Of a stretch of DNA of 60,317 nucleotides, positions 1-60,317 are shown one piece after another (the first letter of the stretch is position 1; each line of letters starts with the position of its first letter). The notes under the pieces are model-generated. The model had not been told where the DNA came from, searched no databases, and was given only the letters and a program-made list of their open reading frames with translations. The translations under genes were made by a program, and so were the position numbers. Source of the stretch: a virus (lineage: Duplodnaviria > Caudoviricetes); IMG/VR virus record IMGVR_UViG_3300050120_000105, positions 1-60,317 of that record; one strand, written 5' to 3'.

Positions 1-8
1 GGACATGC

Positions 9-134
9 TCCGTTAATCGAATGCATAGCAATGACGATTGTGGTTACGAAGGTTGGCTCTGGGAATATAAGGGCGGTCTAAGCCTAATGCTTAGAGCCAG
101 ATTCCAAGCTTTGAAACATATTAGGTTTTGCTTT
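9..134. repeat. Terminal overlap identical to 60192-60317 (126 bp); circular assembly
   Basis: TCCGTTAATCGAATGCATAG...GGTTTTGCTTT present at both ends; the ORF starting at 60051 reads through it into the 21..350 frame. Confidence 0.95.
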
Positions 135-350
135 CCAGCCAAAGGCTGTCGAATTTGGCGCGTCTACAGCCTTTTAGGATTAAAAACGCGGGCTATTTTT
201 TGCGAATGCGGCGTGGCCTTCGACGGAAGCCCCATCTTTTGCCGCGCCTGCGGGACGCTTTCATATACCGGCCGTTGCGATTGCACGCGAGCCGGCATCA
301 GGACGCGCCCGGATGGCCCCTACACACACCCTCCGGCGGATCGAGAGTAA
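21..350 (+). CDS. 3' part of Cys-rich hypothetical protein that starts at 60051 and wraps the origin
   Basis: 60051 ATG (MKACKDCRW...SVNRMHSNDD) is in frame with this ORF across the overlap; CxxC pairs. Confidence 0.6.
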   Translation: MHSNDDCGYEGWLWEYKGGLSLMLRARFQALKHIRFCFPAKGCRIWRVYSLLGLKTRAIFCECGVAFDGSPIFCRACGTLSYTGRCDCTRAGIRTRPDGPYTHPPADRE

Positions 351-352
351 CC

Positions 353-577
353 ATGAAAATCATCATTGGCACTGACGATGATATCGAAGAATTGAAGGGC
401 CGAATTGCTCGCGCAATATATGAAACGTCGAACAAGTGGATTGCCGAAAACTTTCCGGAAGATCATCTATTTTGTGACTTCTCACAAGTGAACGAGCGTA
501 CTTGCAACCTTCACTTTGACTATGCCGAGGCGGTCATAGCCGCGCTGTCTCCGGCAGATCGAAAGGGCACACCATGA
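353..577 (+). CDS. hypothetical protein
   Basis: ATG at 353 (MKIIIG), ATGA coupling to next gene, ends ALSPADRKGTP. Confidence 0.65.
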   Translation: MKIIIGTDDDIEELKGRIARAIYETSNKWIAENFPEDHLFCDFSQVNERTCNLHFDYAEAVIAALSPADRKGTP

Positions 578-741
578 AGGTGATGATCTCAAAGGATATG
601 GCTGAGGAAGTCATAAAGGAGTTTGAGGCGGAAAATCCGGGAAAATCATTTTACGAAATGTCGTCGGCTGAATTTGTCGAACGGATGATGGAGAAGATCA
701 AGATAACAGCCCTCCCTCTGGCAGACCGGGGAACACCTTGA
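574..741 (+). CDS. small hypothetical protein (55 aa, not in ORF track)
   Basis: ATG 574 to TGA 741, coupled on both sides, ends LPLADRGTP. Confidence 0.6.
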   Translation: MKVMISKDMAEEVIKEFEAENPGKSFYEMSSAEFVERMMEKIKITALPLADRGTP

Positions 742-1505
742 ATGTCCTCGACCTCTTCTCAGGAATTGGCGGCTTCAGCCTCGGGCTCGAAAGAGCCGGA
801 ATGCGAACCGTCGCGTTCTGCGAGATCGATCCCTTCTGTCGAAAAATCCTCGCAAAGCATTGGCCAACCGTACCCTGTTACGAGGATGTTAGAACCATTA
901 CCGCAGAACGTCTCGCCGCAAATGCAGCAACAGGAGATGTTCAAATCGATGTCATCTGCGGAGGATTCCCATGCCAGGACATCACAAGGGTCGGCCCGAA
1001 AATCGGCATTCGTGGCACGCGAAGCGGCCTCTGGGTCGAATACGCACGAATTATTCGCGAGATACGACCTAGATTCGTCATCGTGGAAAACTCCACAGGG
1101 CTGCTTAATCGCGGAATGGGAGACGTTCTCGGAGACTTGGCCGAGTGCGGGTTCGATGCGGAATGGTCGGTGCTATCTGCATGCGCCTTGGGTGCCTCAC
1201 ATTCACGAGAGCGGCTGTTTCTTGTGGCATACCCCCACGAGCACCGACCGAAAACCCGCCGGTCAAAAGGAGATGGATATGATGTTGCGGCACATGGCCG
1301 GTACTTCAATCCCGAATACGTACATTCGTCTGCGCTCGCAGTTAGCAGCGCGCACTGGAATACGCTTGCCGGCGAACCCACGCTGGATCGAGTGGCTGAT
1401 GGGGTTCCCAATCGGGTGGACGCTCTTAGCTCCCTCGGCAATGCCGTCGTCCCACAAATCCCCGAAATCATCGGCCGGGCAATCATGAGGACAATCAATG
1501 AATAA
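738..1505 (+). CDS. C5 cytosine DNA methyltransferase, alpha-type chain (motifs I-VIII and X)
   Basis: DLFSGIGG, GGFPCQD, IVENS, HSRERLF, LGNAVVPQ motifs. Confidence 0.92.
   Translation: MNVLDLFSGIGGFSLGLERAGMRTVAFCEIDPFCRKILAKHWPTVPCYEDVRTITAERLAANAATGDVQIDVICGGFPCQDITRVGPKIGIRGTRSGLWVEYARIIREIRPRFVIVENSTGLLNRGMGDVLGDLAECGFDAEWSVLSACALGASHSRERLFLVAYPHEHRPKTRRSKGDGYDVAAHGRYFNPEYVHSSALAVSSAHWNTLAGEPTLDRVADGVPNRVDALSSLGNAVVPQIPEIIGRAIMRTINE
742..1488 (+). CDS. Probable beta subunit of the C5 MTase in an overlapping +1 frame (true start uncertain)
   Basis: Open frame ending in motif IX-like NPRWIEWLMGFPIGWT, which is absent from the main frame. Confidence 0.6.
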   Translation: MSSTSSQELAASASGSKEPECEPSRSARSIPSVEKSSQSIGQPYPVTRMLEPLPQNVSPQMQQQEMFKSMSSAEDSHARTSQGSARKSAFVAREAASGSNTHELFARYDLDSSSWKTPQGCLIAEWETFSETWPSAGSMRNGRCYLHAPWVPHIHESGCFLWHTPTSTDRKPAGQKEMDMMLRHMAGTSIPNTYIRLRSQLAARTGIRLPANPRWIEWLMGFPIGWTLLAPSAMPSSHKSPKSSAGQS

Positions 1506-1710
1506 AGCAGCACAAATCGCGCGTGATATTCGTTTGGGAGTTTTCCCGAATAAGTCGAAGGAAACCGAGACCGAGGAATATATATCGGCGCTTCGAACCC
1601 ACGTTGCTGATGGAAATCAACTCTCGCACCAAAATGGACTCTTCCTTTTGGAAGAAGTTGAACGACTTCATGGCTTGGTCCCTATTTATTTGGGTGGGAC
1701 GCGCACATGA
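1498..1710 (+). CDS. hypothetical protein
   Basis: AGGA RBS, overlaps MTase stop. Confidence 0.55.
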   Translation: MNKAAQIARDIRLGVFPNKSKETETEEYISALRTHVADGNQLSHQNGLFLLEEVERLHGLVPIYLGGTRT

Positions 1711-1744
1711 CCCTATCAGCCCTCTCTCCGGCAGAGGACAAGCG

Positions 1745-2275
1745 ATGACGCTACGGTTTTCTCTCTCCGATGCCGAACGCGCCAGCGACGAATGGGGCTG
1801 CAACTGCGGTCCTAGCGCGCTCGCGGCCATTGCGGGTTTGACGCTCGATGAAGTACGCCAGCTGATGGGCGACTTCGAACGCAAGCGCTACACCAATCCA
1901 ACGCTAATGCGGGAATGCCTTGAACGTACCGGCATCAAATTTCGATGGAATGCGCCAGAACTGCCAGCCTTTGGACTATGCCGTGTTCAATGGGAAGGCC
2001 CATGGACAAAGCCGGGCGTTCCGATGCGCGTCCGCTATCGCCATACGCACTGGATAGGTTTTCAAAACCGCCCCGATGGATCGACCTTTGGTAAGTCCGG
2101 AGTGTTTGACATCAACGCTATGAATGCCGGCGGCTGGATCGCTTATTCGGATTGGGCCACGACGCTTGTCCCGTGGATTTTGAGAGAATGCGTGCCGAAG
2201 GCTGATGGCGGCTGGCATTTCACGCACATGGTTCAAGTCGAGGCATCAGCACTCTCTCCGGCAGAGGACAAATGA
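1745..2275 (+). CDS. hypothetical protein, possible C39-like cysteine peptidase fold
   Basis: NCGPSALAA and later HTHW; ATG 1745 after GAGGA. Confidence 0.6.
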   Translation: MTLRFSLSDAERASDEWGCNCGPSALAAIAGLTLDEVRQLMGDFERKRYTNPTLMRECLERTGIKFRWNAPELPAFGLCRVQWEGPWTKPGVPMRVRYRHTHWIGFQNRPDGSTFGKSGVFDINAMNAGGWIAYSDWATTLVPWILRECVPKADGGWHFTHMVQVEASALSPAEDK

Positions 2276-2463
2276 CCATGGCTGATTACGACAAGGCTAT
2301 GATGCATGTCGAACTCGCGGCCTGGCGCACTGCCGCAGACCTCCGACGCGGAGGCGAGACCTGCATTGAGGATGCGCTCATCGCCTTTGCAGTGCATCTG
2401 ACTAAATTAGCAAAAGAGGCGCGCAAGGCATCCCAACACCCTCCGGCGGACCGTAACCCATGA
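2272..2463 (+). CDS. hypothetical protein
   Basis: ATGA coupling on both sides. Confidence 0.6.
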   Translation: MTMADYDKAMMHVELAAWRTAADLRRGGETCIEDALIAFAVHLTKLAKEARKASQHPPADRNP

Positions 2464-2729
2464 CGCAGACGATCGATCAGCCACTCTATGATCTGTCTGG
2501 CGCCGCCATGAAGCTGGGAAACGTTAGCCGCTCGACGCTTTATCGGTTGATCGACCAAGGCAAACTCGTTCGCGTGAACATAGGCACCAAGGCCGTGATA
2601 ACCGGCGAGTCCTTGGCCCGGTATGTTGAAGAACTAAAGGCGACCACTTCGGAAAATCTAGCCCATGACGCTACCCCTGATCCAGCGCTGGAACGGGAAA
2701 AAACGGCAAGACACAGCACGGGACACTAA
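2460..2729 (+). CDS. xis: Excisionase-like HTH DNA-binding protein
   Basis: LYDLSGAAMKLGNVSRSTLYRLIDQGKL winged-HTH pattern. Confidence 0.75.
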   Translation: MTQTIDQPLYDLSGAAMKLGNVSRSTLYRLIDQGKLVRVNIGTKAVITGESLARYVEELKATTSENLAHDATPDPALEREKTARHSTGH

Positions 2730-2890
2730 ATTGAAAACTATTCAAGAAACACAAAGAGAAGCGGCCTTACTTGAAACAGGAAGATACAGCGTGACACAAG
2801 GCGCGGCGGAGGTGCTTGAATTCGAACTCCATTGAAATCATTGGCGTTTTTGCGATTTTTGAGTTTTACCCGTGAGATTACCCCTGACCC
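2659..2890. other. attP-like region (arm-type repeats, degenerate tRNA-3'-like core)
   Basis: TACCC(C/G)TGA at 2672, 2867, 2879; minus strand 2803-2828 AGTTCGAATTCAAGCACCTCCGCCGC; AT-rich tracts beside xis. Confidence 0.4.
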
Positions 2891-2964
2891 CGAGCCAAGA
2901 AGCGCATGGAAGATGAAATCAGCAAGGCCGTCGCCGATCTGGCGCAAGATAAGGGATTCATCTG

Positions 2965-3231
2965 ATGGCGATAGATGAGGAATTATTGAAGCCGAGCCGC
3001 GAACATCTTGCGCATCTCAACGGTCTGATCGCCAAAGCTGAGCGCGAGATGGTGGAGGCTATTGAACGCTGGGGAAAGAACGACAAGGACTACGCACGGC
3101 ACCGAACCCGAGAATATTACCAAGCAATTGAGCCGCTACGGCGTGAAAGCGATGCGGTCATGAAAGCGATCGCCGATTATTACAACCTTCAACCAATGCC
3201 GCCGTCGCCGATCTGGCGAGGCTTGAGGTGA
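2965..3231 (+). CDS. hypothetical coiled-coil protein
   Basis: AAGGGA RBS, plausible helical protein. Confidence 0.6.
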   Translation: MAIDEELLKPSREHLAHLNGLIAKAEREMVEAIERWGKNDKDYARHRTREYYQAIEPLRRESDAVMKAIADYYNLQPMPPSPIWRGLR

Positions 3232-3320
3232 CCGCCTTGTCGAGTATAGCCAAAGCGGCCGGAGACCTGCCCACGTATTACGCCGCCAACCGAGCTTGGC
3301 GTGAGCTATTCAAGGCCCGC

Positions 3321-3350
3321 GAGGGCCGAAGCGCGCGCGCTTCGGCCCTC
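3321..3350. repeat. Perfect 30-bp palindrome
   Basis: GAGGGCCGAAGCGCG|CGCGCTTCGGCCCTC. Confidence 0.9.
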
Positions 3351-3367
3351 TCGAATGGGGATCTAAA

Positions 3368-3574
3368 GTGAGCAGAACAATTGAGCTCTGCCTAGATGGC
3401 GGTAAATGTCACATGATGACAGAGAACCATCTCCCAGCTTGCAGAGGAAGCTGTTCTATCCAGCATTCCCTAAGCCACGGCGACGTTTGGAGAAATATAG
3501 TCCGCCTCGCCAATGAAGGATGGCAGCCGAGCATTAAGATCGTTGAGCGTGCCCGCGGATTCACTTGGCGATAA
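3368..3574 (+). CDS. hypothetical protein
   Basis: GTG start with GGGGA RBS; composition only. Confidence 0.35.
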   Translation: MSRTIELCLDGGKCHMMTENHLPACRGSCSIQHSLSHGDVWRNIVRLANEGWQPSIKIVERARGFTWR

Positions 3575-3811
3575 TGCTCATCCACATACGTGACCGAGGA
3601 ATGAGGATGGATCTTCATACGGCCTATGCTTTGGCCAGCTTTATCGAATGGACGCACGCCAAGGACCGGGCCGAGAGCATCAAGAACTCGGGGCGTGACG
3701 GCCGAAATGGAATATGATGAACTCGCGGCCACCTGCCTGGGCGACCTGATCTATACCGTCGCGACGACGGGCAAGTTTTCCTCTAAACGTTCCTGAGCAG
3801 AGAGAGGTTTA

Positions 3812-3833
3812 CCCCGGCGGTGAGACGCCGGGG
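3812..3833. terminator. Hairpin at convergence of the two transcription arms
   Basis: CCCCGGCG-GTGAGA-CGCCGGGG. Confidence 0.5.
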
Positions 3834-3990
3834 CTTAGTGAAATCTTCAAATGACAGAGGCCACCATCTTTCAAGCACATATTGCAGGTTCCTGCAAGCG
3901 CCATGGTCAGACACTTCTAAGCGACGACCTTTCTTTGCGCTTTTTGCAAAGAACCCATCCCCGCTCCTGGCCAATAAGCGCACGTTGATG

Positions 3991-6900
3991 CTACGCCGCC
4001 TTCTCCAACCCGACTGGATCGTTGTCGTTGGAGGATGGATCGATGTCGCGCTTGAGCAGGAAGTTGAGTTTGCTGAATCCGCTCGGGATCGTATAGGTGC
4101 AACTCGTCGCGCAGAAATTGAAGGTCGCACCCTCGCCGTTCTGATAGGCATAGTAAGACGGAAATAGCGGCTGCGGCAGCGAAGAGATATTCAACGCGCC
4201 CGTGGCGGGAACGTTCGCGCCATTGTTGTTCCAATTTCCGCCGTTGAGTCGAACGCCAAGATAGCTACCGGGAGCCCACGCAAAGCCCACCGTATCTCCC
4301 GCCGCAGGGGCGGTTGACGCAAAAGTCATAGTGGCGACTGTGCCTTGAACGGTGGATTGAATGCTTGCGAAATTGGACTGAACTGCGAATCCGGACAGGT
4401 ACCAATAGCCCGGAGGGGTCAGGGGATCGTTGAAGTTTCTTGCAAAAAGCAATGGCTGATTGCCTTGAGTAAATCCGCTGTCGTAATGAAGTTCGAAATA
4501 GAACGGACCTCCTCCGGACTTGCTCTTGGTGATACGAACCGTTTGAACGGCGCTCCCGGCGCCAGTGTGCAGGATGGTAAGATTGCCGTTTGACAGCGTG
4601 TAGATGCCCGATCCGATCGTAGTCGGGTCAATTGTCACGACGCTGTTGCAGATGATGTCCACGACGAAGGTGCCCGAAACGCCGTGCGAGTTCGTGACCT
4701 GAATTGAAATCGGATAGGTCGTCAGGTTCGCGAGCGTCCCGGCAAGAACAAGCTCGTTCGATCCGTTGATCGAAAATAGACTGCCGGGATTGGAAATCAG
4801 TGTGAACGTCGTCGTCCCGGACCCGTCGATGTTCGGCTCCTGCGCCGTCATCGGGCCAGTCAGCACCGTGCCTGACGATGTGGTGGCAGGAATCTGTCCG
4901 CCGTCCCATCCCGCCACCCAATTCATGTTGATGCCGGTAGGTGCCGCAGCAAAGAATGAAGATAAGCCTGCACTGATCAATGCAGGCATATTCGGTTCGT
5001 CTGTAACCACGCCACCTGGGGGCGGAAACTGGAACGGAGGGGTGTTCACTTGACTAGGCAACGTGACATAGGGCGCTGTCGTCCATGCCGTCCAGCCAAC
5101 CCAAACGTCGGGATTGGCGCTGATATAACCTAACTGTGCTTCAGTTTCGGTAATCATTGAGGTTACGCCGGATATTCCGAACTCCCCGAGGAAAAGCTTC
5201 AACCCATTGGCCCGCGCGTACTCGGTCGCGTCGATCAAGGAAACAGCGCCAACGCCGGTCGCGGATGGATATGGGCTACTACCGCTGCCTCCAGCGTCGA
5301 GATAGCTGTGAACTTCATAAACTATTTTATTGAGTGGATCGGTGAGGAGCGATCCAACGCTGTTGAGCGTGGTAGAAAACAGGCTTGCCTTTGAGTAGCT
5401 ACCACCAACTTCGGCAAATATATATCCAGTGAAAGACGTGTTAGTCCGGACGCTAGTGATTATCGCCTGAGTTGCCGTTGCCATCACGGACGCCGTGACG
5501 AAATTCGGCTCATTCATCACGTCAAGAATTATGTTCGGTGATAGAGGCGCGTATCGCGCCATCAATTTGGTTTCGAAGTCAGCAATAGCAGCGTTGCTAT
5601 ACCCCGCCGTTCCAACAAGAGCAGAAAATGTCCCCGTTGTCGCCCCGGACGACGGCGTCCCGTTTGGGACCGGGATCGTGAACGTCGTGCCGTTGATGAT
5701 GGTGATGGCCCCGGCATAGGTCGGCGTCGGATTGGTGGTCGCCGTGGCGCCAAGTGTGAGCGTGGCCCCGGCATTGAGGATCGTGGTGTCGGCGACGGTG
5801 CAGGTCGCCGTGGTGCCGGTGACCGACACCGAGGAAATATCAATCGTAACCAGCGTCCCGCCGTAATCGTGAACATCAAGAACGGCTACCATGCCGCTGT
5901 TGACGGCGTCATTGACGGCGCTATCGAGCGCATCAAGGCCCGACGCTCCACCGAACGAAAGAGTGTTGGAGAGCGCACCGAACAACCTTGGTTGAACTCG
6001 CTCACGCTTGAACGGAAGGCGCGCGATGTTCATGCCACGATTATGATAGTACGCCATGTAAGAGTCATTGTAGACGCCAGCGAGAGGGGCGCCCTGACTG
6101 ACCGGATAGATCGCTCCGGGATTGGTAGATTCCATTCCCGAGAGATTCGCTCCAGTCCATGGCGGCGGGATCGCGACACTGGGCGCTATGACTGCACCAG
6201 TCGTAATCTGAACTGCCGGAGGATTGATCCAACCGCCGTTGTTGGTCGCGGCTATATTGAGCAAGCCGGCTTCGGCAGGCGTATACGTGAAATAGCCAAT
6301 GGCGTTATTTCCGGCAGGCAGCGTCACGCTGGGCGGAGTGACGGTCCCTCCAGCGCTCGCTCCGTTGTCGGCTCTTGTCGCCCCTGGCGTGATCGTGACG
6401 CCGCCCGAAGGAATCGTCCCGTTGTAGCGAACGGCGAAATTATTGGTGACCTGGCTTCCGACCGTTCCGATATTGACGATCTGTAATTTGGGCGCGTCAG
6501 GATTGGCGGTCGTGGTGACGATGGTCGGAAGATCGACGCGATAGGCTAGCGGCTGCGGACCCGTGTAGCCGGAAAATTGCTCCAGCACCGTCATCAACGT
6601 TGATTGCAAACCCGCCGATGAGAAATTAGCTACGCCCGGACTGGCTACGGATGACGGCCCCAGATAGAAAGCCATTCCCGGATTGAAGTTGGGACCAGCG
6701 CCCCATGCAAACACAGGGACCTGGTTCGATTGCGCCAGAGCGATCGTGTTGTATGCAGCCGTGTTCCACGCCGCGTAATTGTCATTGCCGCCGTTAGCTA
6801 GCTGATCATTGCTCCACCCGATTTCACCGAGGATCGCATTGACGTTGTGCGACGCTTTCCACGGCAGGAAACCATTGAGCCGCGTTTCGCCAATCGTGGC

Positions 6901-8568
6901 ACTCGTCGGTGTGCCGGGAGGCGCTGCGCCAGGCTTTGCGATTTCATTGGCCCACGAAAAAAATTGCCCGCTGGAATTGTTGTCGAGGTAGTTGTGATTG
7001 TCGAATACTAGATTGTTGGCGGGATCGGTGAGCTGGTAAAGATTTGTGTTGTTGTAGGGCTGTCCTGTTCCCGACTCCCAATTCCAGCCGCCCGAATAGT
7101 TGACGCCATCGACGATGATGAGCGTGTTGTCGCCGTTGGCGCGGATGGCATTGATCGCGGCCTGGTAGGCGCCCATCAACTGGGTTGAATTGAAGCCATT
7201 GATCGGCTCGTTCATCAGGCCGTAGGCATAGACACCAGCATTGCCTTTGTAGCGCGCGGAAATCTGCTGCCAGAGATAGGCATAGGCGGAATTGGGAAGG
7301 CGCGTTGATCCAATTGTGGAAGTCTCTTGTCCTTGAAGAGAATTGCCGTAGGGCGCAACAGCGGGAGAGTTCGTGGGGGTCGAGTTTGCTGTGTATTGAA
7401 AGGTGGTCCCTGTAACGTTGGAGATTGTCCAAGAACCGTTATAAGCGTCACCTGCATAGTTAGTGAGCGAGAGACCACTACCAACAACCGAGACGGTGAT
7501 GCCGTTGATCAGCGCAGACGTTCCGGAATAGGTCGCAGTGACCAGCGAACCAACTGAAGTCAATGATGAGATCGAGAAACTTCCCGCCAGCCCAGGACCG
7601 CCGCCAAACGTGTGCAGGTCGATTATGGCCTTGCTGCCAACCGACGCCATATTGGCTAGAACACCATCTAGCGCGGCAACGTAACTGCCGCCATTGATAT
7701 ATGTTCCGGTAGTATCAAGAGGCCCATTGAGTGCATGCTGTATACCGACCGTACCGAACTGAGGATTATTCTGCGCCCAGCCGATTGGCAGGCGATTGAT
7801 TTTCAGGTTTCGGTTGGCATAGTAGGTGATTTCCGGAAGGCCAACGACAAGAGGATACTGGCTTTCCATCCCCGAAAAATTGACGCCAACGAAGAACTGG
7901 CTCGGGGGCGGCGGCGTTGTATTGATCGCAATCGCGATAGTGTTGCTTGCGGATGTCGCATCGCCACCCGAATCATAATAGACCGCGCCACCATGCCCGC
8001 TTTGTAGAACCTGAATGGAAGCGGTGCCAACCGTGTTGGTGGTCGGTGTAAAGACGGCAGTAAAATGCTCACTATCCTGCTGAAGCAGGTTCGATAACGC
8101 GCCGCCGGTTGAGATGTTGACAGCCGGGAGGTTAAAGCCAAGGACTGCGGTGTTCCATGTGAACTGGATAAGCGCGGTCTGTCCAGTCGTCAGGCTGTAG
8201 GAAGATGCTGCGATCAACGACGTAAGTGGCGGAGGTGGCGGAGGCGGGGGCGGAGGTGGAGGCGGCCCGCCAGCGTAATTGAGCGTGAACTGCTGGGTGA
8301 CCAAAAACCCCGGCAGAGTGGCCAAAACCCCCGGCGCAGTCACCCTGATTCCAATCGAATAGGTTCCAATCGGGGTATTAACCGCCTCGACCAACTGGTT
8401 GCCGTTTTGAATCGCAAAATAGCCGTTGGGATTATTGGTCAGCGTGTAGCTGGCACCCGGAGGTGCCCCCGTAATGGATAAGGTCGCGACCAGATCGCCC
8501 ACGGCTGCATGGGCGTAGCCTGAGAAGGCGACGGCGCAGAAGATCAGGAGAGCGCGAAGCAGCTTCAT
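3991..8568 (-). CDS. Giant secreted multidomain glycanase: two GH5 (cellulase-like) domains, cadherin/Ig-like modules, C-terminal SPRY/ConA-like domain
   Basis: Signal peptide, poly-Pro linker; twice GxN(F/L)SGMES, RLP, D(L/V)H, MNEP, HxYLD, LGE(I/F)G, W motifs. Confidence 0.85.
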   Translation of the reverse strand: MKLLRALLIFCAVAFSGYAHAAVGDLVATLSITGAPPGASYTLTNNPNGYFAIQNGNQLVEAVNTPIGTYSIGIRVTAPGVLATLPGFLVTQQFTLNYAGGPPPPPPPPPPPPPLTSLIAASSYSLTTGQTALIQFTWNTAVLGFNLPAVNISTGGALSNLLQQDSEHFTAVFTPTTNTVGTASIQVLQSGHGGAVYYDSGGDATSASNTIAIAINTTPPPPSQFFVGVNFSGMESQYPLVVGLPEITYYANRNLKINRLPIGWAQNNPQFGTVGIQHALNGPLDTTGTYINGGSYVAALDGVLANMASVGSKAIIDLHTFGGGPGLAGSFSISSLTSVGSLVTATYSGTSALINGITVSVVGSGLSLTNYAGDAYNGSWTISNVTGTTFQYTANSTPTNSPAVAPYGNSLQGQETSTIGSTRLPNSAYAYLWQQISARYKGNAGVYAYGLMNEPINGFNSTQLMGAYQAAINAIRANGDNTLIIVDGVNYSGGWNWESGTGQPYNNTNLYQLTDPANNLVFDNHNYLDNNSSGQFFSWANEIAKPGAAPPGTPTSATIGETRLNGFLPWKASHNVNAILGEIGWSNDQLANGGNDNYAAWNTAAYNTIALAQSNQVPVFAWGAGPNFNPGMAFYLGPSSVASPGVANFSSAGLQSTLMTVLEQFSGYTGPQPLAYRVDLPTIVTTTANPDAPKLQIVNIGTVGSQVTNNFAVRYNGTIPSGGVTITPGATRADNGASAGGTVTPPSVTLPAGNNAIGYFTYTPAEAGLLNIAATNNGGWINPPAVQITTGAVIAPSVAIPPPWTGANLSGMESTNPGAIYPVSQGAPLAGVYNDSYMAYYHNRGMNIARLPFKRERVQPRLFGALSNTLSFGGASGLDALDSAVNDAVNSGMVAVLDVHDYGGTLVTIDISSVSVTGTTATCTVADTTILNAGATLTLGATATTNPTPTYAGAITIINGTTFTIPVPNGTPSSGATTGTFSALVGTAGYSNAAIADFETKLMARYAPLSPNIILDVMNEPNFVTASVMATATQAIITSVRTNTSFTGYIFAEVGGSYSKASLFSTTLNSVGSLLTDPLNKIVYEVHSYLDAGGSGSSPYPSATGVGAVSLIDATEYARANGLKLFLGEFGISGVTSMITETEAQLGYISANPDVWVGWTAWTTAPYVTLPSQVNTPPFQFPPPGGVVTDEPNMPALISAGLSSFFAAAPTGINMNWVAGWDGGQIPATTSSGTVLTGPMTAQEPNIDGSGTTTFTLISNPGSLFSINGSNELVLAGTLANLTTYPISIQVTNSHGVSGTFVVDIICNSVVTIDPTTIGSGIYTLSNGNLTILHTGAGSAVQTVRITKSKSGGGPFYFELHYDSGFTQGNQPLLFARNFNDPLTPPGYWYLSGFAVQSNFASIQSTVQGTVATMTFASTAPAAGDTVGFAWAPGSYLGVRLNGGNWNNNGANVPATGALNISSLPQPLFPSYYAYQNGEGATFNFCATSCTYTIPSGFSKLNFLLKRDIDPSSNDNDPVGLEKAA

Positions 8569-8628
8569 GCTATGATGTCACCGGTGGCCATTCAGTGTTC
8601 CATGGAAGCGGGTTAGCTGGAGCTTTTT

Positions 8629-9708
8629 ATGTTGATGCGGACCAGCAACGATATTGACGGCATTTTTTCAGGGCAGACGATCGAGGGCCGCTGGCTGGAA
8701 GTCAAAGGCCGATCATCAGGATTTGATTATTTGCGGATCATACTGGCCTGTCTGATCGTCGGCTGGCATTCCTATCCCGTCGCTTATGGTCCAGAGGCGG
8801 CTCTGGACTTCTGGACGAGATGGCCCGGATTGTTTCTTCAACTCATACTGCCATGCTTCTTTGCGCTGAGTGGATTTCTGGTTTCCGCGAGCAAAACCCG
8901 CGTCACTCTCAGCGTTTTTTTATGGCTTCGGGTCATTCGTCTGTTCCCGGCACTCGCCGTTGAGATCATCTTGTCGGCGCTGATATTGGGCCCACTGCTG
9001 ACCCAGCTGCCGCTGTCGACTTATTTCACGACGAGGAACTTTTACAGCTATTTCGGGAACATGGTTGGCTGGGTGCATTTTGTGTTGCCCGGCGTTTTCC
9101 TGGACAACCAGATACCCAATGTCGTGAACGCCTCTCTCTGGACGCTGCCCTTTGAACTCGAATGCTATGTCCTGATCTCGGTTCTGGTGGTACTCGGGAT
9201 ATTCACCGGCGCCGGCAAACGGATGTTGGCGTGTCTTGTCGTCGTCACGGCGATCGCGGCACTCATCAACATCGCCATGGGCGTGAATGCAGCCCCGATG
9301 GGCACCGTCAACGGGCGGCTGCTCGTTCTCAATTTCCTCGCCGGCGCGGTGCTCTATTCCTACCGAGCCCGTATTCCCTACCATCCCGGCATTGCCGTCT
9401 TTGCAGCCGTTGCCGGAATGGTGCTGATGCGGTTCGACTACCTCGTCTATTTATCGCCGATATTAACGGCCTACCTGACGGTTTATCTCGGCCTTTTGAA
9501 TCCTGCCCGGACCATCGTTGTGAGCAGCGGCGACTATTCCTACGGAACCTATATCTATGCGTTTCCGATTCAGCAAACCATCGCGTCGCTGATGCACGGC
9601 AGGGCGACCTGGTTGTCGATCGTTTCGGCCTCGCTCCCCTTGACGATTGGCTTCTCCCTGATGTCCTGGCACTTCATCGAGAAACCGTTCCAGCGCTTTA
9701 AGAAGTGA
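8629..9708 (+). CDS. Acyltransferase-3 family (OafA-like) surface polysaccharide O-acyltransferase
   Basis: FDYLR, FFALSGFL, RVIRLFP, SLWTLPFE, SYGTYIYAFPIQ, HFIEKPF; ~10 TM. Confidence 0.9.
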   Translation: MLMRTSNDIDGIFSGQTIEGRWLEVKGRSSGFDYLRIILACLIVGWHSYPVAYGPEAALDFWTRWPGLFLQLILPCFFALSGFLVSASKTRVTLSVFLWLRVIRLFPALAVEIILSALILGPLLTQLPLSTYFTTRNFYSYFGNMVGWVHFVLPGVFLDNQIPNVVNASLWTLPFELECYVLISVLVVLGIFTGAGKRMLACLVVVTAIAALINIAMGVNAAPMGTVNGRLLVLNFLAGAVLYSYRARIPYHPGIAVFAAVAGMVLMRFDYLVYLSPILTAYLTVYLGLLNPARTIVVSSGDYSYGTYIYAFPIQQTIASLMHGRATWLSIVSASLPLTIGFSLMSWHFIEKPFQRFKK

Positions 9709-9710
9709 CT

Positions 9711-10628
9711 TCACGGAGTGCCCCAGTAAGTCTGCTGGTTGTTTTCTATCGAGGTTCGAGACCCGGAAGGTATTCCTCCGGCGAGATCATAGGATATGTA
9801 CTCGCCGATTTCTCCGCTCCAGGAGGCATCACCATCCCCGTACCCGAGATAAAGATTTGCCGCCGTCAGCGTTTGAGCATTCGTGTTGGTTCCTGCCGTC
9901 GTTCGGTTGACCCAAAATGCGATAGCACCAGTTGATGAATTGTATTGAACTTCAACCACGGCTGCGACCGATGCCGTGAGGGGGTTTGATGTTAGTGAAG
10001 TGTCAATAGTGGCTGTCGCGGCCTTCAATAAGTGAAGAGTTTGCGGAGCGGTAGAGTCCACCCGCCACTCTAGTGCTGCGCTCACTGAGCCAGAAGCTAT
10101 TCCCTGGGCCGCGGATGTCGCTGTGTTTAGCACCACGGCGTTCTGGTACAAGGTGTTGACCGGATTAGCGGTTATGGTCGTCGTCAGGTAAGTCGGAGTG
10201 GCCGAAACAAACAGCGGAGCTGGTTGTCCGTTAAGCGTTGTGACGGCTCCAGACTGATAAATGATCGGAGCCCCGGCCGCTGCACTGGTCGCATTGTCTC
10301 CAGCGCCACATTGATCATACCAAGTTGTGACCTTGCATGTCGTACCGCTGCAAAATGTCGAGAGCGCCGACGTGTTCAAAACGTTGGACGAAAAACCGAT
10401 GTTTGAAGTCGTGCTGTCGCTGGACCGCGTGACCTGCATCGCGTTGCCAGCATAAGAGGTCAGCAATTGGCGCGTGCTGTAACAGACTTTAACGCCAGTC
10501 GATATTCCATCGAGTGGGAGCGTAACCGCGCTGATCCCCACCTGCTGAACCGACTGCCACCACGCCCATGCGCCGATCGAGGGAAAGCAAAGCGCAGCCG
10601 CAACGATGGAAGCAAAGAGCCGTTTCAC
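9711..10628 (-). CDS. Secreted ConA/arabinofuranosidase-B-like lectin domain protein
   Basis: Signal peptide; YSTRQL..Y.G, VTTWYDQ, WSGEIGE motifs; GTG 10628 coupled to upstream stop. Confidence 0.7.
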   Translation of the reverse strand: MKRLFASIVAAALCFPSIGAWAWWQSVQQVGISAVTLPLDGISTGVKVCYSTRQLLTSYAGNAMQVTRSSDSTTSNIGFSSNVLNTSALSTFCSGTTCKVTTWYDQCGAGDNATSAAAGAPIIYQSGAVTTLNGQPAPLFVSATPTYLTTTITANPVNTLYQNAVVLNTATSAAQGIASGSVSAALEWRVDSTAPQTLHLLKAATATIDTSLTSNPLTASVAAVVEVQYNSSTGAIAFWVNRTTAGTNTNAQTLTAANLYLGYGDGDASWSGEIGEYISYDLAGGIPSGSRTSIENNQQTYWGTP

Positions 10629-11260
10629 AGCGAATAGCCCCAAGCCTTGACAGATACGAGACCACCCGTTCCAGGGGCACCCGAGACGACGGCGATGCTG
10701 GTACTGACCGCACTTGCTGGAATGCAGGGGGAGAAGATTTGCTCATCGACTCCAAGTCCTGCCGTATTGGCCGGAACCCATAGAATAGAACTCATCGTTG
10801 CGGTGATAACTCCGGTCACGGTATCAGTGACATTGGTGTTGGCGGTGGCGTTGGCGCGGATCGAATAGCCACAAATGTAAGTAGTGTGGCCCGTAACATT
10901 CGTGAGTGTTGCCGTGGTCGCCGCCGTGGTGCCCGTAGCTGATGCCGTGATCGGAACAGCGCCGACCGGATACGGAAGCTGCCCGACCGTGCCAATGGTG
11001 TTGGTGCCTGTAGGCGTTGCCGCCGTATTCTGCACCGCGAACGTTCCGGCATTGGTGACCGCGCCGCCGCCCCCGCCCCCGCCAGAACCAGACGTGCAAA
11101 GATGTCCCGTTGAATCAATCGTTAGATAGCCCGAGTTATTAGGATAACTTGCGGTCCCGCATCCTCCCGGCAAGAGGGTGGGAGAAGATTGCGCGTTCGC
11201 CTGATGCCACGATAGCGCAACCAACAGCGCAAAGACCCACGTCGCAATAATTCTGCGCAT
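10625..11260 (-). CDS. Secreted Thr/Gly-rich putative virion or decoration protein
   Basis: ATG 11260 with GGAG RBS; signal peptide ending ANA. Confidence 0.7.
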   Translation of the reverse strand: MRRIIATWVFALLVALSWHQANAQSSPTLLPGGCGTASYPNNSGYLTIDSTGHLCTSGSGGGGGGGAVTNAGTFAVQNTAATPTGTNTIGTVGQLPYPVGAVPITASATGTTAATTATLTNVTGHTTYICGYSIRANATANTNVTDTVTGVITATMSSILWVPANTAGLGVDEQIFSPCIPASAVSTSIAVVSGAPGTGGLVSVKAWGYSL

Positions 11261-11303
11261 ATCGGTTTTCTCCGGTGATTTTAAGAGAGGAAGATGGCGC
11301 GGT

Positions 11304-11702
11304 CTAGATACCGCTTCCCTGGACGAAGCAGAAGACATACCGCCCGTATGCGCCACCACCCAGGAACACGAGCGTATGCCCAGTTGGATTCGACCTGTCC
11401 CATTTCAGCTTTATGTCAGGAATCTCGATTTCCGTTCCGATGTCGATATGCGGTCGCCCGAGCGGTTTGTCGGGTCGGTCGTCAGTGATGGTCGCAAACG
11501 TCTTGCCATTGCGGACGTGAACTTCGTCGGCGTAGTATCCGTCAGCCTCACCGCAGCACGGTTCTTTCGGATGATCTGGCCGCATCAGCGACCGGAACCA
11601 TTCCCTGATGACCGGGTCGGAATTCTCCCATTGGCCGAGATCGCGGGCATTTGCATTGCCGAGAAACGCCACCATGCCGAAGATGATCAGACTGATCTTC
11701 AT
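11304..11702 (-). CDS. Secreted Cys-containing hypothetical protein
   Basis: Signal peptide; PCCGEADG motif; coupled start. Confidence 0.7.
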   Translation of the reverse strand: MKISLIIFGMVAFLGNANARDLGQWENSDPVIREWFRSLMRPDHPKEPCCGEADGYYADEVHVRNGKTFATITDDRPDKPLGRPHIDIGTEIEIPDIKLKWDRSNPTGHTLVFLGGGAYGRYVFCFVQGSGI

Positions 11703-11914
11703 GGCTTTTTCAAACACTGCCGCGCTCGTTCAATCCGCGCCTCGGACGCATGGGCATCAAGCGCCATCTGTTCAGCCGCTGCTTCCCCGAGTATCGCCAC
11801 GGCTTCCCGCACCATGGCGCAAGTGATCTTGCCGGGTTTTTGATGGCCGATCGGCTTGCCGTCGCCGGCGCTGGCCGAGACCGTGAGCGCGAGCAGGATG
11901 AAGGCTGTTTTCAT
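11699..11914 (-). CDS. small secreted protein
   Basis: Signal peptide, two Cys, ATGA coupling. Confidence 0.65.
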   Translation of the reverse strand: MKTAFILLALTVSASAGDGKPIGHQKPGKITCAMVREAVAILGEAAAEQMALDAHASEARIERARQCLKKP

Positions 11915-12558
11915 CCCGGAACCCGATAATCAAGCACCCGGAGCCGGTACGGGATCTCCTGCCAGCCCCGGTTCCCACCGGTGGCGTTCCAGGCCATCAA
12001 CTGACCATTCACGACCCGTGACACGATCGCGACGTGTCCCCCGCCCCGGCGTGAGGATACGATCACGGCGCCGGGTACAGGTCCGCCGGCCGACCTTCCC
12101 CAGTGCAGATAGGAAAGGGCCGCCGCAGATCCGGTGCCCCGGATGCCCCGTTCTGCCAACGCCGAGCCTACATTTAGGGCGCAGGCCAGTCTTCCTGCGA
12201 TATAGCGAGCCGGCCGTCCGATGGCGGAATCGAACGACCCGTAGGATACCGTTTGCCGGGCCACGGTTGGCCGCGTAGCCGTCCAACTACGCGGCGCGAA
12301 GCCGCTACTGCGCGACGCGAAGCCGCTATGCGCAGCGCCGTGCGTAGCGCTGTGGCTTCTGCCGGTATATCTTGCGGGCTGCTGCTGGGACGCTCCGAAC
12401 AGGCAAAACAGGTCGGCGCAGGCCGGTTGCGCAACGCGCTGATAGTGACGGTGATGATGGTGGTGATACGTATAATGCTGGTGATGCCGGTGCCGGGCTT
12501 CTGCCGGCGAAAGCAGGCATAGCGATGCGCATACTGCCAAGAGCAGATATTTCAGCAT
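11911..12558 (-). CDS. Secreted CHAP/NlpC-like (TIGR02594-type) amidase with His-rich N-terminus
   Basis: ACALNV, ALSYLHWG, PGAVIV, GGGHVAIV Cys-His motif; carries 66-bp nested element in frame. Confidence 0.7.
   Translation of the reverse strand: MLKYLLLAVCASLCLLSPAEARHRHHQHYTYHHHHHRHYQRVAQPACADLFCLFGASQQQPARYTGRSHSATHGAAHSGFASRSSGFAPRSWTATRPTVARQTVSYGSFDSAIGRPARYIAGRLACALNVGSALAERGIRGTGSAAALSYLHWGRSAGGPVPGAVIVSSRRGGGHVAIVSRVVNGQLMAWNATGGNRGWQEIPYRLRVLDYRVPG
12287..12352 (+). mobile_element. 33-bp palindromic mini-element, two nested copies (inner copy 12308-12340)
   Basis: CTACGCGGCGCGAAGCCGCTA[CTGCGCGACGCGAAGCCGCTATGCGCAGCGCCG]TGCGTAGCGCTG. Confidence 0.85.
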
Positions 12559-12608
12559 GTCGATTTCCTTAAAATGGTGCCGGGCGGTACAGCGCCCGGT
12601 CTTTGTCG

Positions 12609-12929
12609 TCAGGCGGCCGGCGGGGGAATCGGAACGCCAGTTGCTGCGGTGAACGCGGTATGCATCGCCGTAGTCGCGTCAGTGATTTGCTGGGTCAGCG
12701 CGACAATCGCTGGATTCTGGTTGGATTGAGCATTGATCTGCGCCACGAGCGCAGCGATGTCGGAAGTGCCTTCCTGTATAAACGCGGCAACAGACGTTTT
12801 CAGGTCATCGATGGCAGCCATGATATTTTTCTCCATGAGGGCGAGCTGATTTTCGATAGCATCAAGGCGGCGCACGACCTCGGAAACCGCATCGATGTAA
12901 GGATGATGATGGATGTGCAGAGTCACCAT
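12609..12929 (-). CDS. hypothetical coiled-coil protein
   Basis: Helical composition, lysis-region position. Confidence 0.65.
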   Translation of the reverse strand: MVTLHIHHHPYIDAVSEVVRRLDAIENQLALMEKNIMAAIDDLKTSVAAFIQEGTSDIAALVAQINAQSNQNPAIVALTQQITDATTAMHTAFTAATGVPIPPPAA

Positions 12930-13102
12930 ATTCAGTTATTTTCCGTAGATGGTTCCAAAGATGATGCATAATGCGACTACGACCAGTGTGCCGATGAGAA
13001 TGACAACGCTCGCTTTGCGTTCATGCATGTCAGCAATCCTTGCAGATGCTCTCTGGCGCGGGAGGATAAGGCCGCAGCGGATCGATCTGAGACTGATGCG
13101 GC

Positions 13103-13351
13103 CTAACGCTGGTAGCCTGTGGGAAAGTAGAGCGGGCCACCCCCAATGCCCACGACTGAGAGAATCCATGCCACGATAGCGATGACGATCAGCAGGCCTA
13201 CGAAGATCTGCCCCCATTTGTAAACGTTGGCATCGATCGACCATCCAAGAAAGCTCGTGATCAGCCACACGATCGCATAGGCAACTATGCAAACGCCGGC
13301 GATATAGAGCAGCAGATATAGAAAACTGAGTAGAACGCCGCCGAGTGCCAT
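13103..13351 (-). CDS. Small 2-TM membrane protein (holin-like)
   Basis: AAGGAG RBS; two hydrophobic helices. Confidence 0.7.
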   Translation of the reverse strand: MALGGVLLSFLYLLLYIAGVCIVAYAIVWLITSFLGWSIDANVYKWGQIFVGLLIVIAIVAWILSVVGIGGGPLYFPTGYQR

Positions 13352-13484
13352 TGCATTTCTCCTTAGATCATCGCCTCAAACCAAAGATAAAACAGGTACA
13401 GCGTGACGCTCAGATACCCGAGCCAGAAGCATGAGCATGTGATGTATTCGTTTGCTGTCGTCGGTCGGTCAATGCGCATTTCGC

Positions 13485-13685
13485 TCATCCTTTGATGTGC
13501 GGGAATGCAGGCTCGATCGATATCCAGTAGTATTGGCCGTCTACCCAATCGAGGCGGTCCTTGAGCAGATTGAAAATCGCGGTCTCGTCCTGCGACGGCG
13601 GCCCGTTTTCCTTGGTCAGAAAAACCTGGACGATGCCATCGAGCCCGCGAACGCGGTCGCAGCGAAATTTCAGGAGGGGATGCAT
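13485..13685 (-). CDS. hypothetical protein
   Basis: Follows 13688 stop directly. Confidence 0.5.
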   Translation of the reverse strand: MHPLLKFRCDRVRGLDGIVQVFLTKENGPPSQDETAIFNLLKDRLDWVDGQYYWISIEPAFPHIKG

Positions 13686-13687
13686 GG

Positions 13688-14296
13688 TCAGTGATGCGTA
13701 AATGTTATGATCAACGCAGCGACCGCAACTAACATAGAAATGATAAAAGAAGCTCCAACAGCCAACGCACCGATCGAACTGACGCCTGCGGTCTTGCCCC
13801 TGTTCTGTCCTTCTCCGGTATCAAATCGCGTCTTCAAGTCAGCGATCTTGTCGTCAAGGTTCTTCTGGACTGACTGCAACAGCGATTCACCCTTGTTGAT
13901 CAGAGTGGTGAAGTTGTTTTCCATCTTGTTGATGGCAATGCTGTTGCTTTCGTTGGTCGCTCCAGCCGCTTCCTTCTGTGCCTGCAACGCCGCCGCGATG
14001 GCGGTTTTGTCTGCAATGGAAAGCTGCTCGGTTCGCTTGTCCCGCTCCACGAACTGTTTCTCGACGCCATCAAACTTGACTTCAAACAGAGTGGTGATGT
14101 GAACGATCGCGGCATCTATCTGTTCTTGACGCCCATCGATATTATGCTGAATCGCCGCAATTGTTCTATCTTGAGCGCCCTGCTGACTTTCCAGCAGTTC
14201 TTTGAGATTATCGATTTCCCGACGAAGATTCTCAGTTGTAAGAATAGACGGGTCAGGATTGGGCTTGCCCCCATTTATCGACTCCTGCTCAGTCAT
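13688..14296 (-). CDS. Coiled-coil protein with C-terminal TM anchor
   Basis: Heptad-rich sequence, C-terminal hydrophobic helix. Confidence 0.75.
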   Translation of the reverse strand: MTEQESINGGKPNPDPSILTTENLRREIDNLKELLESQQGAQDRTIAAIQHNIDGRQEQIDAAIVHITTLFEVKFDGVEKQFVERDKRTEQLSIADKTAIAAALQAQKEAAGATNESNSIAINKMENNFTTLINKGESLLQSVQKNLDDKIADLKTRFDTGEGQNRGKTAGVSSIGALAVGASFIISMLVAVAALIITFTHH

Positions 14297-14345
14297 TTTC
14301 CATTCTCATGACACGAGCCTCCTTATCTACGGAATGACCAGCATG

Positions 14346-14768
14346 TTAGTGCCAGCCAGCCACAATCACGCCAGTCGAGGTTGTTCCAATCAGGACCGGA
14401 GTAGTGGTGGCCATCAGGGTTCGCAGATGCCCCGAGATCGGCCGGGATGCCATCGCAAACCGATGGGCTGCTGCCGGCGGCGTAATAACACCAACCACCG
14501 CAGTTAAAGCTGCAACAATCTGATTGAACAGCACCGATCCCACAGTGACCGCCGCTGCGTAACCTGGACCCGCAATTGACGCCGCCGCCGCCATAATGCT
14601 TTCGATAGTCGGAACGTATTTTCCCAAGTTTGCAACTGCTGACTGGATCGATCCAGCGACAGTCGCCCATTGGGTCTGGAAAGCGGAAATCTGGGCTGTC
14701 GTGCAGCCGGCCATAACGCCCGCACCGATGAACGCGGTCGAAATCAAGAAAGAGCGACGGTTGATCAT
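14346..14768 (-). CDS. Tat-signal lipoprotein
   Basis: NRRSFL twin-arginine motif plus MAGC lipobox. Confidence 0.7.
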   Translation of the reverse strand: MINRRSFLISTAFIGAGVMAGCTTAQISAFQTQWATVAGSIQSAVANLGKYVPTIESIMAAAASIAGPGYAAAVTVGSVLFNQIVAALTAVVGVITPPAAAHRFAMASRPISGHLRTLMATTTPVLIGTTSTGVIVAGWH

Positions 14769-14953
14769 GTGGAAGGTCCTTTCGGGGGTTGTGCAGCATT
14801 GAGATAAGCTGTGATGACCTTTTTCATGTCCGCCATCAGGTCAGAATCGGAAATCACGCTGTTGTAGTTGATCCATCCGGTAGACATGGCAGCCAGATCG
14901 GAACGGATTTCCTTGAAGGCGGCTGCGAGGCCTGTTTGCGATAGTATGATCAT
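14765..14953 (-). CDS. hypothetical protein
   Basis: ATGA coupling. Confidence 0.6.
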   Translation of the reverse strand: MIILSQTGLAAAFKEIRSDLAAMSTGWINYNSVISDSDLMADMKKVITAYLNAAQPPKGPST

Positions 14954-15177
14954 GTGCGTGCTCCGACAGATGAGGAATTTCCAAGACCGGGTGTTATTTC
15001 GACCATGAAGCTAGCGCCCTCATCAGCGTTCACAATAAAACGACAAGCACTTGGCAACTTTCGGTCAGTAGCATTGGCGCTGGTGATGCGGCCAAAACTC
15101 TGCTTTGGCCATTGCTCTTGAAGCCCCTGCACCAGCATTGTCTTCAGCGAGTCTGCATCTAGCGTTGGTTTATTCAT
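14950..15177 (-). CDS. hypothetical protein
   Basis: ATGA coupling. Confidence 0.55.
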   Translation of the reverse strand: MNKPTLDADSLKTMLVQGLQEQWPKQSFGRITSANATDRKLPSACRFIVNADEGASFMVEITPGLGNSSSVGART

Positions 15178-15938
15178 GTGTGAACTCCGAATTTTGCAAG
15201 GAAGGATTCAAGCGCCGCCAGATCGAACTGCTGTGGCGAAAGATGCGTGGAGTTGTTCAGGAACTCCTGCGAGACGTGGCCTGCGCCCTCATCGAAATAC
15301 GCATTATAGAACGGCTTTTTGACTCTCTGGGTCCGCGACCAGGTAATAACAACATCGTCACCGTCCGGCGTTTGGCCAACAAACGGGACGTAGTGCAAGC
15401 CCTGAAGCGGATCACCCGGAATGAACGTCCAGGGTTGCCCAGCCGTGAACTGGTCCTGCGCGCTGCTCGGAACGTTGAAGCCCCATCCTGCCGCACCGAG
15501 TGTGTACGCTGCGAGCGGCAAGTCGTCCGCATTCACTGCGAGATAAGCCGCGATCTTGTGACGTTTTCCCGTCGAATCCCGGTAGCCGATCTTCTGGCGA
15601 TACGCGGCAGCAGCCTGAACGTCAGTGCCTTGATCGGTGGCGGGATCGTTCGGGTTAAAGCCCGTGATAGCCGTGTATTCATCTTGTGCGTCGAGCTGTG
15701 TAAACCTCGGAACGGGATTCCCGGCCTGTGCGTTGAGCACGATGCTTTCATGCATACCACCGGCAATGACGCAATCGCCCCATTGATCGTTTCCGAGCAT
15801 TCCGTAATTTTTGGAGGATGGCTGCACGCCCCATCCCGTAGTCGGCAGGGACGGCAGCTTCGTGACATCGAAGACATCACGAAAATCGATCTTGATCGCG
15901 CCGGGACGCCGAGGAAGTTTTCCGAATTTGTATTTCAT
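15174..15938 (-). CDS. Papain-like (C1-type) cysteine peptidase
   Basis: NDQWGDCVIAG, LHYVPFVG, ITWS. Confidence 0.65.
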   Translation of the reverse strand: MKYKFGKLPRRPGAIKIDFRDVFDVTKLPSLPTTGWGVQPSSKNYGMLGNDQWGDCVIAGGMHESIVLNAQAGNPVPRFTQLDAQDEYTAITGFNPNDPATDQGTDVQAAAAYRQKIGYRDSTGKRHKIAAYLAVNADDLPLAAYTLGAAGWGFNVPSSAQDQFTAGQPWTFIPGDPLQGLHYVPFVGQTPDGDDVVITWSRTQRVKKPFYNAYFDEGAGHVSQEFLNNSTHLSPQQFDLAALESFLAKFGVHT

Positions 15939-16288
15939 GATGCGGCCGATGCTGTAGCCGTCACGGCCGCCTTGGCCTCGGGAGTGGGTCCAATCTTCTG
16001 CTCGGCAGGATCGACAGCCAGCGTTGCTTGTGTCGCATTGGCATCCTCATTGACCAGGACCTTTTGAATTCCAGGCATCCTTGCCACTTGCTGCATCGTG
16101 GCACCTTGTCCCGTGGTAGCCATCAGGAACACGCCAGCGACACCCGATATCAGGGCACATGCGGACGCCGTGATACTTGCACCCAGAGTCCCAAACAAGA
16201 CAGTAAGTTGGGCAGTTGCACCGCCGATAAAACTAGCTGCGCCAATGACGAAAGCCACCCACTGAGTCTCAGTAATGTTTTTGAGCAC
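15935..16288 (-). CDS. 2-TM membrane protein, holin candidate
   Basis: Two N-terminal TM helices near endolysin. Confidence 0.6.
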   Translation of the reverse strand: MLKNITETQWVAFVIGAASFIGGATAQLTVLFGTLGASITASACALISGVAGVFLMATTGQGATMQQVARMPGIQKVLVNEDANATQATLAVDPAEQKIGPTPEAKAAVTATASAAS

Positions 16289-16306
16289 GTCAAATATTCC
16301 CTTCCC

Positions 16307-16507
16307 CTAGTGAAACTGCCAAACCATAAAAACAATGCCAGCCACAACCATCATCGCTAGGGTGCAGCCAACACGCGTCCTATGTTTGTCACGCGCAAAT
16401 TGCTCGATCTCGCATGGCGGCGTTCCGCCCTTCATCCACATGCATTGAGTTCTGTGGAATTCCTTGATCGGATTTCCGCAGTGCTCGCATTGTAATTGTT
16501 TCATCAC
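16307..16507 (-). CDS. small membrane protein
   Basis: CxxC plus C-terminal TM. Confidence 0.5.
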   Translation of the reverse strand: MMKQLQCEHCGNPIKEFHRTQCMWMKGGTPPCEIEQFARDKHRTRVGCTLAMMVVAGIVFMVWQFH

Positions 16508-17031
16508 ATTGCAAATTCGAGAATGTTATCTGCAAGCATGAACCCGTTGATCATGAGCAGCACATCAGCCGGCGTTATTCGATTCTTCGCCACCACCAGC
16601 CCGTAAGGAAATAGGGCGCCCTGTTCCAGCGCAAACACGATCAGCTCGGAACAAAACCATTGCTTCGTGTCGCGCCAGTCTCGTTCCTTGCCGACGCTTT
16701 CATTGACAGCCTGATCATCGAAGAAAGACCACAATGCAGAATTGTCGAAAGGTTTTCCGATCTGCGATCGTGCGATTTTGATCACAGCGGCAGCTACTTC
16801 ATCGGTACATTGCAGGCGTGCCACCTTTGGTACGGTCAAATACGGCCATGCCTGCATCGAACGCACCATCACCCCACCGAGGTCATGGATGGAATCGTCC
16901 TTGCCCGATACGCCAAGCAAACCTTCAGGTACGATCAGGTCCACATGGCTGAACGGAGAATGCGTAAGGCGTCGAATAACATCTGAAGAAAATGCCTTCG
17001 ATGTCGAGAATTGAATTTTTATCTCAGCCAT
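16504..17031 (-). CDS. YiiX/YebB-like permuted papain (NlpC/P60) enzyme
   Basis: FSHVD, ARSQIGKPFD, WFCSEL, ITPAD. Confidence 0.75.
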   Translation of the reverse strand: MAEIKIQFSTSKAFSSDVIRRLTHSPFSHVDLIVPEGLLGVSGKDDSIHDLGGVMVRSMQAWPYLTVPKVARLQCTDEVAAAVIKIARSQIGKPFDNSALWSFFDDQAVNESVGKERDWRDTKQWFCSELIVFALEQGALFPYGLVVAKNRITPADVLLMINGFMLADNILEFAM

Positions 17032-17705
17032 CACGCATCTTTAATGATCGACGCAGGCGGATGGTTGGTGAAATCGTCCAGCGCCGCATCGAGGCTATCG
17101 ACAAACTTGATGCTAGGATCGATTTTCATCATCGCCAGCAGCATACCGGCACAGCCGGGCTGGCTATCGACGGTGTGAGCGCTGAACACGCCGTCGCTGA
17201 TATACTTTCCGGAATGATATTGGTCTGTGTGAGCCCAGTTGTACGGTGACGGAATGCCGCGTTCGAAATATCCGATCCCGTTATATTGCTCCGTCGTTGC
17301 CAGAAACCCGCCAGCGGTCCAGTCCTTGTTGCCGGAAGCCATCGGTTTCAGGGCCGCGACGGCGCTATCTTCCCAGCTCTTGTACGGGCCTTCGCCACGC
17401 GGTTCGTGAACCGATTTACGGTTGAGCGGATCGCCCTGCGCGAGCTGGGTATTCCAGTCCTGCGAGGCTTCCCGCTCATGCACCACCGCAATGAAGAACC
17501 AGGGCACCCCGGTTTCTTTTTCGACGGTCTGATATCTGGCCTTGGCATCGCACAGCTTCTTGGCCACGGCCGAGAAGTCCCAGGTCGGTTTGACGACCGC
17601 CCAGCGCTTGGCATTAGCGGCTTTGAGCGCGCCTATGTTGAGCGGAGCCAGAGCGGCATAGTGTTGATGACGCGTGGCATAGTGGAAGTGATGGCGTCTG
17701 GTCAT
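17031..17705 (-). CDS. Lysozyme-family endolysin
   Basis: GVPWFFIAVVHEREAS, LAQGDPL, EQYNGIGY, PSPYNW, GKYISDG, QPGCA. Confidence 0.8.
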   Translation of the reverse strand: MTRRHHFHYATRHQHYAALAPLNIGALKAANAKRWAVVKPTWDFSAVAKKLCDAKARYQTVEKETGVPWFFIAVVHEREASQDWNTQLAQGDPLNRKSVHEPRGEGPYKSWEDSAVAALKPMASGNKDWTAGGFLATTEQYNGIGYFERGIPSPYNWAHTDQYHSGKYISDGVFSAHTVDSQPGCAGMLLAMMKIDPSIKFVDSLDAALDDFTNHPPASIIKDA

Positions 17706-17729
17706 GAATGGACTCTCCGGTGCATGTGG

Positions 17730-17993
17730 CTACTTCAATCTTACGGCCACGTCCTGCACGGTTTTTTGGTGCGAAGTATCGAGCACCGCAGCCATGGATT
17801 TCTGCACCGCATCACAGCCTTCATAACCAGATTGCCACGCACCCTTGTAACGATGAGATTGACAAATACTGTAGGCATTCTTGATCTCATCTTCCGTGGG
17901 AATTCCGGTCGTCGGTTGGACCGCTGGCGAGGTTGTCACTTGGGAGAATGCCGGAGTCGTCAGCAACACGAAACATAGAGCTAGTCTTTTCAT
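17730..17993 (-). CDS. small secreted protein
   Basis: AGGAG RBS; signal peptide; Cys pair. Confidence 0.65.
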   Translation of the reverse strand: MKRLALCFVLLTTPAFSQVTTSPAVQPTTGIPTEDEIKNAYSICQSHRYKGAWQSGYEGCDAVQKSMAAVLDTSHQKTVQDVAVRLK

Positions 17994-18012
17994 GAAGTTC
18001 TCCTATTTCTGA

Positions 18013-20160
18013 TCAACATCCGTTCCCCCAGGTCGAAGATGGCGCTATGCCGCCGACATGCGGCGTGCCTGAAACGAAAATGTTATTTCCGCAAATGAAA
18101 GTAGCGCTTGCATTGGACACGGGGGTGTATGGCGCCGGAGCGTCAATGAAATTTCCAGATAGAAATGTGTCGATAGTATTAGATGAAACGCGAACCAACG
18201 TCGGATTGCCAATCCCGGCGTTCGACTGAACTTGATTTTCAGTGATTGTTGTTCCCTGAACTGTGCAAACGGTAGCAGTTAAGTCTATAATCGCGTTGTT
18301 TGCTTCAAGGCTGGTAACTTGTTGTTCAAATACGTTGTGGGATATCCTTGGCGCAAAGGCGCAGGACAGAACCGCCCCACCGGCAGCCGATGAAATGTTG
18401 TTGTTTTCTATTATGAGGGTTCCAGCACCTATAATTTGTGATCCGCCAATACCGGCATTTGGACCAGTGATGATGTTGTTTTGGAAGCGCTGGCTATCGC
18501 CAGCATCGATAAGAAACGCACCTCCGTTGATAATGCCATTCTTGAAGGTGAAGTTGAAAGGAACGCCGTTCGGGTTTGCCAGTCCATTATTAAGTAAGAT
18601 TGCATAATTGCTGGCATTGGTCGAAGCAGAATATACCTCAACTCTATCGAACACGACTTCGGCAATGTTCACCGTAGCTGATGCAGTCGCGTTAATATGA
18701 AATGCAGTACGCCCTGAAGTGTAGGGGTTTAGGAACGCCATATCGGTAAATGAATAGCCACGAGTTACCGTGCCCGCGGCCGGAAATATTTGGAAGGTAT
18801 CGCTTGTTGCAGATGCTCCCGAGAGCAGCGTGAATCCTGAGGTGTACATCCCAGCACCGACGATATTGATCGGCGTGGTGCGAATGATGGTGGAACTTAC
18901 TGCACAAAAGCTATTGGGCAGGTAGATCGTCCCACCATAGGGAATATTACTTAGGGCAGTATTGATAGCGCTGATGTCGTCGGTAGTGCCATCGCATTTC
19001 GCGCCGTAGTCCGTGACGTATGGCCGCTCCGCATTTCGGGTTGCCTGAGTGCGCGATGTCCCGCCCGAGGCCGTATAAGTGACGCCGGTCGCTGAAACGT
19101 CCGAGATTTGCGAGAAAGGATTGAAATCAACCGCTGTGGTGCCAACTGTCGTCGTCGTCGCGCCGAGTGTCCAGGCCGAGTTGTATTGCGTCGCTCCGTT
19201 GGTGACGAAAATATAGGAGCCATTCAACATGGTTGCAGAAGTGTCGAAAAACGTGACGCGAGTCAGTACCCATGCCGCCGATCCAGAGCCCGCGGTGGTG
19301 ACGGAATAAATGCCGTTCTGGGCTGGTGCGGCTTGGTTATTGACGAGGACGATCGCATTCAGCGGTGCTACCGTAGCGTCGACCGTCAGCGTAGAATTCG
19401 AACCCGCCGTGAGTGTCGCGCCAGCGCCTAACGTTCCATTGGAATAAGTCGGCGTATTGGGCAGCACGGCGGCGGTCGCGAGGTAGGCAAAGGACGGCAG
19501 CGGCGTGATGCCCGTGGTGACCGCGGCGTCGACATAGGCTTTGTTCGCCGCATCGGTTGGATTAGTTGGCGTCGGCAATCCGGTGAGCAAAGTGACGCCA
19601 GTAACGTCTATCGCACTAGCGTTCTGCACCGCCATGGTGCCGAATGCAGATCCCCCGGACGCTCCGCTCCATACCTGATAATTGACGCCATCCGAGACTA
19701 CCCAGATGCTTTGCGATGCGGCTAATATAAAACTGGCCGCGCCGTTGATGGTCGAAGTCGTCGGCGTAAGGGTAACGGCCCCAGTCCCGGCATTGGTAAA
19801 ATAAACGTTGAAGGTCGCAAATGATCCCGTGGCCTGCGGCATCGAAATCGCCACGGGCAGCGAATTCGTAGTGCGGATCAGTTGCCCGTAATCGGACGCC
19901 TGTACCGCATAATTAGTGCCCTGCTGCAAATTGACGCCGGCATATTGCTGCCACGAATTGAGCATGTCGGTCACGCAGCCGCGGACAATCGCAGGCGTGA
20001 TGAAGAACGACATCTGGTCGGGAAAGCAGACTCCGATCTCCGTTAGCAGAGTCGCCTTCGACTTCTGCGCTTGAGCGGGCGTCAGCAGGCAAAGGGCAAT
20101 AAAAAAGCCGCCCAGAAGTCGGCTGAAATATCCTGGCTTCATTGGCTTCATCCTCGCCAA
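18013..20160 (-). CDS. Tailspike with pectate-lyase-like beta-helix; N-terminal signal peptide
   Basis: PTNPTDAANKAYVD, VTDYGAKCDGTTDD, Asn-ladder repeats. Confidence 0.8.
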   Translation of the reverse strand: MARMKPMKPGYFSRLLGGFFIALCLLTPAQAQKSKATLLTEIGVCFPDQMSFFITPAIVRGCVTDMLNSWQQYAGVNLQQGTNYAVQASDYGQLIRTTNSLPVAISMPQATGSFATFNVYFTNAGTGAVTLTPTTSTINGAASFILAASQSIWVVSDGVNYQVWSGASGGSAFGTMAVQNASAIDVTGVTLLTGLPTPTNPTDAANKAYVDAAVTTGITPLPSFAYLATAAVLPNTPTYSNGTLGAGATLTAGSNSTLTVDATVAPLNAIVLVNNQAAPAQNGIYSVTTAGSGSAAWVLTRVTFFDTSATMLNGSYIFVTNGATQYNSAWTLGATTTTVGTTAVDFNPFSQISDVSATGVTYTASGGTSRTQATRNAERPYVTDYGAKCDGTTDDISAINTALSNIPYGGTIYLPNSFCAVSSTIIRTTPINIVGAGMYTSGFTLLSGASATSDTFQIFPAAGTVTRGYSFTDMAFLNPYTSGRTAFHINATASATVNIAEVVFDRVEVYSASTNASNYAILLNNGLANPNGVPFNFTFKNGIINGGAFLIDAGDSQRFQNNIITGPNAGIGGSQIIGAGTLIIENNNISSAAGGAVLSCAFAPRISHNVFEQQVTSLEANNAIIDLTATVCTVQGTTITENQVQSNAGIGNPTLVRVSSNTIDTFLSGNFIDAPAPYTPVSNASATFICGNNIFVSGTPHVGGIAPSSTWGNGC

Positions 20161-22028
20161 CTTGCCGTTAAGAGCATTTGCGGCTGTGTGCCGAAGAATG
20201 TCTGGCCATCCCCTAGAGTACCAAGGGTCGCTTCAAGCGAAGTCACGACATTGATTCCGATCGTTGGGGGCGCAACATAATTGGCCGATGAATTCAGGAA
20301 CAGTTCGAACAACGAGCTTGCGCCGCCAAAAACAAAGGTGTTTGAACTCTGAAGACCAGAGGCTGCCGTGGTCGAGTTCCAGCCGATTCCTGTGAAAATT
20401 CCCGCATTCAAGGTCGTCGAAATCGCGTTCACTACTGTCTGGCGTTGGGTAAAAGAAGTGGTCACCATCTCTTCCGGAAGGCCGGCGAAGACCGTCACGT
20501 TGTTGGCGATATTGCCGTTCGAGGGTCTGACGGTCGCCGAGGCATAGGTCCAGTTTGCCGTTGGATCACCAGCCTGCAAAATTATTTTCTGCCGATTATA
20601 AGCGTTCCACACCCCGAACTTTCGCGACTGTCCGTAGCTCCGATAGGCTGAAACCTGACCCGCCGTGGCATCGATCGAGAGCGAGCCGACATAGGTGCAT
20701 TGATTGGCGGGGATCGTATAGGACGAAAGCCCGTTATATCCGATGATGGGTATCGCATTGACCCAGATGCCCTGCAGCCGAGTGAGCTGAGCGCTCCCTG
20801 CGCCAGTTCCCCTATTACCGGCTCCTGCGGTGGGACTTGTCCACGTCGGGCCTGTCACCAGCGTCGGAACGCCGTTATTGGAGAATACGCAGGAATCCTG
20901 GATCGCGGCAGATGCGCTTCCCGCGGTCGTCAGCGTCGCCGTCAATTCCGAGAATGTCACGCTCTTGAAGGTCGAACCGTTCCAGATCGGGATCGTGTTG
21001 CCGACGAACGGCGAATAATAGACCGTCGCCGTTCCGACCACGTCGCCGGTCTGCACCACATCACCGGTCGCCTGTCCCACGAGATTGAGATAACCTTGCG
21101 GCGGGGTCAGGCTTGCCGAACTGCCGCCGCCGCTCGAGGTCGAAGCAGCCGGATTAACCAGATGGAATTCGATATTGGTCGCGTCATAGGACACGATCGG
21201 CATGTTTGACGCATCGATTTCCGAGCCGGATAACGCTGCCGGTCCCGAGGCGGTATCGACCACGATGGCGATCGGCGCGCCGCCGGAAACCGAGATCGTG
21301 GCGGGCCCAGCATTGGAGGCGATTGCCCGAAACTGGATGCTGGCGCCGTCCTGCAGCGCAAACGACGTATCGGTGATGGTGATGGCGTTGCCGGTGCCCC
21401 CGGCGGTGCCCGCAAAATAGATGCCTTGTGGCGAGGTCGAGGCGGTGAGCTGCGAATAGACCGTGTTGCCGAGCGAATCCTGCACCACCATGAGGTAGAT
21501 GCCGGCTCCATAAATGACCGCGCAGCCGTTCTGGTCGAGCGGAACCGGATTCTGGTTGAGTGTGACTTCGCCGGCGTCCTGCCATGTCTGCTTGAAAGTC
21601 TGGGTATTCGGGATGTAGAACCCGACCGAGCCGCCGGCCAGCGACGAATTGATCGAAGTGCTTGAAACTGGTACCGAAAATCCGGTTCCGGTACCTCCGA
21701 TATTGACCGCTGCCGCGCTCAGAACATCCCCGGTGACATATTGTATCCCCGGATTTAAGACGGTCACCGTCGTGACAATTCCGCCGGAAACGGTTATATT
21801 TGCGGTTGCGCCGCTGCCCGAACCCCCGGTGAGCGGGATGCCGCCGTAACTGCCGTTGGTATAGAGAGAACCGCCCGTGATGGTGCCGAGCACGCCGACC
21901 ATGCCGTTGATGCCGGCCTGGGCCTGGAAACAAGTCTCGCCCGGCGGCAAAATCGTGGCTTGTGCGAAGACCTGCCCGCACGACAAGGCCAGCGCAAAGA
22001 GCGCCGCGAAGATGGATTTGAATTTCAT
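20148..22028 (-). CDS. Tail/tailspike protein with head-binding-like domain; N-terminal signal peptide
   Basis: GGSVGFYIPNT..KQTWQD..NPVPLDQNG motif typical of podovirus spike anchors. Confidence 0.75.
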   Translation of the reverse strand: MKFKSIFAALFALALSCGQVFAQATILPPGETCFQAQAGINGMVGVLGTITGGSLYTNGSYGGIPLTGGSGSGATANITVSGGIVTTVTVLNPGIQYVTGDVLSAAAVNIGGTGTGFSVPVSSTSINSSLAGGSVGFYIPNTQTFKQTWQDAGEVTLNQNPVPLDQNGCAVIYGAGIYLMVVQDSLGNTVYSQLTASTSPQGIYFAGTAGGTGNAITITDTSFALQDGASIQFRAIASNAGPATISVSGGAPIAIVVDTASGPAALSGSEIDASNMPIVSYDATNIEFHLVNPAASTSSGGGSSASLTPPQGYLNLVGQATGDVVQTGDVVGTATVYYSPFVGNTIPIWNGSTFKSVTFSELTATLTTAGSASAAIQDSCVFSNNGVPTLVTGPTWTSPTAGAGNRGTGAGSAQLTRLQGIWVNAIPIIGYNGLSSYTIPANQCTYVGSLSIDATAGQVSAYRSYGQSRKFGVWNAYNRQKIILQAGDPTANWTYASATVRPSNGNIANNVTVFAGLPEEMVTTSFTQRQTVVNAISTTLNAGIFTGIGWNSTTAASGLQSSNTFVFGGASSLFELFLNSSANYVAPPTIGINVVTSLEATLGTLGDGQTFFGTQPQMLLTASWRG

Positions 22029-22214
22029 GGAAGGATGTAGCCTTTGAATGCAGAAATCGAGGTTCTGCCGCGTATTCTGTTGGCTGTTTTTCTATTGAGT
22101 TGCTGGACCGGTGCGATGTGGCTGATCTGTCACCGAACCACCTACCGCGATATCCCGAGCGGAATGCCTATTCTGCTGATGCCTTTTGCCTTGCTGATCA
22201 GAGGGCTGCATCGC

Positions 22215-24473
22215 CTATGGCGCAGCCAGCGCATTCGAGCTTTTCTTCGACTGCTGGATTCGCACGACAGTCGGATGCGAAAGAAGCGCGTTGATGGTTT
22301 CCTGCCGCGCCCGCCCGCTCGCTAAAGCGCTTTTCGCCATTTGCATATTGGTGGCGATATCGTGCATCTGGCCCAGCTTCTGCGCGCCCATGTGAACGCC
22401 CTTCGCCAAAATAGAGGCGGTAAGACCAGCGCCGGGAAGTCCTGCGCTCTGCCCTAGAAGTTCTGCCGCCACAGGCGCTATATATTGCAGGGGATTGCCG
22501 CCCCCTACTTCTCTCACCTTAATTCGATCAGCCGCAGATTTAGTTTCGGCAGTCTTAGACCCGGAAACGATCGCGGCATTCGTATCGGCCTCGCGTTTTG
22601 CATCCTGCATCACGCGAACAAGACGGCTTGCTTCTTTATCCCCGAAAAGATGAGCAAGCTTTTCCTGGTTGTAAGGGATGGCTGTGATGTTCTGGCCAGC
22701 GAGAGCGCCATTCTTCACGCTGTTGATCTTCTGATCGATATCAAGCCGCACTCCGAGCCGCTTGGCTACTACCTCTTCGGGCGTCGCGCCTTGCATCCAC
22801 TGCTTCAGAAATTCCGGGCGATCTTCCAAACCATTGGCGCCGCCCCTGTTCTTTAGAACATCAAAGCCCTCGTTAAAGGCTTTGCCTACAGGATCTTCCA
22901 AATGGAAATTGAGTTGCCGAGTCAGATTGTCCGCATTTTCTTTTCCGAACAGAGTTGCGAACTTTCCCTGATTTACATCCTTATTAAGCAAGGAGGCTGC
23001 TTTTGATGCTGGATCTCCAACCGTTTTCATCTGATGGTTCAGCGCCGCTCTCGCTCCTATTTTAACGGCGTCCTGCTCGGCCTTCGATGCGCCGTTGAAC
23101 CATGACGCCAGTGCTTGAGGCGTAGATTTTACGCCAGACGACCCCGCCTGATTTTGGAAAATATTCAATCCGCGATTATATGCATCCATCGCTTGCGATG
23201 GACCTGCCCATGCCTGACGCGCTGCCTTGTAATCGGGATTGATGTCATCGAGCTTTTGGAGAAAGGCAGATCGAACCTTATCAATTGCCCGACCCTGCTC
23301 CGAAAGACGACCGGTCATTGAGTCTTTCGACTCATCCACCATCGCATCAAGGCCTTTTTTCACGACATTCAATGTACGCATATTGGGGGTTTGACCTAAT
23401 ATCGGATCTCCCGCCTCATCAAACCCCTTGATTGCAAAATCGTTAGGATTAAACGGCTTATTTTCTGCGAGCGATTCCAAACGCTGAATGGATACGCCCT
23501 TAGCAATGCCGCTTTTCACGATCGGGTCATCGATGAATTGCTGAAGACGCTCATCCCATGCTACAGGATGCGATAGCGCTTTTTCATAAAGAGGTGCGGC
23601 CTCTTCAGACCTCCGCTTCATCGTATCTTGTAAAACCGTATAGGGGTCAGTTGACGGACCCATTACCTTATCGAGAGCGGCATCGGTGCTTTTTGCGTGG
23701 TCTGCCACCGCTTGTGAAGCACGCTGCTTCAAACCGGCGACCATTTGGGTAATATCTGGCGTTGGCCCCATCGCCTCCGTATATGCCGTATTTGCAGCAT
23801 CTAACCTTGAAGCGGCGCGGTCGCGAACACTGCTCGATATAAAATTCTGCACATCGGGCGTACCGCCTGCCATCAACCCTTGAGTCGTTAACCGCACCGG
23901 ATCGGAAACGTCCGCCAGTGTCAGCCTAGGATTTGATTGCAATCGATTGACGGCCTCGGAAACGTTCTCCGGGCCTACGGCTTTGACCAAAGCGTTCGTC
24001 GCCCGCCTCGATGGTCCCAGCTTTTCGGCGACCGCACCAACAGCAGCCTTGGGAAATTCTTTGCCCGTGATCAAGCCCGCAATCCCAAAAGCATCGGGGA
24101 TCAGGCTCTCACTGGTCGAAGGCGTCGGCGACGCAAGCACGTTGCCGGGGGCCGCTATCGTCTCTGCGAGAGCGTGAGGAATATTAGCTACATAATCTTT
24201 TGTGGCTTGCCACATCCCGCGACCTGGACCAGCAGGCGGCACTTGTGCCGGCGCCACGCCGCCCTGCGCCGCTAAATTTTCCAGCGCTTCATGATCCTGC
24301 CACGATGGCGCGGCTGGCGTCGCAGCGGCCGATCTGCCGGGCAATTCAAACCCGGCAGACTCGAATATCGACGGCGACGCTTTGACCGCGGTTGTTGCGA
24401 CCGGTTTTACATCAGACGCTTTCGGCACCTCAAAGCCAGCCTTAGCGAAAATACTATCGCTATCGTCGGCCAT
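22215..24473 (-). CDS. Large internal virion / DNA injection protein (gp16-like position)
   Basis: Ala/Lys-rich helical sequence, synteny. Confidence 0.7.
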   Translation of the reverse strand: MADDSDSIFAKAGFEVPKASDVKPVATTAVKASPSIFESAGFELPGRSAAATPAAPSWQDHEALENLAAQGGVAPAQVPPAGPGRGMWQATKDYVANIPHALAETIAAPGNVLASPTPSTSESLIPDAFGIAGLITGKEFPKAAVGAVAEKLGPSRRATNALVKAVGPENVSEAVNRLQSNPRLTLADVSDPVRLTTQGLMAGGTPDVQNFISSSVRDRAASRLDAANTAYTEAMGPTPDITQMVAGLKQRASQAVADHAKSTDAALDKVMGPSTDPYTVLQDTMKRRSEEAAPLYEKALSHPVAWDERLQQFIDDPIVKSGIAKGVSIQRLESLAENKPFNPNDFAIKGFDEAGDPILGQTPNMRTLNVVKKGLDAMVDESKDSMTGRLSEQGRAIDKVRSAFLQKLDDINPDYKAARQAWAGPSQAMDAYNRGLNIFQNQAGSSGVKSTPQALASWFNGASKAEQDAVKIGARAALNHQMKTVGDPASKAASLLNKDVNQGKFATLFGKENADNLTRQLNFHLEDPVGKAFNEGFDVLKNRGGANGLEDRPEFLKQWMQGATPEEVVAKRLGVRLDIDQKINSVKNGALAGQNITAIPYNQEKLAHLFGDKEASRLVRVMQDAKREADTNAAIVSGSKTAETKSAADRIKVREVGGGNPLQYIAPVAAELLGQSAGLPGAGLTASILAKGVHMGAQKLGQMHDIATNMQMAKSALASGRARQETINALLSHPTVVRIQQSKKSSNALAAP

Positions 24474-24475
24474 TG

Positions 24476-24958
24476 TCAGTTGCTCTCGATCGCGCGGTTA
24501 ATCGCGTCCAGCGGATCGACGCCGACGCCCGCAACCGGACCCTGCGGCGCGTAGAACGTATGTCCGCCGATCTGGGCGACCGGCGCTTGCGCCCAATTCG
24601 GCAGCGATCCGCCGCGCCGCGCGCGCACGATCTGCGGATTGAGAAAATGGGTCGCACCGTTAGTCGGATCCGGGATATCGCCGTTCGTCACCATGTCGAC
24701 AATATCCGAGGTTTCGCGATAGGCCGGACTCGACGGCTTGATCGCTGCCAATTCCTTTGCTCGCGTCGACCATGGCTCGAATTGGTGAGGCGCCAGCATC
24801 ACGTCGGTCGGTGTCTTGCCATACGAGCCCGCCGCCGTCCTGTTAAGGATGACATGCGCGACCGCCGCCTGCCCCCGCGGGCCTTCCTGCGCCGCTTCGC
24901 CCAGGATGGTTCGCACCATCAGGTCTTTGTCCCTGGCCGAGAGATCATTTACCGGCAT
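24476..24958 (-). CDS. SleB-type cell wall hydrolase (Hydrolase_2)
   Basis: RTILGEA, VAHVILNR, QFEPW, DPTNGATHF, IGGHTFY. Confidence 0.9.
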   Translation of the reverse strand: MPVNDLSARDKDLMVRTILGEAAQEGPRGQAAVAHVILNRTAAGSYGKTPTDVMLAPHQFEPWSTRAKELAAIKPSSPAYRETSDIVDMVTNGDIPDPTNGATHFLNPQIVRARRGGSLPNWAQAPVAQIGGHTFYAPQGPVAGVGVDPLDAINRAIESN

Positions 24959-26141
24959 CGGTCGTTGTCTTCTCTGGTGCCTTCAGCGGTTTGACCCACT
25001 TATGTGAGAGCGCGTTCTTAAATTTGCCCTCGAATTCCTTCATGTCGCCGGGGTCCATTTGCGAGAGAAACTTCTGCTGGTTCTCACGGTTTAGGCGATT
25101 GAACTGGAACACCCGCGGGTCGATTTCCTGACCCATCCGTTCGGCGAACAGATCGTAATCTCCAGGCTTGGCACCATTGGCCCGCGCCGCCAGCCATGCC
25201 TTGCGGGTGGCGTCGATCGCGTCCTGGTTGCCGTGCAGCATGTCGATGACGCCTTCGCGTCCGAACTTCGACATCGATGTCGAAGGATTGGCGCCGACGA
25301 CCGTATGCAGTCCGGCATCGGAGCCATGAAAGAGTTGCGACTGATTGAGGCTGATCTGGTTGGCGATTTTGTCGAAGGACTCGCCGGCTTTCAGTTGCTC
25401 CGGAGTCATGGTGATGCCGAAACCACCCAGCCGGCCCGAAAGCTGGTTGAGTTTCTTTTCGACCTCGAAGGTCGGTCCCCCGAGATTATCTAGAATCTTC
25501 GAATCCGCCTTTAGATTTTCGAGGTCCGCATGATATTGCGGCGACGTCGATGCGCTGGACTGCAGCTTTGCGGCGCGGCCCGCGGCAGACTCGGAAAGCC
25601 CAGCTTCGCCCGGCGCCAGCCCAGTTTCGAACCCGCCGCCGCGAATGGCAGTCGTGTGGCGGATAACGGTCGGCGCTCCGGACGCACTCGGGGGTCCGGT
25701 TTCTGGCGACACCATCGATTCAGGCGACGTTCCCATGGTCCGCAGCGTGGCGATCCCCTGCTTGATTCCTCTCGGCTCGCGCAGCGCGATATCGGCGACC
25801 GTATTGATTGTCGACGCCGGAATATTCGGATGAATCGCCCGGATCGCGGCCTTCATGCGAAAGAAATCGTCGCGGGAGGCATTATCCGGCAACGTGCCGA
25901 GATGATGCGCCACGATTTGCGCGGCAGCTTCGTTTTGGCTGTTCTGCGAGGTGGTATTGGCGATATTCTGGCCTTGCAATGCCGCTTCCGGCTGTTGCGA
26001 AACGGCTGGAAACGTCGCATTGAAAAGCTTTTGCTGGTTGAGCGCACCCATCAATCCAACGACCTTTGCGGGATCGCTCGCCAGCGCATTGTTTTGCGTC
26101 GGCTGATAGGTCGGATAGGTTGGCGCAGCAATATCTGGCAT
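24945..26141 (-). CDS. Internal virion / injection protein
   Basis: Composition and synteny. Confidence 0.65.
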   Translation of the reverse strand: MPDIAAPTYPTYQPTQNNALASDPAKVVGLMGALNQQKLFNATFPAVSQQPEAALQGQNIANTTSQNSQNEAAAQIVAHHLGTLPDNASRDDFFRMKAAIRAIHPNIPASTINTVADIALREPRGIKQGIATLRTMGTSPESMVSPETGPPSASGAPTVIRHTTAIRGGGFETGLAPGEAGLSESAAGRAAKLQSSASTSPQYHADLENLKADSKILDNLGGPTFEVEKKLNQLSGRLGGFGITMTPEQLKAGESFDKIANQISLNQSQLFHGSDAGLHTVVGANPSTSMSKFGREGVIDMLHGNQDAIDATRKAWLAARANGAKPGDYDLFAERMGQEIDPRVFQFNRLNRENQQKFLSQMDPGDMKEFEGKFKNALSHKWVKPLKAPEKTTTDAGK

Positions 26142-26674
26142 CAGTGCACCATTCCAGAATAATTCGCGTGAAGCGCCTTGATATGCTCCATATGATCGTC
26201 ACGCTTGCCGCCGGCATTGCCCGCAAAATGCCCCGCGACATCGCCCAGCGACGGATTGCCCTGCCCGTAGTGATCGAGCAGACCGTTTTCCGCCTGCACC
26301 GTCTGCGCCAGCATGGTCTGCATCCATTTCCGCTGCTGCAACGGGTCAGACGGCACCTGGTCCAGTTGCTGCACGGCCTGTGGAGCGGTGAGCATCCGTT
26401 CCGAGACGAGCTTTGTCACACCGTCGATGATCTTGGATTTCAGATCGGAGCGGCCCGCGGCGGGATCCTTCAGCAGCATCGTCAACTCGCCCTTGATCGC
26501 ATCGAAATGCCGCAGGGCGGCGACCGTCTGCTCGTGCGTCGGAGGCGGCGGCGGGGCTGCAGGAGGTGCGGCACCATTCGCCGGCGGACCGGATTGCTGC
26601 TGCAGCGCATTGCCTGGCGCGCCTTCCTGCGCAGCTGCGGGCGGCGGCATGCCGCTGTCGAGGGCGTTCGGCAT
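26141..26674 (-). CDS. hypothetical virion-region protein
   Basis: Coupled ORF. Confidence 0.65.
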   Translation of the reverse strand: MPNALDSGMPPPAAAQEGAPGNALQQQSGPPANGAAPPAAPPPPPTHEQTVAALRHFDAIKGELTMLLKDPAAGRSDLKSKIIDGVTKLVSERMLTAPQAVQQLDQVPSDPLQQRKWMQTMLAQTVQAENGLLDHYGQGNPSLGDVAGHFAGNAGGKRDDHMEHIKALHANYSGMVH

Positions 26675-27420
26675 CAGGTGAAGCCCATCGCCTTGCCATA
26701 GGCAGCAGACTGTGCATCCGACACTGAGGCCGCATTCATGTTGCCAATATTACCGATCGCGCTTGGCGTGTAGAGCCCGCCGCCAGCGCCGCCATTGCCG
26801 AACAACTGGCTATAGAGCAGCGCATTCTGCGCCGAACCGCTCGCCCCCGTAACCCCGCCTGATAGCGCGCTGGCGCTGCCGAGCGTGCCGGATGCCAGTG
26901 CGTTTCCGGTATTGGTCAGCGTGCCGGCCATGGCGTTGCCGCTGCCGATCGCATCGCCCGCCAGCGCGCCGCCGGCACTGGCGCCCATCCCGGCATAGCC
27001 CTGCAGCGCGTTGACCGTATTGCCCCAGGTATTTTGCGCGAGCCCGTTATTGTACTGCGAGATCGCCGCCGCCAGCGGGCCTGCCGACGCGCCGCTCTTG
27101 GCTGACAAGGCATTGGTCGCAGCCATCGTTCCGTATTGCGACGCGAACTGAAATCCCGGTGTCTGCGATAATAGCGCGTTCTGGTTTGATCCCGGCGTAA
27201 TCAGGCCCTGCAAGGTCGGCAGGACGCTTTGACCGGCTGTCGCATAGGGCTGCAACGCTCCTTGCGCGACGCCGAACATCTGCTTCTGCTGCGCCAGCGC
27301 CTGCTGCTGCAATGCCACCTGCTGCTGCGAAGCCGTTTTCGACGCATTGGCACCGATCAGCGCCGAGCCGACCGATCCCGCCGCCCCTATGCCTCCGGCG
27401 ATCAGCGCGGTGAACGGCAT
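26674..27420 (-). CDS. DNA transfer/ejection protein (P22 gp7-like)
   Basis: Gly/Ala N-terminus, LQPYATAG, TPGFQF motifs. Confidence 0.8.
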   Translation of the reverse strand: MPFTALIAGGIGAAGSVGSALIGANASKTASQQQVALQQQALAQQKQMFGVAQGALQPYATAGQSVLPTLQGLITPGSNQNALLSQTPGFQFASQYGTMAATNALSAKSGASAGPLAAAISQYNNGLAQNTWGNTVNALQGYAGMGASAGGALAGDAIGSGNAMAGTLTNTGNALASGTLGSASALSGGVTGASGSAQNALLYSQLFGNGGAGGGLYTPSAIGNIGNMNAASVSDAQSAAYGKAMGFT

Positions 27421-28193
27421 TGGATCACCCTATAGTTGTCGTTCTCGATCATCAGCAGCGCCGATCCGATGTCGATCAAAAGCGGCGAGCGCGATACCAT
27501 TGCAATCGTTCCGTAGCCGGCAAATCGGGCCCATCGATTATAGAGCACGACCGCTTTTTCCGGCTGGCCGCCGTAGATCATTTCGGCACAGGCCCCGACA
27601 TAGCGGTCATGACATTCCTCGTCGGGATGGTTGTCGTGCAGCGCCTTGTGGCGGGCGAATTCTTCGTCGAGATGGGTATGAAACGCGCGACCGCTCGCGA
27701 TCAGGCACGACGCATTCCTGACCCAGTCTTCGTATTTCAGCGACCAGTATGACATGTCCGCCGGCGGCTCCGTCGGCCAAGCATTCTTGCGCGTGAATTC
27801 CAGCGTAGCTCCCACCATCCGACAGAATGTTGCTGCGGCCTTGTTGAAGGAAGGCACGCGGGTCTGCAAAATCATGCAATCGGTATGCGTGAACATCCAG
27901 CGATAGGCCTCGCGTGAGGCGCGGATGGCGTGGCTGCCTCTATGATTTTCTAGAAACGAGGTATGGACATCATAGATTCCGCCGGAGGGTTCGTTATTTC
28001 CCACCTTCGGCTGCACGAAGATAATGCCGCCGCCTTCCGCCATCAGCAGCACGTTGAGCGGATTCGAGACGAACTCCGTGACATCCATGTCGCCTGCCGC
28101 GATGCCAGGCAATTTGATGGACTCGAATACCGAAGAATCGTTCAGTATTGGGTTGATCTCGGATGCATCGAAGGAGCGGCGGATCAGCATCAT
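27402..28193 (-). CDS. GNAT-like protein (P22 gp14/DUF2824-like)
   Basis: IYDVHTSFL, WMFTHTD, TRVP..NKAA; position after gp10. Confidence 0.65.
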   Translation of the reverse strand: MMLIRRSFDASEINPILNDSSVFESIKLPGIAAGDMDVTEFVSNPLNVLLMAEGGGIIFVQPKVGNNEPSGGIYDVHTSFLENHRGSHAIRASREAYRWMFTHTDCMILQTRVPSFNKAAATFCRMVGATLEFTRKNAWPTEPPADMSYWSLKYEDWVRNASCLIASGRAFHTHLDEEFARHKALHDNHPDEECHDRYVGACAEMIYGGQPEKAVVLYNRWARFAGYGTIAMVSRSPLLIDIGSALLMIENDNYRVIQCRSPR

Positions 28194-29785
28194 GCCCCGT
28201 GCACGATCGGCGTATCGAGGAACGCCTGGTTGAGACCCGTCGTCATGCCTGCAACCCACGATAATTCGAAGACCCAATCACGTCCTTGGCCCAAGCCCCG
28301 CCAGCGCAGCATCGATCGATAATGCCCGGCGCTCGCCAGTTCCTTGAATCGATAATTACCGAAGGTCTCGCCGCCATTCTTGGATACGCGGAGTGCGATC
28401 TGAGGCGGACCCATTTTGACCTGCGGACCCCAAGAAAGATTACGACCTATTCCAGTTTCCTGTCCCGGCGTGACGGTCCATCCAGGAGCCGGCGTTAAAA
28501 CGATAGGTGGCAGTGCCGTTCCGAACCCCGAACTCCATGGCGACGATATCTGCGGCAGCTCGGACGAACCCGGCAATATGCCAGTCGCCATGTCCGCCGT
28601 GAAGCACGGCACCGTGATTTGATGCATCTCGTTGACGACATGCGGGAACGAGCGGATGCAGGAAATCGGCTGGCCGTTGTCGAACATGTAATTCGGATCG
28701 AGCGCGTAGATCTGCCCCGTTGCCCAATCCATTCCCACGTTGGTATCATAGGCAAAGGCATGGAACGCTACGCGCTCGCGATTGAGCTTGCCGTTCTGGT
28801 CGGTATAGGCGCGCTCATGCCACTGGCCGGTCGCGCGATCATAACCCCATGATTTATTGGCGCTTGGAAAATGAATCACCACGAAACTGTGGCCGCCCTG
28901 CTGGTAGGTGTAGCAGATTGCATCCGACCGCGTCGGATAGGTCAGCCATTCGTCTTCCAGCGCGTAGGTCGAGATGCGCTTGGCACCATAGCCCTCGATC
29001 ATGATCATGATCGCGCGCCCGTCCTTGTTCTGATCCAACCAACCTGCGTTTACGTCCTGTGTCCAAACTGAGAAGGGCGCAATAGTGCCATGGGGCACGA
29101 TCTGGCCGAATACTTCCTCAAGCGGAAAAATCGGATCGCCGGCGTTGAACCACGGTTCAGCGGTCATGGTGCCAACTGGCCATAGCGTGCGCTGGCAAGC
29201 GATGATGGCCTGGATTGGATCGCCGAACGTTCCTTTCGAGGCTTGGTCGAGCGCATTGAAAGCGACTTGTTCGGAAAGCGAGCAGTAGAAATTATTGGTG
29301 CCTATTTCATTGAAGAAGAAGAACGTGTCGAAGAAAGTTACCCGCGTCGATCCTGAAAACAATCCCGTAGTATCGACGATCTGCGTCATCTGGCGCGACG
29401 TCATGTTGATCTGGTAGCCGAGCGGCGAATTGTCGACGAGGACAATCTCGTTGCCGTTCGACTGGCCATTGTCGTCCATCGATACCGGCGTGAACTGGTT
29501 CTGGATCACGCCGATCTGGTTGAAATTCCAGTTCTTGTCGATGTAGTAGACGTTCGGCCCTGCCACGCCATAGAGGTCGCCGTTGGATACCCGGAAAACA
29601 CCGCGGCCCCGTCCCGGCACTGGGGGCGCCCCGAGCGGCCTGTTGCCCGGCCGGACGTAGTGAGTGAACGGCGATTCCGGATCGGATTCTTCCGGGTTGT
29701 TTTCGCAATAGGTATTGACCGAGCGCTGCGCGTTGGCGATCAGCGAGCGGTTCTGGTAGGCACCGGAATTGAGCGGAATCTTCAC
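28190..29785 (-). CDS. Packaged-DNA stabilization / head completion protein (P22 gp10-like)
   Basis: QRSVN, RG.F, VSMDDNG, YQQGGHSF, WRGLGQGRDWVFEL. Confidence 0.88.
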   Translation of the reverse strand: MKIPLNSGAYQNRSLIANAQRSVNTYCENNPEESDPESPFTHYVRPGNRPLGAPPVPGRGRGVFRVSNGDLYGVAGPNVYYIDKNWNFNQIGVIQNQFTPVSMDDNGQSNGNEIVLVDNSPLGYQINMTSRQMTQIVDTTGLFSGSTRVTFFDTFFFFNEIGTNNFYCSLSEQVAFNALDQASKGTFGDPIQAIIACQRTLWPVGTMTAEPWFNAGDPIFPLEEVFGQIVPHGTIAPFSVWTQDVNAGWLDQNKDGRAIMIMIEGYGAKRISTYALEDEWLTYPTRSDAICYTYQQGGHSFVVIHFPSANKSWGYDRATGQWHERAYTDQNGKLNRERVAFHAFAYDTNVGMDWATGQIYALDPNYMFDNGQPISCIRSFPHVVNEMHQITVPCFTADMATGILPGSSELPQISSPWSSGFGTALPPIVLTPAPGWTVTPGQETGIGRNLSWGPQVKMGPPQIALRVSKNGGETFGNYRFKELASAGHYRSMLRWRGLGQGRDWVFELSWVAGMTTGLNQAFLDTPIVHGA

Positions 29786-30240
29786 GTTTTGATTTCGGTC
29801 GCGGTGGTGAAGTAGAACGTCGTCTTGGCATTGAACGGAACTGAAAACGCATCGTTCTCATTCAATCGGTTGATGGTGCCCCCGGGCGGCGGATAGACCA
29901 GAAGCGCCTGCGCTGGATCGTCATTGAAGACGAGTTGGATCTGTCCTGGTTGCAAAGCGGAAAGCAACGCTCCGCTGCCCGCAGGAACATGATCGAATTC
30001 ATTCCAGTCCGCATTGAGCTGCAGCGCAGTCGCCTGGTTATTCCCCGTCGCGGAGAGACTTTTATCGACGACACCTGCGGCCAACGAGGACGTCGCATGG
30101 TTGAGCAGATTGAGCAGGAATTGGTAGCCCGTATCACTGAGGGCATAGTCGACGCCAGAATTCTTCGGATCCGGCGGATTGACGAACGGGACCTGCGGCG
30201 GTGGCAGGTTGCGGCCGGAGACATTGACGACCGATCCCAT
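29782..30240 (-). CDS. Structural protein, paralog of 30637..31101
   Basis: Shared A.G..QATA.QL...L.VYP...TIN domain. Confidence 0.7.
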   Translation of the reverse strand: MGSVVNVSGRNLPPPQVPFVNPPDPKNSGVDYALSDTGYQFLLNLLNHATSSLAAGVVDKSLSATGNNQATALQLNADWNEFDHVPAGSGALLSALQPGQIQLVFNDDPAQALLVYPPPGGTINRLNENDAFSVPFNAKTTFYFTTATEIKT

Positions 30241-30437
30241 CAGACGGAATCCCTTTCCCAGACCAGCGACAGATTCCGCTTCGAGGCTTCCGCCAACGCT
30301 TCAAGCGCGGTGGCATGTTCGTTGCGCGGCGCATTTTCCGGTCGCGACTTCAGCGACGTATAGAACTTGCCGTCGACCTTCCAGCCGTAGATCGCCTTCC
30401 GCACCTTTCTCAAATGCGAATTAGCGTTGATCGACAT
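30240..30437 (-). CDS. hypothetical protein
   Basis: Coupled ORF. Confidence 0.55.
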   Translation of the reverse strand: MSINANSHLRKVRKAIYGWKVDGKFYTSLKSRPENAPRNEHATALEALAEASKRNLSLVWERDSV

Positions 30438-30633
30438 GGCTCAACAGGCCTTTCGGCAATGGCGGTATCCACAGCACGCTCGCCAGACGCCGCGAGCGCT
30501 TGACGGCGGCGACCGCTTCGTCCGCGCTGTCGTAAGCGACGGCAGGGCGCACCGGCGCATCCGGCGGATAGCGGCTGATCAGGAAACCGCGGCGCGGATC
30601 ATGCCAGCCATAGAAATGATGTTCTGTCCGCAA
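30421..30633 (-). CDS. hypothetical protein
   Basis: Fills operon gap. Confidence 0.5.
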   Translation of the reverse strand: MRTEHHFYGWHDPRRGFLISRYPPDAPVRPAVAYDSADEAVAAVKRSRRLASVLWIPPLPKGLLSHVDQR

Positions 30634-30636
30634 GGG

Positions 30637-31101
30637 CTACTTCGACGCCCAGACGCCGGCCTTGGCACAGGAAAAATATTGCAGGACGTGCGTGGCGATT
30701 CCGCTGGTAAGCGACGTGCCGTTATTGATGGTGTCCTGTGCCGCGGTCACCGGGTTGTTCGCAACGGCGGGATAGACCGTCAGCGTCTGCGCACCGTTGT
30801 TATAAAGACTGAGTTCCGTGCCTGGCAAACAAGGAGGAAGATTGACCCCGGTGCTCGAGGCGACCGTATCGGCTTCGATCAGCGCAATGCCGCTCGGCAA
30901 TTGCGTTGCGGTCGCCTGTGTCGTGCCGGCAGCGGTAATACCCGACTGATAGCTGTTGTTTTGACCCCCGGCGAGGCCGAGCAGCCATACACCGTCCGGC
31001 ACTGCGTAACCATTGACGGGCGGGTTTCCTACCGCGAATGCCGCGCCCACGGCTGCGACGATCATCGCGCCGGCCAACATATTGAGGATGGTCTTGAACA
31101 T
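30637..31101 (-). CDS. Signal-peptide-bearing structural/decoration protein
   Basis: GGAG RBS; signal peptide ending AFA. Confidence 0.75.
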   Translation of the reverse strand: MFKTILNMLAGAMIVAAVGAAFAVGNPPVNGYAVPDGVWLLGLAGGQNNSYQSGITAAGTTQATATQLPSGIALIEADTVASSTGVNLPPCLPGTELSLYNNGAQTLTVYPAVANNPVTAAQDTINNGTSLTSGIATHVLQYFSCAKAGVWASK

Positions 31102-31121
31102 ATCGGTTCTCCGCGGGAGGG

Positions 31122-31346
31122 TCAGGGGATTTCGATGAACTCGGGCTCATAACCAAACTTGCGGTAAATCACTTCGGCCATTTCGCGCGTGGCACCAATC
31201 GTCGCGCTAAGCATGATGATCGCTCCATCAGGATTTACTTTTCCGTTACGTATCGGAACCTTGATCTTCTTTGGGCGCTTATCCGGCGGTCCCTGAATAG
31301 GGATCAAAATGCCGCGGTCCGATTTGACGTAATCGAGCGTCGTCAT
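31122..31346 (-). CDS. hypothetical protein
   Basis: ATGA coupling. Confidence 0.55.
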   Translation of the reverse strand: MTTLDYVKSDRGILIPIQGPPDKRPKKIKVPIRNGKVNPDGAIIMLSATIGATREMAEVIYRKFGYEPEFIEIP

Positions 31347-32122
31347 GGCGTATCGCTGCGATAGTTGTATGACGACCCGCTATTGCGGATCAGTTCGCGC
31401 GGATAGCGCAGCGTCGGAATCTGCGCGTTGGCTTTGCGGATGATGTTCTTGCCCTGCGCGGCGAGGATGTTCAAATCCGGATCGCGCTGCATCTGGAATG
31501 CGACGCGAAACCGGCGCGCGAGGCACCATTTCAGCGCGGCGCCGTATTCCGGCGGAAAGGCTACAGTCTCCTGCAATGCGGGGAAGCGCTGCAGCGTCTG
31601 CTTGCAGAGAATATGAAGCTCATAGATGCCGGCCTGCGGCACCGGCCATGGCCTCAACTTCCCGATCGGCCAGCCCGGATCGTAGAATACCGCGGACGAA
31701 AACGTGCCCAGCGTCTTCAGGCGAATCGCTGCATAGTCCTCATGCGCGTCGATGACTTCCAGCGGCCAATCGAATGGCTGTGTTCCGGCATTCGGCGCCG
31801 GGGAGCCATTGTTGACGACCTGGCGTAGAAACGCGAATTCCAGACGATCGGGCCGCGGATTGATATCGTAGTTCTGGCCCGCGCCGACCGTGTAGCTTTG
31901 CGCTCCGGTCGACGTAAACCCGTAATCCACCAGCTGATAGACCATATAGCGCTCATGCTGCCATTGCGCGATCAGGTCGTTGGCGATGTTGAGCGAGAGG
32001 TTGATGACCGGCTGCTCGATACTCTCGTCGATCCCGACGATGCCACCGATCATCAAGGCTTCCGCCAGCAGCGCCGAGACAACATACGGCGCCGGCAGCT
32101 GCTGAGCGGGAGCGTTGGGCAT
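31343..32122 (-). CDS. Head-tail adaptor (gp4-like)
   Basis: ANDLIAQWQ, FYDPGWP, FPPEYGAALKWCLA. Confidence 0.75.
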   Translation of the reverse strand: MPNAPAQQLPAPYVVSALLAEALMIGGIVGIDESIEQPVINLSLNIANDLIAQWQHERYMVYQLVDYGFTSTGAQSYTVGAGQNYDINPRPDRLEFAFLRQVVNNGSPAPNAGTQPFDWPLEVIDAHEDYAAIRLKTLGTFSSAVFYDPGWPIGKLRPWPVPQAGIYELHILCKQTLQRFPALQETVAFPPEYGAALKWCLARRFRVAFQMQRDPDLNILAAQGKNIIRKANAQIPTLRYPRELIRNSGSSYNYRSDTP

Positions 32123-32776
32123 TTACAGGCCGAGTTCTTTCTTGATGCGGTCGTTACTCCAGCGCTTGTCGACCTTGACGTTGTTGGTCTCGGCCAATTC
32201 GATCAGGGCGTCACGTTCGATGTCTTTGAAAGCCGAAAAAACTTCCTCTGGGGATCCTACTTCGTCCAACGCAACTATCGCAGCGGCCTTCTGTGCCGGT
32301 GTCGGGTTGTTCTGCGGAAACGAAGCCATAACTGCCGCGACTATAGCGGCAATCGTGGCAGGATCGACAGCGCCCGAGCCCTGCTGTTTGGAGGCCATCG
32401 TTCGAGCAATGACCTCGCCGAGAACCTGCGTTTCGGTTTTCACCGGCAGCGACTTGCCGGTCATGTCGATGCGCGGCTTGTTCGGCGTCGGCGACCATTC
32501 GGGGCCCAGCGCCAGCACTTCTTCCTTGCTGTTGACGATCTTTGGCTCAAGGGTCTTGTGATAGACCCAGGCCGGGAACGCCTGATAGCGGTGGGCACGG
32601 AAGTATTGACCGTAATGTTTGTGCTTCTTGAAGGCCGCATAATCGTTGATGCGCGGCGGATCGATATCGGGCTGCCACTCATCATCGGCATAATTAGGCG
32701 TAGTCGCCCAGTCACCAGGCGACCACTTGTCGACGTGAATCCCCTCGGTCAGGGCTTCGTTGAGTTCTTCAGACAT
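32123..32776 (-). CDS. hypothetical head-region protein
   Basis: GGAG RBS; FPAWVYH motif; C-terminal VKVDKRWS domain. Confidence 0.7.
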   Translation of the reverse strand: MSEELNEALTEGIHVDKWSPGDWATTPNYADDEWQPDIDPPRINDYAAFKKHKHYGQYFRAHRYQAFPAWVYHKTLEPKIVNSKEEVLALGPEWSPTPNKPRIDMTGKSLPVKTETQVLGEVIARTMASKQQGSGAVDPATIAAIVAAVMASFPQNNPTPAQKAAAIVALDEVGSPEEVFSAFKDIERDALIELAETNNVKVDKRWSNDRIKKELGL

Positions 32777-32794
32777 TTGTTTTCCTCCAGAAAA

Positions 32795-33802
32795 TTATTT
32801 CGGGGTGATCGTCGATCCAAGCGTCGAGGTGCCTTGACCCTGGTTGCCGACAGACTTGTCCGGATGCACATCGACCGGGCCTTGCCTGGTGGTCCAGTCT
32901 TCCGGGCCGATTTTTGCATCCGCTTCTTGAGCGGCGACGGGATGCTCAACCGACGCCTGATACTTGGTGGCCGCCTGAACCTCGAACATCTCCGACCGAT
33001 GCGGTTCAGTACCGGATGTCTTCCCGGACTTTACCGCATCGAGGGATTTACGCTCGTCCTCAAGCTCTTTTTCCCGCTGCTTGATTTTCGCCTCGCGGCG
33101 CTCGACGACGATTTCCGCGATGCGCTTGTCGCTGGTTTCGCGATGCTTCGCTTGGAGTTCTTCATGGTAAGCGCTCTCTGCTTCCCATCGCTCGGACGCA
33201 GAAACGCTATCGGCCGCCTTGGTGTCCGCGTGCTCGCCCATCGCCCGCTTTTCTTCGGCCTCGTCATGAACCAGGACCATGAGCGCACCGTCATGACGCC
33301 GCACATGATGGGTGAAACCTGGAACGCCGACGACGGCACCTCTCGGAACGGTCAAATTGTCACCGTCCTTTTTCAGTTCGGATTTGCCGGGATTTTTCTC
33401 GGCCGAGCTACGCTGCTCGATGTCTTTTTCGGTTTCCCAATCGCCGGTTTCACGAACCTCACCGAGATTCCGGTTGATGCTGACATGCGATTCATCATGC
33501 GGCACAATCCATTTGGGATATTCCGCGCCAACGTCCGGATGAGCAGCGAAGGGCTGCTGCTCAATGCCGATCAGATGGCCGGTTGAGCCGTCTTTCAACA
33601 GCCCATCATGGGCCCCGGGCGGGTTTTTAACGCCCTCGATGATTTCCTTGTTGTAATCGGAAACCACGTCGGGATGTACGAACCCGGTTGGATTCAAGTC
33701 CGGCCGCCGCGCCCCGCCCGGCGTTCGGCCATCGGGCTTTACCAACGGAGGCGGCGGTGCGGTCGGCGTTTCGATATCGGTTTCCGGAAAATTGGTGGTC
33801 AT
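32795..33802 (-). CDS. hypothetical head-region protein
   Basis: AAGGAG RBS; EYPKW motif. Confidence 0.7.
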   Translation of the reverse strand: MTTNFPETDIETPTAPPPPLVKPDGRTPGGARRPDLNPTGFVHPDVVSDYNKEIIEGVKNPPGAHDGLLKDGSTGHLIGIEQQPFAAHPDVGAEYPKWIVPHDESHVSINRNLGEVRETGDWETEKDIEQRSSAEKNPGKSELKKDGDNLTVPRGAVVGVPGFTHHVRRHDGALMVLVHDEAEEKRAMGEHADTKAADSVSASERWEAESAYHEELQAKHRETSDKRIAEIVVERREAKIKQREKELEDERKSLDAVKSGKTSGTEPHRSEMFEVQAATKYQASVEHPVAAQEADAKIGPEDWTTRQGPVDVHPDKSVGNQGQGTSTLGSTITPK

Positions 33803-33840
33803 TTGGTGTTCTCCTTAAGCTAGATGACGTTTGAAGGACC

Positions 33841-35100
33841 CTACAAGCTGTCCAGCGTGGCGACGGCCCATTCGCCTCTTGGCCAAAAATACCCGAAAAG
33901 TACGTCGACACGGTCGACGGCCTGGTCGGTCCCCGACTCATAGACCACCAACGACCGCAGCGAACATCGATCGAACTCATGGCGTGCCGCTTCGACCACG
34001 CCCCTGCCATTGGAGGGCATCCACAACGGGGCAATCACCAGCGACACCGCCTCGCGCTGGAACGCGATCGATTGCCGATAGGTCACGCTGGCATTGGCGA
34101 ATGGTGTGATAACCGCGTTATTCGCAGGCGATGCCGTCACCGTCATGTAGGCCTGCGCGGTATAGGGCAGTCCCGCGTAGGGAACGCTGGATGCCGGCGG
34201 AATCAGCGCCGGATAGATCGGGATCGAGGTCGCCCCGCTAAGCACGTTCGCCGTGACGGTGAACTGGCGTGCGAGACCGGTTGACGCAAACGTGGTGCGG
34301 TTGACGGCGAGAACGCCGGCCACGGTGATGATGTCACCCTGGTTCAGCGTGCCAGACAACGCCGAGGTCGTGATCGCGGTGCCGGTCTGGTTGGCGCCGC
34401 TGACGGTCGCGGTGGTAGCCGATCCCGTCGTATGCTTGATCACCGTCTGGTCCCGGAACATGTCGAAACCGAGCGCGTTTTTCATCGTTCCGGTCATGTA
34501 CTGGCTGGAAATGCGCGTTGCCGGGTTGAACTGCCCAGCGAGTGAAGACACCAACTTGGCATCGGTATGCGGATCATTGGCGAGCTTGCGCGCATCCATC
34601 GTTCCGAGATCGGGCGCCGAGTTGTCGTCGAGCAGCGCACCGGCATTCAGAACCGGGGCCTGGTTGATGGCGAGGATGTTGTTGTTGGCATCGACATTGG
34701 CGGTCGCGTTGCAGATGGCACCCTGAGATGAGAACATCAGGGTCTGGGCGACGTTGCCGGCGAGCTTGTTCATGCGCGGCATGATGAAGCGTTCGCTGTA
34801 GTCCTCGATCGAAAGCGTGCGCTCAGCCGTGGTAAAGGCAATGTCGATGTGGCGCTGGGTTGCGACTGTCAGCACCACCTGTTGCTCGATGGTATCCTGC
34901 AGCGACAATGCCGGGCCGTCGCTCGGCGCATAGTCGTTCGGAATACGAACGCGCAGCTGGGCGCCAATCTTGGCGCCTTCCTGGCCGAAGCGGTCATCGT
35001 AATCGCGATTGACCGACATCATGAACATGTTGGAGTTGAGAAAAAGCGGGACGGAATACCGAGTGATCATGCTCGGCGTAAGCAGGTTATTGCCGGCCAT
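33841..35100 (-). CDS. Major capsid protein (P22 coat/gp5 family)
   Basis: NNLLT, VNRDYD, KIGAQLRVRIP, GDIITVAGV, RVDVLFG. Confidence 0.92.
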   Translation of the reverse strand: MAGNNLLTPSMITRYSVPLFLNSNMFMMSVNRDYDDRFGQEGAKIGAQLRVRIPNDYAPSDGPALSLQDTIEQQVVLTVATQRHIDIAFTTAERTLSIEDYSERFIMPRMNKLAGNVAQTLMFSSQGAICNATANVDANNNILAINQAPVLNAGALLDDNSAPDLGTMDARKLANDPHTDAKLVSSLAGQFNPATRISSQYMTGTMKNALGFDMFRDQTVIKHTTGSATTATVSGANQTGTAITTSALSGTLNQGDIITVAGVLAVNRTTFASTGLARQFTVTANVLSGATSIPIYPALIPPASSVPYAGLPYTAQAYMTVTASPANNAVITPFANASVTYRQSIAFQREAVSLVIAPLWMPSNGRGVVEAARHEFDRCSLRSLVVYESGTDQAVDRVDVLFGYFWPRGEWAVATLDSL

Positions 35101-35397
35101 CGGGTTGGCTCCAAAGATTAGGCGGCGCCACCTCTAAGGGCGCACGGATGAAGGGGGATGCGACACGAACGGTCGCGGTGTCTCTCGCAAGCCCGATTGC
35201 GAGAAAAACGGAAGTGGCGGGACGGAAAACCCGGTTCTCGATATCCGGTTCGGATCGGTGATCATCGTAGCGGCGCGCAGTCACCGCATTATCAGACCTG
35301 CGAAGCTCGCAATAACGCTTGCGAGAAAGAGCGGGTTTCTTGAACCTTGCACCGCGTCGCTGTAGTCGCGGAATTTACCAGCGCGTGCCTCCGTTGA

Positions 35398-35430
35398 CTG
35401 CGCGACGCGAAGCCGCTTTGCGCAGCGCCG
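35398..35430 (+). mobile_element. 33-bp palindromic mini-element copy in capsid leader
   Basis: CTGCGCGACGCGAAGCCGCTTTGCGCAGCGCCG. Confidence 0.85.
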
Positions 35431-35452
35431 TCGACGGAGTTTATAGACTTTT

Positions 35453-35677
35453 CTAGAGTTGCTTCTTGATCGCGATCTCAACGCAGCGCATATGGCGGCC
35501 GAACGAATCCGGCATGATCGCCCATGTGACCTCGTAACCCTCGATGCGCGCCTTCGACATTATGACGCAAATTTGGTCGAGCAGCGGACCTATCTCGGCA
35601 CGTAATTCAGCGGCGATCACTGCATCGGTACGGATCGGCTGGACGTTTCCAGTGTCGTCATCGACGGCTTTCAGCAT
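35453..35677 (-). CDS. hypothetical protein
   Basis: Starts immediately after scaffold stop. Confidence 0.55.
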   Translation of the reverse strand: MLKAVDDDTGNVQPIRTDAVIAAELRAEIGPLLDQICVIMSKARIEGYEVTWAIMPDSFGRHMRCVEIAIKKQL

Positions 35678-36550
35678 TTATCCGGTCCGTTTCATATACT
35701 TCGATTTGTACCAGGCCTCCCATGCCTTATCGTCCATTTTCGCATCACCGTCCGGCGTGGTCGGATCGACCTCCGGTGCGGAAGCGAGCGGCGCAAGGCG
35801 AGGCGCGGGCGCGGGTGCTTTGCTGATCGCAGCAGGCTTCGGCGCTTCAGGTTTGATTTCGGTCTTTGGCGCATCGGCCATTCGGGTCAGCTCCGCAATG
35901 CGGCGGCGGGAATCCATACCGACCAGGGATGCCGCCTTTTCAGGATCCTTGGCGAGCTTGTCGACGAGAATATGAGCGCCGGCCTTGTCGACCGCGAGCA
36001 GATCGGCCACGAAATCGTCGTTGGTGGTGGCGCCGACCGCGGCGAGAATGTCGAGCGACTGCGCAAAGTCGGGAAATGCCGACATGCCGGCATTGCGCAC
36101 GCCGACGGTATCTTCGACGAAGCGATCGTGCGCCGCCTGCGCCTTGACGGCGGCCTGGAATTCGGTTGGTACGGGCGCGGCGGGAGCGGCTGGTTTAGGT
36201 GCCGCTGCTGGGACCGCCGGATCCGCCTGCATGCGCTCGATGATGGCCTGCAGATCGGCGGCCTTCTGTTCGGCGGCCTCGCGGGCGGCGCGCTCCTGGC
36301 GTTTTTCCTCGCGCACTTCCCCGACAACCTTCTGAAAGGTTTTCATCGGCATCATGAGTGGGGCGGGTGCGGACGGCGCTGGATCGGCAACAGCGGCGGG
36401 ATCGGCCGCCGGGTCCGCGACAGGATCGACAACGGGATCGGCTGCGACAGGATCGGCGGCGAGAACCGGATCGATGGGGTCGATGATGGCTGCGGGTTCA
36501 TCCGGCGCTCGAAGCGCAGACGACAAATACAAATGGCGAAGGATATCCAT
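35678..36550 (-). CDS. Scaffolding protein
   Basis: Acidic ADP-repeat N-terminus, coiled coil; between portal and coat. Confidence 0.8.
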   Translation of the reverse strand: MDILRHLYLSSALRAPDEPAAIIDPIDPVLAADPVAADPVVDPVADPAADPAAVADPAPSAPAPLMMPMKTFQKVVGEVREEKRQERAAREAAEQKAADLQAIIERMQADPAVPAAAPKPAAPAAPVPTEFQAAVKAQAAHDRFVEDTVGVRNAGMSAFPDFAQSLDILAAVGATTNDDFVADLLAVDKAGAHILVDKLAKDPEKAASLVGMDSRRRIAELTRMADAPKTEIKPEAPKPAAISKAPAPAPRLAPLASAPEVDPTTPDGDAKMDDKAWEAWYKSKYMKRTG

Positions 36551-36558
36551 GGACGACC

Positions 36559-37049
36559 TCAGTGTCTGGTTGCGGTTGTGCTCAAAAGCTTCTGGACCAG
36601 CGACGGCTCGGCATGATTGCCGTAGGTGGTCGCGATCTCTTTGACCTCGAAGGCGTCGCCGGCGAATTGCTGGCTGTCCTTGTTCAATTGAACCGGCGTG
36701 TGTTGCGAATTGATGCCGATGATTTGCTGGACGCAGAGCGCCTTATGGATGCGCTCCTTATCGGTTTCACGGACATCTGCCCGCGCCAGCAGACCCGCGA
36801 GTTCGCACCGGACATCCTCGGCAAAATTCTGGTAATGCGACTCGACGTAGCATGCTTGCGGATCTGCGCCGCAGCGGAAACCGATCTCGGACCAGAACGC
36901 GCGGAATTTCTCCGACCGACCAGCATCGCCCAACAGCCCCTTGCGGCATTGCTCGAAGAAGGCGCCAGCCATCTCCTTGCATTCATGATCAAAGAACTTG
37001 ATCAGCTTGCGGACTTCAGAGTTGGTCAGGCGTTCGCCGTCGACGATCA
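36559..37049 (-). CDS. hypothetical protein
   Basis: Probable start MIVDGERL at 37049. Confidence 0.6.
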
Positions 37050-37310
37050 TGCTAACCAGTCTCCCAACACTGCCGTTTGTCGGGACCTCTCTATCGGAGC
37101 AATGCGGCTTCCGGGAAATGTCAATTCCGTATAATGAAAGGCATCTCTGCGAATTTCTCCGACTTCCGTAAACCAAACGGTCTCGATGATTCCATCTCCC
37201 GAGCCGCTGATTGCCGTGATCGTCATTGTCGGGCCACCACTGTTCAAGCGCGCCGGCCGGCCCTTTCCAATCGCACTTTTGATCTCGTCGAATCTGGGAT
37301 CTGGGCTCAT
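37047..37310 (-). CDS. YodC/DUF2158-like protein
   Basis: LNSGGPTMTI...VWF...F..L motif. Confidence 0.65.
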   Translation of the reverse strand: MSPDPRFDEIKSAIGKGRPARLNSGGPTMTITAISGSGDGIIETVWFTEVGEIRRDAFHYTELTFPGSRIAPIERSRQTAVLGDWLA

Positions 37311-39478
37311 TGCACGCTCTCATCCTGCGAAATATCCGCAGCGTTCGCCTGCTCGATCACATTGAAAATGTGCTGATTGGCCTGCGTACGCACTTCATGC
37401 TCGGCGCGCTGCTGGCTCAGCACATGTTCGACCGCGGCTTCGATGATCACCTTCATGCGACCCGTTTCGGCATCGAATGACTTGACGTCGTTGCGCTCGT
37501 CGCGACCGCGGACCTTCAGCTTTTCCTCGGCCAGCTTCATCATCAGTTCCGAATTCAGCTGCTGGCCTTCGACGATCTGCTGCTGAAGCGCCGCCAGGTT
37601 CGGATCTTGCCCGTCATCAAACAGCCATGGGCTGGTGTGCTTAATCCATTTCTGGACCCGTTCGGCCATCTCCTGGGCGCCGGCGAAGTCGCCGTTCTTG
37701 AGCGCCAGATCGCCCATGATCGCGGTCAGTTCCTTATTCTGGGCGATGATCTGCGTCATCGCGTCCCACGCCTGCTGGCGTTGGGTCGCGTAGTTCGGGC
37801 CGGGATCGGAGAGCACTTCGTATTCGCCTACGAGCGGGTTGAAGATGATCTCTTCGGCGGTATCTTCTTCCTTCTTGATGCGCTGGAAGGCTTCCTTGGC
37901 ATCTGGATCGATGGTGATGATTTTCTTCGAAAGGTCTTCGCCCTCGACGTGCAGGATGCGCTTGGTGTCATAGAGCTTGGGATAGATTCCGATCAGTTGC
38001 TTGGCGAGATACCGGTACATGTCGTACTGGTGCTCGGTGAAATGATAGGTCGCGATGTTGCCGGTGCGCTGGCGGGCGTTGATGGTCTTGTCCGATTCCA
38101 CCCCACGCGGATTCTCCTGCCCTTGGCTGGCCTGCCACTGGCCCGTGACCATCATGGCCCAGCGCTCGGCGTCCTGCATGCCCTGCATGAAGACGGGCGC
38201 GATCTGGGGTGGTTCTACGCGGGTCGGTGCCGTGACCGGCCGGCCCTCTTCGCCTTCCTCCTGGGCCCAATCTTCGAACGCCAGATAGGCATAATCCTCG
38301 ACGTTGGCGTTCGCCCATTCCTTCTCGTTGGTCTCGAAAGCGCGCAACGGACCGACCCATGGCGTCTTGGTCTGCAGCGCACCGAACTGCGCCGAGCCGG
38401 AGGCGTTGTAGTTGAGCAATTGCTGCGGCGACAGCTGGGCGCGCGTATGGCCCTTGCAGTCCATCTGGCCGTTGATGACGGTTTTCAGCCCATAGCAGGG
38501 AACGATCGGGATATACTCGCCGATCCAGCGCGTTTCCGGCTTGTCGCCACGCTTCAGGATGCAATCGCCGCCGATCAGATACCAGTTGACGCTTTGGGTG
38601 ATGACGTCGCGGTATTTGCCCTCGATCTCGCCGCTGTCGATCTTATCGATCGTCATGTCGACGAGTTCTGTGCCCGAATCGGCCTCCATCTCCGAGCGAT
38701 GGCCGCGAAACTCGCTACCGTCCGGCATTTTGAACCAAATCAGTTCGTCGTTCTTGTCCTCGCGCTCGTAATACATCGCCACCAGCACATGCTTATCACC
38801 AAGCCAGAGCGCATCCATGCCGAGCGTCGAGGTGCCGATCTTATTCCTATATTTGCGATGCTCGCGGTTGAAACGGTCGCGCGCCATCTTGTCGAAAACG
38901 AAGCCGAATTGCGCATCACTTGGATCCCCATCCATGAAGACCTCGGGATCGAGGTATACGGTGCGGGGGTCTTTTGCGCCTTTGATATAGACGTCCTGAT
39001 CGAACGACTTGTCATTTACGAAAGCTGTTTCCAGAATCAGGTAGCCGAAACCTCCATCGACCTGATTGGTGATCGCGTTTCGGTAACAGACCGTCGCAGT
39101 CGAAATATATTCGGTGCGCTCGACCAGCATTTGCATGCCTTCGGCCGCATCCGCTGTTGCCTTGCCGCCGGTCGCCCGAACTCGCGGCGACGCCTTGTTC
39201 ATCATCGATTCGTTGATGACCAGGCGATTGTGCGGCTCGATAATATTGATGGTCAGGCACGGTTTGCGCTTGTTGGTGCGGTCTGCGAAGATCTTGTCGT
39301 CCCAGCCATATTGATTGCGGTCGTCCTGGTAGGCGCATTTGGTGTCTTCGAGACTATATCCATACGCTTTGTCGTAAAACTCCTTGCAGCGCAGGAAGCG
39401 TTGCCGGGCGCGGTGAACGATCCGCGCATCGCCGGTCAGTGTCGGATCGTCATCGCCGCCATCGGCCGGATAGGCCAT
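37307..39478 (-). CDS. Portal protein (P22 gp1 family)
   Basis: KPCLTIN, GGFGY, YIPIVP, PQQLLNY, GPNYATQRQ. Confidence 0.92.
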   Translation of the reverse strand: MAYPADGGDDDPTLTGDARIVHRARQRFLRCKEFYDKAYGYSLEDTKCAYQDDRNQYGWDDKIFADRTNKRKPCLTINIIEPHNRLVINESMMNKASPRVRATGGKATADAAEGMQMLVERTEYISTATVCYRNAITNQVDGGFGYLILETAFVNDKSFDQDVYIKGAKDPRTVYLDPEVFMDGDPSDAQFGFVFDKMARDRFNREHRKYRNKIGTSTLGMDALWLGDKHVLVAMYYEREDKNDELIWFKMPDGSEFRGHRSEMEADSGTELVDMTIDKIDSGEIEGKYRDVITQSVNWYLIGGDCILKRGDKPETRWIGEYIPIVPCYGLKTVINGQMDCKGHTRAQLSPQQLLNYNASGSAQFGALQTKTPWVGPLRAFETNEKEWANANVEDYAYLAFEDWAQEEGEEGRPVTAPTRVEPPQIAPVFMQGMQDAERWAMMVTGQWQASQGQENPRGVESDKTINARQRTGNIATYHFTEHQYDMYRYLAKQLIGIYPKLYDTKRILHVEGEDLSKKIITIDPDAKEAFQRIKKEEDTAEEIIFNPLVGEYEVLSDPGPNYATQRQQAWDAMTQIIAQNKELTAIMGDLALKNGDFAGAQEMAERVQKWIKHTSPWLFDDGQDPNLAALQQQIVEGQQLNSELMMKLAEEKLKVRGRDERNDVKSFDAETGRMKVIIEAAVEHVLSQQRAEHEVRTQANQHIFNVIEQANAADISQDESVQ

Positions 39479-40857
39479 TAGCTCGCCATCCAGCCGTGGC
39501 CGTTGCGATCATCCAGCGTCGGCAGTTGCGTGCGCGGCAGCGGCTTCTTTTCCACGATTTTCTTTGTAATCATCGGAAATAGTTCCGTCAGAGCCCAAAC
39601 CAGCGCATCGACGCGATCCGGCGACATTTCCCCGACCATGCCGTTGGGGCCGAAATTGACCATCTCGTCCTCCAGCGCGGCAAAGGTTCCGACGTGACTG
39701 ATGCGACCCTGCGTATAGAGCGCTGCGATCGGTTCGGCCCGGGTCCATTTTCCTTTGGATGCGTGAACCTCCTTGAATGGAACGGTCGGTCGCACCGCCC
39801 GCACCGTGGCCGCGACCATATCACCGCCATTGTTAACTTCGCCGACGATGCAATTGCCGTCGTAACGATCGAAACAGGCCACCGCCATACGAGCCCAGCC
39901 ATTGGGGCTTTCCCGACAGGTTGCATCATCAAGGATGTAGCCGCGGTTATCCTCGCCAACGCCTGCCACGATGATGCCTGTCGCCGCGCCGTCTTCCGGC
40001 ATGTCGTTCTTTTTGGCCGCCGGATCGATCGCAACCACTACGCGCTTCATGATCGGAAGAGGTTTCGGATGTTTGTGACGATCGCGATCTAGATCCGCCC
40101 GTGTCCAGAGCGCATCCGGCACATCGTCGAGGATTTCGGCGGATAGCTCCTGACGGCCGAGCCTTGTTCCTGCATATTTATCAGTGATCGATTTGATGAA
40201 CGACGCCGCGAGATTGGCTTCGTTGTCCGTTGTGACACCGCGCGAAACCAGCGTGGTCGACGCCGCCAGTATCTCCTTCAGGATTGGGATCGGCCGCGGC
40301 GTGGTGGTGACGATCTGCCGCGGATGCTGTCCCAGGCGAAGGCCGAACTGCAACTGGTCCCATGTCTCGCGAGCATACCTGAATTTCGCTAATTCATCAC
40401 ACCAGGCTGCATCGAACTGCGGCCCGCGTAGCTGATCCGGTTCTGTCGCATTGTAGCCGGTGGCGATGGCTCCGGTATGAAACTCAATCCGGATCGGCTT
40501 CTTGGTGATCCTGGGCTTCTGATGCGGCGGAAAGACCGAGAGCAAACCACTCTGGCCGAACACCATAACCTCTTCCAGATCCTTTTGTGTCTCGGCAATC
40601 AGCGCAATACGTGTCGCGCGTTTCGCCGTGACTTCAGCCCGTACCCACTCCGCTCCGCATCGGGTCTTGCCGAAACCACGTCCCGCCAATACCAGCCAGG
40701 TCAGCCAATCGCCTTCGGGTGGCAACTGGTTCGGGCGAGCCCATGCGCGCCAGTTCCAATCGAGACCTTTCAGGTCTTCCGCCAGAATCTCATCAAGTTC
40801 TTTGCGCGCATGCTGTCCCAGCGAGGCGATGAAGGCTTCCACCTCGCCGAGATTCAT
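39478..40857 (-). CDS. terL: Terminase large subunit
   Basis: AGRGFGKT Walker A, LRGPQF..WCDE, TTTP, VAIDPA, SPDRVDA. Confidence 0.95.
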   Translation of the reverse strand: MNLGEVEAFIASLGQHARKELDEILAEDLKGLDWNWRAWARPNQLPPEGDWLTWLVLAGRGFGKTRCGAEWVRAEVTAKRATRIALIAETQKDLEEVMVFGQSGLLSVFPPHQKPRITKKPIRIEFHTGAIATGYNATEPDQLRGPQFDAAWCDELAKFRYARETWDQLQFGLRLGQHPRQIVTTTPRPIPILKEILAASTTLVSRGVTTDNEANLAASFIKSITDKYAGTRLGRQELSAEILDDVPDALWTRADLDRDRHKHPKPLPIMKRVVVAIDPAAKKNDMPEDGAATGIIVAGVGEDNRGYILDDATCRESPNGWARMAVACFDRYDGNCIVGEVNNGGDMVAATVRAVRPTVPFKEVHASKGKWTRAEPIAALYTQGRISHVGTFAALEDEMVNFGPNGMVGEMSPDRVDALVWALTELFPMITKKIVEKKPLPRTQLPTLDDRNGHGWMAS

Positions 40858-40858
40858 A

Positions 40859-41527
40859 TCAGAGCACGCGATACCACACTTTACTGGCTGTGGTGTAGAG
40901 CCAGCAATTCGATGACAGTGTGACAGTGCTCGCCGTACCCGCCGCAGTCGCAACAGGTAGCGAGGTGACCGCAGTGCCGACGATGGTCTGCCCGGTGGTT
41001 CCAACCACGATCGAAGTTGTGGTCAGGACGCCAGTTCCCGCATCGGTCAGACAGAACTTCTGATTCTGCATCGGATTTGGCGGCAACGTGAGGCTGGAAT
41101 AGGTTGCCGTGCCAGCACCAGCATAGATAAAGTTGGAGATACCATCAGCAACCACAACCGCAGCAGTCGTGCCCGTGGTGGTGGCAACGGTCGTTCCGCC
41201 GTAGCCCGTCCCAAGTAAGGTAGAGGGAAGAGTAACCGTCTGCGGATTGACGCCGCTGCCCGGCACCGTATCCATCGGGATCAGTTCGTTGCCGGTCAGC
41301 GTTGGAGGGCCGGCCGGAACGGTCTGGGCGCAAACCCCACTGGCACCGGTGCCCTGACCCTGGCCGGTGGCGCCGCCAAGCGGCGTGCCTGCACCGGTGA
41401 CCGTCGATGCGCAGAACGATGCACCACCGACGATCGGGTAGGTCGAATAATTGCCGGCGCCGTATGCGATCGCCGAACTTACCAAAAGAGCAGCCAAGGC
41501 TACGGCTGCGCGAGTGCGCGTCAACAT
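40859..41527 (-). CDS. Secreted Thr/Gly-rich putative structural protein
   Basis: AGGAG RBS; signal peptide; Cys pairs. Confidence 0.7.
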   Translation of the reverse strand: MLTRTRAAVALAALLVSSAIAYGAGNYSTYPIVGGASFCASTVTGAGTPLGGATGQGQGTGASGVCAQTVPAGPPTLTGNELIPMDTVPGSGVNPQTVTLPSTLLGTGYGGTTVATTTGTTAAVVVADGISNFIYAGAGTATYSSLTLPPNPMQNQKFCLTDAGTGVLTTTSIVVGTTGQTIVGTAVTSLPVATAAGTASTVTLSSNCWLYTTASKVWYRVL

Positions 41528-41748
41528 GTTCAATGCTCCTGTTGATTGCCGGGTGCCGGCGTCTTTGCCATCAGTTCCGGGATGGGCAGCCGGTCGTTAA
41601 AAGGATTGGGACCAGCGCTTTTCAGCGCCTCTTGAGGCCTGACCTCTAGGATCGATCCGTGATCTACCTCGGTTGTCCCATGGTCGGTTTAAGGAGCTTC
41701 ATGCTTTCGCATATCTCCCGGAACTTTCACCGACTCGACCGACCTCCG

Positions 41749-42312
41749 TTATTCGTTCGAAACCTGCCCGATCGACGCATTAAGGTCATCGGCTTCCGCC
41801 TGAATCGCACTGGCGACCGTGACCGCACGCGCCGCGGCGCCGTCGAGATTATCGAGGGAGGCACCGACCTGTGCTTTCGCGGCATCGAGCTTTGATTTGG
41901 CCGCTGCAATCCGCGTCTTGAAGTCGGCACCGAGCGCGCTGGCACCGGTGATGGTTTTCTTGATCGGATAGGCGGCGGGGGCTGCTTTCGCTATCGGCGC
42001 AGGCGCGATTTGGTTCTGAGGCAGAACGGTCGTCAGTGAGCCGGCGGCGCTTTGCTGTCCGCCTCCGAAATTAGCGTCCGCTGCCGCCCCGTCAGCCATT
42101 GCAGATGGTTCCTCGATGACTTCGAATTGCGCGATGCGCTTCATACCGCCGGCGCCGACGACATGGCGATAGGGGCCGACCAGGCCTTCCATCACCTCGC
42201 CGACCTTGCGTTCCTGGTGCTGGAAGAACGTGTCCTCGGTAATGCGAAATTTCATGATGGATTCCGCAAGGTCCTGCGCATAGAGACTGAAGCGGAGCGG
42301 ATCGAATTTCAC
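41749..42312 (-). CDS. hypothetical protein
   Basis: GTGA coupling; coiled-coil C-terminus. Confidence 0.6.
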   Translation of the reverse strand: MKFDPLRFSLYAQDLAESIMKFRITEDTFFQHQERKVGEVMEGLVGPYRHVVGAGGMKRIAQFEVIEEPSAMADGAAADANFGGGQQSAAGSLTTVLPQNQIAPAPIAKAAPAAYPIKKTITGASALGADFKTRIAAAKSKLDAAKAQVGASLDNLDGAAARAVTVASAIQAEADDLNASIGQVSNE

Positions 42313-42500
42313 ACCAGCGTTACGTGGCCGCCCAGCGATGATTTAGCCGCTAACATGTCCGCGTAGTCGCCGCGCAAGGTCATGAACTCGCTTTCGAGAA
42401 TACCTTCGCCGTTCGCCATCCGTCGCAGCGTATATTTGACGGGCTCCATCTCAAAGTGTCCCGTCAGATAGGTGATTGTCAGATGATCGCCTTCATCCAT
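42309..42500 (-). CDS. hypothetical protein
   Basis: Follows TerS. Confidence 0.55.
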   Translation of the reverse strand: MDEGDHLTITYLTGHFEMEPVKYTLRRMANGEGILESEFMTLRGDYADMLAAKSSLGGHVTLV

Positions 42501-42511
42501 TTTTCGCGCCC

Positions 42512-42949
42512 TTATGCCGCCTGATGCCGCGCTAGCAATGCGACCAGCGCCCGGGCGCGATCGGCGTCGCTCGCTACTTCGATCGGACCGCCAGCGGGGC
42601 CTGATATTTCCGCCTTATCGCGCCATAGGCCGGATAGCTTCGCGATCGTCTGAATCAATTGATTGGCCGCCGAAGGTTCTTCCAGCGACATCGCCATCAG
42701 CCGAGCCTCTTCGGCGTTATCGACCAGGCGCTCGATCGTCACGACGGTGTGCCGCGCCGCAATCTCCCTCAGTTCTACAACCCGCGCCCTGACCGAGGGC
42801 AGCTGCGCGCGACGCTTGGCATTCGAGATCAGCGATGAGCCGCCATAGCCCGATAGACGCGCGGCTTCCGTCGCACTGCGCCCCTTGGCGAGTTCCGCAG
42901 CAAACGCCTCCAATTTGGCGTCGTTCTTGCGTGTACGCGCGGCTGGCAC
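42512..42949 (-). CDS. terS: Terminase small subunit
   Basis: FAAEL..G.SATEAA..GY HTH; EISGPAGGPI tail. Confidence 0.85.
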   Translation of the reverse strand: MPAARTRKNDAKLEAFAAELAKGRSATEAARLSGYGGSSLISNAKRRAQLPSVRARVVELREIAARHTVVTIERLVDNAEEARLMAMSLEEPSAANQLIQTIAKLSGLWRDKAEISGPAGGPIEVASDADRARALVALLARHQAA

Positions 42950-43105
42950 GAAAAGGGATTCCTATGGGATTCTATCGTTGTTCCCCAAAAACGGGCCGCT
43001 CGCGGGAGGGGGCATGTAACGAGCGGCCCTAAGTCTTGGGAGGAAACGCCCCTGAAGGGAGGCGAGCGACCACGATGGGGACCATGAGCGCCTATCTATA
43101 GACAG

Positions 43106-43144
43106 CAAAAACCCCGCGCGGGCGGGGCTTTCGGGGGTTTTTTG
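43106..43144 (-). terminator. Intrinsic terminator in late-operon leader
   Basis: Minus strand AAGCCCCGC-CCGC-GCGGGGTTTTT, with an alternative pairing partner AAAAACCCC upstream. Confidence 0.65.
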
Positions 43145-43291
43145 TGCAGCCTGCCGTGATGGCGCGCGCCCGCTCAACTACTGCGGCCCTACTCCCCTTC
43201 GGTTGGAATCCCTCTCGGTAGCAAATCTCTCGATTTGCCTGCGCAGGAGCCTCTTTGCCCCTCGCCGAACCGTTGTTACACCGTGACGGTG

Positions 43292-43864
43292 CTATACCGC
43301 TTCGACCTGATCCTCGGATAAATCCAACGGGACCATGCGCCCTAAGAGGTTCACAAGAGCGGTGAGTCGCCGCTTGTTGTCAAGCGAGGCGATGTGAGCC
43401 GTCCACATATCGAACGAGTGGCCCTTGATCCGGACCTCCTGGCCGACATAGAACGCCCGCTTGCGCTGGCCCGGCGGGACGTCGAGCAGCATCTCGAATT
43501 TACGGATTTCGCCCAGCATTTTGGGCCGAACGATGACCGGGGCGCTTTCCTGCCTGACATAGCCGATGATGTCGTCGCTGATCTTCTTCAGGCGCGTCAG
43601 ATCGGCTTCGAAATCCGGGATCAGGATCAGGCCAGAAAAGATCGCCACGGTGCGTTCGCGATAGCGGTTCCAGCCCGTTTTGCGGCTGATCTTCTCCTTC
43701 GGCAGGTAGTTGTCGACGCCGCGCTCGGTCAATTTGGCCTCGACAGCCAGTTCCCGGTTCGGACGCACGCGAAGCAGGTAGTGGTGCTTTGGGACAGGGC
43801 GAACGATGCAGGATGGCGGTTCCATGAATTCGATGAAATCCCCGATATGGTAGAGCGCTGTCAT
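43292..43864 (-). CDS. NusG-paralog antiterminator (NGN + KOW)
   Basis: YLLRVRPNRE, YLPKE, IFSGLI, FYVGQEVRIK..F, VNLLGRMVP. Confidence 0.85.
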   Translation of the reverse strand: MTALYHIGDFIEFMEPPSCIVRPVPKHHYLLRVRPNRELAVEAKLTERGVDNYLPKEKISRKTGWNRYRERTVAIFSGLILIPDFEADLTRLKKISDDIIGYVRQESAPVIVRPKMLGEIRKFEMLLDVPPGQRKRAFYVGQEVRIKGHSFDMWTAHIASLDNKRRLTALVNLLGRMVPLDLSEDQVEAV

Positions 43865-43878
43865 GTTCGGTTGCCCTT

Positions 43879-43911
43879 CTACGCGGCGCGAAGCCGCTAT
43901 GCGTAGCGCTG
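43879..43911 (+). mobile_element. 33-bp palindromic mini-element copy (intergenic)
   Basis: CTACGCGGCGCGAAGCCGCTATGCGTAGCGCTG. Confidence 0.85.
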
Positions 43912-43919
43912 TGGGTGAT

Positions 43920-45089
43920 CTACTTGAAGTCGGCCATGTCCTGTTCGGTCGGTTCGGGTTGTGGCGGGCCGGTGGTGTAGATTTTGCCCTCGACCGACGG
44001 GGGCCACGGCCAGGGGGCGCGAAAGCCAACAGCTAGGGCCGGGCGGGCCCCGAAGACGCTCGCGTTCAAAAGTTCGGTCCAAGCAGCCACCTGCCGATAA
44101 TCCTCAATCGCGACCCATTTCGAGCTGTCGGCGGCGCCCGCAAAGGCTAGGATTTGAGGGGTGATCTCGCCAGGGTAGGTAATTCTGCCCTTGTGTTCGA
44201 AGGGGCGCGCGCGGGTGACGGCGTACAGCGTCGAGATCGCTTTGCCCTCGGGGCTATCGGCCAAAATTCCAGTCACGCCGCCATGCCGCTGCGTTGGATC
44301 CCGCTTGGCAAATTCAGCCCAGGCCGCGGTTTCCTTCAGGAACAGATGCGCGCCGAGCACATTGGGCGGTTTGCGCTGCGCCTTGCGATAGGCGACGTAG
44401 CCGCGGGCGGCCGACCGGGCGAGGTTTTGTTCCTCGGGCTTGAGCGCCGACCAGACTTGCTGCGCCAACGATTGTCGCAGTATCGGCTCTTGCCAGTCTT
44501 TTTCGAAATCCTTCCAACTTTCATCGATCTCGACCGACCCCCCGGAGGGGGGCTGGGGGGATTCTTCAGGTTCAGGTTCAGAAGTTAGGCCACGTACGCA
44601 GTTAGGTGGCTGCTGGGGGGCTAAGTGGGGGGCTAACTGTTCTTCATCCTCAGAATTTGCAACTTTCCTAGGAGAGGGGCTAATTTCAACGCTTTCGGAA
44701 TTAGAATTTCCTTCTACGGCTTCGACTTTGCCTTCTGCGGCGGCCTCGATCACCTCGGGATCGGCGTCGATCATCAGCCGGATTTCGTCGGTCGTGCGAC
44801 GCCCGCGGCCATCTGCATTGCGGCGCCCGTTTTCATCCAGCCATTGAGGCATCCGGACAACGGCCCCGATGCTTTCCAGCCATATCAGCCGGCGCCGGAC
44901 GGTCTCTGGCGCGAATTCGGTATCCTCGGCGAGCTGCGCGAGACTGACGAAACACATACCTTCGCCGTTGACGTAGAGCGTCAGCGTTGAAAGCACGAGC
45001 TTGGCGTAGGGATTGCGCAGCCGAAGGTTACGAGCCCAGGCATGGGCCTCGTCTGCGGCGATACGGCGTTTGCGGCGGGGATTGGTCAA
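43920..45089 (-). CDS. Replication initiator (N-terminal wHTH)
   Basis: AKLVLSTL, CFVSLAQLAEDTE..ETVRRRL..LE; EPEPEE linker. Confidence 0.75.
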   Translation of the reverse strand: MTNPRRKRRIAADEAHAWARNLRLRNPYAKLVLSTLTLYVNGEGMCFVSLAQLAEDTEFAPETVRRRLIWLESIGAVVRMPQWLDENGRRNADGRGRRTTDEIRLMIDADPEVIEAAAEGKVEAVEGNSNSESVEISPSPRKVANSEDEEQLAPHLAPQQPPNCVRGLTSEPEPEESPQPPSGGSVEIDESWKDFEKDWQEPILRQSLAQQVWSALKPEEQNLARSAARGYVAYRKAQRKPPNVLGAHLFLKETAAWAEFAKRDPTQRHGGVTGILADSPEGKAISTLYAVTRARPFEHKGRITYPGEITPQILAFAGAADSSKWVAIEDYRQVAAWTELLNASVFGARPALAVGFRAPWPWPPSVEGKIYTTGPPQPEPTEQDMADFK

Positions 45090-45322
45090 AGCGGATAGTT
45101 CCTCGCGTTATAAGCTACCGCTCGCGCCTGGCCGCTGATACACGGCGGCGTCCCCTCGCCCTCGATCCGGTCCAGGTCGCGCCAGAACTCGACCCAATGC
45201 ACATCGCGCGGTCCGTCCGCTTCATGCCGCGTCACCTTGACGACGCCGCAGCCGTTCTGGCATTCGCGCTCGGTCTTGTGGGGCGAGATGACGTTGCCGT
45301 CTTTGGGCCAGCGGTGTTTCAT
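45086..45322 (-). CDS. small Cys-containing protein, paralog of 45319..45588
   Basis: TERECQNGCGVVKVTRH. Confidence 0.65.
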   Translation of the reverse strand: MKHRWPKDGNVISPHKTERECQNGCGVVKVTRHEADGPRDVHWVEFWRDLDRIEGEGTPPCISGQARAVAYNARNYPL

Positions 45323-45588
45323 GTCTTGCTTCCCGCCCCGACCGGCACGCACGCCGGCGCATCGAACGTCTCGACCTGCACCGCATCCGCCGATCGCCGC
45401 CAGGCCCTTCCGCCGCCGCCTTTCGGATGCAGCGTGACCTTGACCGCGCCGCAGACCTTGCAGGTGCGCTCGGTTTGCGGATAGCCGGAGGCGGACCTTG
45501 CCGCCGGCACCCATACCGGAGACTCGAAGGTGTGCTTCAAGGCCGGCATGTGGAGGACGTAGCCTTCGGGGATGGTGTTCATGTTCAT
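45319..45588 (-). CDS. small Cys-containing protein
   Basis: TERTCKVCGAVKVTLH. Confidence 0.65.
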   Translation of the reverse strand: MNMNTIPEGYVLHMPALKHTFESPVWVPAARSASGYPQTERTCKVCGAVKVTLHPKGGGGRAWRRSADAVQVETFDAPACVPVGAGSKT

Positions 45589-45597
45589 TTGGTTTCG

Positions 45598-46333
45598 GGA
45601 TAGTTCAACTTTGATTCCTCGTTATTAGCATCGGCGGTGTCGGCTAAGTTCCGGATGTTTCGGCTTCGACCTTCGCTTTCGGCTCGGACCGCATGCGTTT
45701 CGCCGCCGCCGCCTCTTCAGCGCGATCGGCTGCGCTCTTGACATGCGACTTGCGGATGCCGTCGATGTCTTCAGTCGGGAAGCGTCCAGTATCGTCGAAG
45801 TCTTCACGCTTGATCGGCTTGATCGTTGGGGCGGGCTCGTCGACTTCCTCCGCAACCGGATTGCCGTCAGTGTCGCGATAGACGCGAACCGGCAAGCCTC
45901 CGAGTTTGAGCACGATCTCGCCATGCGGCGGAACGATGCTTTTGAGAAATTCGACAGCCTCTTCGCGCGCGGCGAGATCGACGGCGAACTTGCCGAGCGC
46001 CATGAACAGCGGCGGTTCTTCGGCCATGCCGATCGCGTGCATATAGGTATCGAGCAGCGCTTCGGCCTGTTGGCGCTTGGCGGGATCTTCCGCACGAAGC
46101 GCGATCAGTTTTCGAATTGTCTTGGTATCGAAGCCGAGGGCCTTGCCGCGCTGGAAGATTTCCTTTTGTTGTTCGCTCAGTTGCTTCTTGCGGTCGATGA
46201 CGCCCTCGATCTCTTCGATCAGGCCGCGCAATTCCTTGCCGCTCTTGGTGCCCTTGCCGATGCTCATAACTTCATCCTTCAGAACTTAGCCGCTGCATTA
46301 CCGTTTCGTCGTGACGCTAAAGTTGTACTGTCC
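45598..46333 (-). mobile_element. Inverted-repeat cassette A (ends 45598-45651 and 46282-46333); cargo GapR-like gene
   Basis: GGATAGTTCAACTT..GGCTAAGTTC / GAACTTAGCC..AAGTTGTACTGTCC. Confidence 0.8.
45644..46267 (-). CDS. GapR/DUF2312-family nucleoid-associated protein with C-terminal extension
   Basis: LRGLIEEIE, KEIF..GK..GFDTKTIRKLIALR, LLDTYMHAIGM. Confidence 0.85.
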   Translation of the reverse strand: MSIGKGTKSGKELRGLIEEIEGVIDRKKQLSEQQKEIFQRGKALGFDTKTIRKLIALRAEDPAKRQQAEALLDTYMHAIGMAEEPPLFMALGKFAVDLAAREEAVEFLKSIVPPHGEIVLKLGGLPVRVYRDTDGNPVAEEVDEPAPTIKPIKREDFDDTGRFPTEDIDGIRKSHVKSAADRAEEAAAAKRMRSEPKAKVEAETSGT

Positions 46334-46344
46334 ATATCTGTCTC

Positions 46345-46563
46345 CTACCGCGGCACGATCTTGTATCCAGCCTGATGCAGCCCATCCAACACAGCCCGCA
46401 CTGGAATGCTGCTTTCGCTTAGCAATCGTCCCGACCAACGATAAGGCACCATCGACAGCGCACACGCGATCACTTCATCCGGATCAAGCAACGGCCCGGC
46501 GCGAGGCTTGCGGGCTTCGAGCGGCATGCGGTCGATGCTGACGGGGAGCGTGGAGGGTTTCAT
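46345..46563 (-). CDS. hypothetical protein
   Basis: Coupled; ends AGYKIVPR. Confidence 0.55.
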   Translation of the reverse strand: MKPSTLPVSIDRMPLEARKPRAGPLLDPDEVIACALSMVPYRWSGRLLSESSIPVRAVLDGLHQAGYKIVPR

Positions 46564-46871
46564 TCGGCGGGCTCCAGCAGATCAGCCATCCCTAGCGATT
46601 CCCGCTTCCGCTGCTTGATGCCACGCCGTCGTATCGGCGCGTCGTATTGATTGTGGCAGCGCTGGCACCACGCACGCAGGTTTTCATCCGAACAATTCTC
46701 GGGGACGTGATCGAGATGCGCGACCGTCAGCACAATCTTTGAACCGTCGCGGATGCTGTAATTCTGGGCTCCGCAATCCTCGCATTTGTTGCCCGCGCGC
46801 GCCCGAATTCGCAGACTGATTTGCTTCCAGTCTTTCGGGTATCGATCCTTATTTTCGGGGCGAATGGGCAT
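46560..46871 (-). CDS. HNH-like endonuclease domain protein
   Basis: CEDCG, VLTVAHLDH.PENC, NL.AWCQRCHN. Confidence 0.8.
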   Translation of the reverse strand: MPIRPENKDRYPKDWKQISLRIRARAGNKCEDCGAQNYSIRDGSKIVLTVAHLDHVPENCSDENLRAWCQRCHNQYDAPIRRRGIKQRKRESLGMADLLEPAE

Positions 46872-47332
46872 TATACAGCCACTCCCGCGCGCATCTTGTC
46901 GAGCGCAGATCGCCCCGGCATAGGATCGCCGAAAAATCCTCCAGTCAGCCCGCGCTCACGGATGCGGTCGCGAAGCTCCTGGTCGAACACCAGCTTCGAT
47001 TTTGGCGTGAGCGCGATATGGCCGGCATAGTCGATCGTGACCGGACACGGCTTTCCCGGCAGCGGCGCCGGTTTCGGCTTTCGCCTGGGGAGATCCTCGA
47101 ATTCGATCATCAGCGCCACTTCGGCCTTGATGGCGAGCCGTCGCGCCTTGCGTTCGTCGACCCGGCGCTGGGTGCGGACTTCCGACATCATCGACTGGCA
47201 GGTCGAGCGCGGATGGCCGACCTTGCTCACGATATCGTCCCACGGGACGCGGCGACCTTCCAGCGAACAGGTGTCCACGGTGTCGGTCATGTATTTGAGC
47301 TGTTCCGCCGTCCATCGGTTTTCGTAACGCAT
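46871..47332 (-). CDS. hypothetical protein, N-terminal Myb/HTH-like
   Basis: RWTAEQ...W..I pattern; FFGDPMPGRSAL tail. Confidence 0.65.
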   Translation of the reverse strand: MRYENRWTAEQLKYMTDTVDTCSLEGRRVPWDDIVSKVGHPRSTCQSMMSEVRTQRRVDERKARRLAIKAEVALMIEFEDLPRRKPKPAPLPGKPCPVTIDYAGHIALTPKSKLVFDQELRDRIRERGLTGGFFGDPMPGRSALDKMRAGVAV

Positions 47333-47386
47333 TTACTTTTCCTTCCCTGTTATTTCGTTACGATCACCGTGCCCGGCGAAGCCTCT

Positions 47387-47419
47387 CTACGCGGCGCGAA
47401 GCCGCTATGCGTAGCGCTG
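47387..47419 (+). mobile_element. 33-bp palindromic mini-element copy that truncates a gene
   Basis: Exact copy; supplies the TAG at 47405-47407. Confidence 0.85.
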
Positions 47420-47704
47420 TGGCGAAGACGGGTCGCGCAGCGCCATCGCGGCGCCATCGACCAGAAAATTCGCCAGTTGGTCTTTTGTGATTTCGAATTC
47501 GAAAAACACGCCGCCAGCCGATTGAACCTTGACCACGAAGGTATTGCGCAGCGGCTCGGTCAGGTAGAACAGCTTTGCCTTCGGGTAGGCGTAAGGCTCA
47601 CGCGGCGCGTGGGCGTTGGTGAGGATGGTCTTATTTGGACAGTTCAACTTTGATTCCTCGTTATGAGCAGCGGCGGTGTCGGCTAAGTTCTTCGTGCCGG
47701 TCAC
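47405..47704 (-). CDS. hypothetical protein altered at both ends by insertions
   Basis: N-terminus reads through the cassette-B end; C-terminus cut by the 33-bp element. Confidence 0.55.
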   Translation of the reverse strand: MTGTKNLADTAAAHNEESKLNCPNKTILTNAHAPREPYAYPKAKLFYLTEPLRNTFVVKVQSAGGVFFEFEITKDQLANFLVDGAAMALRDPSSPQRYA

Positions 47705-48508
47705 AGTTCAAGTGCCTCTTGCTTTGCGGGCTTCGGCGGTTCGATGAACAAGTCAGGTCGCGCCAGCGCGTCGGTGATGCGGCGGCAGGCGATGTCGAAA
47801 TACTTGGGCTCAATCTCGATGCCGATGAACTTTCGGCCGAGCTTGACGGCGGCAACGCCGGTTGTGCCGGATCCCATGAAGGGGTCGAGGATGGTTTCGC
47901 CGGCATCGGAAAAAAGTTCTATCCACTCTCCGATAAGTTCGACCGGCTTTTGTGTGGGATGTTCGCCACGCGGTGACGGATAGGACCAGACAGCGCGCGA
48001 TCCTCCACCGTTCCAGCGTTTTGTTTCGTCTGCTCTATGGAAAATCGCAACGGCTTCCCATCCCGTCGCAGGCCTGTCGCCAGTAAACTGCGGCGCTCCG
48101 TTCGGCTTAACCCAAATTCCAAATCTCACCAGGGGAAGCCCGCTCGCCTCAGCGACTCCGATATGCCGCCAGTCGCATGTTAGGATGACCCACCTCCGCG
48201 CGATCGAAATCATCAACTCACACAATGTCAGAAAGTCTTCGCGGCTTAAGGATTCGAAATGGATACTGGCGACATTGTCCGCACCGCCGTTTTTTCCGAT
48301 ACGAGTTCGCGCGCCCGCATGAGTAACGGCGTCATAAGGCGGATCAGTCACCACGGCATCGACCTTGCCCAGTGTCGGCAGAATCTCCCGGCAGTCGCCG
48401 AGATAAAGCGTCACGCCTTCCGCCAGATGTTCGACACGATTCATTTTCTGCCTTCAGAACTTAGCCGCTGCCTTACCGTTTCGTCGTGACGCTAAAGTTG
48501 TACTATCC
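47637..48508 (-). mobile_element. Inverted-repeat cassette B (ends 47637-47690 and 48457-48508); cargo DNA methylase
   Basis: Both ends ~95% identical to the corresponding ends of cassette A. Confidence 0.8.
47701..48444 (-). CDS. N4/N6 DNA methyltransferase (beta class)
   Basis: VTDPPY, HPTQKP, LDPFMGSGTT. Confidence 0.92.
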   Translation of the reverse strand: MNRVEHLAEGVTLYLGDCREILPTLGKVDAVVTDPPYDAVTHAGARTRIGKNGGADNVASIHFESLSREDFLTLCELMISIARRWVILTCDWRHIGVAEASGLPLVRFGIWVKPNGAPQFTGDRPATGWEAVAIFHRADETKRWNGGGSRAVWSYPSPRGEHPTQKPVELIGEWIELFSDAGETILDPFMGSGTTGVAAVKLGRKFIGIEIEPKYFDIACRRITDALARPDLFIEPPKPAKQEALEL

Positions 48509-48530
48509 ATATCCAACCTAACGGCGAGCA

Positions 48531-48755
48531 TCATTGCGGCCTCCGCATCTTGCAATCGCATAGCCATTCCATGTGGACGACGTACTGATCATGATGCGGC
48601 ATCTGGACTCGCGGCCGAAGGATGATCCAGCCGAGGCGCAGCCAATCCAGGGCCTGCCAGCGCGGCACGTAATGGATGATGCGGTCCTTCACCGAACGAA
48701 CTCTGCTGATGGCGAAATCTCTCGCGCATGTGCGTAGCTTTTTGCGGGAAGCCAT
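48531..48755 (-). CDS. hypothetical protein (start uncertain)
   Basis: ORF in operon. Confidence 0.45.
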   Translation of the reverse strand: MASRKKLRTCARDFAISRVRSVKDRIIHYVPRWQALDWLRLGWIILRPRVQMPHHDQYVVHMEWLCDCKMRRPQ

Positions 48756-48886
48756 TTATTGGACCGATTGAGCGGAATATGCCGCGAAGGTGCGCGCGGT
48801 CGCGATTTGGCGAATGTCGCTTCCGGCCAGCCCTTGATCCGATCGGCGTTGCGTCGCGCTCCGCGATATTCTGATGCGTGTTTCAT
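48689..48886 (-). CDS. hypothetical basic protein
   Basis: ATGA coupling. Confidence 0.45.
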   Translation of the reverse strand: MKHASEYRGARRNADRIKGWPEATFAKSRPRAPSRHIPLNRSNKWLPAKSYAHAREISPSAEFVR

Positions 48887-50010
48887 GCCGCTTCGTCCTC
48901 TGCGTTTGGCTGTGCCTTGCGCACGGGACTCGCCGTGAACCGGATCGCGTCGTCAGGCTTGGAAAGGGCTTCGCGGCAGCCAGGCGGTATCCAGAACGGC
49001 GCCAGTGGCTGGGCTCCCTTCAACCAGACCAGCCACATGTACGCGGTTGCGGTAGATCCCTCCGGGTCCCATCGCCCCTTGCAGAGATTGACGCGCTCGG
49101 CAAAGAACGCGATCAGCGTCGGCGGTGTGTCCTTGAAGATGCGTTCATAGCGACCGATCGAATCGAGCCATTGCACGCGCATGAACATCGCAATGCCGGT
49201 GCCGACCAGATCGAGCGCTTTCAGCACAAAGGCCTCGCCGAGATCGCCGAAGGGCGGGTTGGTGATGATCCAGTCCGCGCCTCGGAGTATTTCGGGACCG
49301 AGGAAGTCGACAACGCGGTCGCCATAACCATAATCGTGAATGTCGGAGGCGATCACCGAGCGGAAATATTCCCGCAACACTTCGGCCATGTGGCCATCGC
49401 CGCATGCCGGTTCCCACGCGTGCTGCCATTTGCAATGGCCGCGACGTTCGAGGTGCGGGAAAACATGTTCGATCAGCGCGCGCGTAGCCCAGGGCGGCGT
49501 CGGGAAGTGGTCTAGGCTGTCGTCGGGTTCCTGCCGTGAGCCCATGACGGCGCGGGCACTGTTGATGGCGGCCTCGCCGATCCGCATCAGATCCATGGTG
49601 ACGCGGGTCTGGCCGGCTTCCATTTCGTCGCGCCACGCGCCGACGCGCGCCTCAAACTCTGCCGGGGGCACCGCAGCCATCTTTTGGGCATGAGCCGAAA
49701 ACTTATGAGAGACGCCGATATCCTCCAGTTTGATCGGAGAAACCCCTTCCGGTTCGGCAGTGGTTTTGGCTGGAGGGCGGCCGCCCTTATGGAGCCCAAT
49801 GGTCTCTTTTTGCGCGGCAATCATCTGGCCGAATCGGCGCTCGGCGTGAAAACGAATCTCGGCGGCGTCGATTTCGAGGCTACGATCACCGGCGCGCCGA
49901 GCGTATTCCTTCATCGCCACGGCCTTGTCGAGGATCGACTTGACGTCGTCGACGGCCTTGGCCTCGGCGAGCATGATGCGGGCTTGATCGTAGGGGACGA
50001 GATCCGTCAT
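48883..50010 (-). CDS. Adenine-type DNA methyltransferase with N-terminal helical/HTH domain
   Basis: DHFPTPPWAT, WEPACGDGHM, IITNPPF. Confidence 0.85.
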   Translation of the reverse strand: MTDLVPYDQARIMLAEAKAVDDVKSILDKAVAMKEYARRAGDRSLEIDAAEIRFHAERRFGQMIAAQKETIGLHKGGRPPAKTTAEPEGVSPIKLEDIGVSHKFSAHAQKMAAVPPAEFEARVGAWRDEMEAGQTRVTMDLMRIGEAAINSARAVMGSRQEPDDSLDHFPTPPWATRALIEHVFPHLERRGHCKWQHAWEPACGDGHMAEVLREYFRSVIASDIHDYGYGDRVVDFLGPEILRGADWIITNPPFGDLGEAFVLKALDLVGTGIAMFMRVQWLDSIGRYERIFKDTPPTLIAFFAERVNLCKGRWDPEGSTATAYMWLVWLKGAQPLAPFWIPPGCREALSKPDDAIRFTASPVRKAQPNAEDEAA

Positions 50011-50036
50011 CTAGCGAACCTCGCGACAGGTCATTT

Positions 50037-50420
50037 TCAGCCGGGAGGCAGCGCCTCCCGATAGATTTCCTTGCCGGGCACCAAATCCCAGATGTTCCGG
50101 CAGAATGGTTCGCCGTGCGTCATGTCCATCAACCACTTCATGGTGACGCCACGATCCCAAAACCACTCGCCGCGCAGATGGCCTTCGCGCAATTGCTGAT
50201 GCACCAGCGGTTCGACATCCGGCGGAGCCGCGACGACCCCAATAAGTTCGAGTTTCCGCGCGCTGCCAACTTGGAGATCGGAAAGCCGGTGCCAATGGTC
50301 GCGTGAGTATCCGACCTTGATCGCGTCGGCCTCCGCATCGCGGATGAAGTAAACTGAGCCGAGTTCGGTTTCCGCGATCCAGAATTCTCGCAGAGAGACC
50401 AATCGAGTACGCAGGAACAT
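50037..50420 (-). CDS. GIY-YIG-like (T5orf172/Mug113) domain protein
   Basis: VYFI, IKVGYS, RLSDLQ, E..VH, GEWF. Confidence 0.75.
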   Translation of the reverse strand: MFLRTRLVSLREFWIAETELGSVYFIRDAEADAIKVGYSRDHWHRLSDLQVGSARKLELIGVVAAPPDVEPLVHQQLREGHLRGEWFWDRGVTMKWLMDMTHGEPFCRNIWDLVPGKEIYREALPPG

Positions 50421-50742
50421 AACACCCTCGCTGGCTGGCGATACAATCTAAGCGTTTAGCACAGAATGCGGCGATCTTCATGATTAAGGTTGCACTCATA
50501 GGTTTGCACTCGCTCGGGATAAGAACCGTTCGACGACGCACGCAAAACTCATTTACCGGGGACGCAACACAACGCGCAGAAACCGCTCAAAAAAAGCAGT
50601 CAGAAAGGACGTGAGGACCTTCGAAACCGGACGACGTTGGTCGCTTCGGACCGGCGATCGGCCCTGGTGCGCAGCACGTAGCGCAGCGCAAAGTAGGCGA
50701 TGGCGAGGATGGTGAAGGCGGCATAGCCGTAAAGGATCGTGG

Positions 50743-51045
50743 TCATGCGGCCTCCGCGAAACGCTCTGAGGCTTCAAGAATCGACTGGATCAAGCGCCAG
50801 CCGCTTTCAGATGGTCTAAAGAACGGCCCGCGCGGAGATTCTCCGGGCACTTTCCTGTTCCAGATTTCGATCAGTTCACGCCGCCACAGCGGCACCACTG
50901 CGCGGCGCGAAGCCGCTATGCGCAGCGCCGTTGCCTCTCGCTGATCGCGAGTCAGGGTAATCTGACCGCCATTGGAGCAGCAGATCGCGAGATGTTTCAA
51001 TGTCGCGATCTGCCGGTTTGAGAGACGTTCGCCTTTCACAGGCAT
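50743..51045 (-). CDS. hypothetical protein with in-frame 33-bp element
   Basis: Contains TALRIAASRRAV derived from the element. Confidence 0.65.
   Translation of the reverse strand: MPVKGERLSNRQIATLKHLAICCSNGGQITLTRDQREATALRIAASRRAVVPLWRRELIEIWNRKVPGESPRGPFFRPSESGWRLIQSILEASERFAEAA
50898..50930 (+). mobile_element. 33-bp palindromic mini-element copy (in-frame insertion)
   Basis: CTGCGCGGCGCGAAGCCGCTATGCGCAGCGCCG. Confidence 0.85.
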
Positions 51046-51602
51046 TCTCCGATAATTTCACGCTTGAGGGCGGCAACCTTGTCTTCGTCCGTTTGAACCT
51101 CGCCGATCAATGCAACCAGCCACCAGCGTTCGCCTTTCCATTTCGGCGGAATGAACGTCGCGTGCAGACCTTGCGCGGTGCAGATCCGCAGCGGTCCCTT
51201 GATGGTTTCGATGGTGCCCGGGCCAACGGGATCGTTCTTTCCACCATTCGCCGCGCGACCATTCTTGTCGGAACGCCAGAAGGCAATCATCGCGCCTTCT
51301 TGCTGCAGCTCCGCAAAACGCTTTTGCTGTTGCTCTGGCATCTTCCTTGCAAAATTCGGAATCGTGGCCAACCAATATTCCTTGGAGCCGGAGCCGTAGC
51401 CGTAGCCGGAGCCGTCGCCGGAGCCGGAGCCGGAGCCGGAGCCGTCGCCGGAGCCGTAGCCGTCGCCGGAGCCGTAGCCGTAGCCGTAGCCGGAGCCGGA
51501 GCCGTAGCCGTAGCCGGAGCCGTCGCCGGAGCCGGAGCCGTCGCCGGAGCCGTTCAAAAATGAGTGCGGGACTTCGCCCCGCACGAGTCTCGCTTCGCTC
51601 AT
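51036..51602 (-). CDS. Gly-(Ser/Tyr/Asp) repeat protein
   Basis: ATG 51602 coupled; GSGDGSGYGYG tract. Confidence 0.75.
   Translation of the reverse strand: MSEARLVRGEVPHSFLNGSGDGSGSGDGSGYGYGSGSGYGYGYGSGDGYGSGDGSGSGSGSGDGSGYGYGSGSKEYWLATIPNFARKMPEQQQKRFAELQQEGAMIAFWRSDKNGRAANGGKNDPVGPGTIETIKGPLRICTAQGLHATFIPPKWKGERWWLVALIGEVQTDEDKVAALKREIIGECL
51383..51552. repeat. Hexamer microsatellite (GGCTCC/GGCTAC/GGCGAC on minus strand)
   Basis: ~28 tandem 6-bp units. Confidence 0.9.
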
Positions 51603-51925
51603 TTCCATGGTGCGCTTTCCCATGCTGCGACAGCGGCAGTCGTGACCTCGGCAACCGAGGTAATGTCGCGAAGCTCGATATCGGCGGCCGGCCCGACGCG
51701 CGCGCCTTTGACCGGCCCCATGTTGGCGAGGCCCATGAAGCCCTTGTTTTCTGCCGGCCAATAGATGCAGTTACGCGCCGCGCGAAGCTTGATGGTCTCA
51801 CCGTCGGTATCGAGGGCGTAACCAAAGAACACGCCTCTGTGACTTGTTGTAACTAGAACTGCCCTCTCTTCTTTCTTCAAATGTGCCGCCAAGTGTTCCT
51901 CCCGTTTGATTAAAGATGAGCCCAT
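51599..51925 (-). CDS. Conserved phage protein (DUF6948-like), usual partner of GYG-repeat proteins
   Basis: VLVTTSHRGVFFG, ARNCIYW, GLA..GP. Confidence 0.7.
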   Translation of the reverse strand: MGSSLIKREEHLAAHLKKEERAVLVTTSHRGVFFGYALDTDGETIKLRAARNCIYWPAENKGFMGLANMGPVKGARVGPAADIELRDITSVAEVTTAAVAAWESAPWK

Positions 51926-52539
51926 GCTCTCCGTGCCCGGATCGCAGAGACGGTTTCCATGCTGATCAAGTATTGTGAAGCGATTTCGCGACGCGTCCGC
52001 TTGTCAGACCTGATGGCCACGACCTGTTCAGGCTGCAGTTTTGCGGTATGAACGCGCTCACCTCTGTTGTGACGATCCTTCGCAATGCAATCGCGATTGT
52101 TGTCGACCCTGGTACCGGCAAAGAGATGGCTTGGCCGACAACAGGCTGGGTTATCGCAGGAGTGACAGGCGCAGAGACCTGCGGCCAACTTCCCTCTTGT
52201 GATTAGATATGCGGCCTGATGCGCTTGCCGTGGAAATCCTTTCTCAGAATAGCGTGCGTAGCCATCCTTTGAGCGAGCCGAAGGATATTCCCAACAACCG
52301 GCCTTGCCAGCTTGATCAAGTAAAAACGCAGCCATTCTCGGATGGCGACGACCATAACAGCCGCAGGATTTGGTGTGCCCGCTCCGTAGACCGGACGTAA
52401 GGGCAATCACCACTACCGCGCCGCAGTCGCATAGACATTTCCAGCGCTGCTGTGCGTGGACGTTTGAATCTAGCCGCTCAATTACGAGCAATCGTGCAAA
52501 ACGCTGCCCTACAAGATCAAACCGCTGCCCGCTGGTCAT
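51910..52539 (-). CDS. HNH homing endonuclease
   Basis: WKCLCDCG, TKSCGC, CWEY, CHSCDNPACCRPSHL..GT..DN. Confidence 0.85.
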   Translation of the reverse strand: MTSGQRFDLVGQRFARLLVIERLDSNVHAQQRWKCLCDCGAVVVIALTSGLRSGHTKSCGCYGRRHPRMAAFLLDQAGKAGCWEYPSARSKDGYARYSEKGFPRQAHQAAYLITRGKLAAGLCACHSCDNPACCRPSHLFAGTRVDNNRDCIAKDRHNRGERVHTAKLQPEQVVAIRSDKRTRREIASQYLISMETVSAIRARRAWAHL

Positions 52540-52548
52540 GCGGCGCTC

Positions 52549-52827
52549 CTATCGTCGGTCAGGCAGCCAAAGATTGATGACGGCTTGGATAGTGCGCGCG
52601 GTAGGCTCCTGCTCGCCTGAAATCTGATAAGCGGCGGCGCGTACCGAGCAACCGACAAGGGCCGCGAGTTCTTCTGCGGTTTTGTTCGGCCACATCCCTT
52701 TGCAAGCTTTACCGAACCACGAACTGCAAATTCTTGCATCGCCCTGCAGGATGTTTCGCTCGATTTTCGCGGCGCCCGCGATCTCGCGCTCGTAAACCGT
52801 ACGCATGAACAAACCCCTGATACGCAA
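52549..52827 (-). CDS. CII-like HTH regulator
   Basis: WPNKTAEELAALVGCSVRAA..QISGE; downstream of cro. Confidence 0.55.
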   Translation of the reverse strand: MRIRGLFMRTVYEREIAGAAKIERNILQGDARICSSWFGKACKGMWPNKTAEELAALVGCSVRAAAYQISGEQEPTARTIQAVINLWLPDRR

Positions 52828-52957
52828 TGCAACAAATCAACTGCCGTTAACCCAACTGAGAGAAAAATTTTCCGTGACACGAAACCGCCATACGGACCAT
52901 GCTGCGGCAAAACGCGCAGGGGGCGGAAATGGGGAAGATTATTCGATTTCCGGGGCA

Positions 52958-53170
52958 TCAGGCGCGCACCTCGGTTTCCAGGGGATACAAATCGGGGCGC
53001 AGTTCATGCCTGGAGACGCCGGAGACGCGCTCGACCACCAGCACGCGAAGCGGAGGAACCTCATTCCATTGTGAAACGGCCTGCGCAGTCACACCGACGG
53101 CCCGCGCAAACTTGGCCTGGCCGCCGACATTTTCGACCGCTCGTTTGAGGGCTTCTTTCTTGTCATCCAT
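52958..53170 (-). CDS. cro: Cro-like (YdaS family) repressor
   Basis: GGQAKFARAVGVTAQAVSQW, VSRHELRPDLY. Confidence 0.88.
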   Translation of the reverse strand: MDDKKEALKRAVENVGGQAKFARAVGVTAQAVSQWNEVPPLRVLVVERVSGVSRHELRPDLYPLETEVRA

Positions 53171-53181
53171 AGTCGTCACCT

Positions 53182-53243
53182 CAAGCATGGCTTTTACCTC
53201 AAAGTCAAGTTTTGCTTCATTGTTTGCCTAAAGCCGGGCTTTA
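53182..53243. promoter_or_regulatory. Three putative operators AAG(C/T)-N3-GCTT between cro and cI
   Basis: CAAGCATGGCTTT 53182, CAAGTTTTGCTTC 53206, TAAAGCCGGGCTTTA 53229; TATAAT at 53242. Confidence 0.7.
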
Positions 53244-53253
53244 TAATGCGGAA

Positions 53254-53574
53254 ATGACTTTAGGAAATCGCATCAAGGCGGCCCGCGAGCGCCTTCGGCC
53301 AAAGCCGACTCAGGCCGAGATAGGTGCCCACTTCGGCGTCACCGACAAAGCTGTCTCCGGGTGGGAACGAGACGAGGCAATCCCGGAACTGGATAAGATC
53401 GCTAAGTTGTCGAGATTACTCAGGATTCCAGTTATTTGGCTGCTCGAAGGGACGGACGATCCACCTCCCCCCGATTCGCTGGAAAAGGACATCGAACAGC
53501 TCCAGCCCCATGAACGCGCCGTGGTGCGCACCATGGTCGACGCTTTCAGCAAAAACCGGGATACCGTCGCCTAA
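53254..53574 (+). CDS. cI: CI-like XRE repressor without peptidase domain
   Basis: LGNRIKAAR, TQAEIG..FGVTDKAVSGWE; divergent from cro; probably leaderless ATG. Confidence 0.85.
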   Translation: MTLGNRIKAARERLRPKPTQAEIGAHFGVTDKAVSGWERDEAIPELDKIAKLSRLLRIPVIWLLEGTDDPPPPDSLEKDIEQLQPHERAVVRTMVDAFSKNRDTVA

Positions 53575-53612
53575 TCCACAGCTTTCGTGGCCGGCCAGAT
53601 ATTTTTTGATAT

Positions 53613-53638
53613 TTGACTAAAGCAACAAGCTATGCTTG
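53613..53638 (+). promoter_or_regulatory. Early rightward promoter/operator
   Basis: TTGACT followed by palindrome CAAGCTATGCTTG. Confidence 0.6.
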
Positions 53639-53671
53639 AGTGCTCCCACACCAACAGGGAGCCGCCACCCC

Positions 53672-53998
53672 ATGACAACCACCTTCCAGACAGAACCCCG
53701 CCCTTCCCCGCTCTACCTCGTCCTCTGTGGCCAGCACATCGACGAATACGCAGCCGAGCGCGACGTCAACGACATGGATCGCGAGACAACGATCCGCGAT
53801 ATCGCAGCCGGCGAATTCGAAACGCTCTCGCGCGTGATCGAGATCGGCACCGGCGCCGATGTCACCAAGGACTTCGCCAGACAGGTCATGACGATCTGGG
53901 CTGGGCGAGGCGAGACGCTTTCTTACCGTCAATATGAATTCGTCGAGATCCACGTCGGTACGCGCGCGGCGCGGTCGTTTCTGCGGAGGGCTGCGTGA
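53672..53998 (+). CDS. hypothetical protein
   Basis: GGGAG RBS, ATG 53672. Confidence 0.65.
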   Translation: MTTTFQTEPRPSPLYLVLCGQHIDEYAAERDVNDMDRETTIRDIAAGEFETLSRVIEIGTGADVTKDFARQVMTIWAGRGETLSYRQYEFVEIHVGTRAARSFLRRAA

Positions 53999-54255
53999 TG
54001 GTCGCGATCGGCGGAAAGCCTCGCAAGGCAAAGCTTCCCTCGCAGCCGCAAGTCGTCGTGCAGCGCGCCGCTTTCACCAACGAATTCGCGCTGTTCAGTG
54101 CCGACGACAAAGGCATGACGATCATCACATGGATCGGCGACCCGAACGCCGCGACCAAATTCAATTCGAAATATGAAGCCAAATCCCGCGTGCGCGACAT
54201 GCATGACGTTCCGGACTCGCGCGTGTTCAAGGTTTTGCAGAAGGAGACTGTGTGA
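53995..54255 (+). CDS. hypothetical protein
   Basis: Coupled ORF. Confidence 0.6.
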   Translation: MMVAIGGKPRKAKLPSQPQVVVQRAAFTNEFALFSADDKGMTIITWIGDPNAATKFNSKYEAKSRVRDMHDVPDSRVFKVLQKETV

Positions 54256-55034
54256 TGATGATGTTAGACCGCGCTGAAATCCCCGCAACCGACCGCCTTG
54301 TCAGCACTGCCGACAACCAGCCCTCGCGCATCGACTTCGCCGTCGAAGCCTATGACGAACTGCGCACGTACCTGAAATCGCATCCCGTTGTTATGAGCCA
54401 GGACGATGCCCAGGCCGGCGCCGCCGTAAACGAGCGCACGCTTGTCGCTTTGAACGAAGCCCGCGCCGAACGCGAGACCAAAACCCGCCCGTTCCGCGAC
54501 CGGCTGAATGCGATCTTCGATGCCTACGCGCTGGTCAAGGACAAGGGCACGCTGGAAACCGCCCGCGGCGAGCTGCGCAAGCGGCTGACAAAATACGCCA
54601 ACGATATCGAGGCCAAGCGCATCGCCGAGGTCGAGCGGTTGCGCAAGGAAGCCGAAGAAGCCGAACGGATTGCCCGCGAAGCCGAAGCCGCCGAACGCGA
54701 GGCGATCGACGATGCCGAACAGGGCGTCGAGAGCGACGTCGGCGAGGCAATCCAGCAGGCGGATCAGGCGTTCACGGACTTCCGGCGCGCGGACAAGACG
54801 GCTGCGATCGCCGCCAAGAACGTGCCGGTGCGGTTCAAGAGCGTGCTGGGAGGCAATTCGCGCGGCATGCGGACGGTCGAGGTTTTGGTGATCGAGGATG
54901 TCGCCAAGGTGATCAGGATTTTAGGGATGACCGACAAGATCAGGGACGCGATTTTGTCCAGCGCCCGCGACTACCGCCGCGAATACGACGAGCTTCCCGC
55001 CGGCATCACCGCAACCTTTGAGAGGACTTTGTAA
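54252..55034 (+). CDS. Coiled-coil early protein (recombination-region)
   Basis: AAGGAG RBS; long EAR-rich helix; LPAGI tail. Confidence 0.7.
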   Translation: MMMMLDRAEIPATDRLVSTADNQPSRIDFAVEAYDELRTYLKSHPVVMSQDDAQAGAAVNERTLVALNEARAERETKTRPFRDRLNAIFDAYALVKDKGTLETARGELRKRLTKYANDIEAKRIAEVERLRKEAEEAERIAREAEAAEREAIDDAEQGVESDVGEAIQQADQAFTDFRRADKTAAIAAKNVPVRFKSVLGGNSRGMRTVEVLVIEDVAKVIRILGMTDKIRDAILSSARDYRREYDELPAGITATFERTL

Positions 55035-55529
55035 ATGAACACGTCAGCAGCACTTCAACAGCCGCGCTTTGAGCAAGGCACCATCACCGTCCAGAACATC
55101 TATCCCTCGAAAGGCCAAGGCAAGTCGGCCCACATCAAGGATTCGGACGGTATGTTGTTCGGTATCTGGCCGGACAAGCTTGGCCTCGTCCAGGTCGGAG
55201 GAACTTACGAGATCGAGTTTTCCGCCAGCACCAAGAACGGCACCACGTACCGCGATATCAAGCAACTGCACATGGTGGAAAAGCCGCAGCCGCAGCCGGC
55301 GCGTTCATTGTCGTCGGCCGCGGCGCCGGCGCCGCAGACAGAGAAGCCGCAGAACGGCGGATACTACCGGCCGACAGCGCCGCAGGATTCCGAGCGCATG
55401 TTCTGCTGCAGTACGCTCAACGCCTTCATCCAGACCGGCCGCGTTGAATGTCATCGCGAGCATCTGACGATAGCGATCAACGAGCTGCGCGCGGCCTATG
55501 CGGCGACGTTCGGCGCCGACGACCACTGA
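55035..55529 (+). CDS. Possible ssDNA-binding OB-fold protein
   Basis: Beta-rich N-terminus, P/Q linker, acidic end. Confidence 0.5.
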   Translation: MNTSAALQQPRFEQGTITVQNIYPSKGQGKSAHIKDSDGMLFGIWPDKLGLVQVGGTYEIEFSASTKNGTTYRDIKQLHMVEKPQPQPARSLSSAAAPAPQTEKPQNGGYYRPTAPQDSERMFCCSTLNAFIQTGRVECHREHLTIAINELRAAYAATFGADDH

Positions 55530-55639
55530 CACCCGTTACCTCGCCAAAGGCGTAGCGGCTCCATGGCGAGGGAGGCGGCGGCGGGTTTTTAAGCATCCTC
55601 GTCGCCGCCAACTAATTCAAAGGCATCACAGGGGACACC

Positions 55640-55834
55640 ATGAACATCCAACTCAAACCGGAAACCCGCCGTTTCATCGAGGATTTTGTCGCGCACGAAA
55701 TCACCACGCTGACCGCACTCGATCCGTTCGGCATCGACGATCCCTGCCCGGGAAGCCCGGACGGCCATTACCAGTTGTGGGACGGGCCGCGCACGCTGGT
55801 ATGCGCGCATTGCGCGAAGGTGCTGTGGTCATGA
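55640..55834 (+). CDS. small Zn-finger-like protein
   Basis: CPGSPDGH...CAHC. Confidence 0.6.
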   Translation: MNIQLKPETRRFIEDFVAHEITTLTALDPFGIDDPCPGSPDGHYQLWDGPRTLVCAHCAKVLWS

Positions 55835-56064
55835 ACTCCTTCCTGATCGACGGCCCGCTGATGTCCACCTTCGATCGCCGCAAGGCGATGATCGAGCGCA
55901 TGGCGAAAGACCTGGTCAAATTCGACGCCGCGCAGAACGAAGCCGACGCGATCCGATCGCTGATGGCGCGGGGCTACTCGCCGTTCGCCGTGCTGCGCTA
56001 TGTCGACGATGCGCGGCAGGTGGCGTTCCAGAGCATTGTTGCGAGGGAGATGGCGAAGTCGTGA
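55831..56064 (+). CDS. hypothetical protein
   Basis: ATGA coupling at 55831. Confidence 0.65.
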   Translation: MNSFLIDGPLMSTFDRRKAMIERMAKDLVKFDAAQNEADAIRSLMARGYSPFAVLRYVDDARQVAFQSIVAREMAKS

Positions 56065-56152
56065 GGCCAGAGGGATGGATAGTACAACTTGAGCGTCACG
56101 GTTTAAACACCAGCGCAGCGGCTAAGTTCGATCCGCAGCTAGGAGCTACAAG

Positions 56153-56329
56153 ATGGGAAAGCGCGCGTTGATCGACATCGCCGGCGAACTCAAAGGCGAG
56201 ACCGACAAAGCTTTTCGAATTTTCGACGGCAAAACGACTGAATGGGTGCCGAAGTCGCAAGTCGAGCAGAACCCTGACGGCACTTTCACAATGCCAGAAT
56301 GGCTGGCACAGGATAAAGGATTCATCTGA
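56153..56329 (+). CDS. Small conserved phage protein (58 aa, not in ORF track)
   Basis: AGGAG RBS; ETDKA...WVPKSQ...MPEWLA.DKG. Confidence 0.75.
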   Translation: MGKRALIDIAGELKGETDKAFRIFDGKTTEWVPKSQVEQNPDGTFTMPEWLAQDKGFI

Positions 56330-56574
56330 TGGCACACGTTTACGAAGGACAACCGGATGGCCGGCAGGCCGACACGGCGATTGAAGTCAGCCGCTTTCGC
56401 CCGAAGTATCGAGCGTTGAGCAACGAAGAAAAGTCGCTGCACGACGCAATCAAGGACGAAGCCGCCGTGCTCGAAACCTTGTTCGCCAAGGTCAAGCCAG
56501 GTCGCTACAACTCGCTAGCAATCACGTCGCTCGAACAGTCAATTATGTGGATCGTCAAGGAATTGACGTCGTAA
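56329..56574 (+). CDS. Acb2/Tad1-like cyclic-nucleotide sponge (anti-CBASS candidate)
   Basis: YRALSNEE...K...E.L...PGRYNSLAITSLEQSIMW resembles the Acb2 pattern YRDLSQEE...PGRW..GKT.IQ.GMM. Confidence 0.7.
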   Translation: MAHVYEGQPDGRQADTAIEVSRFRPKYRALSNEEKSLHDAIKDEAAVLETLFAKVKPGRYNSLAITSLEQSIMWIVKELTS

Positions 56575-56657
56575 CCAAACGCGGCGCTTAGAACTTAGCC
56601 GCTGAGTCGGTGAAGCGTCGTCGCGTTTGAGTTGTACTATCCAAATCGGACTTCCAA

Positions 56658-57094
56658 TGATCAGACCGCAACGCATCGTTCACGATTCGAAACCCGGCGA
56701 TTTACTCAAACGCGCGACCGCGCCGACCGCGACAGCGCGAACCTCCGACCATGGAGATGCCGATTATTTGGCCCTTATCAGGCAAATGCCCTGCCTTTCC
56801 TGCGGCATGGAACTGTCTGAGGCCGCTCACCTACGTCTTTCAAGTGCAGCGTATGGCAAGGCGAGCGGCCTCGGGAAGAAGCCTCATGACAAGTGGGCGC
56901 TTTCATTATGCAGCCAATGCCATCGCCTGGCGAAAACAGCCCAACATAACCGCAACGAAGCCGAGTTTTGGGCAAGCCTGGGCATCAATCCCCTCAGTTG
57001 CGCCGTTGAACTTTATGCGGCGCGCGGCGATCCGGTCTCGATGCGGATGATCGTCGTGCTGACGATTGCGACGCGTTGGAAACGGGATGGATAG
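56658..57094 (+). CDS. DUF968/HNH-like Zn-binding protein
   Basis: YLALIRQMPCLSCG, EAAHL, KPHD..ALSLC..CH, QH; stop codon supplied by cassette D end. Confidence 0.75.
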
Positions 57095-57473
57095 TACAAC
57101 TTGAGCGTGAGTGACTGAGTATCGGCGATAGAGGCTAAGTTCGGAAGACAGCAAAAAGGAAACGACACGATGAAAATGACGTTACAGAGCACGACCAAGA
57201 TCGTCGAATTGAGATCACGCAGTGGTGGGGTGATGCAGGCCAGGATATGGGAGGGCACAACCGAGAATGGTGTGCCGGTCCACGCCTTCATCACACGGGT
57301 CGCGTGCCACAAGGATGAGGATAACAGCGAGCTTGAGCGCGACCTTCGCGAGCACGTCGCGCCATCCGATAATATTGGCAAAGCCTATGATTTACGCTTC
57401 TTCATCGACTAGCCGGAGGACGAACTTAGCCGCTCAGTCAGTGCAGCGTCGTGTCGGTAAAGTTGAACTATCC
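57089..57473 (+). mobile_element. Inverted-repeat cassette D (ends 57089-57142 and 57422-57473)
   Basis: GGATAGTACAACTT..GGCTAAGTTC / GAACTTAGCC..AAGTTGAACTATCC. Confidence 0.8.
57170..57412 (+). CDS. hypothetical protein (cargo of cassette D)
   Basis: AAGGA RBS; ARIWEG.T..GVPVHAFITRV. Confidence 0.7.
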   Translation: MKMTLQSTTKIVELRSRSGGVMQARIWEGTTENGVPVHAFITRVACHKDEDNSELERDLREHVAPSDNIGKAYDLRFFID

Positions 57474-57579
57474 AAATGAACGCATGTGGATTGTTTAGTT
57501 TGTGCGCAGGGAAAAACTGGAATCGACGTAAAATGATGGATGTACTTTTGAACACGCGCCCGGAGCGCTGAACCGCTAG

Positions 57580-57636
57580 ATGTCGGCTTACTACAACGAG
57601 ATCGATCCCACGGGAGAGAAACGCCATGAGCACTAG
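57580..57636 (+). pseudogene. 5' remnant of a phage cytosine methylase gene
   Basis: Encodes MSAYYNEIDP, then diverges and stops. Confidence 0.55.
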
Positions 57637-57940
57637 CACGCCAACACCTTGGAGAGTTTTCACGACAACGGATGGCCGCAAGCTGGTCGGGATCGGCGCC
57701 GATGACGGTCAGGGAATCCTCGATTGCGGTTTCGGCGTTTGGGCATGGAATGATGCTGAAGGCATCGCCAACGCAGATCTGGTCGTCAAGGCCGTGAATA
57801 ATCACGACGCGCTGGTCAGGTGTCTTGAAGGTATCCGCGACCAACGATGGAATGAAGACGCTGATTTGGATGACATCTGCAACACGGCTGAGCAAGCGCT
57901 ACGCGCTCTTGTGGCAGGACCGAAGGCAGGAAAGCCATGA
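57626..57940 (+). CDS. hypothetical protein
   Basis: TPTPW...ANADLVVKAVNNHDALV, a common phage accessory motif. Confidence 0.7.
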   Translation: MSTSTPTPWRVFTTTDGRKLVGIGADDGQGILDCGFGVWAWNDAEGIANADLVVKAVNNHDALVRCLEGIRDQRWNEDADLDDICNTAEQALRALVAGPKAGKP

Positions 57941-58860
57941 CAGACCACGCAAGCGAGCGAGAGACGAACTTTAGGGAATGTGAATACCCGAACTGCACTT
58001 GCCCGCGCCACGGTCGTTGCATGGTCGCTAAGCTGGCAGACGAATATGAAGCCGGTCTCCGAAAAATGGAAGCGGCTGGATACGAGGAATTCGCGCAGAC
58101 GATCATCAAACACAGAATGGTCATCGCCGCTCTCCGCGCACCCGCTCCAGTCGCAGTGAGGGGACGTGTAATGAACCAAAAACAATACCCCTCTGACGGC
58201 TACCCAGAGGATGATTCGGCCAACGCCGCCATCCCGCGTGAGCAGGATGCGAAGCCGGTCGCGTGGATGAACTCTGTTCATATCGAAGCCTATCAATCCG
58301 GCCAGAGGGGTGGCGTGGCGTGGACCTCCCCTATGGAGAGTGAATTTTATAATGTAGCGGTCTACGCCGCCCCGCCCTCGGATTCGCCGGGGAGCGCCCA
58401 CCAACCTCAAGGCGGCGACGCGCGGGAGGACAAATTGCGATCGTTCTTATCGATCCTTGCAGCAGCCGGTGGCCAGACCAGCGGTAACGATGACAAGTGG
58501 AACTGGATCAACTATTTCTGTGACGACGCCGAACCCTTGGACACGTTTAACCAAGCCAGCAAGCGCAAATTGACGCGCGTCACGCATGATTCAGATACGG
58601 ACAATTCCGTCGTCTATCTAACCGATGCTGGCCGCGCATTTATCGCCACCCCACCCGCCCCGGTGCGGCCTCAAGGCGGCGACGCGCGGGAGCATGAAAT
58701 CGTCGCCCTGCCGGAGAATTGGCCCTACGCGCGTAAAAAAGCATCTATTCAGGTCATCGTCGCAAGAGAGATGATGAAGGCCGGCGCCCCGCCCCCGGTG
58801 CGGGCCGCTGCCGAGCCGGGAGAGATGCCACTGCCCCACATACAGGAGAAACAAAAATGA
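57937..58860 (+). CDS. Mosaic accessory protein with internal direct repeats
   Basis: KPVAWM...VYAAPP module; PQGGDARE twice. Confidence 0.65.
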   Translation: MTDHASERETNFRECEYPNCTCPRHGRCMVAKLADEYEAGLRKMEAAGYEEFAQTIIKHRMVIAALRAPAPVAVRGRVMNQKQYPSDGYPEDDSANAAIPREQDAKPVAWMNSVHIEAYQSGQRGGVAWTSPMESEFYNVAVYAAPPSDSPGSAHQPQGGDAREDKLRSFLSILAAAGGQTSGNDDKWNWINYFCDDAEPLDTFNQASKRKLTRVTHDSDTDNSVVYLTDAGRAFIATPPAPVRPQGGDAREHEIVALPENWPYARKKASIQVIVAREMMKAGAPPPVRAAAEPGEMPLPHIQEKQK

Positions 58861-59069
58861 ATTTACCCGATATCGAAGTTGTCAGCGCTAAGGTTCACGA
58901 GTCTTGGATGGATTCAAAACGCAAGGCTGGCGTGACTTCTCGCAAACTGGAAACCGGCGAAGAACTAATGGTGCCGTATGACGATCTTTCAGAGGAAGCT
59001 AAGGAATTGGATCGCGTAGCTGTCCGCACCATCTATTCCGCAATTTACTCGACGGTCATGGCGATATGA
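58857..59069 (+). CDS. Stand-alone RyR-repeat-like domain protein
   Basis: VHESWM..K..AG...LMVPYDDLSEEAKELDR. Confidence 0.65.
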   Translation: MNLPDIEVVSAKVHESWMDSKRKAGVTSRKLETGEELMVPYDDLSEEAKELDRVAVRTIYSAIYSTVMAI

Positions 59070-59413
59070 GCGCACTTGACGACATCGCCAAAGAGCGCCA
59101 GCGCCAGATCAGCAAAGAAGGCTGGACGTTGGCACACGATGACGAGCATGACCGGGGCGAACTCGCTGATGCTGCGGCTTGCTATGCTGCCACTACGCGC
59201 GCTTTTAAGGCCGAAGAGTTCGCGGGCGTCGGCTATAAGCCCTACACGTCCTATTCCGATCTGTGGCCGCAATCCTGGTCCGACCATTGGTTCAAGCCTA
59301 AGAAAAGTCGGCGCCGCAAACTCATTATTGCGGCCGCGCTGATCGTCGCTGAGATTGAGCGCCTTGATCGCGCCGCCCTCTCCCCGGCCAGCGCCAATGA
59401 GGGGGAGACATGA
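59066..59413 (+). CDS. Conserved phage protein
   Basis: ERQRQI.KEGWT..HDDEH..GELA.AA.CYA, WP, AALIVAEIERLDR. Confidence 0.75.
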   Translation: MSALDDIAKERQRQISKEGWTLAHDDEHDRGELADAAACYAATTRAFKAEEFAGVGYKPYTSYSDLWPQSWSDHWFKPKKSRRRKLIIAAALIVAEIERLDRAALSPASANEGET

Positions 59414-59652
59414 GCGAACCAAGAAAGAAATTTGTCGGACAGCCGAAGCCCGTCGCATTCAACGTCGATGACACCGCTGAGGTCTATCGGCTGCTGAGCG
59501 AGTGCTGGGGCTATCTCAGGATGTGCCACCACAAACACGGTACGGATTGGGAAGGTCGCCAGTTTGCTATGAATGCTCTTGAAGAATTGCAGAAGCGTGA
59601 CTGGAAACTTGTTCCATCCCCGCCCAGCGCCAATGAGGGGAGCGCAGCATGA
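59410..59652 (+). CDS. hypothetical protein
   Basis: Coupled; flanked by 24-bp direct repeat. Confidence 0.65.
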   Translation: MSEPRKKFVGQPKPVAFNVDDTAEVYRLLSECWGYLRMCHHKHGTDWEGRQFAMNALEELQKRDWKLVPSPPSANEGSAA

Positions 59653-60047
59653 GCGAGAGGGAAGCCACGACGCTTTATCTTGAACGGTCGAAGGTCCGTG
59701 AAGTCCTGATCGGTCAACCGGACGAAACTCTCCAAGTCACGGAATCGATCTTGTGCGAAATCGACGCGCTACCCGCCTTCACGGCGGCGGACATCGGCGG
59801 TCGTGCCAAAGGGGCCGTGAAGCTTGATCCGCTTCCTACAGATAAATATGTGGTTGACGATCCATGGTATCGACCTGCCCAAGGAACGCCAGACCCGGAA
59901 GTGGTCGCGGCAGTTCAAGAAGCCATCATGAAGCACCCTTTTTGGAAGCCTGGGCTCGGCTCGTCAGGCTTTGCGTTTGGTTTGGCCAATACCGCCATCG
60001 AGGCTTACGTGTCGGCACTTTCGACCCCATCGACGGAGGGAAAGTAG
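59649..60047 (+). CDS. hypothetical protein
   Basis: Coupled ORF. Confidence 0.6.
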   Translation: MSEREATTLYLERSKVREVLIGQPDETLQVTESILCEIDALPAFTAADIGGRAKGAVKLDPLPTDKYVVDDPWYRPAQGTPDPEVVAAVQEAIMKHPFWKPGLGSSGFAFGLANTAIEAYVSALSTPSTEGK

Positions 60048-60050
60048 CAA

Positions 60051-60317
60051 ATGAAGGCTTGCAAAGATTGTCGATGGGCGCAGCGCAGATGGTTTGGTGC
60101 CTTAGAATGCCACCATCCCGTTATAGGAAAACGAGAGGAAGATCGCGATCCCGTGACCGGAAAAGTTGAAAGTGCCGGCTACCGGTCGTGTTCCGTTAAT
60201 CGAATGCATAGCAATGACGATTGTGGTTACGAAGGTTGGCTCTGGGAATATAAGGGCGGTCTAAGCCTAATGCTTAGAGCCAGATTCCAAGCTTTGAAAC
60301 ATATTAGGTTTTGCTTT
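60051..60317 (+). CDS. 5' part of origin-spanning Cys-rich protein
   Basis: GGAGG RBS; MKACKDCRW; continues into 21..350. Confidence 0.6.
   Translation, partial: MKACKDCRWAQRRWFGALECHHPVIGKREEDRDPVTGKVESAGYRSCSVNRMHSNDDCGYEGWLWEYKGGLSLMLRARFQALKHIRFCF

Follow-up and report, generated by a model that had tools for sequence, protein, structure and literature searches.

In T4-type phages, promoter-early stem-loops (PeSLs) are mobile regulatory cassettes that combine sigma-70 promoters with terminator stem-loops (Arbiol et al., 2010, PMC2839356; Comeau et al., 2014, PMC4122927). Mobile insertion cassettes (MICs) and MITE-like elements hold passenger genes between IS-type or Tn3-type inverted repeats and are moved in trans (PMC3913671; PMC4337579), and in the dif (pdif) modules of Acinetobacter plasmids a host enzyme shuffles variable cargo, held between short recombination sites, from replicon to replicon (PMC13141974; PMC12907356). 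Here we describe four genuine cassettes of small accessory genes, all with one common pair of inverted ends of about 52–55 nt each, in the Caudoviricetes phage record IMGVR_UViG_3300050120_000105, whose whole analysed stretch of 60,317 nt is referred to as the window (coordinates are positions in it). Two further systems are relevant for comparison, namely, integron cassettes, each with one attC that folds as an imperfect hairpin and in need of the IntI tyrosine recombinase and attI, and the mycobacteriophage elements MPME1 and MPME2, which measure about 440 bp, with short repeats and a single conserved ORF that is presumably the transposase.

Judged by the features given in the published accounts of PeSLs, MICs and dif modules, each system resembles the window cassettes in part. 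With PeSLs they share short conserved border sequences around small, mostly uncharacterised accessory genes in variable regions, and related phages that differ in the gene between conserved motifs, small circles having been proposed as vectors in the case of PeSLs. In contrast, our cassette ends have no promoter or terminator match and no hairpin, and they are paired in inverted orientation, the left form differing from the right; PeSL copies on either side of a gene are in direct orientation. Like MICs and MITEs, the cassettes have terminal inverted repeats around passenger genes and no transposase inside. Unlike them, they show no clear target duplication of fixed length, the searches gave no parent IS carrying these repeats and no cassette occurs in two copies; moreover, the ends are long (52–55 nt) and bipartite, and the setting is phage operon junctions. 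Integron cassettes, too, are small single-gene units with a conserved recombination sequence and hypervariable cargo; their genes are functionally unrelated, mostly lack a promoter and point the same way. The present cassettes, however, have two ends each, which fold no better than shuffled sequences; the window has no integrase (PF00589), and the sites are scattered rather than arrayed. The dif modules likewise hold variable cargo between short sites without carrying an enzyme; however, the present ends of 52–55 nt have two boxes (14 and 12 bp, 27–30 nt apart) and no evident 11-6-11 layout. The XerC/XerD sites of pdif modules are 28 bp long and lie in inverse orientation. MPME1 and MPME2 are also very small inverted-repeat mobile elements inside phage genomes, but the cargo described here is different in every copy.

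Each end consists of an outer box, GGAYAGTWCAACTT, a spacer of 27–30 nt and an inner box, GCGGCTAAGTTC, and its eight copies form four inverted pairs. With up to two mismatches, the outer box GGATAGTACAACTT has nine matches in the window against 0.14 expected, and none of 100 shuffles gave at least nine; eight of the nine lie 27–30 nt from the inner box GGCTAAGTTC, and these eight make up the four pairs. The features are as follows.

45598–46333, minus strand: cassette A, from outer and inner box pairing
45598–45651, minus strand: right (3′) end of A (outer box 45598–45611, inner box 45642–45651)
45644–46267, minus strand: cargo of A, 207-aa protein with N-terminal GapR-like DNA-binding domain (PF10073, E 1.7e-20)
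46282–46333, minus strand: left (5′) end of A, 94% identical to the left end of B over 68 nt
47405–47647, minus strand: gene downstream of B, whose reading frame enters the right end of B
47637–48508, minus strand: cassette B, from outer and inner box pairing
47637–47690, minus strand: right end of B, 94% identical to the right end of A
47701–48444, minus strand: cargo of B, N6/N4 DNA methyltransferase, 247 aa (PF01555, E 6e-29; phrog_67)
48457–48508, minus strand: left end of B, from box pairing
56077–56642, plus strand: cassette C, from outer and inner box pairing
56077–56129, plus strand: left end of C; the upstream gene, 55498–56064, stops 12 nt before it
56153–56329, plus strand: first cargo gene of C, uncharacterised 58-aa protein (phrog_8389, no assigned function)
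56329–56574, plus strand: second cargo gene of C, 81-aa Acb2/Tad1-like (anti-CBASS) protein (PF24729 and predicted fold)
56591–56642, plus strand: right end of C, from box pairing
56657–57094, plus strand: DUF968/HNH-like gene between C and D, start ATG 56657, stop TAG inside the left outer box of D
57089–57473, plus strand: cassette D, from outer and inner box pairing
57089–57142, plus strand: left end of D, its first 25 nt including flank (GGGATGGATAGTACAACTTGAGCGT) identical to those of C
57170–57412, plus strand: cargo of D, uncharacterised 80-aa protein, no family match; a homologue adjoins an Acb2-like gene in locus L067
57422–57473, plus strand: right end of D, followed by AAATGAAC

Thus, the cargo comprises GapR-like, methyltransferase, Acb2-like or uncharacterised small proteins, with no transposase among them. 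The second cargo gene of C matched PF24729 with 49 bits against a cut-off of 27 in a profile search. Its structural model has a pLDDT of 78, and its top six fold matches in the PDB are all Acb2 (probability 0.97–0.99, TM 0.57–0.60, E 0.08–0.3), while a sequence search of the PDB gave no match; it is a candidate cyclic-nucleotide sponge against CBASS. The Acb2-like gene also occurs in 32 other viral loci, none of them with a cassette end, and so this cargo exists without the ends.

The left and right ends differ consistently, and do so across phages. Left ends mostly have GTAC in the outer box (seven of nine) and a spacer of the form AGCGTCACGACG..AAAC, whereas right ends mostly have GTTC (6 of 12) followed by AAAT(G). 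The left end supplies the upstream gene with stop codons and the cargo with a ribosome-binding site, lies 12–27 nt upstream of the cargo start in every case and, in most copies, has a conserved Shine-Dalgarno-like stretch such as GTTCTGAAGG; the right end provides a start context for the downstream gene. All cassettes in the window are oriented in the direction of their operon. A cassette with such ends can therefore occupy a junction between early-operon genes, co-directionally and with the operon unbroken, and as far as sequence features tell, the ends look made for maintaining translational coupling across the insertion.

Pairs of these ends also enclose other small genes in five further IMG/VR phage records, G001, G002 (three cassettes), G003, G004 and G005, and a partial cassette with such ends is found in L002. 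Terminal inverted repeats on both sides thus make up four pairs in the window and, in the other records, six that are complete or partial. The carriers are phages of soil and peat alphaproteobacteria, with a Bradyrhizobium as one host, and when they were compared with the 16-kb region of the window only two short matches were seen apart from the ends, both in G004. The earlier proposal that the cassettes are discrete units is thus borne out, and these units are shared horizontally, as the same ends surround other genes in unrelated phages.

Comparison of the cargo ORFs of 12 cassettes gave no match between any two cassettes, and no cassette was found twice. The ends remain constant, whereas the cargo between them is replaced. 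First, A and B have left and right ends that are each 94% identical, and unrelated cargo genes. Second, G002 and G004 have in common a right end (53 nt, 94%) and a truncated left end without outer box (44 nt, 93%), with unrelated cargo of about 308 and 426 nt in between, which shows that exchange needs no intact pair of outer boxes. In both comparisons the breakpoints of replacement lie within the border motif.

Possible signs of entry at a new locus come from the flanks. A 17-nt exact direct repeat flanks the cassette of G001 together with a few extra bases, and a 13-nt direct repeat does so for one cassette of G002 (G002_3), neither being matched in 300 shuffles. In G001 the upstream copy duplicates, in diverged form, codons 1–16 of the downstream gene, a pattern that a single crossover of a circle would give. 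The other seven of the nine complete cassettes, including all four of the window, have no flanking repeat of at least 8 nt beyond chance (one has a common 8-mer that was matched in 40 of 300 shuffles), and entry by homology is thus modelled on two cases. Shorter repeats can be read at both borders, AT in five of the nine (A, B, C, D and G001) and ATG in three (A, D and G001), although these may be part of the end repeat.

On these grounds, the explanation that we favour, with about an even chance of being correct, is that the cassettes are a small, previously undescribed transposase-less family, whose cargo is swapped by recombination within the ends and which enters new junctions via short flanking homology. 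Cargo would be replaced by homologous recombination within the ends during co-infection, and a new junction would be entered by recombination through short flanking homology, for instance when a small circle integrates; a dedicated enzyme cutting at ATG^CC is not favoured. Against this explanation, homologous recombination from end to end cannot by itself make the first slot at a new locus, the AT(G) border repeat has the appearance expected of a transposase-type target duplication made at a start codon, and the strict inverted pairing of two conserved boxes, about four helical turns apart, resembles protein-binding sites.

In a possible, though doubtful, alternative, the cassettes would constitute a new phage system whose bipartite inverted ends serve as adapters: any small gene of accessory or counter-defence function would fit into an operon junction, with translation coupled on both sides, and small circles would be moved between unrelated phages by an enzyme encoded by neither cassette nor phage. 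In line with the favoured explanation, we found no match in the window to Phage_integrase (PF00589), Resolvase or rve, and no recombinase. Likewise, no window protein has homologues in all other carriers, no recombinase is common to the carriers, and their integrases are mostly unrelated to one another. Searches of viral contigs, 185,579 species genomes, cultured phages, plasmids and the Bradyrhizobium host genome gave neither an autonomous copy nor a parent element with these ends, and in the host genome the inner box is not enriched (4 matches versus 15 for a reversed control).

The sequence-only reading had instead taken the cassettes for real insertions into a preferred target. In a model along these lines, they would be non-autonomous elements of transposon-like or site-specific type, as in MICs and MITEs, whose bipartite inverted ends are recognised by a probably host-encoded enzyme that inserts them at a start-codon target (ATG/CCAAAT, or with AT(G) duplication). 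Precise excision by one rule, ATG^CC, was said to restore coupled reading frames and the target ATGCCAAAT. The sequences that it quoted are present where it had placed them, and at B the rule is supported: joining gives ATG CCA AAT AAG ACC in the frame of ORF 47405, frame 0 staying open for 77 codons, and homologues, which start about where an SD-TTG lies within the right end of B, begin MSETIITNT against (M)PNKTILTNA in the window, that is, within one residue of the joined ATG, so that the cassette abuts the true start. At C, joining does set GTG 56061 in frame with ATG 56657, but two viral DUF968 homologues, 72% and 54% identical, begin at the position that corresponds to ATG 56657, contradicting the proposed GTG-overlap start; C therefore occupies an intergenic slot and excision is unnecessary. 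The case of D is neutral, as the predicted CGG GAT GCC AAA TGA with its ATGA overlap does form, but the ATG at 57476 opens an ORF of only 31 codons; with its current end inside the left box of D the DUF968 protein is one residue longer than its closest homologue, and three longer in the restored form (aligned C-termini). A is ambiguous, as had been conceded; joining yields a 5-codon ORF, and its right tip has seven extra bases (CGAAACC) between the outer box and AAATGAAC, these bases and AAATGAAC together taking up 45583–45597 just outside the right end.

The target itself fared worse, because the bases of ATGCCAAAT are conserved with the ends across other phages and contexts (AT precedes the left box in five of nine left ends, and AAAT follows the right box in 7 of 12 right ends) and are possibly element tips instead. 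Within the window the left tips read ATGG in all four cassettes and the right tips CCAAAT in three; any cut there gives the same result for each cassette, and a single rule is not independent evidence. The pairs A/B (GATAT) and C/D (GGGAT) have five common bases outside the left box, two bases past the proposed cut, and these too look like element tips, so that what is restored may be mostly the cassettes' own conserved tips. The window has no unoccupied ATGCCAAAT, and eight matches with one mismatch against 16 expected. The predicted empty junction is absent in the relatives L008 and L009, which have other genes between the recombination genes, or those like the gene at 55498, and DUF968; at 42–72% amino-acid identity, these relatives weigh only weakly against the model. 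We saw neither a circle nor an excision product nor an empty site (the exact empty-site reading under the model being GGATGCCAAAT), and contigs of four public runs, in which rare variants are dropped, have no joint that skips a cassette.

Insertion and precise excision of this kind thus seem unlikely overall. The strict inverted pairs with two conserved boxes, the position of B at the start of the 47405 gene and of D within two codons of the DUF968 stop, the AT and ATG border repeats, and the seven filler bases exactly at the border between box and flank of A all speak for such a process. However, in addition to the lack of a cognate transposase in the collections searched, the conserved target bases and the reconstruction of C, the same cargo is never found in two cassettes, cargo was exchanged in the slot of G002 and G004 despite the lack of a left outer box, and nothing is restored in G001, with an intact downstream gene and an upstream flank that duplicates part of it.

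It is rather improbable that the ends are mainly regulatory modules, at which a DNA-binding protein of host or phage would control accessory and counter-defence genes from operators or promoter-like sites, in which case they would recur from a need for control and mobility would be a by-product, as with PeSLs. The spacing of the left end from the cargo start and its Shine-Dalgarno-like stretch, the left/right asymmetry kept across phages and the common orientation with the operon would agree with such a role, as would the inner box CTAAGT, which is loosely like the −10 of a promoter-like motif found at 44640–44687 and in G002, a motif that may resemble alphaproteobacterial consensus promoters. 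Nevertheless, no end has a sigma-70-like or terminator-like match, the 27–30 nt between boxes are too far for a −35/−10 pair, it is not obvious what regulatory use an inverted copy after the cargo would have, and no regulator is common to the carriers. Finally, a role in RNA, with both ends pairing in the operon transcript around the cargo as a large loop, for RNase III-type processing or a removal that literally restores coupled frames, is very improbable: the inverted repeats do permit duplexes of 14 nt and 10–12 nt and the cassettes are co-oriented with transcription, but all eight single ends fold no better than shuffles (z +0.3 to +1.35), GTAC on the left against GTTC on the right is an uncompensated mismatch, no Rfam family matches, and splicing of such a type is not known from bacteria.

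Counter-defence genes are gained and lost rapidly in phages, and the vehicles involved are poorly known. The ends described here provide a defined and searchable DNA signature for exchangeable slots in unrelated soil phages, and since the cargo of the window includes a methyltransferase and an Acb2-like sponge, they could be used as bait for new anti-defence genes. Should an enzyme act on them, the ends would belong to a new cassette-recombination system and, were the adapter reading true, to a functional analogue of integrons or dif modules for phage anti-defence genes. If none does, they would be a clean example, from beyond the T4-like phages, of boundary sequences driving modular exchange.

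When a 14-nt outer box (GGATAGTACAACTT) was searched for with up to two mismatches, the window gave nine matches (0.14 expected), a number that none of 100 shuffled sequences reached. At eight of the nine outer boxes an inner box (GGCTAAGTTC) lies 27-30 nt further in, and the resulting eight ends are arranged as four inverted pairs with their outer boxes facing outwards. Each pair encloses a cargo of one or two genes, which in all four cassettes has the direction of the surrounding operon.

The four cassettes of the window and their cargo.
45598-46333, minus strand: cassette A, inverted end pair; cargo, a GapR-like DNA-binding protein
47637-48508, minus strand: cassette B, inverted end pair; cargo, an N6/N4 DNA methyltransferase
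56077-56642, plus strand: cassette C, inverted end pair; cargo, a 58-aa unknown protein and an 81-aa protein with an Acb2/Tad1 hairpin domain
57089-57473, plus strand: cassette D, inverted end pair; cargo, an 80-aa unknown protein

An alignment of 21 ends showed that the end upstream of the cargo (left) differs from the one downstream (right) in ways that are constant across phages. First, left ends have GTAC in the outer box in seven of nine cases, followed by a spacer resembling AGCGTCACGACG..AAAC, a Shine-Dalgarno sequence and the ATG of the cargo. Second, right ends have GTTC (6/12), GTAC (three) or other sequences (three), and AAAT follows the right end in 7/12, in four of the 12 extended as CCAAATGA.

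Six other IMG/VR contigs also contain the exact two-box pattern, at seven loci in total, and looser matching gave end pairs or partial pairs in the records G001, G002 (three cassettes), G003, G004, G005 and L002. G001 is a provirus, present also in Bradyrhizobium sp. URHD0069. Beyond the ends, these carriers gave only two short matches to the 16-kb region of the window, both in G004. Thus, the observation of the sequence-only reading was real, and the cassettes are genuine horizontally shared units, given that their ends are common to otherwise unrelated phages. A profile made from the 21 aligned ends recovered all 21 at E ≤4e-9 and nothing else convincing. In 185,579 species genomes the two-box pattern returned only the Bradyrhizobium provirus and one lone end-like match. 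Cassette ends were absent from the cultured phages and plasmids searched. A looser end pattern gave eight new loci in viral contigs, all without an outer box, which we discarded as chance matches. The lone end-like sequence in a Methylophilaceae MAG (locus L011, 4155-4210; profile E 8e-5) has no partner within 8 kb, and could be either a stray end or chance similarity.

The ends of A and B are 94% identical, left and right, and the enclosed genes are unrelated. Likewise, between G002 and G004 the right ends match at 94% over 53 nt and the left ends, truncated in both and without the outer box, at 93% over 44 nt, around unrelated cargo. Among the cargo ORFs of 12 cassettes compared, none matches the cargo of another cassette, and the only cargo outside the window with a family match is a second methyltransferase, in L002. 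The predicted model of the 81-aa protein of cassette C consists of two long helices (pLDDT 78), and Acb2 structures take all six top places among its PDB matches (prob 0.97-0.99, TM 0.57-0.60, E 0.08-0.3); a sequence search of the PDB gave no match. An Acb2-like gene was found in 32 other viral loci, beside none of which the profile detected an end, and the DNA homology of the gene in C to end-less viral loci begins exactly at its ATG. Swapped cargo between like ends, both in A and B and in G002 and G004, together with the end-less Acb2-like loci, therefore shows that the ends are the constant part, between which genes are put.

No relatives of the cassette D cargo were recovered by the viral-contig search. 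In another locus, L067, an Acb2-like gene (1501-1746) lies some 370 nt from a homologue of this cargo (2113-2298; 77% DNA identity), on the opposite strand and with no cassette end. The cargo of D may belong with counter-defence genes.

It had been proposed from the sequence alone that excision by one rule, ATG^CC, restores coupled reading frames in the cassettes, and that the joined sequence is a preferred target. First, in cassette B the joined ATG CCA AAT AAG ACC is indeed in frame with the downstream ORF 47405, which has a one-in-three chance of occurring by accident. Several of the 12 homologues of 47405 in the protein collection begin MSETIITNT, compared with PNKTILTNA in the window, and therefore the start of 47405 lies at the border of cassette B, at most one residue from the reconstruction. 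As found, the right end of B provides GAGGA-N7-TTG in frame with 47405. Second, the GTG start proposed for cassette C was not borne out: in two DUF968 homologues (72% and 54% identity) the start corresponds to ATG 56657, and the 11 upstream codons added by the reconstruction are not part of the DUF968 gene. In L008 and L009, two records with DUF968 homologues, the slot between DUF968 and the recombination genes or those like window gene 55498-56064 contains other genes and no ends. Third, at cassette D the DUF968 ORF is closed by the TAG within GGATAG, its protein being one residue longer than the L008 homologue as found and three residues longer when reconstructed (counted from the aligned C-termini), and the ORF opened by the downstream ATG has only 31 codons. 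At cassette A, seven extra bases separate the outer box from AAATGAAC, an 8-mer found after D as well. Both D and A are neutral to the excision rule.

In other phages, too, the bases of ATGCCAAAT accompany the ends, and outside the left box A and B have five bases in common (GATAT), as do C and D (GGGAT), a similarity that extends beyond the proposed cut. Therefore, the proposed target consists largely of element-linked bases, and one cut rule is obtained in all cassettes because their tips are the same. The rule together with its target ATGCCAAAT is only partly supported: it fits B and is contradicted by C, and the target is confounded with the tips. Alternatively, the borders may hold a 2-3-nt AT(G) duplication at a start codon, which fits five (AT) or three (ATG) of nine complete cassettes.

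The search for empty sites gave none through 47405, viral contigs containing no relative of its protein, and the flanks of the Bradyrhizobium prophage cassette had no close match in the 400 other genomes of the genus searched. No joint skipping a cassette was present in contigs of four public runs (three of them possible sources of the window), which are interrupted at the A/B left-end repeat; holes in the contigs of the low-depth public run X4 are uninformative. Other repeats are present in the window. A 37-nt direct repeat, 89% identical, has each of its copies (47387-47423 and 50898-50934) at the 3' end of a minus-strand gene; contigs are interrupted at this repeat too, and those of runs X2 and X3 have 21 nt inserted behind 47394. 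Logan contigs are interrupted at 51366-51575 (within ORFs 51036-51825, minus strand), an array of nine overlapping copies of GGAGCC/GTAGCC/GTCGCC hexamers with 12/18-nt spacing, whose minus-strand product should be a glycine-rich repeat protein without a family match. The rightward operon has two pairs of 24-nt direct repeats, namely, 58405-58428 and 58669-58692 (100% identical, 264 nt apart), and 59381-59404 and 59617-59640 (96%, 236 nt apart). A promoter-like motif, TTGCAA-N17-CTAATT (GGGCTAATTTC), the second part of which resembles the inner box, occurs in two unrelated phages, at 44640-44687 of the window and 36620-36661 of G002.

The 60,317 bp of the window make up a complete IMG/VR virus record. 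In its right quarter, two early operons diverge on either side of a cI-like HTH gene (53212-53574). This quarter also contains a NusG-like gene, an exonuclease, an HTH_36-domain gene taken as a replication gene, and a backbone methyltransferase (phrog_799, 48883-50010, minus strand), the second of the window, directly upstream of the cassette-borne one. A Phage_integrase search of the window was negative, although the cI-like gene is present. Three HNH-type nucleases also lie here, for which comparison of the window and G002 revealed no consistent association with cassettes.

HNH-type nuclease genes of the window.
46560-46871, minus strand: between cassettes A and B
51910-52539, minus strand: early region
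56657-57094, plus strand: DUF968, between cassettes C and D

Direct repeats flank the cassette of G001 (17 nt) and the third cassette of G002 (13 nt), each equalled in none of 300 shuffles. The upstream flank of the G001 cassette duplicates, in diverged form, the first 16 codons of the downstream gene, which is itself intact; the flank terminates in the shared 17-mer, directly joined to the left end. In G002, the repeat consists of the 13 nt that terminate the upstream gene, and its second copy follows the right end, immediately ahead of the next gene's ribosome-binding site. No flanking repeat beyond chance was detected in the window's four cassettes, or in 7/9 complete cassettes overall. The layout in G001 and in the third cassette of G002 would be produced if a small circle, comprising a cassette and a piece of its old neighbourhood, underwent a single crossover with similar recipient sequence, an entry that resembles, in outline, the mini-circles proposed for PeSL (PMC2839356).

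We favour recombination at conserved ends with homology-guided entry over three rivals, and give it about an even chance. That a dedicated end-specific enzyme moves the cassettes seems unlikely. The window has no tyrosine recombinase, serine recombinase or rve (DDE) transposase, and none of its proteins has homologues in all other carriers; attB-like half-sites were not seen by eye in the cassette flanks, and the inner box is not enriched in the Bradyrhizobium host genome that carries G001. As candidate movers we rejected the phage integrases of the carriers, mostly unrelated to one another, and the DUF968/HNH nuclease, which adjoins cassettes in the window and G002 (840 nt away in the latter) but is present without cassettes in L008 and L009. 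A regulatory role of the ends is somewhat less probable still, with no promoter or terminator consensus matched at them. An RNA role is very improbable, as the ends showed neither hairpin or attC-like folding nor any Rfam match.

The cassette family has features of PeSLs, MICs, integron cassettes and dif modules, different ones in each case, but departs from the first three in at least one defining feature each and from dif modules in the layout of its boxes. G002 and G004 have many further islands of 40-74 nt and 90-97% identity in otherwise unrelated sequence, at least 10 of which, between G002 23.6-30.5 kb and G004 37.4-44.1 kb and 0.1-0.5 kb, separate unrelated genes and are boundary sequences of other kinds. 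These islands show boundary-sequence mosaicism at work in this group of phages.
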